From Promethearchaeota archaeon (GTDB lineage: Archaea > Asgardarchaeota > Lokiarchaeia > Sigyniarchaeales > SOKP01): a DNA stretch of 38,575 bases. How positions within the stretch are numbered: the first letter of the stretch is position 1; every line of letters starts with the position of its first letter. A program made the translations under genes and the position numbers. Under the pieces are notes generated by a model that saw only the letters and a list, made by a program, of their open reading frames with translations, ran no database searches and was not told where the DNA came from. The stretch spans positions 1 to 38,575 of the forward strand of contig RDOA01000034.1 of NCBI GenBank assembly GCA_011364925.1, written 5' to 3'. This document shows positions 1 through 38,575 of the stretch, in pieces.

Positions 1-185
1 ATAATAAGTCTTGTCAAGCCATAAATTATAAAAATAATAGGAATAGGTACACCCAGCTCAGCCTCATAAAAGAAGAATAAGTATATAGATAAGAACATAT
101 CTAAACCCAGCAAGCTAAAAAAAGGAACAGTAAAGGATATAACTGTTAGCGCGGTTGGAAATTTCCGATCAAAACTATTAAACAT
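1..185 (-). CDS. MFS (GPH/MelB-like) transporter, N-terminal part; runs off the window
   Basis: Manual translation from ATG at 185: MFNSFDRKFPTALTVISFTVPFFSLLGLDMFLSIYLFFFYEAELGVPIPIIFIIYGLTRLI, open to the edge. Hydrophobic, and 'YLFFFYE..LG' resembles the GPH-family TM1-2 region. Confidence 0.6.
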   Translation of the reverse strand, partial: MFNSFDRKFPTALTVISFTVPFFSLLGLDMFLSIYLFFFYEAELGVPIPIIFIIYGLTRLI

Positions 186-362
186 AATTCTTCTGAATTT
201 TTATTAATTTGGTTATTTTAATTTTAACAGAACATACTATATAAATTTTCATGAAAAGCTTGATGCCAATTCAGAATTGAAATTTCGTATATCTTAGTTA
301 CTAATAACTGGTAATCTATAATTAATATACACTATTTTATGAAACAATATTGGGGATTTATT

Positions 363-1829
363 ATGGTAAATGCGATATTAATTATTATCGATACATTGAG
401 ACAAGATCATGTAGGGGCGTACGGTAACACATGGATAAAGACGCCTCATTTGGACGCGTTTGCTAAAGAGTCAGTGAAATTCACTAGAATGTATCCCGAG
501 TCATTACCTACTCTCCCAGCGCGAAAAGCAATCTATACAGGAAAACGGGTATTTCCTTTTACTGATGATAAACTTGGAGAGACAAAAACAGCTAGAGGGG
601 ACTTCATTGCTAACGCTCTCGGTGCTCCAGGATGGAGTTCTATTTCTGATTCACAAGATACTCTTGCAGAGCGATTTAAGCGCAAGAAATACGTATCGGC
701 TTTATTTTCTGATGTATATCACCAATCTAAACCTGGATATAATTTCCAACGTGGATTTGATCAATGGAAATGGATTCGAGGGCAAGAAGAAGATGCATTT
801 CTTTCTGGGCCACGGATTTCAGAAGAAGATCTCGAGAAATATCTTACAACTAAAGACGATGGGATAACTGCAGGTACATTATTCGCACAACATATGATGC
901 GTCGATTCCTTCAAAATACTCGCTGGTGGCGCTCTGAAGCGGATACATTTACTGCCCAAGTATTTCGAGCAGCGGGAGAATGGCTTGACATGAATTACAA
1001 CACATTAATAAACGGAAAAGGATTTATGACGGTGGAATCATTCGATCCTCACGAACCTTGGTACCCACCACTTCATTACGTCCGTTTGTACGAGAAAGAT
1101 CCTGATTGGGAAAAAGGTTGTCGAAAAGTAGCGCATTCCCTTTACGGACCGGCAAGTATACTTTCAGATAGGGAACTAAAAAATTTAAGGACAAAATATG
1201 CAGCAGAGGTGTCTCTTGTGGATACGTGGTTCGGTTACTTTATAGATTATATCAAACGCATTGGTATTTGGGATAATTCAATCATTGTAGTAGTTTCTGA
1301 TCACGGACACATGATAGGAGAGCACGGGCTCGTTGCAAAAGCTGCTAATCCTCTTAGACGCGAAGTAGCTGATCTTGTTGCTATGATTCGTTTTCCTGGG
1401 GGCGAATTGAGTGGTACAACTTGCGAAAAGTTTTGTTACCATCACGACATCGCAACTACGCTTTGCGAGATTTGTGGCGTCTCTGCAAATTACATGGATG
1501 GTAAGAACTTATCGAAGCTGGTTCAAGATGAGGATTTGACATATTACGATCATGTTACGATAGCTTGGGGCGGTTCAGTAGCAGTATATGACGGGGATTT
1601 TTGGTACAACGGTTATGTATGGGATATAAAAGGTGGAAGTCTGTTTGATGTCAATAAAGATCCTAAATTAACGCACGATATAATTCTCGAAAACCCCAAC
1701 AAGGCAAGGGAATTACTAAAGATGAGTTGGGAAGATGCAGGAGAACCAATTGATATGGATTTTATGCGAAAATATAAAGATTTATTAGGTTGTACACCTG
1801 TCGCCAGAAGACTTACAAAACAAGAGTAA
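363..1829 (+). CDS. Sulfatase / alkaline-phosphatase-superfamily hydrolase
   Basis: Motifs IIIDTLRQDH, TLPARKAIYTG, DPHEP and VSDHG. ATG 363 (MVNAILIIID) is a likelier start than 339. Confidence 0.88.
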   Translation: MVNAILIIIDTLRQDHVGAYGNTWIKTPHLDAFAKESVKFTRMYPESLPTLPARKAIYTGKRVFPFTDDKLGETKTARGDFIANALGAPGWSSISDSQDTLAERFKRKKYVSALFSDVYHQSKPGYNFQRGFDQWKWIRGQEEDAFLSGPRISEEDLEKYLTTKDDGITAGTLFAQHMMRRFLQNTRWWRSEADTFTAQVFRAAGEWLDMNYNTLINGKGFMTVESFDPHEPWYPPLHYVRLYEKDPDWEKGCRKVAHSLYGPASILSDRELKNLRTKYAAEVSLVDTWFGYFIDYIKRIGIWDNSIIVVVSDHGHMIGEHGLVAKAANPLRREVADLVAMIRFPGGELSGTTCEKFCYHHDIATTLCEICGVSANYMDGKNLSKLVQDEDLTYYDHVTIAWGGSVAVYDGDFWYNGYVWDIKGGSLFDVNKDPKLTHDIILENPNKARELLKMSWEDAGEPIDMDFMRKYKDLLGCTPVARRLTKQE

Positions 1830-1843
1830 TATTAAAAAAAAAG

Positions 1844-2392
1844 TTATTCTATTTCTAAAGAAAATTCATCAGATTCCTCTTTCAAATTTAATTCATTGAT
1901 AAAGTTCGCATAGTTAGCGTTGACGAAATCAAATGTAAGCAATTTTTTATTATCATCCAATCTAATCTTTATGAAATCATCAATTTTAATTTTAGTCCTC
2001 ATCTTTGCTTTATAATTCAGGAATGGTAAAACTATAGATATTGCAATAAGACTCATACATAGAAATAATGAATAAAAAACGAAGTATAAAGATATACCTA
2101 ATGGTAGTCCGATAAGAGTAGAAAAGAACAATAACTTACCACTCTTACTTGAATATCCTGTGGCCATTTTGAGTTTTTCGGAACATTCAAAACAAATTGG
2201 TAAACTTAGGGAATAATCCAGTTTGTAGTCTTTATCTACTTTATATGTACCTAAAATTGTCTTTTTATATTGATGTTCTGCTATCTTGCCACACGCAATA
2301 CAAATTTTAGGAAACAGAATCTCCTTAGGATCGATAAAATTAACTTCTTTAACCCCCTCCGGTGACATCTCTCTTTTTTTAATTGATGACAT
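1844..2392 (-). CDS. Hypothetical membrane protein with two CxxC motifs (zinc ribbon) and 2 TM helices
   Basis: CIAC...CFEC followed by two hydrophobic segments. Its ATG directly abuts the stop of the upstream caspase gene. Confidence 0.7.
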   Translation of the reverse strand: MSSIKKREMSPEGVKEVNFIDPKEILFPKICIACGKIAEHQYKKTILGTYKVDKDYKLDYSLSLPICFECSEKLKMATGYSSKSGKLLFFSTLIGLPLGISLYFVFYSLFLCMSLIAISIVLPFLNYKAKMRTKIKIDDFIKIRLDDNKKLLTFDFVNANYANFINELNLKEESDEFSLEIE

Positions 2393-4705
2393 TTAAAACA
2401 CCTTCCCGCAATTAATGCAAAATTTATTTGATTTATTGTTAACCTGACCACAACTCTCACATTTCTTCCCTGACTGTAAATATAAATCTGATATCGAACT
2501 TGAAGTAATTACTGAGCTTTTTAACAAGTCAAGAAGTATTTTTCTGATGTGCGAATTTGTTGGTTCAGGCACTCCTGAATTTAGAGCCTTTATCATGTAA
2601 TCAATAGCTGATTGGAAATCTCCTCGATTAAAGAACTGAAATGCTATATCTGCAAGCTGCTGCGCTTTTAAACCTTCTAAGGAATGCGGTGGTTGAGGAG
2701 GATGTAAGTTATATGTAATTGAATCAAATAAGCTTTTGATATCTACCTGAATTGAAGGTGTAGGTGTTGAATATCTAGGTTGATACCTAGCTACATCTTG
2801 GTATGCTGGTATTCTGGGTTTTGGTTTAAATATTGTTTCGATATTTAGGATATTATAATTTGGCTGATATTTAGCCACCCCGAATTTTCCTTTTAGTCGT
2901 TTTTCGCCTATTACGCGCTTCCTATGAATAATTTGAGACACAACGGCATAAGAACCAACAAAAGCGAGTATTACAATTCCAATTGAATTTAGAACAATTG
3001 TTATTAACGAAAATCTTGGGTCTAATGGATCGACTCCCCACGCTACTTCATCTCCATCTTTGAATCCATCTCCATCTGTATCTGGATTTGTTGGATCGGT
3101 GTGGTATTGATTTACTTCTAATCCATCATACAAGCCATCGTTATCAGTATCTGGATCAAGAGGATCTGTCGGACCATAAAACTCTTCATAATCAGATAAT
3201 CCGTCTCTGTCTGTATCGATTGATACATAACTTAATCCATATAATATCTCAATAGCATCATCGAGCAAATCGTTATCTGTATCTTCTGAAACAGTATTCT
3301 CTAAAACAATTAACTCATTTCCTTGGATTCTAGCTACAAGTGCATAGCCAGTAAGTCCCGATACTCCGTCTAGTTGGATTGTACCTGAATACGAGCCAAA
3401 ACCAGTGGTTGACGGCGCGCTCAAGGTCAAATCTTTAGTTTGATAGACGAGACTTTGAGTCCAGTTGTAAACAATGATATCCAATTTTTGAATTAAACCT
3501 GTTCCACAGAGGTCAAAAGAATATGAGAGAGAATTTCCAGTAGGTATCAAAGATAGTGAACCAAATGCGCTACTCAGAACTCCTTCTCCCGAAATTCCAT
3601 CATATTGCATAGGGTGATGAACATATCCGAGAGATGTTGATCTTGAAACTGTATTAGAATAGGTATAATTGTAGCATTCTTCCATTGATATTATATCATC
3701 ACCATTAAAATCAGTGGCATAATCGTTCGAATTTAAAAAGTAATACGTAAAACACCCATTCTGGTGATCACTATCTTCTAAACTTGATTCTTGCGCTAAA
3801 CATGCGGTCATTATATACCGCCCTACCTCCTGAACTTCATCTATTATACCTCCACTATTACACGAATCGCATATAACATATGCTTCAGCGCAATTTAAAG
3901 TATCTAATTTTGAATCGAGTAGTGTATCGATAAAGTAGTTATCTGGAGACGAAGGTAATGAATCGTAACTACATAAATATTGAGTATCAGTATATGTATA
4001 AGCTTCATACATATCGATTTCAAAACCCCAATCTGTGAACGAATTGTCTGTAATAAATCTTATGTATAAACTGTTATCGCTAAGAAGCGGAATCCACCCA
4101 GACCAGAAATCTGTGTGATATCCTGTATAATCCTCATAATACCAATCGTCATATAAATCAGTATCCCCTAAATATACAAAATCAAACCCACTCTCAAGAT
4201 TTACCTCATCAAAATGTACCCTCATATACGCGGCATTTTCATGGTAGATACTCCACATTGTATCCAAATTGTTTGTGTATGGATGAGAAGAACTAATTGA
4301 AGTACTATGAGGACCATCACTTACTACGTCCGTACCTCCATGTCCAGAATAGTAAAAAAAGAAAATGTCATTGTTATCAATCTGCGTTTCAATTTGATCA
4401 AAAGCATTGTTTATTGCACTTTTAGTAGCTTCTTTATCTTGAAGTAGAATAACATTTTCGGCTTTAAAGTTATATTCATCAATTAACATATCATAAACCT
4501 CGCGTGCATCGTCGTCACAGTATGACAAGTCATTATCATAGCCGGGATAATTTGAGATACCAACAACAATAGCATAGGCTTTTTTAACAGCTAAAAGTGC
4601 TGAGGTCCCAAGGTTTTCATAATCATTATCGTTATAGATACTCCTATATTGCTGAAAATATCCAAATAATGGAAATCCAAAACAGAATAGGCAAAAAATT
4701 ATCAA
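2393..4705 (-). CDS. Membrane-anchored C14 (metacaspase-like) peptidase with CUB insert, Ca-binding DxDxDG repeats, TM helix and C-terminal zinc ribbon
   Basis: AIVVGISNY, FFYYSGHG (His), ICDSCNSGG (Cys), MTAC, NGCFTYYF, HPM. CUB-like SSHPY...RVHFDEVNLESGFDFV...RFITD...WGF. C-terminal CESC...CINC. The TTG start is uncertain. Confidence 0.88.
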   Translation of the reverse strand: MIIFCLFCFGFPLFGYFQQYRSIYNDNDYENLGTSALLAVKKAYAIVVGISNYPGYDNDLSYCDDDAREVYDMLIDEYNFKAENVILLQDKEATKSAINNAFDQIETQIDNNDIFFFYYSGHGGTDVVSDGPHSTSISSSHPYTNNLDTMWSIYHENAAYMRVHFDEVNLESGFDFVYLGDTDLYDDWYYEDYTGYHTDFWSGWIPLLSDNSLYIRFITDNSFTDWGFEIDMYEAYTYTDTQYLCSYDSLPSSPDNYFIDTLLDSKLDTLNCAEAYVICDSCNSGGIIDEVQEVGRYIMTACLAQESSLEDSDHQNGCFTYYFLNSNDYATDFNGDDIISMEECYNYTYSNTVSRSTSLGYVHHPMQYDGISGEGVLSSAFGSLSLIPTGNSLSYSFDLCGTGLIQKLDIIVYNWTQSLVYQTKDLTLSAPSTTGFGSYSGTIQLDGVSGLTGYALVARIQGNELIVLENTVSEDTDNDLLDDAIEILYGLSYVSIDTDRDGLSDYEEFYGPTDPLDPDTDNDGLYDGLEVNQYHTDPTNPDTDGDGFKDGDEVAWGVDPLDPRFSLITIVLNSIGIVILAFVGSYAVVSQIIHRKRVIGEKRLKGKFGVAKYQPNYNILNIETIFKPKPRIPAYQDVARYQPRYSTPTPSIQVDIKSLFDSITYNLHPPQPPHSLEGLKAQQLADIAFQFFNRGDFQSAIDYMIKALNSGVPEPTNSHIRKILLDLLKSSVITSSSISDLYLQSGKKCESCGQVNNKSNKFCINCGKVF
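3020..3283 (-). repeat. Four thrombospondin-type-3-like Ca-binding repeats within the caspase gene
   Basis: DTDNDLLDD, DTDRDGLSD, DTDNDGLYD and DTDGDGFKD, with TDPLDP/TDPTNP/VDPLDP linkers. Confidence 0.8.
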
Positions 4706-4895
4706 AATTATTTTACTTCTAATAGGTGTCCACCCAGATTATTATATTCATAGATTACTAAAAGGCTTTTATCCACATTATCAAATTTGCAAGACCTTGT
4801 CTAATAACTATTAAATCTTCAAAGAGCCATATAAAAGTTATGGTTTTAAAAAGCCGTGTTCAATTGAAAATAAACAAATTTTTACAAATAAGTAA

Positions 4896-4943
4896 TATAT
4901 ATAAATAAGCCGAGGGTATTATTACTTATCCAATGTATATCAA
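4896..4943 (+). promoter_or_regulatory. Putative promoter, copy 1 (paralogous to 6764-6811)
   Basis: TATATATAAA TATA-like box. 37/48 nt match 6764-6811 by manual alignment, and the segment ends about 25 nt before ATG 4968. Confidence 0.6.
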
Positions 4944-4967
4944 CCCGAGATTAAGATGAGATAGCAT

Positions 4968-5042
4968 ATGACGTTAAAATCTCCAGATGGTAGCGATTTG
5001 CAAGTTTATTATAATAATTCTAATCACGATTATAATTGGTAA
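4968..5042 (+). pseudogene. 24-codon N-terminal remnant of a fourth CapA-like paralog
   Basis: MTLKSPDGSDLQVYYNNSNHDYNW* aligns with MALTNNNGDLLDNYYGTN (6837) and sits behind the same upstream element. Confidence 0.6.
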
Positions 5043-5104
5043 AAAAAATAATTTTTAGAATTCTTGAAACATTTGTATCCTGAATTTAAAAAATTGGTGA
5101 TAAT

Positions 5105-6592
5105 ATGAAGCTTCAAACTTCTAAAGATATTCCTTTGGATGAATATTATAGTTCAGAAGAGGGAAAGTCCGGAGGACAAGTGCAGCCAATAAAAGCTGAA
5201 AAGTGGGGAATTAGCCCTTATGAAATCGAAGAAACTCTTTATTATTTTTGTAAACAGGTAGCGTTACCTGGACTTGCCGGTGTTCTTATACCTTTAACAA
5301 TATTTTTTGGTATATTCGAGAATTCCTTTATTGAAACTCTGAGCTATATCATTTATGGAGTAGCAGCAATCCTGCTTATAAGTGTTGGGAGAGAATACAT
5401 AAGAGGATTAAGGTATAAAATTAAAGAGGGCGTAATATATTTACCGGGACCGTATTACCTTAAACATGAAGCAGAGGATTACTCACCTATTATAAATGAA
5501 ATAAGTGACGAACCAAAATACAAAATTGGATTTGTTGGGGATATTATGAAGATGAATGGTTTCGGCTTGAATTTTCACCCAGATATTAAAACCTTCTTTA
5601 AGGATACGGATTTGATAATTGGTAACTTAGAAGGGATTATTATTAATAAAAAGTGTCCAATTTTAAAACAAGGTCATTTAGTAGGCATTCTCGAAAAATT
5701 AGAAGCCCTATTAAGCGATAACAATATGTGGTTGTTGTGTTTAAGTAACAATCACGGAGAAGATTTCAGTAATACACAATTTAACGAAACTGTACACACA
5801 ATACAAAATTATTCAGATAAATTTAATGTTTTTGGGCGAGGAGACGTGTCTTTTATAAGTAACGAAAAAAAAGATTTATATGTAGCATGCGCTACACAAT
5901 GGAGTAACCAAAAAACATGGAACTACACCTTCAAATATAATAATCCCAGTATCGAACTTAACGACTATATTAACAGTGCTACGTATCCATTTCAACTCAT
6001 TCGAAATAATAATTTTAACATCCTTCTTCCTCATTGGGGCTTTGAAAACGAAAAGTACGTGAGAACAAGGTTTCAAGAAGATGCAAAAGCACTTTTAACG
6101 GGTATCCTACCTGATTATAAGTGGTTAAAAAAAATCTATAAAAAACGATTATTGAAAGGTATTTTTGCTCATCCAAATCACAAATGGGATCTTATTTTTG
6201 CTCATCACCCACATGTTCTTCAACCAATTATGACAGTTCCAGATACATTTAAAACCAAAGATGGAAAGACTATTCCTCTAAAAAAATTAGTAGTATTTTC
6301 TGCGGGAAACTTTACTTCGGGAGCTAACATCATTCGAAAAAAGAAACACATTTCTGGTATAATTATGAAGTGCGAGATTGGTCCTTTAAAAGAGTGTAAT
6401 GAAAAACTCGCTATTGGCAAGATGGAATGGCGTAGAACAAAAAATCTAAAAATACGAGTAAAAAGAAAACCCGCAAAATTAGTGTGTATTGACAGCGATA
6501 ATTATCGAACGTACAATAAACCCTTTCTCATTAATGGATTAATATTTTTTGGTATATTTCTTTTTGTCTATTTAATGAATTTGTTTTCTTAA
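5105..6592 (+). CDS. CapA/PGA_cap-family membrane metallophosphoesterase (paralog B1)
   Basis: FVGDIM, GNLEG, LSNNHGED, PHWGFE, AHHPHVLQP, SAGNF; two N-terminal TM helices and one C-terminal TM. Confidence 0.85.
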   Translation: MKLQTSKDIPLDEYYSSEEGKSGGQVQPIKAEKWGISPYEIEETLYYFCKQVALPGLAGVLIPLTIFFGIFENSFIETLSYIIYGVAAILLISVGREYIRGLRYKIKEGVIYLPGPYYLKHEAEDYSPIINEISDEPKYKIGFVGDIMKMNGFGLNFHPDIKTFFKDTDLIIGNLEGIIINKKCPILKQGHLVGILEKLEALLSDNNMWLLCLSNNHGEDFSNTQFNETVHTIQNYSDKFNVFGRGDVSFISNEKKDLYVACATQWSNQKTWNYTFKYNNPSIELNDYINSATYPFQLIRNNNFNILLPHWGFENEKYVRTRFQEDAKALLTGILPDYKWLKKIYKKRLLKGIFAHPNHKWDLIFAHHPHVLQPIMTVPDTFKTKDGKTIPLKKLVVFSAGNFTSGANIIRKKKHISGIIMKCEIGPLKECNEKLAIGKMEWRRTKNLKIRVKRKPAKLVCIDSDNYRTYNKPFLINGLIFFGIFLFVYLMNLFS

Positions 6593-6763
6593 ACTTTAAA
6601 TAGCCACGAAAAAGGTTTTTATTGATTTGAATTCATGATATTCAATAGAACACTTCCTAAGCAGTGTCAAAAGTTCTTTTTATAGTTTATAAGTGTAAAT
6701 AAGTTTGGTTTCAAGCTATCATCATTATATAAGAAATTTACTTTGATGTATAAAAAAGTAAGA

Positions 6764-6811
6764 TATATATATACAAGCTGAGTGTATAAATAACTATCCA
6801 ATGTTATTCAA
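6764..6811 (+). promoter_or_regulatory. Putative promoter, copy 2
   Basis: TATATATATA box and similarity to 4896-4943; ends about 26 nt before ATG 6837. Confidence 0.6.
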
Positions 6812-6836
6812 TTTAAAAATTTTAATTTGATATAAA

Positions 6837-8294
6837 ATGGCATTAACCAATAATAATGGCGATCTTCTTGATAATTATTACGGAACTAACATAGTTAATG
6901 GCGTTGTAACTGGACCTCATCCAGCTCCAGTTAGTCCGTGTGATCAGTCAACAACTTTTAATAAATGGGGGAACCCCTATGATCTTCAAGAGACGATATA
7001 CTGGATAATCAAGATGATAATCTTACCAATTTTAGCTAGTATATTAGTCATTTTTATAATAATACTCCCTACATTTGAAAATCCAATATTTGTTGCAATT
7101 AACGCAGTTTTAGCGCCTATTGCAAGCATTTATATTCTGATCGTGGCGAGAGAATCAGCAAGGGCTATATGGAACAGAATTCCGAATGATCTGCGAGTCA
7201 CTTCAGGGACTCCTTTAAATGATATATCAGCAGTTCAATTTAGAATCGGTTTTGTAGGAGACATTATGATGATGAACGGACATATACTTATGTTTGATCC
7301 TGCTGTTGTCAATTTTTTTAATGATGTAAATAATGTACATTTAATTATTGGTAATCTGGAAGGCATTGTAACAAATGATAAAGCTAAAGGTTCACAGCAA
7401 AGACATCTCCCTGTTATACTTGATGAGTTAGTTAGTGTATTGCCACCTAATTTAAAATGGACATTATGTTTAAGCAATAATCACAGTATAGACTATGGAA
7501 ATAAAGCCTTTCATACCTCTTTAATCGATATCCAAAAAAATCCTCAATTTAATGTTTTTGGTCGAAACGATATGAATAATGTATTAGTTCAAACATATCC
7601 CATAAGTATTGCTACTGGCACAGAATGGAGTAATCAAGACACTTGGGATTGTACTTCAAGATATAGAAATACAGAACTATGGACATATTATTCAAACACT
7701 AGATTAAATAATTTTAATAGATTCAATATCCTATTTCCGCATTGGGGATATGAAAATGAGCGATATGTTAGAAAAAGAATTCAGAAAGACGCCAAAGCAT
7801 TGTTAAATGGTGGAACGCAAACCTATACTAGATATCAGACATACATAAGAGAACGCCTTGATAAGGAAATTTTACCTGATCAGAATGGAAGAAAGTGGGA
7901 TTTAATTTTTGGTCATCACTCTCATACACCACAACCAATAATGAGTGTTTGTGATCATGTAAACGATATCGGATTCAATAAATTAGTCGCATTCTCTGGT
8001 GGAAATTTTACTTCGGGTGCCTGGATCATTCGTAGAAAAAAGCATATCTATGGGACTATTATGAAGTGCGATATTGGCCCTCTAACCAATTGTCCTACAA
8101 AGCTAGCTGTTGGAAATGTAGAATGGAGAACCACAGTAAATGTAAGGTCCACTTGTGGGGATAAAAAATATAAAACCGTGAGCATCTACAGTAGAAGATA
8201 TAGAACTTTTGCTCATTATCTATGGCAATTTCTCTTAGCTGTCGGTATAATAGCGTTAATACTCCTACTAAGGTATCTTGATTCGATCCTATGA
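6837..8294 (+). CDS. CapA/PGA_cap-family membrane metallophosphoesterase (paralog A)
   Basis: FVGDIM, GNLEG, LSNNHSID, PHWGYE, GHHSHTPQP, SGGNF; same TM layout as B1. Confidence 0.85.
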   Translation: MALTNNNGDLLDNYYGTNIVNGVVTGPHPAPVSPCDQSTTFNKWGNPYDLQETIYWIIKMIILPILASILVIFIIILPTFENPIFVAINAVLAPIASIYILIVARESARAIWNRIPNDLRVTSGTPLNDISAVQFRIGFVGDIMMMNGHILMFDPAVVNFFNDVNNVHLIIGNLEGIVTNDKAKGSQQRHLPVILDELVSVLPPNLKWTLCLSNNHSIDYGNKAFHTSLIDIQKNPQFNVFGRNDMNNVLVQTYPISIATGTEWSNQDTWDCTSRYRNTELWTYYSNTRLNNFNRFNILFPHWGYENERYVRKRIQKDAKALLNGGTQTYTRYQTYIRERLDKEILPDQNGRKWDLIFGHHSHTPQPIMSVCDHVNDIGFNKLVAFSGGNFTSGAWIIRRKKHIYGTIMKCDIGPLTNCPTKLAVGNVEWRTTVNVRSTCGDKKYKTVSIYSRRYRTFAHYLWQFLLAVGIIALILLLRYLDSIL

Positions 8295-8328
8295 ACATTT
8301 AGAATATCTGATTAATTATTGATAACAC

Positions 8329-9843
8329 ATGAGGTTCTATAATTCACAAGGCTTATCTTTGGATAACTATTATAGTACAACACTTGGATGTTGTGGTGGG
8401 AATACTCAATTTATTAAAGCGGAAAAATGCGGAATTAGTCCTTATAAGGCAGATGAGACGATATACTACATTTGCAAGCATTTTGCCTTGCCAGGTATTG
8501 CCACCGTGTTTCTCCTTCTGCCATTAATGTTCTATATTATTTTTAATTTTAGTATTAGGTCTTTAAGTTATATATTCATAATTCTATCATTATTACTTCT
8601 TTTAAGCGTAGGAAGAGAGAATATAAGGGGATGGAAATACAAAATTAAAAATGATGATGGCAATCAAATTATATATCAACCAGGTCCGTATGTATGTAAA
8701 CGAGAAGCAGAAAAATACATATGTAAAATAAATGAAATATCTAAGACTCATTATAAGTTAGGATTTGTAGGTGACATCTTGAAAGTGAACAAATTTGATC
8801 TTGAATTTCATCCCGATATAAAGTGTTTCTTTCACGATGTTGATCTTATTATTGGTAATTTAGAAGGAATAATTACCAGACTAAAATGCCCAATCTTAAA
8901 ACAAGCTCACCCAAGAAAGATTCTTACTCAATTAAAAACCGTACTAAATAAGGATACAATGTGGCTGTTATCAATGGGTAATAATCACAGCGAAGACTTC
9001 AATAATTATCAATTTAACCGTTCTTTAGCTCGTATTCATAGAAACCCAAAATTTGAAGCATTTGGTAGGAAGGATGTATCATTTATTCAAAATCAGAATA
9101 AAGACATAAACATATTTAATGCGACTGAATGGAGTAATCAAAAAACTTGGAATTATACTTCTATCTATGAGTCTCCAAATCGTGAATTTCAGCAGATTAC
9201 TAATCTTCTTGATAATAATAAATTTAATATCCTTTTCCCTCATTGGGGTTTTGAAAACGAAAAATACGTGAGAACAAGGTTCCAGAAAGATGCAAAAGCA
9301 CTACTAACAGGTATCCCACAAAATTACTCGAAATATCAAGATTTTTTAAGAGAAAAATATCACAAGATGATATTACCAGATCCTGCTCATAAATGGGATT
9401 TCATTTTTGCTCACCATCCCCATGTTCTTCAACCTATTTTGAAGATTTCAGATAATATATTAGATGATGACGGAGAACCAGTTATGAATTGTAAGGGAAA
9501 ACCGATTATTTGCAATAAATTAGCTGTTTTTTCTGCTGGAAATTTTACATCAGGGGCCAACATCCTTCGAAAAAAGAAACACATTTCGGGAATTATTATG
9601 AAGTGCGAGATAGGCCCTTTAAAAGAATTTGATGAGAAACTCGCTATTGGCAGGATGGAATGGCGTAGGATAAAAAATCATAAGATTAGAATTAATGGCG
9701 TAAGAACTAAACGAGTTTGTGTCGATAACCAGAAATATAGAACCTATAATAGATCACTCTTCATAGTGAGCATAATTCTTTTAATTATATTTCTTGTAAT
9801 GTTTTTTACTAATGATTTAATATCATTTTTGTCCAGTTTGTGA
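8329..9843 (+). CDS. CapA/PGA_cap-family membrane metallophosphoesterase (paralog B2)
   Basis: FVGDIL, GNLEG, GNNHSED, PHWGFE, AHHPHVLQP, SAGNF; clearly closer to the 5105 paralog than to 6837. Confidence 0.85.
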   Translation: MRFYNSQGLSLDNYYSTTLGCCGGNTQFIKAEKCGISPYKADETIYYICKHFALPGIATVFLLLPLMFYIIFNFSIRSLSYIFIILSLLLLLSVGRENIRGWKYKIKNDDGNQIIYQPGPYVCKREAEKYICKINEISKTHYKLGFVGDILKVNKFDLEFHPDIKCFFHDVDLIIGNLEGIITRLKCPILKQAHPRKILTQLKTVLNKDTMWLLSMGNNHSEDFNNYQFNRSLARIHRNPKFEAFGRKDVSFIQNQNKDINIFNATEWSNQKTWNYTSIYESPNREFQQITNLLDNNKFNILFPHWGFENEKYVRTRFQKDAKALLTGIPQNYSKYQDFLREKYHKMILPDPAHKWDFIFAHHPHVLQPILKISDNILDDDGEPVMNCKGKPIICNKLAVFSAGNFTSGANILRKKKHISGIIMKCEIGPLKEFDEKLAIGRMEWRRIKNHKIRINGVRTKRVCVDNQKYRTYNRSLFIVSIILLIIFLVMFFTNDLISFLSSL

Positions 9844-9995
9844 AATAATAAATATGAGAGTCATGAATATTGGAACTTTAAGAAATTATAGTTTATTATA
9901 AAAAGCTTTAATAACATCCTATTGAAGTGATTATTTAATTCTTTTTCTAAAATAGAAGGTTATTGGATTTAATAGTTTCTTAAGGAGATAAGAAC

Positions 9996-11120
9996 ATGCG
10001 CCTACTAGAATACGAGAGTAAAGATGTCTTTGGGCAGTTTGCTATTCCGCTTGCAAAGTATATCGTTTTAAAAAACCCGAATGAAATAGTGGAGAAAGTG
10101 GGAATTTTTTCTTTTCCTGCTATAATTAAGTCACAAATTGCTATTGGAAGCCGGAAAAAAGCGGGGTTGATCAAAATTGCACAAAATCAAAGTGAAGCAA
10201 TTTCTCTCTGTCAAGATTTTTTTAAAAAAAATGAAGCAGGATTCGCTGTCGAAGCAATTATTATCGAAGAACTAGTGGAAATTCACCAGGAATTCTATTG
10301 TTCAATTACTTTAGACGCTTCAGGAAGGCAATTTTACCTAATTACGAGTAAAGAAGGGGGAATTGACATTGAAGAGGTATCTAAGGAGCACCCAGAAGCA
10401 ATAATCAAGCGGAAATTCTTCTATTCAACAGGTTTAACCGAAAAAGTCGCACGAGACACGGCAATTCAACTTGGATTGTCAAGTGATGTTGTAAAATCAG
10501 GAACCGAAATTTTCCTGAAGTTATGGGACATTACGCAAAAACTAGAAGCTCAACTCGTAGAAATAAATCCTTTAGTATTAACTCCTTCAGGATTAATTGC
10601 TGTTGATGGAAAAATGATCTTGGATGATGATGCCGCTTATCGTCAGCCGATTATTCAAAATCTGCAGGAAAAGAAGTTAAGTGAACTCGAAAAGCTAGCA
10701 AAAGAAGCTGGTTTTTCGTTTGTCGAGTTATCAGGCGACATTGGAATTTTAGCTAACGGCGCAGGACTCACAATGGCGATATTGGATTTATTATCCGAAC
10801 TAGGGCTACAACCTGCTAATTTTTTGGACGTTGGAGGCGGTGCTAGCAAGGAAAGAGTATATAAGGGACTCGCGTTGATTTTAAAACTAAAACCAAGAGC
10901 AGTATTGGTAAACATATTTGGTGGCATTACTAGATGCGATATTGTAGCTCAAGCGATTATTCAAGCTCTAAATGATTTTAAAGACGCTCCACCTATGGTA
11001 ATACGATTAACAGGAACGAACGAGAGAGAAGGGATATCTTTGCTCAAAGAGGCAAACGTAGAAGCATTCCAAGATGTTTTAAAAGCAGTTAAAAAACTTA
11101 AAGAGGTGCTAAACAAGTAA
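9996..11120 (+). CDS. sucC: Succinyl-CoA synthetase-like ligase, beta subunit
   Basis: MRLLEYESK, EGGIDIEE, EINPL, NGAGL, NFLDVGGGA, NIFGGITRCD, RLTGTN. Confidence 0.9.
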   Translation: MRLLEYESKDVFGQFAIPLAKYIVLKNPNEIVEKVGIFSFPAIIKSQIAIGSRKKAGLIKIAQNQSEAISLCQDFFKKNEAGFAVEAIIIEELVEIHQEFYCSITLDASGRQFYLITSKEGGIDIEEVSKEHPEAIIKRKFFYSTGLTEKVARDTAIQLGLSSDVVKSGTEIFLKLWDITQKLEAQLVEINPLVLTPSGLIAVDGKMILDDDAAYRQPIIQNLQEKKLSELEKLAKEAGFSFVELSGDIGILANGAGLTMAILDLLSELGLQPANFLDVGGGASKERVYKGLALILKLKPRAVLVNIFGGITRCDIVAQAIIQALNDFKDAPPMVIRLTGTNEREGISLLKEANVEAFQDVLKAVKKLKEVLNK

Positions 11121-11121
11121 A

Positions 11122-11982
11122 ATGTACATTGATGAAAACTCAAAAGTCGTAGTACAAGGTATCACAGGAGAACAGGGAGCGTTTCATACCCAACTTATGC
11201 TAAACTATGGAACAAACATCGTCGCTGGAGTCACACCTAAAAAAGGAGGCCAAGAAGTAGCTGGAGTTCCAGTGTTTAATACAATGAAGGAAGCCATAAA
11301 GGAAACAGGAGCAAATACAAGTATCGTAATAGTTCCAGCAAGATTTGCTGCTGGGGCAACTAGAGAAAGTTTATACGCTGGAATTCTCATTACCTGCATA
11401 ATTACAGAAAACGTACCGGTGTTTGATATGATTCAACTTGTAGAGAAAGCTAGCAAAAAAGGACTGCATTTAGTGGGTCCTAATTGTCCCGGTATGCTAA
11501 TCCCTGATAAAATCAAATTAGGTATAATGCCGGGGGATATGTGCCATTACGGTGATGTTGCCGTGATTTCGAAAAGTGGAACATTATCCTACGAAATAAC
11601 TAAAGCGATAGGAGATAATGGCATTGGAGTTTCTGCTTATATAGGTATTGGTGGCGATCCCGTAAGAGGAACTACTATGAAAGAAGCTGTGGAATACTAT
11701 TCAGACGATCCAAACACAAAACTAATCGTTCTTGTTGGAGAGATTGGAGGCGACGAGGAAGAAAAGACCGCTCAGTTTATTAAAAAAAATGTTTCTAAAC
11801 CAGTAATAGCCTATATTGCAGGAAAAAGTGCTCCGGAAGGAAAACGAATGGGACACGCTGGAGCAATTATTTCTGGAGATTTTGGTTCTGCGTTGGGAAA
11901 AATTAAGGTTCTTAAAACCGCTGGAGTTTGCATAGCAGATACACCATGGGGAATTCCAAGTCTTATTAAGGATTTAATTTAA
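11122..11982 (+). CDS. sucD: Succinyl-CoA synthetase-like ligase, alpha subunit
   Basis: VQGITG, GVTPKKGG, GPNCPG, SKSGTLSYE, GIGGDP, RMGHAGA (phospho-His). Confidence 0.93.
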   Translation: MYIDENSKVVVQGITGEQGAFHTQLMLNYGTNIVAGVTPKKGGQEVAGVPVFNTMKEAIKETGANTSIVIVPARFAAGATRESLYAGILITCIITENVPVFDMIQLVEKASKKGLHLVGPNCPGMLIPDKIKLGIMPGDMCHYGDVAVISKSGTLSYEITKAIGDNGIGVSAYIGIGGDPVRGTTMKEAVEYYSDDPNTKLIVLVGEIGGDEEEKTAQFIKKNVSKPVIAYIAGKSAPEGKRMGHAGAIISGDFGSALGKIKVLKTAGVCIADTPWGIPSLIKDLI

Positions 11983-12046
11983 AAAAGATGAGAATTCCCA
12001 AAATTTTAAATATTTATTCTGGGTTATTTTACAATTAACAAAACTA

Positions 12047-13486
12047 TTGCAAGTTATCATGATATCCGCAATTATCGCACCATTAATGCTTGTTTTGGTA
12101 ATTATTTTTATTACGATAGGAAAGATGAATCGTCTTCTGGCAGCGTTTATTGGTGCAATCACAGTGGCTTTTTTCTTACTTTATGTGGATAACATTGATA
12201 TTACAATTGTAGTAGGATTTCTAATTGGAACTGATAATTCCAATCTCCAAACGATTTTATTTATTTTTGGCATGATGATGACTATTGCCGTGTGTGAAAA
12301 AAGTGGAGTATTTAGTTATATCGCATTTCGATTAGTACAAATGTCGAAAGGAAAAAGCCGTCGTATTCTTATTATCCTATGTTTTTTTACATTTATTTTC
12401 TCGTCTGTTACGATGAACATCTTATGTATTTTTTTAATTATCCCTCTTACGATTACGATTTGTAGAATTTTGAAAATAAATCCACTCCCATTTATTTTAT
12501 CAGAGGGAATGGTTGTAAATTTAGGTGGACTTCTTTTCGTTATTAGCTCAATTCCTAATTTATTGATAAGTCACGCAATTAATTGGACATTTCCAGAGTA
12601 CTTCATAGATGTAGGATTTTTTTCTATATATCTTTTTATTATTAATATTATATTCTTAACTAAATATAACGAGCGTAAGTTAGAAACTGCTGAACCCAAT
12701 TACATTAAACGCTTATTAGACTATGATCCCTGGATGTTTGTAGCGTCTAAAAAAAATTTTTATAAATCACTGGTTATCCTTCTATTAACGATTCTATCAG
12801 TAATAATACTTCCGTCATTTATTCCAATAACAATTGACATCATAGCTTTAGCCGGAGGTATCATCTCTGTCTTATTGGTTTTAGTCAAAAAATTCGATTC
12901 TATTTGGAAATCTCTCGATTTAGAATTAATTTTTTATCTATTTTGTATTTTATTTATATCTGAAGCAATTGACTTCACTGGAGTACTAAATTTCGTATCA
13001 GTGGGGATAGATTTTATAACGGGAGGTAATCCATTTAGCATTACAATTTTATTGTTATGGCTATCGAGTATCCTTAGTTCCGTAGTTCATAATGCACCAA
13101 TCACTAAAATTTTTATACCAGTTGTTCGGAATGTCTCAACGGCGCAAAATCAACGAGTCTTTTTTTCATCTTTAACAATAGGGACGGTTTTAGGAGAAAA
13201 TCTATCAGTTATGGGAGATAATCTAGTTTTAATTCTTATGGTAAGATCAAAAGGTTATAAGTTAACATTTTCTACTTTTATGAAACTTGGAATTATAACT
13301 ACTATGTTAGAATTAATAGCTTCGAGTTTTTTCTTACTCATGAAGGTAAGTATTCAATTCCTCTTTATTGGGATTATTATCTTATTAGGAATCGTTGTTC
13401 TTTTACTTCTTTCTTCTAAAATTCTCAAATGGGATAAGGTAATTAAAATAAAAAATTTAAGGAAAAACAAGCTGATCCAAAAATGA
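12047..13486 (+). CDS. IT-superfamily (ArsB/NhaD/SLC13/CitMHS-like) anion or carboxylate permease
   Basis: About 12-13 hydrophobic segments; IFGMM...SGVFSYIA, NLGG...IPN, SSVVHNAP, LGENLS. TTG start. Confidence 0.72.
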   Translation: MQVIMISAIIAPLMLVLVIIFITIGKMNRLLAAFIGAITVAFFLLYVDNIDITIVVGFLIGTDNSNLQTILFIFGMMMTIAVCEKSGVFSYIAFRLVQMSKGKSRRILIILCFFTFIFSSVTMNILCIFLIIPLTITICRILKINPLPFILSEGMVVNLGGLLFVISSIPNLLISHAINWTFPEYFIDVGFFSIYLFIINIIFLTKYNERKLETAEPNYIKRLLDYDPWMFVASKKNFYKSLVILLLTILSVIILPSFIPITIDIIALAGGIISVLLVLVKKFDSIWKSLDLELIFYLFCILFISEAIDFTGVLNFVSVGIDFITGGNPFSITILLLWLSSILSSVVHNAPITKIFIPVVRNVSTAQNQRVFFSSLTIGTVLGENLSVMGDNLVLILMVRSKGYKLTFSTFMKLGIITTMLELIASSFFLLMKVSIQFLFIGIIILLGIVVLLLLSSKILKWDKVIKIKNLRKNKLIQK

Positions 13487-13633
13487 GTTTGCTATAGAGT
13501 TGGATAGACAATCCCCCGTTATAAGGGAAAAGAATCCCTTATTAATCATGTAGGAAAAATTTTTATTAAAGTTGAGTTTACCCTTATTATATTTCTTTGA
13601 CACAACATAAAAAAACAAGAGAAAGAGAGAAAA

Positions 13634-14926
13634 TTGGCTCAAAAAAATATTTACGAGTATGATGCTAAAAGGCTCATCGCGAGCGAATTAGCAAAATATT
13701 ATCCTGAGTTTAAATACCATAACAAGCTAGCAGTGATTGACTGCGAAACAGATATAGACAAAGCAATAGCAGATAATTCTTGGATGAAAACTGAGAAAGT
13801 GGTAGTAAAACCAGATCAACTTTTTGGAAAAAGAGGTAAGGCAAATCTACTTTTGTTGGATGCTAATTGCGATGAAATGAAAGACTTTTGTTATAGTAAT
13901 TTGAATAGAGTTTGCGAAATTGGGAATGTAAGAGGTGCTTTGAAACGATTACTTGTAGAACCTTTTATCCCTCACGAAAAGGAATATTATGTCTCAATAA
14001 CGACTGAAAGAGATGGCGATGTCATCCATTTCAGCTTTGAAGGAGGTATTTTTGTAGAAGAAAATTGGGATAAAGTGGTTCATATCCCGATACCTATAGA
14101 AACAGATATTACAACCTTTGATCTTGAAGGAAAGATGCCTGATTTAGGAGACTCAAATAATATCTTGATTCCTTTTATTAAGGGGCTTTATCAAGTATTT
14201 GTGGATCAGGATTTTGCTTTTCTTGAGATTAATCCTTTTGCGATTACAGAGGACAATAAGATTGTACCCTTAGATGTTAAAGCCAGATTAGATGATACGG
14301 CTATGTTTCTTCATGCTGATACTTGGGGAAATCCAGAAAATCCAATTGAATTTCCAGCGGGATTCGGTCAAGAGTTGAGTCTCGAAGAGGTGAGGATAAA
14401 AGAATTAGATGAAAAAACGGGTGCTTCTCTTAAACTTACTATATTAAACCGAGAGGGAAATGTATGGACAATGGTTGCAGGGGGAGGTGCATCAGTTGTA
14501 TACACGGATACAATTGCAGATCTTGGATTTTCAGAAGAATTGGGTAATTATGGAGAATATAGTGGAAATCCTAGCCAAGAGCATACAGAAATATATGCCC
14601 AGACTTTGATTGACCTCATCACCAAAGCACCTAATCTTAAAGGAAAAGAGAAATTCCTTATTATCGGTGGGGGAATTGCCAACTTTACTGACGTTAAAGC
14701 TACGTTTGCGGGGATTGTTAGTGCAATTAAAAAATCAGCCGATAAATTAAAGCAAGCTAATGTTAAAATATTCGTGCGCAGGGGTGGTCCTAACGAGAAA
14801 CAAGGTTTAGAGCTGATGAGACAGACGGGAGAAGAGACGGGGATACCTATTGAAATTTACGATCGCTATAGTAGTATGACGCGTCCAGTAGCAAGAATGA
14901 TAGAAGAAATACGGGGTGAGAAATGA
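13634..14926 (+). CDS. aclB: ATP-citrate lyase, ATP-grasp/citrate-binding subunit
   Basis: IYEYDAK, VVKPDQLFGKRGK, GASLKLTILN, WTMVAGGGASVVY, NYGEYSG, IGGGIANFTDV, RRGGPN. Confidence 0.95.
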   Translation: MAQKNIYEYDAKRLIASELAKYYPEFKYHNKLAVIDCETDIDKAIADNSWMKTEKVVVKPDQLFGKRGKANLLLLDANCDEMKDFCYSNLNRVCEIGNVRGALKRLLVEPFIPHEKEYYVSITTERDGDVIHFSFEGGIFVEENWDKVVHIPIPIETDITTFDLEGKMPDLGDSNNILIPFIKGLYQVFVDQDFAFLEINPFAITEDNKIVPLDVKARLDDTAMFLHADTWGNPENPIEFPAGFGQELSLEEVRIKELDEKTGASLKLTILNREGNVWTMVAGGGASVVYTDTIADLGFSEELGNYGEYSGNPSQEHTEIYAQTLIDLITKAPNLKGKEKFLIIGGGIANFTDVKATFAGIVSAIKKSADKLKQANVKIFVRRGGPNEKQGLELMRQTGEETGIPIEIYDRYSSMTRPVARMIEEIRGEK

Positions 14927-16762
14927 ATGGAAAGCTATGAATTATTTAACTCGGATACCCAGGCGATAATTTACGGATTTCAAGCAAATCCCGTTCAAAG
15001 AATGCTTGATTTTGATTACATTTGCAAACGGAAGAAGCCATCCGTTGCTGCGATGATTAGACCGACTCAAGAAGCTGCGATAGCGTATCATAAAGTGTTT
15101 TGGGGGAGTAAAGAAATTGTTATTCCAATTTATAAAACGCTACAAATGGCAGTTAAAAAACATCCTAGTGCGGATGTTATGATAAATTTTGCTTCTTTTC
15201 GATCTGCTTACGATACGAGTAAAGAAGCTCTTGAAACGGATACAATTCGCGTAGTAGTTATAATTGCTGAGGGTGTTCCTGAAAGACAAAGTAGAATTCT
15301 ACTTAAAATTGCCGAAGAAAGAAACAAGGTCATCATAGGCCCTGCAACTGTAGGTGGTATAAAAGCAGGGGCATTCAAGATTGCAAATACAGCTGGTACT
15401 CTTGAAAATATCCTGCTTTCAAAATTATATCGTCCTGGTTCAGTAGGTTTTGTGTCTAAATCGGGCGGTTTAAGTAACGAAATGAATTTTATGATTGCAC
15501 AAACTACGGATGGAGTTTACGAATCGATTGCTATTGGAGGAGATCGCTATCCCGGCTCAAGGCTGATCGATCATCTCTTACGCTATGAAGCGAACCCCAA
15601 TATTAAAATGCTAGTGTGTTTAGGAGAAATCGGTGGAACAGAAGAGTATGAAATCGTTGACACGTTAAAGAATGGCAAGATTACCAAGCCAATTGCGATT
15701 TGGGTGACTGGAACCGCAGCTAAAATCCTTCCCAAAGGCCTACAATTTGGACACGCAGGTGCCATGGCTGGCAGTTCAAAAGAAACAGCAGAAGCTAAAA
15801 ATCAAGCTCTTAAAGAAGCAGGAGCGTTAGTTCCTGAATCGTACGAAGATTTTGATAAATTAATTAAAGAAACTTACGAAAAATTAGTACAGGAAGGCAA
15901 AATTAAACCTGCGAAAGAAGAAGAACCTCCAAAGATTCCTACGGATTTTAATGAGGCTGTAAGATTAGGTTTAGTTAGAAGACCTACTGATGTAGTAGTT
16001 ACTGTTAGTGACGATCGGGGTGATGTCCCGACATTCGCTGGAGTCGGATTAGACAACATCGTAAGAGAGAACCGCTCCATCGGTTACGTAATTGGACTTC
16101 TATGGTTCAAGAGAGAGTTACCTGAGTTTGCTCAACAATTTATTGAAATGGTGATTAAATTAACTGCCGATCATGGTCCAGCAGTATCAGGAGCGCACAA
16201 TGCAATCATTACTGCTCGAGCAGGCAAAGATCTTATGTCGGCTTTGGCAAGTGGAATATTAACCATCGGTCCGAGATTTGGAGGTGCAATATCAGATGCA
16301 GCGAAATACATTCGGGAAGCACTACAGAAGGGAATGAATCCCCCAGAATTTATAAAGTATATGAAGGATGTCGTTCAAATTAATATTCCCGGTATAGGAC
16401 ATCGTATAAAATCAGTTCAAAATCCAGATGTGAGAGTATTATTACTCAAAGAATTTGTTTTCAAAAACTTCAAGAAGCACCCGCATTTAGATTTTGCTCT
16501 TGAAGTAGAAAAACTCACAACTTCTAAAAGGAATAATCTGATACTCAATGTTGACGGGTGTATTGGAATTACATTTTTAGATCTTTTAGAGAATCTAGAT
16601 TTTACCTCAGAAGAAATTGAAGATGTAATTTATAGCGAAGCATTAAATGGGTTATTTGTGCTTGGTAGATCAATTGGGATGATGGGGCACATTTTTGACC
16701 AAAAACGACAACGAGCTGGTCTCTATCGACAACCGTGGGACGAGATTTTATTTAGTGAATAA
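14927..16762 (+). CDS. aclA: ATP-citrate lyase, CoA-binding/phospho-His plus citryl-CoA lyase subunit
   Basis: QRMLDFDY, NFASFRSA, IAEGVPE, GPATVGG, IGGDRYPGS, QFGHAGA, ADHGPAVSGAHN, GPRFGGA, GIGHRIKS, NLILNVDG. Confidence 0.96.
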   Translation: MESYELFNSDTQAIIYGFQANPVQRMLDFDYICKRKKPSVAAMIRPTQEAAIAYHKVFWGSKEIVIPIYKTLQMAVKKHPSADVMINFASFRSAYDTSKEALETDTIRVVVIIAEGVPERQSRILLKIAEERNKVIIGPATVGGIKAGAFKIANTAGTLENILLSKLYRPGSVGFVSKSGGLSNEMNFMIAQTTDGVYESIAIGGDRYPGSRLIDHLLRYEANPNIKMLVCLGEIGGTEEYEIVDTLKNGKITKPIAIWVTGTAAKILPKGLQFGHAGAMAGSSKETAEAKNQALKEAGALVPESYEDFDKLIKETYEKLVQEGKIKPAKEEEPPKIPTDFNEAVRLGLVRRPTDVVVTVSDDRGDVPTFAGVGLDNIVRENRSIGYVIGLLWFKRELPEFAQQFIEMVIKLTADHGPAVSGAHNAIITARAGKDLMSALASGILTIGPRFGGAISDAAKYIREALQKGMNPPEFIKYMKDVVQINIPGIGHRIKSVQNPDVRVLLLKEFVFKNFKKHPHLDFALEVEKLTTSKRNNLILNVDGCIGITFLDLLENLDFTSEEIEDVIYSEALNGLFVLGRSIGMMGHIFDQKRQRAGLYRQPWDEILFSE

Positions 16763-16766
16763 TCAA

Positions 16767-16775
16767 TTTTTTTTT
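16767..16775 (+). terminator. Oligo-T tract after aclA, possible archaeal-type terminator
   Basis: T9 run a few nt after the aclA stop. Confidence 0.35.
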
Positions 16776-16863
16776 AGTTTAACTAATCTATAATAGTAAA
16801 TTTTAAGATAGAATGATAATTTAGAACTAGACTAGAAACAAACAGAACGTATGGTTGTAAAAA

Positions 16864-18069
16864 ATGGAAAATGTTGTTAGAAATGCAAAAGAACATTTTG
16901 AAAAACTTGTAACTGAACAATTAGCAAGAATAGAGCGAATGAAAAAAGCAGAGGATTGGGTAGATTATTCTACACTAAAACCTCTTATAATTGGAGTAGC
17001 TCCTGGTGATGGAATCGGTCCAGAGATCACAAAACATGCAGATACGATCCTAAAATTCCTATTGGAAGATGAAGTTCAAAAAGGGAAGATAGAATTCAGA
17101 GACATCGAAGGTTTAACCATAGAGAATAGAGCAAAATTAATGAAAGCTATTCCGGACGAAAGCTTAGAGCAGTTAAAGAAGTGCCATGTTATATTAAAGG
17201 GTCCTACGCACACTCCAAGCTCAGCAGATTTAGCCTCGGGGAAATGGCCAAATCTCGAAAGTGCAAATGTTTCAATGAGAAGAGAACTAGACTTATTTGC
17301 CAATGTTCGTCCAGTGAAGGTACCAGAACAAGGAATTGATTGGATCTTTTTTCGAGAAAATACCGAAGGAGCTTATGTATTGGGTTCAAGGGGTATTAGA
17401 GTTACTGATGACTTAGCCTTTGACTTTTGCGTACATACGAAACAAGGAACAGATCGCATCTTAAGATTAGCTTTTGATTACGCGAAAAAGACAGGACTAA
17501 ATAGAGTTTCACTAGTCACTAAAGCTAATGTAGTTAAAACGACAGATGGAATGTACTTAAACATGGCAAAAGAGATTGCAAAGAATGAATATCCAGAAAT
17601 AAAATTCGATGATTGGTATATTGATATTATGGCCGCAAAATTAATTGACCCAGCACGACAATCAGAGTTTAAAGTTTTCGTTGCACCGAATTTATACGGA
17701 GATATAATTACCGATGAAGCTGCTCAGATTCAAGGTTCTGTTGGCACCGCTGGAAGCGCAAATATAGGGAAACGATATGCTATGTTCGAAGCAATTCATG
17801 GGACTGCTCCTAGAATGGTAGAAACAGGTAGAATTCAATATGCCGACCCAACGAGTATAATAAAGGCTTCAGCTATGCTTTTAAATCATATTGGGTTTGT
17901 AGATAAGGCTAAGAAGCTAGAGATGGCTTTAGACGTATGTGCCATCTATGAAAAGAAACTAGTTATAACAGGCAGAGATACCGGAGTTACAGGAGAAGAA
18001 TATGCGAAGTATATCATGGAAACAATTAAAGATCCAAACTTGGAAGCGAAGTGGAAAAGTTATCAATAA
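16864..18069 (+). CDS. icd: Isocitrate/isopropylmalate dehydrogenase family; probably isocitrate dehydrogenase
   Basis: PGDGIGPE, LKGP, SANVSMRR (S-x-N-xxx-R of isocitrate-type enzymes), RENTEG, KAN, NLYGDIITD, FEAIHGTAP; adjacent to acl and suc genes. Confidence 0.78.
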   Translation: MENVVRNAKEHFEKLVTEQLARIERMKKAEDWVDYSTLKPLIIGVAPGDGIGPEITKHADTILKFLLEDEVQKGKIEFRDIEGLTIENRAKLMKAIPDESLEQLKKCHVILKGPTHTPSSADLASGKWPNLESANVSMRRELDLFANVRPVKVPEQGIDWIFFRENTEGAYVLGSRGIRVTDDLAFDFCVHTKQGTDRILRLAFDYAKKTGLNRVSLVTKANVVKTTDGMYLNMAKEIAKNEYPEIKFDDWYIDIMAAKLIDPARQSEFKVFVAPNLYGDIITDEAAQIQGSVGTAGSANIGKRYAMFEAIHGTAPRMVETGRIQYADPTSIIKASAMLLNHIGFVDKAKKLEMALDVCAIYEKKLVITGRDTGVTGEEYAKYIMETIKDPNLEAKWKSYQ

Positions 18070-18220
18070 ATTCTTCTAAATTTTTTATTAATTATTTTTA
18101 AGCATATCTCTTTTATTTTTTTCATCGAGAAATCTCGAATAAATATTAATTGAAGATTTATAACTAATTGAGATAAATATAATTTTATAGAACTTAATTA
18201 AGAATTTTTAAAATAATAAA

Positions 18221-19669
18221 ATGTCTCAATCAGAAATTATTAGCAAAACAGATTCAACTCAAAGATCGCCCCATAAAGAGCGGAAATATTGGGCATGGGC
18301 CATAGGAGGACCTGTTGGTTTGATAATGACAAATTTGTGGGGCAGGATTCAATACTTTTCAGCTCATATCCTTTTAATCCCGCAGCTTACTATTTTCATG
18401 ATTTATCTGATATATTCTACGGTTGATGCATTCAATGATCCATTATTAGGTTATTTGGCAGATCGTACGACTAGATTTACACAGAAATACGGGAAACGAT
18501 TTCCTTGGATAATGTTTGGAAGGATTTTTCAACCAATATTCTTAATCTTATCCTTCATTCCAATTTCTATTGTTTTAAATGATCCAGGTAATTTAACCCT
18601 TTCAATCGTGTGGTTATTAGTAATGATGTGCATTTTTGAGACATTCGGAACAACTGCAGAGATAAATCAATCTGGTTTGTTTCCAGATTTATTCCGAACT
18701 CAAAGTGAACGTGGCAAGGTTATACGAGCAACTCAGATTGTAACCATTATTTTCCAAATTTTAATTACTGCACTTCTCATTCCAATCATTTTGGGAAGAT
18801 TGGGTGGAAAGGATGTTCCTGAAGCGTATTTAGGAACAGCCATTATATCTACAATTATGTTTTACATCATGCTAATTCCATTCTCATATGGTGTATATGA
18901 AAATAAAGAAATTAGAGCATTCAGAGTGAATCTTGATAAACAAAAGAAAAGTTATTCTGCAATTAAGGAAAGTCTCAAAAGAATATTCACGGACAAAAAT
19001 TGGATGGCATACTTGATAATGTTTACCTTATATTCTGTCGCAGGAATTTGCTTTTTGAACGGAATACCTTTTTTCTTGCTTGATGGACTTGGTTATGAAG
19101 TAGATTCTATTCAGACTATCCTTCCAACATTAATTGTTTTAATCATGACTTTCGTAGGCTCCTTAATTTTCATACCATTAGTAAAGAAGTTTGGAACAAA
19201 AAAGTGTGGGATCATAAGTTTAGGGTTGTTTAGCTTGTTTTTCTTATTGCTCTTTTCGATAATCGTCTTACCAGTTGCTCTCTTAAACATTTTATGTATT
19301 TTCGGCGGGTTTGCCTATGGAGGTGTAATTGTAACGGGAATTTACATAGGTGCCGAAGCGATCGATAATGCAGTAATTAAGTCAGGCAAGCGAGAAGAAG
19401 GGTCTTATAATGGTGTTCTAAGGATTTTTACGGCTTATTCATATGCGACACAAACCTTAATTTTTGCGATAGTGTCTTACTTTACAGGTTTTGTTTCTGG
19501 TGACCCCAGTACTTATACTGAAGCGGCATATAATGGATTATTAGTTCAAATTAGTTTAATCCCATTCTTTATAATGCTTATTGGAGCAATAGCATTTGCT
19601 TTGATGTATTCTATAAGCAAAGAAAAAGCGCTTGAAAACACGCAAAAATTAAAAGAAATTGGATTATAA
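18221..19669 (+). CDS. MFS transporter, GPH (MelB-like) family
   Basis: DAFNDPLLGYLAD, YGKRFPW, GKREEGSY; about 12 TM. Confidence 0.88.
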   Translation: MSQSEIISKTDSTQRSPHKERKYWAWAIGGPVGLIMTNLWGRIQYFSAHILLIPQLTIFMIYLIYSTVDAFNDPLLGYLADRTTRFTQKYGKRFPWIMFGRIFQPIFLILSFIPISIVLNDPGNLTLSIVWLLVMMCIFETFGTTAEINQSGLFPDLFRTQSERGKVIRATQIVTIIFQILITALLIPIILGRLGGKDVPEAYLGTAIISTIMFYIMLIPFSYGVYENKEIRAFRVNLDKQKKSYSAIKESLKRIFTDKNWMAYLIMFTLYSVAGICFLNGIPFFLLDGLGYEVDSIQTILPTLIVLIMTFVGSLIFIPLVKKFGTKKCGIISLGLFSLFFLLLFSIIVLPVALLNILCIFGGFAYGGVIVTGIYIGAEAIDNAVIKSGKREEGSYNGVLRIFTAYSYATQTLIFAIVSYFTGFVSGDPSTYTEAAYNGLLVQISLIPFFIMLIGAIAFALMYSISKEKALENTQKLKEIGL

Positions 19670-19723
19670 GATCACATTATAATTTTTGCTAAATTAATTG
19701 GATTAATAAAATAGTGATTTCTC

Positions 19724-20833
19724 ATGGATGAAATAAAGCAGAATAAAAGATATATTATCGATAATTTCCGAGCAAAAAACTTAGAAGATAATCCCCTAAA
19801 TAGTCCAGTTGATCGTGATTTGCGTATTTATCTACCTCCGGATTATTATGAATCAGATGATACAAAATATCCAGTACTTTATTTTTTACATGGGTATGGT
19901 GGGAATAACCACAATTGGACAATCACATCTCAGTTTGAGAAAGATAGGGTTCTCCCTTTTGAATTAATTCCAAAACAGATACTAAAAAGAATTGATGTAG
20001 ATAGAATCCTTACCTACGAAAAACTAGATGAACTCATTACAAGTGAAGAGTTTACACCATTTATTTTAGTTCAACCCGATGCAAGTCTCCATATACCTAA
20101 TATTAACAACACGAAGAATCTACGGGGTGAACTTGCAACAAAAGGAAGCTATTATGTCAATTCCCCCTTCACTGGAAATTACATGGATTACATAGTCAAT
20201 GATGTTATAGAGCATATGGATTCTAGTTTTAGAACTATAGCCAATAAAGCACACAGAATTTTGATGGGAGGATCAATGGGCGGAGTGGGAACATTAAGGA
20301 TTTGCATAGCACATCCCGAAAAATTCGTAGCGGCAGCAGCTTTAAGTCCGGGAGACTTACATCCTGACTTATTAGATTGGAAGTTCGTGGTACCACTTTT
20401 CAAGGAAATTTTTGGTGATAGAATGAGTCAGGAAATGGGGAAGAAATCGTGGGCCGACATACTAGATACATGTGACCTCGTTTACTCCAAGGATAATCCA
20501 TTGCTTCCAACAATTAAAAGAGATGAGAACGGAAAGGTAGTAAGCCTAAATGGAGATGCTTTGGATAATTGGATGAAGACCAGGATAATTAATTTAATTA
20601 GGGAACGTCCCAATGCACTTAAAGAAATTAAATTATTGATAAATTGTGCGCAGAACGATGAGATGGGTTTGGCAGTCGGAGCTGAACAACTTCACGAAAC
20701 TCTAAATGAATTTGAAATTGCACATCAATTTGAGCTCTATGACGATCCTAAAGCATCATTAACGCCTCACATTTTAGGAATCGGTTATCATATTATTCCA
20801 GCAATGCGTTTTTGTCTTCAATTTATAAAGTAA
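19724..20833 (+). CDS. Alpha/beta-hydrolase, putative esterase family
   Basis: IYLPPDY...KYPVLYFLHG and nucleophile elbow GGSMGG. Confidence 0.85.
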   Translation: MDEIKQNKRYIIDNFRAKNLEDNPLNSPVDRDLRIYLPPDYYESDDTKYPVLYFLHGYGGNNHNWTITSQFEKDRVLPFELIPKQILKRIDVDRILTYEKLDELITSEEFTPFILVQPDASLHIPNINNTKNLRGELATKGSYYVNSPFTGNYMDYIVNDVIEHMDSSFRTIANKAHRILMGGSMGGVGTLRICIAHPEKFVAAAALSPGDLHPDLLDWKFVVPLFKEIFGDRMSQEMGKKSWADILDTCDLVYSKDNPLLPTIKRDENGKVVSLNGDALDNWMKTRIINLIRERPNALKEIKLLINCAQNDEMGLAVGAEQLHETLNEFEIAHQFELYDDPKASLTPHILGIGYHIIPAMRFCLQFIK

Positions 20834-20850
20834 AATTAAGAAATGAATTA

Positions 20851-22083
20851 TTAAAGAGTGATATCCTGATTTTTCAAAAATTCTATATCCTTATTCGCAT
20901 AATACACCCAAGCATTTCTAGACATATAACAGTAGTCCATTTCGCCTAGTTTGTGAACCAGCTCGATTCTTAACTTTCTAGCCTCAATATGTTCTGGATT
21001 AGCTTGTAAAAGAACATCAAGTACTTGCAACGATAGTTGAAACTGATTGTGATCACATAACTCTCTCGCTTTGTCAATGATTTTTTGATCATTCCCTATT
21101 AAGTCAAAAATTAATTTAATTACTTTCTTTTCTGGACATGGAATAAGATGTGCTGGATTATCATCAAAATACCCATGATACCATCGATACACATTATAGA
21201 CGAAAAATTCGGGTCTCGAATAGAATTTTTTTAAATAAGGACTTCTCTCAAGATGTTCTGGAATCTTTACCCTATGAATCATTTCTGTAATGTGCATACC
21301 TTCGTTAATGTATTTCACAACCTGATCATGTAATGAACGAATCACTTCGATGTTTGCATCTAGGGCGGCGAGCGCTCTTTTACCTCTATAATAATACGAA
21401 GCACCGTTACAAAAGACATGGTAAGGTTCTTTAGCTCTGATTTTTTCCAAGGCTTTAGCCCAATCTAACGCAAATCTCGTAGGCTTCCAGGGGTTGCCAA
21501 TATTTGGAAAACTCCCAATCATCAAATCACCTATAAATGCTGCATTTAATTCGGGAACGAACACCCATACAATATCGTCCGTTTCAGCTCGTTCTGTATA
21601 AAGCTCAAAAGTTTTATCACCTAAGTTTATTTTCATTTCACCTAAAAAAGTATCTGTAGGATGCACATAATTAGCCTCTCGAGGAATATCTGGCATATTA
21701 AATTGGACAGCAGTAATATGACCTCGATGGGGAGCTAACATTTTATACTTATCAAATCGGTCGGGTAAATATTTATTTGCTATTATTTTGGGATTATCTG
21801 ATATAAAAGCTCTTGCTCCTCCTACGTGATCCCCGTGACCATGAGTATAAATAATATATTTTATTTTGCCCTTGACTTTTTCAAAAGCTTTTCTTCCAGC
21901 AAACTCATTATTTAATGTATCAATCAAGACCACCCCCTCAGTTGTTTCTACCCACGCACAACCTACAATCGTAAGGTTAGCTCTAAAAACATCCTTAATA
22001 GGATTATCAAAATGGGGAACTTGTGGTTCTAATAACCTAAGACCCGTTATTAATTTTTTAGCATCTCTTTCATTTTCGTTCAT
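20851..22083 (-). CDS. Metallo-beta-lactamase-fold hydrolase, alkyl-sulfatase (SdsA/Pisa1)-like with dimerisation domain
   Basis: VLIDT, YTHGHGDH, ETDD, GD, PNIGNP, YRWYHGYFDDNPAHL, SRNAW. Confidence 0.8.
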   Translation of the reverse strand: MNENERDAKKLITGLRLLEPQVPHFDNPIKDVFRANLTIVGCAWVETTEGVVLIDTLNNEFAGRKAFEKVKGKIKYIIYTHGHGDHVGGARAFISDNPKIIANKYLPDRFDKYKMLAPHRGHITAVQFNMPDIPREANYVHPTDTFLGEMKINLGDKTFELYTERAETDDIVWVFVPELNAAFIGDLMIGSFPNIGNPWKPTRFALDWAKALEKIRAKEPYHVFCNGASYYYRGKRALAALDANIEVIRSLHDQVVKYINEGMHITEMIHRVKIPEHLERSPYLKKFYSRPEFFVYNVYRWYHGYFDDNPAHLIPCPEKKVIKLIFDLIGNDQKIIDKARELCDHNQFQLSLQVLDVLLQANPEHIEARKLRIELVHKLGEMDYCYMSRNAWVYYANKDIEFLKNQDITL

Positions 22084-22252
22084 AATTGATTATCTCTTGA
22101 ATTAGGAATTAATAAAAAGTTTTATTTTTTAGTATCAGAATGAATATCTTATTATAATTTAATATTATAAAAATATAATAATCTCTTAATCATTCTAGAT
22201 GACATCTAAAGTAAAAAAGAAGATTTTTATCTTGATTATGGTGATTTGAAAA

Positions 22253-23068
22253 ATGAAAAAAATTGAAATCAATAGAAAAACCGATATTTTATTAGCAATA
22301 CTCCTTATAATCTACTTAGCAGTTGGAGGGATTTCTAATATCCTTGGAAACCCAAATAACCTAATAGCTAATTTTGCTTTTCTTTTTTTTGTTTTACTCC
22401 ATGGAGTATTACGTTATGGAATCAAAAATTTGGTTGTGTTTTTTATAATTACCTTTGCTATATCTTGGACAACAGAAACTCTCAGTATTGTCTATGGTTT
22501 TCCCTTTGGTAATTATCATTACACCGCCATCTTAGGATTTAAACTTGGTGCGGTTCCTATAATGATTATGATCGCGTATTTTGTTGCTGGATATCTAGCA
22601 TGGACTTTAAGTTCGACATTTTTAGGTAACTATGGAAAAGGTATAGAGAAAAAAAATGTATTTTTTGTTCCTTTTATAGCAGGTTTCATCATGGTAATGT
22701 GGAATTTTTGCTTTGATCCGATAATGTCAACTATCAATGGATCATGGGTATGGGAAGATGGTGGTTACTATTTTGGCGTCCCAGTGTCGAATTATTTTGG
22801 ATGGTTTTTTACCGTATATCTTATATACCAAGTTTATGCATTATATCTCTACAAATTTGTTCCAAATAAAAAATTGGGAGGAAATAAGTCTTTTTGGTAT
22901 TTTCCTGCCATATGTTATTTTGGATTGGCTCTAGGATACTTGATAGGACCGTTTAACCACACAGCTAATCTAGATATTTATTGGTCAATGTTCCTTGCCA
23001 CTGTTTTTACGATGGTTTTTACTGCTGGCCTTAACCTGATTTTAGTACAACGAGCAAAAATCGATTAA
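22253..23068 (+). CDS. Carotenoid-biosynthesis family membrane protein (CruF/DUF422-like)
   Basis: E....YGFPFGNYHYT..LG..LG.VP, FDP, W.W..GG.YFGVPVSNYFGWF. Confidence 0.78.
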   Translation: MKKIEINRKTDILLAILLIIYLAVGGISNILGNPNNLIANFAFLFFVLLHGVLRYGIKNLVVFFIITFAISWTTETLSIVYGFPFGNYHYTAILGFKLGAVPIMIMIAYFVAGYLAWTLSSTFLGNYGKGIEKKNVFFVPFIAGFIMVMWNFCFDPIMSTINGSWVWEDGGYYFGVPVSNYFGWFFTVYLIYQVYALYLYKFVPNKKLGGNKSFWYFPAICYFGLALGYLIGPFNHTANLDIYWSMFLATVFTMVFTAGLNLILVQRAKID

Positions 23069-23342
23069 TTTTATTTTTTCTTTTTTCTTAAGAAAGAGAT
23101 TTTACTAAATCGTATTCTTGCCAACGAATATTTTGATCTAGATATTCCTCTAAATGCATATAAATTGAAAATGAGAATTTTTGTAATTAAGGCTGCTCTT
23201 ACAAATTAAATTTCCTTTCTTCTAATAGCTTATTTTGAATTGCTAATTATTACTTTATTTGTTTTAGGTGAAATATGTAAATTATTAATTTCTATGAATT
23301 TAAAACAATAACCTTTTATTCTAGAAGATAGAGAATTATATT

Positions 23343-23675
23343 ATGGCAAACGAGGATGTAATTAATAAAAAAATTGAGGAGATAGAAAAAAAATATAAGG
23401 AAAAGGAAGCTGAAATTCAAGAGCAAATTTCAAGAGAATTCGATTCAACGCTCGACGAGATTCATTCAAAATATGAAAAAGATTTTCGAGATATGGGGGT
23501 TGTTAAAAAAGAAAAAAGAGATTTAAAAGGTCGAATCTCTGAGTTAAAATATATTTTAAAAATATTCAAAAAAGAGATTTCAATTTTAACCAAGAATAAA
23601 AAGAAAAAACTAAAACAACAATTAAAAGAATTAGAAACAGAGAAAGAGACAGAAATCTCAAAATTGAAAGAGTAA
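23343..23675 (+). CDS. Hypothetical coiled-coil protein
   Basis: 110-aa K/E-rich heptad-like ORF. Confidence 0.6.
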   Translation: MANEDVINKKIEEIEKKYKEKEAEIQEQISREFDSTLDEIHSKYEKDFRDMGVVKKEKRDLKGRISELKYILKIFKKEISILTKNKKKKLKQQLKELETEKETEISKLKE

Positions 23676-23986
23676 CTATATTTGAAGTGAATAGAATATA
23701 GCTACTTTATAATATTCAACTTCTTCTTAATTTATTACTTCTCATTTCTTTATATTGAAGTATTTAGGCGGTTATTATTCTTATATTATATGCAAATATA
23801 ATATGAGAAATTTACACTAATATTTTTTATAATTTTTTAGGCATTAGTTTAAATATTATAATGTTTGGGATTGAAAATTTAACCAAATTATCCTCATTTC
23901 TTCATATTTTTTTTATAGTTTTTTATGCATTTGTTTATATATTTTCTTTGGGTTAGATTGTTAAAGAATAAAGGTGGATTAAAATA

Positions 23987-24349
23987 ATGTCAGGAACAGT
24001 TAAATTTGAAAAGCAAGATCTTATTTTTGAATTGCACGGAGTTGATGCAATACTTAGTATCAAAAGGAATATAAAAGTTCCTCTTAAACATATAACTTCT
24101 GTATCAACTGAACACGTAACTCTGGAACCAAAACTCCAGATGAGGTTAGTTGGTACTCGACTTCCAACGATTGTTAAGGATGGAAGATTTCTAACTTCTG
24201 AAGGTTTGATGTTTTTTGAAATGCATGACCCTGATAAATGTATTACAGTCTCTCTAAATCATGAACATTATAAGAAGATTGTTTTTGAAGTGGACGATAA
24301 GGAAGCTGTGGCAAAAAAAATCAATAATGCATTAAATCATCATCCATAA
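23987..24349 (+). CDS. Hypothetical protein, bacterial PH-domain-like
   Basis: IKVPLKHITSV...RLVGTRLP...GRF...YKKIVFEVDD pattern; GGTGG SD-like sequence upstream. Confidence 0.6.
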   Translation: MSGTVKFEKQDLIFELHGVDAILSIKRNIKVPLKHITSVSTEHVTLEPKLQMRLVGTRLPTIVKDGRFLTSEGLMFFEMHDPDKCITVSLNHEHYKKIVFEVDDKEAVAKKINNALNHHP

Positions 24350-24372
24350 AATAAATTTGGGTTGAAATAGGT

Positions 24373-25398
24373 ATGGAATCTGAAGTTAGTTTCGTGAATG
24401 GAACCATCAATTTAGCAGGGACCTTGACTATTCCCAATACATCCGTAGAAAAATTTCCAGCTTTCGTGTTTGTGCATGGATCTGGTCCGAACGATAGAGA
24501 TGAGAATCCAGATTTATCACTTATGTCTCCGAACGATAAAGAAAAGCTTATACAGACATTGAAAAGTTTCAACTTGGAAGTAAGTCAATTTAAGCTTAAT
24601 GTATTCAACGAGATGTCAGATTATCTTGTAAAAAAAGGCTTTGCTGTATTGCGTTATGACAAGAGAGGAATCGGTAAAAGCGAAGGTGATTACTCAACAG
24701 CCGGTTTCAAAGATCTCATATCTGACGCTCATGCTGCAATCAAATTTTTAAGAAGTAAGCCAGAGATAAATCCTTCGAAAATTATTGTATTAGGACATAG
24801 TGAAGGTGGAATCATCGGTCCTGTTTTGTGTGTAGAGGATCCTACTATTGCTGCACTTGTTATTTGTGCTGGAACAAGTCAGAAACTTGACGATATCATG
24901 CTACAACAAGCAAAATACACCAGAGAAATGCTCAAAAGGTTAACGCAAGAACAAAAAGAGAAATTAGGAGTTAAAGATACTCCCGATCCAGTGGAAGTAA
25001 TAGAAAAGTTGATTGAGAAGGTTAAACATGGCGATGAATATGTGGAAGTCGGAGGACATAAAGTTTATGCTAAATGGTTTCGTGAGCATTTTGCACATGA
25101 TCCTTTAGAGACAATTAAGCAAGTGAAATGTCCCGTATTGATTGTGCAAGGTGAAAAAGATTTTCAAGTTCCTTTCAGCAACGCATTAGCCCTTAGAGAT
25201 GCGTTAGAAAAGTCAGGAAATAATAATGTAAGGCTGATGCTGTTCCCGAATATTGATCATCTATTAAAATTTGAGCCGGGTCAATCCAGTCAATTAAAAT
25301 ATATAAGTAAAATGAACAGAGAAGTTGAACCACTAATCCTCAAAAGCATAGCCGGCTGGACAGAGTCAGTGTTGGTTAAAAATGGGAGTATGCACTAA
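24373..25398 (+). CDS. Alpha/beta-hydrolase (S9/S33-like)
   Basis: LAGTLTIP, HGSGPNDRD, RYDKRGIG, GHSEGG, QGEKDFQV, DH. Confidence 0.88.
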   Translation: MESEVSFVNGTINLAGTLTIPNTSVEKFPAFVFVHGSGPNDRDENPDLSLMSPNDKEKLIQTLKSFNLEVSQFKLNVFNEMSDYLVKKGFAVLRYDKRGIGKSEGDYSTAGFKDLISDAHAAIKFLRSKPEINPSKIIVLGHSEGGIIGPVLCVEDPTIAALVICAGTSQKLDDIMLQQAKYTREMLKRLTQEQKEKLGVKDTPDPVEVIEKLIEKVKHGDEYVEVGGHKVYAKWFREHFAHDPLETIKQVKCPVLIVQGEKDFQVPFSNALALRDALEKSGNNNVRLMLFPNIDHLLKFEPGQSSQLKYISKMNREVEPLILKSIAGWTESVLVKNGSMH

Positions 25399-25537
25399 TA
25401 TTTCTGAGCGAATGTGCTTTCCAAATAAAATTTAAGCCAAAACAAAACACCAATCAATTTTAAATATAAAAAGAACTCGGTAGCTTACTTATTATTCTTC
25501 GCTTATTCTCTTCTTTTTTCAATCATCGAATAGAATT

Positions 25538-26476
25538 TCAAACGAAAGCTAAAGTTTGGTTCATTAAAACTATTATCAAAATTAAAAATAATATACTAAT
25601 TGCTACGGGTATTATCATTACGCTGTATCCATATTTAGTCTGATCTAAGTGGGTTCTTCGATGGACATAATAATAAAGTAATGAACTTAGCCCAATCCCG
25701 AAAACAATGAAAAAAGAAATTATTCCAATGAGCTCTACTTTATTTCCAAATCGATCCGGTTCAAAATTAATTTTGAAATGGAGTGGAACTAGTTGGGGTA
25801 ATTGAAAGTAGATGCCTAAGAAATAAACCAGTCCTATTCCAGAAAGAACAATTGAGATCACAAATAAAGTTAAAGCATATTTAATATCTTTCGATGAGGT
25901 TTTAGGGGCTTTAAAGGGCGTTGGTTTCTCTTGAATTTGAGGCTCTATATTTCTATTCAAATTATTGAGAATTACTATGAACTCATCTACTTCACTTGGA
26001 GTGATTCCATAAAATTTTCTTTTTGGCTCATCCGCTTCAATAAATAAAAGGTGATCTAGTTTTGTGGCATATAAAGACACAGTCTCAAAGTTTCCCTCTA
26101 TTAGGTATTTGAATTTTCCAAGTAAGTATCCAGGAATCCCTACTCCACCTATCCTAATGCCCTCATATTCCTTTCTTTCAGGCTTAATTACTCTCTTAAT
26201 TTTTTCGATCGGAATTCTTGTAACTTTTAATCCCCATTTAATTAAAAGATACTCATTCGAAATTATGTATTCCATTTCATAGTATGAATATATTAATAAT
26301 GAAAATAGTGCGATAATTGCGATAAAAATACTGAGCATCGTTATTAAAAGAGACATGTTCTGAATTACGGGATAAATCAAAAATATAATCATCAATAGCA
26401 ATATAACAATAGCTACTGTGACAAGGGTTATATACTTGCCTCCATTTGACTTTGCGTGTTTAAATATTCGAGACAT
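25538..26476 (-). CDS. Membrane protein with bacterial PH domain and DUF1648-like C-terminal region
   Basis: 2 TM, then IRIGGVGIPGY..G.F...YGITP, then TM-LPQLVPLHF...PDRFG-TM-TM. Confidence 0.72.
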   Translation of the reverse strand: MSRIFKHAKSNGGKYITLVTVAIVILLLMIIFLIYPVIQNMSLLITMLSIFIAIIALFSLLIYSYYEMEYIISNEYLLIKWGLKVTRIPIEKIKRVIKPERKEYEGIRIGGVGIPGYLLGKFKYLIEGNFETVSLYATKLDHLLFIEADEPKRKFYGITPSEVDEFIVILNNLNRNIEPQIQEKPTPFKAPKTSSKDIKYALTLFVISIVLSGIGLVYFLGIYFQLPQLVPLHFKINFEPDRFGNKVELIGIISFFIVFGIGLSSLLYYYVHRRTHLDQTKYGYSVMIIPVAISILFLILIIVLMNQTLAFV

Positions 26477-26615
26477 GGATAATCGTCATCAATAATTGAA
26501 TTTTTGTTTAATTTAACTATTAATTAAAAATGAATGTAAATCAAACTATTAAAAAAGGAGATCTTCAAATTAAATAGGATTTTTTACTTAAACCTAAAAT
26601 GATTGAAGAATATTA

Positions 26616-27308
26616 TTAAATTCCTTTCAATTTATTAAAAAATTCATCTGGGTCATCAATTCCAGATTTAAGTAAAGTATATTCTTGTTGTATTCCTAAT
26701 TCCTTAGAGATTTTTTCTAAATATTTTTTGTCTAGCTCCTCTGGAAAACGTAACCAACATCCCAAAGCATCAATATAATCTTGCCATCCTCCAACGACTA
26801 ATTTATTTAAAATAAAGTCTTCTTTTGATATAACCCAGCACTCGATTCCAAAGATTTTTGCAAGATGCGGAGGTTTTAACCAATAATTTTTGTATTCTTT
26901 TTCCACTTTATTTACAACAATTTTCAACCAATCATTATCAGAGCGATATTTGTATAATTCTTTTATAAATGAAGTCAAAAAGGGTGGTTGAGAACGAGAT
27001 TTGCATACTGTTTTTCCAATATAATTGGGGACAAAACCTACTTTTTCAATTGTATATAGTAGATTTTCTAATATTCCCATTGCTAAATTAAATTTTCCTT
27101 GAACAACTAGACCAAGCGATATAAAAAAGGAATCCCAATAGAAAAACATATCCAAAAAACCACCTGGCTTAACCCATTTATTTGACAATGGAAGAGCCAA
27201 TAAAGATCCATCCATTGTCAATTCTGGCCAGAAATCATAAATATAATTAAAAGTATCAACTATAGTTGCCTCAGGGATTTTTAATTGAAATGGGTGTTTA
27301 GGCATCAA
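26616..27308 (-). pseudogene. Chimeric ORF: truncated GH37 trehalase N-terminal part fused to a nucleotidyltransferase-like C-terminal fragment
   Basis: aa 1-148 carry PGG...YWDSFF..LGL, GFVPN and RSQPPFL. aa ~150-230 carry VISKEDFILNKL...QD..DA...LD..YL. Confidence 0.7.
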
Positions 27309-27349
27309 GATAATTTCTAATATTGGGTACTATTATTAATAATAGGTTT

Positions 27350-27670
27350 TTATACATAATTAAATTCTTCAACAATTTCATAGTGCTGTGAAGTCTTGTC
27401 ATGTCTTAGAAGAACTTCTTGAGCTATTTGAGGTACATAAGATTTTTCATAATCTTCGCCTGCGAATTCCTTTACAGCGTTTAAATCATCAAATTGCATT
27501 ACTGTGATAAACTCGACCTCTTTTTGTAAGGGGCGTTTTAAAAGACTTATTTTTCTATATCCTTGAATTTTTCTCTTTGCGATGGATGGAAATATTTCAT
27601 TTTTTAGTAGGTTTTCATAGGTATCCGCATTTTTAAATGAGGTCCAACCATGCCAAATTCTTGCGATCAT
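27350..27670 (-). CDS. ABM-like (dimeric alpha/beta barrel) small protein
   Basis: MIARIWHGWT...NAD.YE...EF...FAGEDY...HYE. Confidence 0.75.
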   Translation of the reverse strand: MIARIWHGWTSFKNADTYENLLKNEIFPSIAKRKIQGYRKISLLKRPLQKEVEFITVMQFDDLNAVKEFAGEDYEKSYVPQIAQEVLLRHDKTSQHYEIVEEFNYV

Positions 27671-27759
27671 TTTTTCAAAACACTCCGATTGTTAAACATT
27701 AATGATTTAGTTTAAATTAATTAAATTATTTCGCATATTAAAATTTAGAAAGTTTTAGA

Positions 27760-28641
27760 ATGCCAAGAGTTAAGGTAAATAATATAGAGATTGAATATGA
27801 GACAACTGGAGATTCAACATCAAAACCGTTATTGTTGATCACAGGACTGGGAGGTCAATTACTTGCTTGGTCTGACGAAATGTGTGAAAATCTCGTAAAG
27901 AAAGGCTTTTTCGTTATCAAATTTGACAATAGAGATGTTGGATTGTCGACTAAAATTGAAGATGCGGGTGTACCAAATATGATGGAGATTAGTGCTGCTT
28001 ATACCCGCGGCGAAATGCCCAAAGTTCCATATACTTTAGAGGACATGGCTGATGATGCTATTGGTCTTTTAGATGCTCTGAACATTGATAAAGCCCATAT
28101 TTGTGGAGCTTCGATGGGTGGCATGATCGCACAAATTATAGGATATCGACACCCCTCTCGAGTAAGTTCTCTCATAATAATTATGAGTACAACTGGAAAT
28201 CCGGAATTACCACCGTCAAAACCTGAAGTCATGATGGAATTCTTTGCTCCCATTCCATCAGAACGTGAAGCTTATATTGATGAAATGGTAAAGCGTGATA
28301 GTCTCATTAACGGAACATTTACTTATGATAAAGATCAAGGAAGAGATTACAGGACTAAAGAATACGACAGATGTTATTATCCAGATGGGATAGTGCGCCA
28401 ATTGGCAGCAATGGCGATACCAGGTAATATTAAACCTTTTATATCCGCAATTTCCGCTCCTACCATTGTGATTCATGGAAGTGAAGATCCTTTTAATCTT
28501 ATAGAAGCGGGTAAAGAGATCGCAGCAACCATACCAAATGCTGAATTATTGATTATTGAAGGAATGGGGCATAGTTTTCCTCGAGAGATATTTCACCAGA
28601 TATTAGAAGCTATAGATTTGAATACTAAGAAAGCTATATAA
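27760..28641 (+). CDS. Alpha/beta-hydrolase
   Basis: FDNRDVGLS, YTLEDMADD, GASMGG, HGSED, GMGH. Confidence 0.9.
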   Translation: MPRVKVNNIEIEYETTGDSTSKPLLLITGLGGQLLAWSDEMCENLVKKGFFVIKFDNRDVGLSTKIEDAGVPNMMEISAAYTRGEMPKVPYTLEDMADDAIGLLDALNIDKAHICGASMGGMIAQIIGYRHPSRVSSLIIIMSTTGNPELPPSKPEVMMEFFAPIPSEREAYIDEMVKRDSLINGTFTYDKDQGRDYRTKEYDRCYYPDGIVRQLAAMAIPGNIKPFISAISAPTIVIHGSEDPFNLIEAGKEIAATIPNAELLIIEGMGHSFPREIFHQILEAIDLNTKKAI

Positions 28642-28858
28642 GTTTAAAATTTTAAGAACATTTTTGTTCTATTTTCATTATTATAGAGAATTGTAGATGT
28701 TAAAAATAAAATTGTGAAAGTCCAGATCTTTTTTATCTAAGTTTACATCTAAAATTATTGGTGGGTTATTGTTCCCTTATTAGAATTGATAATCTTAATA
28801 ATTAGTCTCAAATTACTTATGATAATCAGTTTAAGAATATTATAGAAGGTCTCTTTGT

Positions 28859-30202
28859 ATGCGAAAAAAAGTTATTATTATTGGCGCCTTAGGAATGGAT
28901 TTTCACTTATATAATACAGTATTTCGAGATAATGATGAATACGAGGTTATCGCATTCACGATCGCTGGAGAACAAAATGTAGGGACTATAGAAGAAGAGG
29001 AAAGGAAGTTTCCAGCAGAATTGGCTGGTAAATTATACCCTAACGGCATTCCAATGGTTTCAGAGGATTTACTTGAGGAAATGATCAAAAAGTATGCTGT
29101 TGATGAGGTAATCTTTGCTTACTCCGATGTATCTCACGAAGAGGTTATGCATAAAGCAAGTAGAGCCTTATCTGCAGGTGCTAATTATCGTTTAATTTCA
29201 GGGCGATTCACACAAATTAAGGCAAATAAACCAGTAATAGCTGTGTGTGCTGTAAGAACGGGATGCGGAAAAAGCCAAGTATCTAGAGCTGTTTATCGAT
29301 ATTTGAAGAAAAAAGGTATAAAAGTTATAGCCATAAGAGAACCAATGCCTTATGGAGATTTAGTTCAACAAAATGTAATGCGATTTGAAACCTACGATGA
29401 TCTAGATAAATACGATTGTACAATTGAAGAAAGAGAAGAGTATGAGCCCTATATACGACAGGGATTAGTAATTTATTCGGGAGTAGATTACGAGAAGATT
29501 ATTCGAGAAGCGGAGAAAGAAGCAGATATGATCGTATTTGATGGCGGTAATAACGAGATTTCATTTTACATCACGGATCTTCTTTTTGTAGTTGTAGATC
29601 CATTACGTCCGGGGCATGAAGTAAAATATCACCCTGGGGAAGTTAATGCGCGATATGCTGATGTGTTTGTTATTAACAAGATGAATAGTGCCAAACCCGA
29701 AGATGTGAAAATAGTAGAGAATAATTTAGATCTGCTAAATCCTAAAGCGATAAAAGTTTTTACAAATTCTACTGTTACAGCAGATAATCCTCTTAAAATG
29801 AAAGGAAAGAAGGTTATTGTAGTGGAAGATGGCCCAACTTTGACGCATGGCGGGATGGCTATCGGAGCTGGATATGTCGCTGCTAAAAATGCTGGAGCTA
29901 AAATTATAGATCCAAAACCTTTTCTTGTAGGGACCATGAAAGAGGTTTTTAAAGAATTTCCACAAATTACACAGATAGTCCCAGCTATGGGTTATAACGA
30001 TCAGCAGATTAAGGACATGGAAGATACTCTCAACAAAGCTGAATGCGAATATATAATCGATGGGAGCCCAATCGATCTCGAAAAATTAATTGATAGCAAT
30101 AAACCTATTATTAGAGTTGCATACGATATCGAAGCTATATCAAATCCAACTATAGAAGAAGTTCTTGATGAATTTATAGAAAAACATCTAAAACAAAATT
30201 AG
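28859..30202 (+). CDS. arcE: cDPG-synthetase-like P-loop ligase; arginine synthetase (ArcE) family, divergent
   Basis: LAGKLYPNGIP, FAYSDVSH, AVRTGCGKS (P-loop), PMPYGDL, CTIEEREEYEP, GVDY, DGGNN, EDGPTLTHGGM, PAMGY; OTC lies in the same locus. Confidence 0.75.
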   Translation: MRKKVIIIGALGMDFHLYNTVFRDNDEYEVIAFTIAGEQNVGTIEEEERKFPAELAGKLYPNGIPMVSEDLLEEMIKKYAVDEVIFAYSDVSHEEVMHKASRALSAGANYRLISGRFTQIKANKPVIAVCAVRTGCGKSQVSRAVYRYLKKKGIKVIAIREPMPYGDLVQQNVMRFETYDDLDKYDCTIEEREEYEPYIRQGLVIYSGVDYEKIIREAEKEADMIVFDGGNNEISFYITDLLFVVVDPLRPGHEVKYHPGEVNARYADVFVINKMNSAKPEDVKIVENNLDLLNPKAIKVFTNSTVTADNPLKMKGKKVIVVEDGPTLTHGGMAIGAGYVAAKNAGAKIIDPKPFLVGTMKEVFKEFPQITQIVPAMGYNDQQIKDMEDTLNKAECEYIIDGSPIDLEKLIDSNKPIIRVAYDIEAISNPTIEEVLDEFIEKHLKQN

Positions 30203-30214
30203 CCTACCAGAAAA

Positions 30215-30778
30215 ATGGAAAAAACCCAAATATTAATTGCTTATGGCACTCGTTATGGAGCGACCGCTGGTACCGCAGAAGAAATTTCTAAAGTTCTTCA
30301 GGGTGAAGGATTTGAATTAAAAGTCGTAAATCTCAAAGAAGAGAAAGTCAAGGACATCTCAAATTTTGATCTTATTATTATTGGGAACGGGATGAAAATG
30401 GAAATGTGGACAAGTAATGTTAAAGCATTTCTGAAAAAGTTTAGTAATGAGCTCAAAGAAAAGAAAGTGGCAATTTTCGTATCTTCAGGCGGGCGGGCGC
30501 TCATGGAATATAAAGGAGAAAATGATGAAATTGAAAGAATAACTAAAAAATACCTTGAAGATAAAGCTACTAAATACGATTTGAATCCAATCTCGATGAT
30601 CATGTTTGGAGGTATCTGGGATTATAATCAGATGGGTAAAATTTATAGAAAATTCTTAGACGCAGAAAAAGAAAATTTTATCCCGGCAGGATTTAAAGAA
30701 ACAGAGCCAGGAGTATACGATTCAAGAAATTGGGATGAGATACATAAATGGGCTAAAGAATTAGCTAATACGATTTAA
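30215..30778 (+). CDS. Flavodoxin-domain protein (HemG-like)
   Basis: LIAYGTRYGAT...AEEI FMN loop, FGG, YDSRNWDEI..WA. Confidence 0.82.
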   Translation: MEKTQILIAYGTRYGATAGTAEEISKVLQGEGFELKVVNLKEEKVKDISNFDLIIIGNGMKMEMWTSNVKAFLKKFSNELKEKKVAIFVSSGGRALMEYKGENDEIERITKKYLEDKATKYDLNPISMIMFGGIWDYNQMGKIYRKFLDAEKENFIPAGFKETEPGVYDSRNWDEIHKWAKELANTI

Positions 30779-30883
30779 AAAACTCTTTTAAGATTAGAAG
30801 AACTTTTTTTTTTATTCAAAGAAATGTTTATATAATCAAAAAACATAATTGTAATTGTGCAATTTTGAAGAGGTTGAGAAAGT

Positions 30884-31291
30884 TTGGATGATTCAACAAT
30901 TATTAAAATCAAAAACCACCTATCTGACAGATTAGAAGAGATTAAAAATGGGACATACATTCCGTACTACGATAGATTTAAAGAATTGCCGGAATTCAGA
31001 GGAATCGACAAGAAAACTTTTGAAATCGCCCGAAGGGAGTGGTATAAACAAAATCTTCCTAAGGATAAATTTAAGTTTCCTTTTATTGTGGCTAAAAAGC
31101 GAATAAAGAGGTCACTTACTAAGGGATATTGTTGGTTAATTATAGGAGTGATAGTCACTATACTTGGCTTTTGGACTGGGGTAGAGGGTAGTTGGTCTGG
31201 TGGAGCTGAGACCTTTTTAATAATAGCCGGCATAATTCTACTGGTTTTTGGAATTATAAGCCTATTATACAATAGGTTCAAAAAGTCTTAA
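30884..31291 (+). CDS. Hypothetical membrane protein with two C-terminal TM helices
   Basis: 135-aa ORF with TTG start preceded by GAGGT. Confidence 0.6.
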   Translation: MDDSTIIKIKNHLSDRLEEIKNGTYIPYYDRFKELPEFRGIDKKTFEIARREWYKQNLPKDKFKFPFIVAKKRIKRSLTKGYCWLIIGVIVTILGFWTGVEGSWSGGAETFLIIAGIILLVFGIISLLYNRFKKS

Positions 31292-31298
31292 TGAAAAA

Positions 31299-31448
31299 TG
31301 TGAAGTAATTATTGATGGGAGCCCGATAGACCTTGAAAAATTGATTAATAGTAATCACCCTATTGTCAGAGTCTCGTACGATATCGAAGCTATTAAAAGC
31401 CCAACAATAGAAGAAACATTACTTAAAAATCGTTTAAATAATATTTAA
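31299..31448 (+). pseudogene. Orphan 3'-end fragment of arcE (diverged direct repeat of 30044-30160)
   Basis: CEVIIDGSPIDLEKLINSNHPIVRVSYDIEAIKSPTIEE vs CEYIIDGSPIDLEKLIDSNKPIIRVAYDIEAISNPTIEE: 32/39 aa and 91/117 nt identical by hand. No in-frame start; stop at 31446-31448. Confidence 0.9.
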
Positions 31449-31528
31449 TTCTAAAGTCTCATTAAATCAACCATAGTTTAAAGTCATGTTTTTAATATTA
31501 TAATCATAATTCAATTGAGTGAAAATCT

Positions 31529-33709
31529 ATGGTTTTAGCAGAGATGAAATATGAACTCCACGAAGTTCGAAAAGGGTATACTAACAGAACTCTCTACATT
31601 AATCTCTCCAATAATAATATTCAGATAAAGCCCGTAACCGATGGAATGAAAGAAAATTTTATTGGAGGCAAAGGGTTTGACCTCTGGCTTATGTGGAATG
31701 GACTCCCACAAGATAAAATAGTTAAATGGAACGATCCTGAAAATGAAATATGTATCTCTTCAGGACCATTAGGAGGGAACATCTTTTATCCAGGATCTGG
31801 AAAGTCTATTGTTACTACCATTTCTCCCTTAACGGATATTGTAGTAGATTCGAATGTAGGTGGATATTTCGGTCCTTATTTGAAATTCTCTGGATTTGAT
31901 GCCATCGAAATTCAAGGAAAAGCAGAAAAAGAAGTCATTGTATATATCAATGGCGTTGGTGGGATTGTTCAAATCAAACAAGTGGAAGAATCACAAGAAT
32001 TGTCTAAATATTCTCACGAACTTACTCAACAACTTACCGAGCAATACGCTCAAGACGACCGTGAAAAACAACGAGTTTCGATAGTAAGCACTGGTCCTGC
32101 CGCAAAACACACGAATTGGGGGCTCCTAAATTTCTCATGGTATGTTCCTGGTCGAAAATGGGCGTCAAGTAAGCAAGCCGGAAGAGGGGGAATTGGCACC
32201 GTTTTTGCAGATAAGAATATAAAAGCATTAGTCTGTCGATCTCCTAAAGTTTCCGTTAGCTCAAATAATCCTGCTAATTTAGAAGAAGCAAGAAAAATAG
32301 GAATCGCACACACGCAAGAAATAATTAAACTTGATCCTGTTCAGAACGAAATGCGTAGAGTTGGAACAGGTCATCTTCCAGACATCATGAATGTTACCGA
32401 CCTCCTACCCACAGAAAATTTCCGTTTTGGAGCTCATAGAGAAATTCGAGGGAAAGAGATCCCATACAATAGGGAAATTATGAGAGGGATATATTCTGGA
32501 AAAGAAGGCGCGGATGGATGCTGGATTGGATGCACAGTCAGCTGTTCTCACTATTCGGAAGAGTATGAAGTCCGGACAGGTCCTTTTAAAGGCCAAAAGC
32601 TAATCGTCGATGGTCCAGAATACGAAACCATTGCTGGATGCGGTTCAAATTGGGGTGTGTGGGATCCTCAGTGGGTTCTAGAAGTAAATTTCTATTGTGA
32701 CACTTATGGTATAGATACTATCTCAGTTGGTACGGGAATTGCGTTTGTCATGGAGTGTTTTGAAGCTGATATCTTAAATAAGAAAATAACTGGAGGATTA
32801 GAGTTAAATTTTGGCAATGCAGAAGCTGCAGTTGAGTTAATTCACCAAATGGCTAAAGGAGAAGGCTTTGGCGTTATCGTGGGAAAAGGTATAAAATATA
32901 TGAAGAAATATTTCATTGATAATTATGGAGCAGATCCACAATTTATTCAAGACATCGGAATGGAGCACAAAGGCTTAGAATTTTCTGAATATGTGACAAA
33001 AGAATCTCTAGCTCAACAGGGAGGATATGGATTAACGAATAAAGGGCCACAACATGACGAGGCTTGGCTTATATTCGACGATGTCATCCGAAACTCGATT
33101 CCAACCTTTAAGGATAAAGCTAGAGCACTGCAATATTTCCCTTTATGGCGAACTTGGTTTGGTTTGTGTGGTTTATGTAAATTGCCTTGGAACGACATTC
33201 AACCCGAGAGTCAAGCTGATTATCCCATAACCGATCCAAACACAGGAGAGCTAGTTCGCGCTAAAATTCCCGACCATGTAAAGTGGTACACAGAATACTT
33301 CTCGGCAGTGACGGGAAGGGAATCTACAACAGAAGATCTAATTTTGATGTCTGAAAGAGTTTATAATTTTCAACGGATATTTAACATCAGATTAGGTAAA
33401 GGTCTTCGGGAACACGATTCTAATTTACCTTATAGAGCCGTTGGACCAGTTACTCCTTTAGAATACGAGAGTAGGGTCGAACGATACGATGAACAGTTAA
33501 AAGCAATGAATATAGATGTTTCAGATAAATCTACTGAAGAAAAAATCAAAATCCTTCGAAAGCATAGAGAAGAACAGTACGAAAAACTCCAAGATGCTGT
33601 ATATTTGGAACGAGGTTGGAAGAAAAACGGTTGTCCTTCAATAGCGACAGTAAAAAGATTAGGAATTGATTTTCATAAGATAATCGATATTATTGCTCCG
33701 TATCAATAA
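31529..33709 (+). CDS. aor: W/Mo aldehyde:ferredoxin oxidoreductase family protein
   Basis: FIGGKG, GPL, SPLT...SNVGG.FGP.LK.SGFD, AGRGGIG...K, CWIGCTVSC, GPEYET, CDTYGIDTIS, RGW..NG.P. Confidence 0.92.
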   Translation: MVLAEMKYELHEVRKGYTNRTLYINLSNNNIQIKPVTDGMKENFIGGKGFDLWLMWNGLPQDKIVKWNDPENEICISSGPLGGNIFYPGSGKSIVTTISPLTDIVVDSNVGGYFGPYLKFSGFDAIEIQGKAEKEVIVYINGVGGIVQIKQVEESQELSKYSHELTQQLTEQYAQDDREKQRVSIVSTGPAAKHTNWGLLNFSWYVPGRKWASSKQAGRGGIGTVFADKNIKALVCRSPKVSVSSNNPANLEEARKIGIAHTQEIIKLDPVQNEMRRVGTGHLPDIMNVTDLLPTENFRFGAHREIRGKEIPYNREIMRGIYSGKEGADGCWIGCTVSCSHYSEEYEVRTGPFKGQKLIVDGPEYETIAGCGSNWGVWDPQWVLEVNFYCDTYGIDTISVGTGIAFVMECFEADILNKKITGGLELNFGNAEAAVELIHQMAKGEGFGVIVGKGIKYMKKYFIDNYGADPQFIQDIGMEHKGLEFSEYVTKESLAQQGGYGLTNKGPQHDEAWLIFDDVIRNSIPTFKDKARALQYFPLWRTWFGLCGLCKLPWNDIQPESQADYPITDPNTGELVRAKIPDHVKWYTEYFSAVTGRESTTEDLILMSERVYNFQRIFNIRLGKGLREHDSNLPYRAVGPVTPLEYESRVERYDEQLKAMNIDVSDKSTEEKIKILRKHREEQYEKLQDAVYLERGWKKNGCPSIATVKRLGIDFHKIIDIIAPYQ

Positions 33710-33735
33710 CAACTATTGTTTAGACCTGATTATTA

Positions 33736-35820
33736 ATGGAAAACATTACTAAACACCCAATTTTGGACATTCCTGATAGAAAAAAGATAGAATTCAGCTT
33801 TGATGGAACGATTCTGTACGGATTTGAAGGAATGGTTATATCTTCTGCTTTATTTTTAAATAAAATAAAAGTTTTTGGTCATCATACCAAAGATCACAGC
33901 CCCCAGGGAATTTTTTGTGCGAACGGACAGTGTTCTCAGTGTAATGTAATCGCTGACGGAATACCGGTCAAAGCGTGTATGACACCGCTCAGAGAGGGTA
34001 TGACGATTAAAAGTTGTAATGGTTTACCAGAGATACCTGCTGATGATGTTCAACCTGAGATAAAGGATATTGATATTACTAGTACTGATGTATTAGTGAT
34101 AGGTGGTGGTCCCGCGGGGCTATCTGCTACTAAGATATTAGGAGAAAATAAAATTGATGTTGTTTTAGTTGATGATAAATCTACATTAGGGGGAAAATTA
34201 GTTCTCCAAACGCATAAATTTTTTGGTTCGCAAGAAGATGTATACGCAGGTACACGAGGCGTCGAGATAGGTAAAATACTCGGAAATATCGTGTCTAATC
34301 TTGAAACGGTAAAAATTTGGCTCGATAGTATAGCAGTTGCCGTATTTAGCGATGGTTTAGTAGGTATTATTAAAGACATGGACGAGTATGCTTTAATTAA
34401 ACCAAACTACTTATTAATTACTACAGGCGCAAGAGAAAAAATGTTAGTGTTTCCTGGAAATACGCTCCCTGGAGTATATGGTGCTGGTGCCTTTCAAACC
34501 TTAGTAAATAGAGATTTAGTTAAAGCAGCAGAAAATATTTTTATTGTGGGAGGAGGCAATGTTGGTTTAATAGCAGGATATCACGCGATTCAAGCAGGAA
34601 TAAACGTTGTAGGATTAGTCGAGGCTTTATCGCAATGTGGAGGGTATAAGGTTCACGAAGACAAATTAAAACGGTTAGGCGTTCCAATCTATACGAATCA
34701 TACCGTAATATCCGCCAATGGTCAAAATAAGTTAGAATCAATCACAATAGGTAAGTTAACGGACAGCTGGGAGATCGAACCAGGTTCAGAAAAAACATTC
34801 GCGTGTGATACTCTATTGATAGCTGTCGGACTAAATCCTGTCGACGAGTTTTACCATAAAGCGCAACAATTTAATATGAAAGTGTGGATTGCGGGTGACG
34901 CCCAAGAAATTGCTGAGGCTTCTGCGGCAATCTTTACCGGTAAAATTGAAGCGTTAAAAATCTTAAAGGAGATTGGAGTTTCAATGGCGGAAGATCTAGA
35001 AGAATTAGAAGATTTCGCTAATTTGATGAAAGCAAAACCTCCAGATCCTGTTCAAGTTGAGACTCCAGAAAAGGAAGAAGGTTTATTCCCACTTTTTCAC
35101 TGTAATCAAGAAATCCCGTGCAACCCTTGTACCACTGTGTGTCCACAACATCAAATCAAGACAGTTGACGATCTGATTACTCAATTACCATATTTCACCG
35201 ACGATGAAGACTGTATAGGCTGCGGAAAATGCGTAGCTGTTTGTCCCGGTTTAGCCATAACTTTGGTTGATTATAGAAAAGATAAAAATAACCCAATCGT
35301 TACTTTTCCTTTAGAATTAACTTCAGAAAAGATAGAAGTTGGTCGAAAAGTCATGGTTGTTAGCAATGATGGTGAATTAGGAGAGTTTGAGGTTGCGAGA
35401 GCGCGTTTTCTCAAAGAATTTCCAAAAACTCAATTAGTCTCAGTCAAACTACCTTCTGACATAGCAAAAGTAGCAGTTGGTATTAAACTTACAAAATCCA
35501 GTTACACCGAACCTATGGATCTTTATCAGCAATCCTATACCGATGACGATATAATAGTGTGTAGGTGTGAGAGAGTCTCGGTAGGAGAGATTCGCAAGTG
35601 GATTCAATATGGAGTGCATGATTTTAACGAACTGAAAGCGTTAACTAAAATTGGAATGGGTGCTTGCGGAGGGAAAACTTGTACTCCTTTAATTAATAGA
35701 ATTTTTAAAGAAGAAGGAGTCGTATCAGAAAATATTGTCCCGGGTACGAAACGACCTCTTTTTGTGGAAGTTCCAATGGGAGCTTTTGCAGGGCTAAAAG
35801 CTAAGAAAGGAGGTAATTAA
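33736..35820 (+). CDS. Fused Fe-S flavoprotein (2Fe-2S / FAD-NAD(P) Rossmann / 2x4Fe-4S / BFD-like); dye-linked proline dehydrogenase or sarcosine oxidase alpha-like
   Basis: GIFCANGQCSQC, IGGGPAG, VGGGNVG, CNQEIPCNPCTTVCP, CIGCGKCVAVCP, VCRCE...GMGACGGKTC. Confidence 0.88.
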   Translation: MENITKHPILDIPDRKKIEFSFDGTILYGFEGMVISSALFLNKIKVFGHHTKDHSPQGIFCANGQCSQCNVIADGIPVKACMTPLREGMTIKSCNGLPEIPADDVQPEIKDIDITSTDVLVIGGGPAGLSATKILGENKIDVVLVDDKSTLGGKLVLQTHKFFGSQEDVYAGTRGVEIGKILGNIVSNLETVKIWLDSIAVAVFSDGLVGIIKDMDEYALIKPNYLLITTGAREKMLVFPGNTLPGVYGAGAFQTLVNRDLVKAAENIFIVGGGNVGLIAGYHAIQAGINVVGLVEALSQCGGYKVHEDKLKRLGVPIYTNHTVISANGQNKLESITIGKLTDSWEIEPGSEKTFACDTLLIAVGLNPVDEFYHKAQQFNMKVWIAGDAQEIAEASAAIFTGKIEALKILKEIGVSMAEDLEELEDFANLMKAKPPDPVQVETPEKEEGLFPLFHCNQEIPCNPCTTVCPQHQIKTVDDLITQLPYFTDDEDCIGCGKCVAVCPGLAITLVDYRKDKNNPIVTFPLELTSEKIEVGRKVMVVSNDGELGEFEVARARFLKEFPKTQLVSVKLPSDIAKVAVGIKLTKSSYTEPMDLYQQSYTDDDIIVCRCERVSVGEIRKWIQYGVHDFNELKALTKIGMGACGGKTCTPLINRIFKEEGVVSENIVPGTKRPLFVEVPMGAFAGLKAKKGGN

Positions 35821-35822
35821 TC

Positions 35823-36989
35823 TTGGTGGAATACGATGTTATCATTATAGGAGCTGGAAGTGTGGGTGTTCCCACCGCGTTAGCTACGGCGAAAAACGGA
35901 CTTAAAACGCTCGTTGTTGATAGTTTACCTTCTGTTGCGCAAGGCGATAACAAGCACGCTATTGGAGGAATACGAGCAACACATTCTGTTAAAAGTAAAA
36001 TATGGTTATGCCAGCGCTCCATCGATATTTTCTCTTCTTGGAAGGATACATATGGAGACGATATCTGGTGGGAGCAAGGTGGCTACTGTTTCCTAGCGTT
36101 CACTGACCAAGACGAGCAAATATTAAGAAATACTGTTCGACAACAAAAAGAATATGGATTAAACATTAATTATATTGGTCCCAAGAGAATAAAAGAGTTG
36201 ATTCCGGGAATAGATAATACGAATTTAAAAGGTGGTACTTTTAGTCCTGAAGATGGAAATTCGTCTCCACTATTAGCTCTTCACGCATTTTTTCGAAAAT
36301 CAAAAGAATTTGGAGCAAGTTATACGTTTAATGAAAGCGTTATGAGTATTAAGACACATAATAAAGAAATAACAGGTGTAAAGACTAATAAATCAGAATA
36401 TAAAGCTCAAACTATTATTAATGCTGCTGGAGCACAAGCAAAAAATATTGGAAAAATGGTTAATATCGATTTACATGTCGCTCCGGAAAGCCATGAAGCG
36501 GGAATTACTGAACCCGTCAAAAAGTTCTTTTCTACGATGGTAGTTGATATCAAACCAGCAACAGATAAGAAGTTTGGGAATTCTAAAAATTACTACTTCT
36601 ATCAAAATAAGGAGGGAAAGATCATCTTTTGTTTAACCCCAGATCCTAACTTTCCCGGTCTTGATCGCTCCGAAACTAGCTCGTTCTTGCCTCAAATCAC
36701 TAAAAGGATGGTCAGATTACTTCCAAGATTAAAAAGTGTTAAGATAAGGAGAACTTGGAGGGGGCTTTACCCTATGACTCCAGATGGAAATCCTATAATT
36801 GGAAGAGTAGACGAGATCGCAGGGTTCATAAATGCTGTTGGTATGTGTGGACAAGGATTTATGCTCGGACCGGGACTTGGTGAACTTCTTTGTCGAATAA
36901 TTACAGAAAAGCTAACTTCGAAAGATCTTCAGATGTTGGAGGAACTTGCCTACGGTCGTAATTATTATAAAATAGAAGATTTAAAGTAA
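35823..36989 (+). CDS. FAD-dependent amino-acid oxidoreductase (DAO family; proline dehydrogenase or sarcosine oxidase beta-like)
   Basis: IIGAGSVG, INAAGA, RTWRGLYPMTPDGNPIIG, GQGFMLGPG; AGGAGGT-like SD upstream. Confidence 0.88.
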   Translation: MVEYDVIIIGAGSVGVPTALATAKNGLKTLVVDSLPSVAQGDNKHAIGGIRATHSVKSKIWLCQRSIDIFSSWKDTYGDDIWWEQGGYCFLAFTDQDEQILRNTVRQQKEYGLNINYIGPKRIKELIPGIDNTNLKGGTFSPEDGNSSPLLALHAFFRKSKEFGASYTFNESVMSIKTHNKEITGVKTNKSEYKAQTIINAAGAQAKNIGKMVNIDLHVAPESHEAGITEPVKKFFSTMVVDIKPATDKKFGNSKNYYFYQNKEGKIIFCLTPDPNFPGLDRSETSSFLPQITKRMVRLLPRLKSVKIRRTWRGLYPMTPDGNPIIGRVDEIAGFINAVGMCGQGFMLGPGLGELLCRIITEKLTSKDLQMLEELAYGRNYYKIEDLK

Positions 36990-37081
36990 AAAATATAAAG
37001 CATAATCTGATATAATCCTTAACAAATCTAAATTAGCTATGTATTCTTTTAAAAAATAAAAATAGATAAATTGATGGAAAA

Positions 37082-38014
37082 ATGGTTCGACATTTATTGA
37101 AAATTTCTGATTTAACTAAAGCAGAAATTGAGAAGATAATAGATAAATCTATAGAACTTAAAAATAATCCACAGAAATTTACATCAGCGCTTGAAGGAGA
37201 AACGCTCTTAATGATTTTTGAGAAACCTTCTTTGAGAACGAGAATCTCGTTCGAAGTAGGTATGCAACAATTAGGAGGTCACGCAATATTCTATTCTATA
37301 AAGGACGCACCACTTGGAAGGAAGGAGAACATTCAAGACACTGCAAAGGCTGCGTCAAGGTATATTAGCTTAATGGCAGCGCGCTTGTATAAACGACATG
37401 ATATGTGGGATTTAGCAAAATACTCAGACGTTCCAGTTATTAATATGCTCGACGATTTTGCGCATCCCTGTCAAATGATGGGAGATTTCTTAACTATAAA
37501 AGAGAAAATAGGAAGGTTAGAGCGGTTTAAAATGAGTTATTTTGGAGACGCTCATAACAATGTAACCTACGATCTGATGAGGATCTGTGCGATGTTTGGA
37601 TTGGAGTTAGATGTTGCTTGTCCTGCCGGAAAAGAATACACTCCAGAACAAATTGTTCTCGACGAAGTGGCTCAAATTTCAGAAGGAACCGGAGCATATA
37701 TCAACATTCTTCACGACGCTTATAACGCTGCGAGAGATTCTGATATTGTATATACAGATTCGTGGATGTCGTATGGCATTCCTGTAGAACAAGAAGAAGA
37801 ACGACGTAAAATTTTTACACCATTCCAAGTCAATTCACAACTGATGGAAACTGCCAAACCGGATGCAATTTTTATGAATTGTTTACCTGCAAAGCGAGGT
37901 TATGAACAAACTGCTGAAGTAATTGATGGACCTAAATCTTTTGTGTTCGATCAAGCAGAAAACAGACTCTACAGTCAAAAAGCAATAATGCTTTTCTTAC
38001 GAGATAAGTTTTAA
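37082..38014 (+). CDS. arcB: Ornithine carbamoyltransferase, probably catabolic
   Basis: FEKPSLRTR, HPCQ, GD..NNV, YTDSWMSYG, FMNCLPA, QAENRL. Confidence 0.9.
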   Translation: MVRHLLKISDLTKAEIEKIIDKSIELKNNPQKFTSALEGETLLMIFEKPSLRTRISFEVGMQQLGGHAIFYSIKDAPLGRKENIQDTAKAASRYISLMAARLYKRHDMWDLAKYSDVPVINMLDDFAHPCQMMGDFLTIKEKIGRLERFKMSYFGDAHNNVTYDLMRICAMFGLELDVACPAGKEYTPEQIVLDEVAQISEGTGAYINILHDAYNAARDSDIVYTDSWMSYGIPVEQEEERRKIFTPFQVNSQLMETAKPDAIFMNCLPAKRGYEQTAEVIDGPKSFVFDQAENRLYSQKAIMLFLRDKF

Positions 38015-38029
38015 AATATTTAAACATGG

Positions 38030-38063
38030 CTTTCATGGAAGTTTGAGACTTTCATGAAGGTTT
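38030..38063. promoter_or_regulatory. Tandem imperfect repeat with a TTCATG(G/A)A near-palindromic core; possible operator
   Basis: CTTTCATGGAAGTTT (38030-38044) and CTTTCATGAAGGTTT (38049-38063), upstream of a wHTH gene. Confidence 0.4.
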
Positions 38064-38134
38064 CATTATAATAACTTTAAATAAAAGTGTTACCTATTTT
38101 CTTTTAGAGTATACGAAATCTCACAAGAAAGCAC

Positions 38135-38575
38135 ATGTCATCTTTTAACTATCCTCCTCCACAAATTATAGAGGATTCCTTTGGAAAAAAAAATTATGAG
38201 CAGATAATTTTATGGACGTTATACAACAACGAACAATGTGAGTGGGCAGTGTTTCTTCAAGAACCACTTGAAATACCAATGTCTACATTATCGCGACACT
38301 TAAATCAGCTACAAAGTGAAGGTCACATTATTAAGATATCGAAGGGACTCTATGAAATAACTCCAGAAGGTCGTAGAAGATTTCATAACTTATCTACAAC
38401 GAAAGAAAGGAAAAGAAAGATAAATTACCCTCCAGATATTATTCTAAAAAAGCGAAATTATACCCATTGGATATTGTGGATGGTTTATAATAACACATTT
38501 TGTAAATGGGTTGACTTTTTAAGTGAACCTCTCTCAATTAATCAATCTTCTTTATCGAAAGCAATAAATCAACTG
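38135..38575 (+). CDS. Tandem winged-helix repeat protein, N-terminal part; runs off the window
   Basis: Manual translation MSSFNYPPPQII...NYEQIILWTLYNN..C.W..FL.EPL.I..STLSRHLNQL...G...YEITPEG, then the unit repeats (NYPPDII...NYTHWILWMVYNN..C.W..FL.EPL.I..SSLS). Open to the edge. Confidence 0.8.
   Translation, partial: MSSFNYPPPQIIEDSFGKKNYEQIILWTLYNNEQCEWAVFLQEPLEIPMSTLSRHLNQLQSEGHIIKISKGLYEITPEGRRRFHNLSTTKERKRKINYPPDIILKKRNYTHWILWMVYNNTFCKWVDFLSEPLSINQSSLSKAINQL

Follow-up and report, generated by a model that had tools for sequence, protein, structure and literature searches.

Introduction

The RocD plus RocA/PutBC routes of Bacillus and the PutA route share one chemistry: P5C/glutamate-5-semialdehyde is the meeting point of ornithine and proline, and its oxidation yields glutamate. 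The Thermococcales possess dye-linked L-proline dehydrogenases of two kinds, PDH1 (1Y56) and the four-subunit PDH2. Thermococcus kodakarensis has an arginine synthetase pathway comprising ArcE (TK2200), ArcB (TK0871) and ArcC (TK2158) (PMC11032458, PMC13260591). Among the tungsten-family oxidoreductases (WORs), a physiological role is defined for only five of 92 clades and no characterised member has been linked to a pathway of amino-acid semialdehydes; the main text of the 2026 survey mentions neither proline, ornithine nor semialdehyde (PMC13328260).

Here we describe a gene block in a window of 38,575 nucleotides (the whole stretch of DNA analysed), the contig of which belongs to the Promethearchaeia (Loki). 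As in T. kodakarensis, an ArcE-family enzyme, an ornithine carbamoyltransferase (OTC) and a carbamate kinase occur without arginine deiminase, with an ornithine aminotransferase downstream. In contrast to that organism, a WOR and a flavo-dehydrogenase are encoded in the same cluster, which points to a route that ends in glutamate and not in proline; there is also an ArcE of a divergent subfamily and a Giardia-type OTC, and CPS is present. The chemistry that we propose is that of the RocD plus RocA/PutBC and PutA routes, but with a W/Mo-pterin enzyme that would work with ferredoxin instead of NAD+ at the aldehyde step, and a PDH2-type Fe-S flavoprotein in place of PutB at the proline step. The ATP-yielding arginine route is known; in this Asgard archaeon it is joined to a tungsten-family enzyme.

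Results

Organisation of the locus

All open reading frames were recovered on the forward strand where the initial annotation had placed them. The arcE-like gene (28,859-30,202; 447 aa), encoding a divergent 'R13-less' ArcE-family P-loop enzyme, is followed by a flavodoxin-domain (HemG-like) gene (30,215-30,778; PF12724, E 8e-17), a gene for a 135-aa membrane protein (30,884-31,291) and a relic of an arcE 3' end (31,297-31,448; about 50 codons). Then come aor, hereafter wor (31,529-33,709; 726 aa), the fused Fe-S flavoprotein gene (33,736-35,820; 694 aa), the gene for the DAO-family beta subunit (35,823-36,989; 388 aa, TTG start) and otc (37,082-38,014; 310 aa). The last four are separated by 26, 2 and 92 nt, so that the co-orientation, the spacing and the relic before aor claimed earlier are all found in the sequence. 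Since the flavodoxin and membrane-protein genes intervene before the relic, arcE lies 1.3 kb away from aor. The flavodoxin gene is a variable insert that also stands upstream of wor in seven relatives (loci L001-L003, L006, L008, L010 and L016). The membrane-protein gene gave no match in Pfam and NCBIfam searches, has one paralog (contig C101), was left unclustered when the genes were grouped and was not found at the same place in relatives.

The relic matches the end of arcE (31,297-31,415 against 30,042-30,160) in 93 of 119 nt (78%, E 8e-25) and in 74% of amino acids over 47 residues (E 1e-13). Lacking an in-frame start, it ends in a stop codon (31,446-31,448) 80 nt upstream of the aor start. 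Its nucleotide identity is 84% to the arcE end of L001 versus 80% to the intact arcE of the window. Judged by its sequence, the relic is what a duplication, or a replacement of the gene, left behind. The non-coding stretch at 31,434-31,528 on the forward strand is 82-97% identical in the same seven relatives and is likely to be wor's own promoter.

Conservation of the block and complement of the genome

The block is not a product of chance, since it is kept in relatives as arcE-wor-pdhA-pdhB-otc-arcC plus a reversed rocD (ornithine aminotransferase); the neighbourhood survey suggested at the outset thus gave a positive answer. Among 17 Asgard loci, wor is followed by the fused flavoprotein in 13, and otc occurs in 12, arcE and arcC in 10 each and rocD in 8. 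The compact seven-gene form was observed in L004, L126, L127 and L129, and in L128 rocD is co-oriented and directly follows arcE-otc-arcC. Family f1 (29 genomes) has arcE, wor and beta together in 14 genomes and none of the three in 6.

The host genome, which is 100% complete, has no PF02274 match, in agreement with the claim that the route dispenses with arginine deiminase. The arcC and rocD genes, missed in the window, both lie on contig C65 and belong to the block in relatives. While argG, argC, proA and proB are absent, CPS, proC and arcC are present and the hydroxyproline dehydratase HypD is encoded elsewhere; the absence of these four genes together with the presence of arcC favours the catabolic direction. 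The proposed feed into a '2-oxoglutarate/SCS cluster' found no support: this cluster, 11 kb from the block, consists of SCS, a citrate-transporter-family gene, ATP-citrate lyase and IDH, and neither GDH nor 2-oxoglutarate oxidoreductase was found among the window ORFs scanned.

ArcE and OTC

The window arcE is the only full copy in the host genome. Its product is 50-56% identical to canonical-motif ArcEs, and its model (pLDDT 92) has a cDPGS/LpxK-like P-loop fold, closest to cDPGS and LpxK 4EHY; the best structure matches were 8ORU, 8ORK and 4EHY, the last of which is also a reported structural neighbour of TK2200 (PMC11032458). Walker A is intact, R133, G135, G137, K138 and S139 being invariant. 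The motifs GALGMDFHL, REPM and FDGGNNE, however, stand where the majority has GAAGRDFHN, RHPM and WDGGNND, the type that we take TK2200 to bear. The canonical residues R13, N17 and H161 are missing. Among 150 rows of 50%-identity representatives, R13 occurs in 106 and H161 in 117, and N17 is also conserved in most, whereas all three are replaced in 119 of 119 close homologs of the window protein. In the model the substituted residues fall in loops; in the N-terminal domain these follow strands 1 and 2, and a further one follows the strand at 156-160. The protein is apparently a mosaic, with residues 1-350 nearest L009 and the last ~100 nearest L001/L002. The R13-less subfamily adjoins OTC or carbamate kinase in all lineages with readable context but one, and is found beside carbamate kinase on eukaryote-like contigs also. 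ArcE occurs here with arcB and arcC and without arcA, as expected of an arginine synthetase. ArcE and the beta subunit both being divergent, their substrates are less secure than the initial annotation assumed.

The OTC scored 360.6 against TIGR00658 (cut-off 280.85) and has the ornithine-binding loop; its best PDB match is the Giardia OTC 3GRF (E 9e-93), with which it has the DSWMSY and MNCLP motifs in common. Putrescine carbamoyltransferase was rejected (279.8; cut-off 500). With arcC on C65, the genome has true OTC and carbamate kinase partners for ArcE.

A clade-7 WOR

The wor product contains AFOR_N and AFOR_C domains (PF02730, E 2e-47; PF01314, E 4e-91), and its model has the AOR fold (Foldseek match to 1AOR, E 1e-30, TM 0.84 by target). 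It shares with Pyrococcus furiosus FOR (1B25/1B4N) and AOR (1AOR) the fold, the second-shell residues of the W-site and the 4Fe-4S ligands, but is only ~24% identical in structural alignment and ~110 residues longer, and belongs to a separate clade. The aldehyde-oxidising second shell of PfAOR is T243, E313, Y427 and H448 (PMC13328260); here T280, E366, Y488 and H509 are kept, as are Cys 331, 335, 339 and 550, none of these positions differing in more than one of the 121 clade members. HxEAW and C-[KR]-L-P-W motifs are present as in FOR, and all 121 members have the latter with an Arg upstream of it (R541, K551), whereas 15 paralogs lack it. FOR binds glutarate, and glutaric semialdehyde has been proposed as its substrate (PMC12096430). 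The pocket region 480-516 has pLDDT below 50, so that the model does not resolve pocket geometry. As to the metal of the cofactor, tungsten or molybdenum, an ABC transporter of TupA-like type is encoded next to Moco genes on C46, but with a score of 181 it stays below the cut-off of 400.

The clade forms one branch (SH-aLRT 100), in which Fervidicella AZQP01000067, listed as clade 7 and identical with our L066, is nested and is 57% identical to the window protein. By phylogeny the enzyme belongs to the uncharacterised clade 7 of the Schut 2021/Putumbaka 2026 scheme, the edge of which is approximate here, clades 1-6 having been left out of the sampling.

Neighbours of wor and distribution of RocA

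In unrelated anaerobes, wor of this clade adjoins genes for proline dehydrogenases, two ornithine aminotransferase families, HypD, proC and proBA, with different semialdehyde/P5C enzymes in separate sub-branches. Desulfobacterota have a fused PDH with proC, and Clostridia a split canonical PDH (beta E 5e-92 to 1Y56_B), in one operon behind PrdR (811 bits, above 795). HypD with its activase stands beside wor, above the family cut-off. In Anaerolineae both RocD and PH1423-type ornithine aminotransferases were observed, the substrates of PH1423 being given in PMC9986279. GDH-like and 2-oxoacid:acceptor oxidoreductase genes adjoin wor once. An evenly drawn Clostridia sample had a directly adjacent PDH (12), proC (3) or rocA (1) in 16 of 19 fetched loci, and this rocA was the only one in 250 genomes. 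The same operon exists in the cultured Anaerosolibacter carboniphilus DSM 103526 and Wukongibacter baidiensis; Anaerosolibacter loci also carry proAB(C).

No RocA-type enzyme was found in the host genome or in the 151 Asgard genomes searched, and of 50 genomes bearing the WOR, 49 had none above cut-off. Among 201 Anaerolineae genomes, 60 have the WOR, 25 RocA and one both, against 7.5 expected (Fisher p 0.0018, a value that ignores kinship); other WORs are present in 20 of the 25 RocA-bearing genomes. RocD shows no enrichment among the WOR genomes of Anaerolineae (29/60 vs 60/141 for the others). Often wor stands alone: 20 loci read in other Asgard groups had no marker gene near it, nor did most loci of Anaerolineae. 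Within the Asgard family f7, 28 of 32 genomes have the WOR, with neither RocD nor window-type beta at the thresholds used, and genera g3 and g6 likewise have the WOR without these two; family f14 has RocD and no WOR. The neighbours of two divergent clostridial copies are unrelated genes, and the four other WOR paralogs of the host genome, a small control, have no such marker within 8 kb. The neighbour genes across anaerobes point to glutamate-5-semialdehyde as the substrate, which supports the suggestion that the AOR performs the semialdehyde-to-glutamate step.

The flavoprotein pair

The fused subunit joins the alpha, ferredoxin, delta and BFD parts of a PDH2/HcnAB-type flavo-dehydrogenase, with 2Fe-2S, FAD/NAD, two 4Fe-4S and BFD 2Fe-2S domains (Pfam), and is collinear with four split genes of clostridial operons; its second Rossmann motif and E296 are invariant. 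The alpha, ferredoxin, delta and beta parts recall Thermococcales PDH1/PDH2, but the three non-catalytic parts form one chain here and the beta motifs are altered. The best PDB match of beta is 1Y56_B, the PDH1 beta of P. horikoshii (E 7.5e-55, versus <=1e-18 for sarcosine oxidases), and equivalents of the active-site H225 and Y251 are kept. It has HAIGGIRAT, HE (where an extra Glu follows the conserved His) and GQGFM against the canonical RCGxGIRQQ, HQ and GHGFM, forms which the clostridial betas, only ~33% identical, retain. In Desulfobacterota no arc genes accompany the fused pair; its neighbours there are proC, a cyclodeaminase-family gene and a second DAO. Three Asgard loci have a PutB-type proline dehydrogenase near the pair, which may mean that the substrate of the pair is different. 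Beta is most likely an L-proline dehydrogenase of a divergent subfamily.

Databases label the pair 'sarcosine oxidase'. A heterotetrameric sarcosine oxidase was rejected on the soxA and soxB scores (153 vs 1164 and 98 vs 529 bits); of the 965-aa alpha chain, the match reaches no further than the first ~380 residues. In sarcosine oxidases a Lys binds the substrate carboxylate, and beta has Met at that position.

Discussion

We propose, with a probability of roughly 0.58, that the block forms the core of a catabolon which takes arginine and proline to glutamate anaerobically. ArcE would convert Arg, ADP and Pi to citrulline, NH3 and ATP, a reaction shown for TK2200 and extended here to the window variant. 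OTC would yield ornithine and carbamoyl phosphate, and ArcC a second ATP, steps well supported by family cut-offs. The presence of rocD and arcC in the genome and in the cluster of relatives makes it most likely that ornithine reaches glutamate-5-semialdehyde/P5C by transamination through RocD, assigned above its family cut-off. Of the two entries that the initial annotation had left to the flavoprotein, ornithine directly or proline, the latter is thus favoured, and the pair probably oxidises L-proline to P5C; HypD could supply more P5C from hydroxyproline. The clade-7 WOR would quite likely oxidise the semialdehyde to glutamate, as neighbourhoods suggest, reducing ferredoxin in place of the NAD-dependent RocA/PutA step. 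Since proline oxidation with NAD+ is uphill, one may speculate that this ferredoxin drives it through the fused Fe-S/FAD subunit; such electron confurcation would explain the tight gene linkage.

Other readings concern the substrates. The R13-less ArcE might use agmatine, methylated arginine or homoarginine, which is compatible with the proposed role of the WOR. The loss of otherwise mostly conserved residues in all close homologs, and their place on the three loops, would fit this, but the partner is a true OTC, OTC or carbamate kinase adjoins the variant almost throughout, and it is the sole ArcE of a genome without arginine deiminase; we regard it as unlikely. It is quite unlikely that the divergent flavoprotein oxidises the delta-amine of ornithine directly, making arcE-wor-pdhAB-otc-arcC self-contained and leaving RocD and ProC for proline synthesis. 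The altered beta motifs with the extra Glu, the opposite strand of rocD, the presence of proC and the role of the T. kodakarensis ornithine aminotransferase in proline synthesis (PMC11032458) all suit this idea, as against the retained His and Tyr, the Desulfobacterota pairs without arc genes, the PutB-type enzyme in three loci and the co-oriented rocD of L128.

AORs are reversible, and the WOR and/or flavoprotein could work reductively, from glutamate to semialdehyde for synthesis of proline (ProC) and ornithine/arginine (RocD, OTC, CPS, ArcE), or P5C could be dismutated to glutamate and proline. This would agree with CPS and proC in a genome lacking argG, argC and proAB, with proC directly adjoining wor in several loci, and with the biosynthetic ArcE proposed for genomes with CPS and without argininosuccinate enzymes (PMC11032458). 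It is nevertheless improbable: arcC belongs to the cluster, bacterial loci contain importers, PrdR and HypD, which are catabolic, and Anaerosolibacter, having proAB(C), does not need the WOR for synthesis. We give equally little credence to a broader omega-semialdehyde or general aldehyde oxidoreductase (acting for example on 2-aminoadipate semialdehyde from lysine), or a creatine/sarcosine/formaldehyde module, in an opportunistic position. The stand-alone wor copies, the unrelated neighbours of the two clostridial ones, the database label and the activity of PH1423-type aminotransferases on lysine (PMC9986279) favour it; the sox scores and the Met of beta argue against sarcosine, while HypD, PrdR, proC, proBA and rocA all belong specifically to the C5 proline series and the host's other paralogs have no such marker.

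The strongest form of the catabolic reading, a long shot at present, is that clade-7 WOR is a dedicated glutamate-5-semialdehyde:ferredoxin oxidoreductase which, with the fused PDH-type flavoprotein, confurcates proline oxidation to NAD+ in anaerobes and is fed by a distinct ArcE subfamily common to Promethearchaeales and some eukaryotes. If the clade-7 function is true, it would be the first WOR in a named amino-acid pathway. It would fill a missing step in Asgard archaea, where RocD is found in 48, PDH-like pairs in 34 and RocA in 0 of 151 genomes, and would add a low-potential ferredoxin source suiting hydrogen-producing, syntrophic amino-acid degraders. The divergent ArcE, encoded on eukaryote-like contigs too, is another lead, in this case to how arginine catabolism arose in anaerobic protists; eukaryotes sharing this subfamily would, if the proposal is true, burn arginine by the two-ATP route.

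Conservation of the gene cluster and gene complement of the genome

All five co-oriented genes of the initial annotation were found again in the sequence: arcE (28859-30202), wor (31529-33709), which encodes an AOR-family oxidoreductase (WOR), the flavoprotein genes pdhA (fused subunit, 33736-35820) and pdhB (DAO-family beta subunit, 35823-36989), and otc (37082-38014). The gaps of 26, 2 and 92 nt between the last four, and a relic of an arcE 3' end (31297-31448) just before wor, were likewise recovered. The nearest relatives of the window are Promethearchaeia, and the neighbourhood survey proposed in that annotation showed the block to be conserved: among 17 Asgard loci, wor is followed by the fused flavoprotein gene in 13, with otc present in 12, arcE in 10, arcC in 10 and a reversed rocD in 8. 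Four loci (L004, L126, L127 and L129) carry a compact seven-gene form. Only the two Promethearchaeales families showed the operon in full, and the WOR is solitary in other Asgard groups.

The window is an entire contig (C43) of a 3.9-Mb genome (completeness 100%, contamination 4.2%). Carbamate kinase and ornithine aminotransferase are indeed absent from the window, as had been stated, but both are present elsewhere in the genome, on contig C65 (arcC, 6635-7549; rocD, 9023-10282), where they score above their family cut-offs and retain the mutual arrangement of the cluster. Directly after otc, where relatives have arcC, the window encodes a truncated winged-helix (HTH) protein (38135-38575) unrelated to the cluster; the genome encodes five or more paralogs of it, 640-990 aa long. 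Since the ends of C43 and C65 do not overlap and this multi-copy gene follows otc, the cluster is broken up here, and the winged-helix gene in the place of arcC marks the rearrangement point.

No arginine deiminase was found in the genome, in agreement with the deiminase-free route originally suggested. A RocA-type (NAD-dependent) P5C dehydrogenase, argG, argC, proA/proB and PutB were also missing from the genome; CPS, proC and HypD are encoded. HypD (trans-4-hydroxy-L-proline dehydratase; L198:3463-5838, equal to C93:6462-8837) scores above cut-off and is an additional P5C source. A gene on C51 matches ornithine cyclodeaminase at family level only, under all cut-offs, and by score the arginase-family member on C20 is an agmatinase. 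In total, 16 WORs are encoded. On C46 (29395-33964; L196), a TupA-like ABC transporter operon lies directly upstream of moaC/moaA/moaD-like genes.

Local structure of the window

Between arcE and the relic lie one flavodoxin gene and one membrane-protein gene. At the nucleotide level the relic shares 84% identity with the arcE 3' end of L001, a close relative, against 80% for the intact window arcE, whose product is itself apparently a mosaic, with residues 1-350 resembling L009 and the last 100 resembling L001/L002. We infer recombinational replacement of arcE as the simplest account of both. Partial duplicate fragments of otc and the beta gene within the same operon at L017 (16267-17017) point, as the relic does, to frequent local recombination. 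The ~95 nt preceding wor are 82-97% conserved among relatives, so wor is probably transcribed from its own promoter. A sigma-70 promoter/terminator scan, using a model not suited to archaea, gave 39 sites against 33.8 in shuffles, which is no excess.

Elsewhere in the window, a cluster at 9996-18069 encodes succinyl-CoA synthetase beta/alpha, a CitMHS-family transporter, two-subunit ATP-citrate lyase and isocitrate dehydrogenase; ATP-citrate lyase genes are found upstream of arcE in L001 and L017 too. Three PGA_cap paralogs in tandem (CapA-like metallophosphatases, 485-504 aa; 5105-9843), a protein of 770 aa combining a caspase (C14) domain with bacterial TSP3 repeats (2393-4705), and an alpha/beta hydrolase whose top NCBIfam models are macrolide esterases, all far under cut-off (27760-28641), were also observed.

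WOR and its neighbourhoods across lineages

In the window WOR both AFOR domains are present, the fold is that of AOR, and no catalytic or cluster residue is missing. It belongs to a tight clade of ~720-aa proteins, 55-60% identical across archaea and bacteria (549 candidates), which forms a single branch in the tree and includes a protein listed under WOR clade 7. No member of clade 7 has been characterised (PMC13328260). R541 and K551 are invariant among 121 clade members, within a FOR-like motif absent from the 15 other WORs of the genome. The equivalent FOR residues are presumably those which bind the distal carboxylate of glutarate. Glutarate has been seen bound in FOR (PMC12096430). The pocket segment of the predicted WOR structure was too uncertain to use. 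A literature search, whose coverage excluded most subscription journals, returned no paper tying a WOR to glutamate semialdehyde.

The neighbours of clade-7 WOR converge on one metabolite, glutamate-5-semialdehyde/P5C. In Desulfobacterota a fused PDH-like pair lies beside the WOR, with proC in some loci; in Clostridia the WOR is accompanied by a canonical PDH encoded in split genes, a sodium symporter and PrdR. RocD or a PH1423-type ornithine aminotransferase is immediately downstream at nine Anaerolineae loci, HypD and its activase adjoin the second WOR copy of A. carboniphilus, GDH-like and 2-oxoacid oxidoreductase genes lie near the WOR in Desulfosporosinus, and proBA is also among the neighbours. 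In an evenly drawn Clostridia sample, PDH, proC or rocA adjoins the WOR in 16 of 19 loci. Only one of 250 clostridial genomes has RocA, and this sole copy stands beside the WOR (L181:6030-10792), head-to-head with the genes for the small Fe-S subunit and clade-7 WOR. Shared descent makes the independent events fewer than the loci, but several separate sub-branches of the tree are represented. A published clade-7 neighbourhood table has the same partners, among them P5C dehydrogenase in Bacteroidetes.

Anaerolineae that bear the WOR almost never have RocA, the two occurring together in one genome against 7.5 expected (kinship ignored, and RocA the only P5C dehydrogenase type scored); a general shortage of WORs in the RocA genomes does not explain this. 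RocD and WOR showed no association in Anaerolineae. Against a semialdehyde role, however, many clade-7 WOR copies stand alone, and the Asgard family f7 has the WOR but neither RocD nor the window-type flavoprotein.

Fused flavoprotein

The 694-aa chain of the window unites in one protein what the clostridial operon encodes in four small genes. The nearest relative of the beta subunit is P. horikoshii proline dehydrogenase beta, with His225/Tyr251 kept, and the window beta forms a separate subfamily with altered motifs. Our best guess at the substrate, held with moderate confidence, is L-proline, since proC, cyclodeaminase-family and PutB-type genes accompany the pair in lineages without arc genes at those loci. 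Direct oxidation of ornithine, as initially considered, is possible but not needed, because RocD belongs to the cluster. Family cut-offs and motifs led us to reject a sarcosine oxidase reading. In two other Asgard families, a PutB-type proline dehydrogenase lies 3-5 kb from the fused pair (L163:4069-4995, L164:2102-3025 and L170:3335-4261).

ArcE subfamily and OTC

The predicted fold of the window ArcE matches that reported for TK2200, the Thermococcus kodakarensis ArcE (PMC11032458). Its identity to most of the majority-type ArcEs of other Asgards is 50-56%, and homolog searches recovered mainly Asgard proteins. R13, N17, the QIP loop, H161, W227 and D233 are replaced in every cluster-linked ArcE. 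Arginine is nonetheless quite likely to be the substrate of these R13-less proteins, because their link to OTC and ArcC is constant.

An R13-less ArcE gene is head-to-head with an OTC gene in a separate archaeon (L155:8957-11347), and a related protein occurs in the ichthyosporean Creolimax fragrantissima. R13-less ArcE was also found on eukaryotic-looking contigs with tetraspanin or WW-domain neighbours; on three such contigs (L153, L159 and L162, whole contigs; P0162) carbamate kinase is next to or near it. The R13-less group has an SH-aLRT of 99 when all columns are used. With the motif columns removed, and 22 long or near-identical rows left out, 19 of the 20 rows still fall together, with support of 85/99 (not starred), Creolimax being unplaced.

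The window OTC matches Giardia OTC (3GRF, E 9e-93) better than Pyrococcus OTC (E 4e-84) and has the unusual motifs of the Giardia enzyme. A putrescine carbamoyltransferase reading was rejected because of cut-offs and motifs.

Proposed route

The OTC, ArcC and RocD steps are established through family assignment. ArcE would act on arginine, the flavoprotein would oxidise proline, and the WOR would oxidise glutamate-5-semialdehyde with ferredoxin as acceptor. The net yield from arginine would be 2 ATP, glutamate and reduced ferredoxin, with neither arginine deiminase nor an NAD-dependent P5C dehydrogenase. The proline/P5C couple, at about -0.12 V, cannot alone reduce NAD+. With the aldehyde couple lying close to -0.5 V (PMC13328260), the two oxidations may, speculatively, be coupled. 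Where a bacterial WOR neighbours a split PDH it comes with a small Fe-S subunit of its own, and WORs beside a fused chain have none, a pattern which would fit the WOR using the ferredoxin domain of the fused chain in common.

Every component falls in a known family, and the chemistry of the route has precedents. What would be new is the proposed placement of a clade-7 WOR at the semialdehyde step, together with a divergent ArcE subfamily whose occurrence with carbamate kinase on eukaryote-like contigs hints that some protists use the two-ATP route for arginine.
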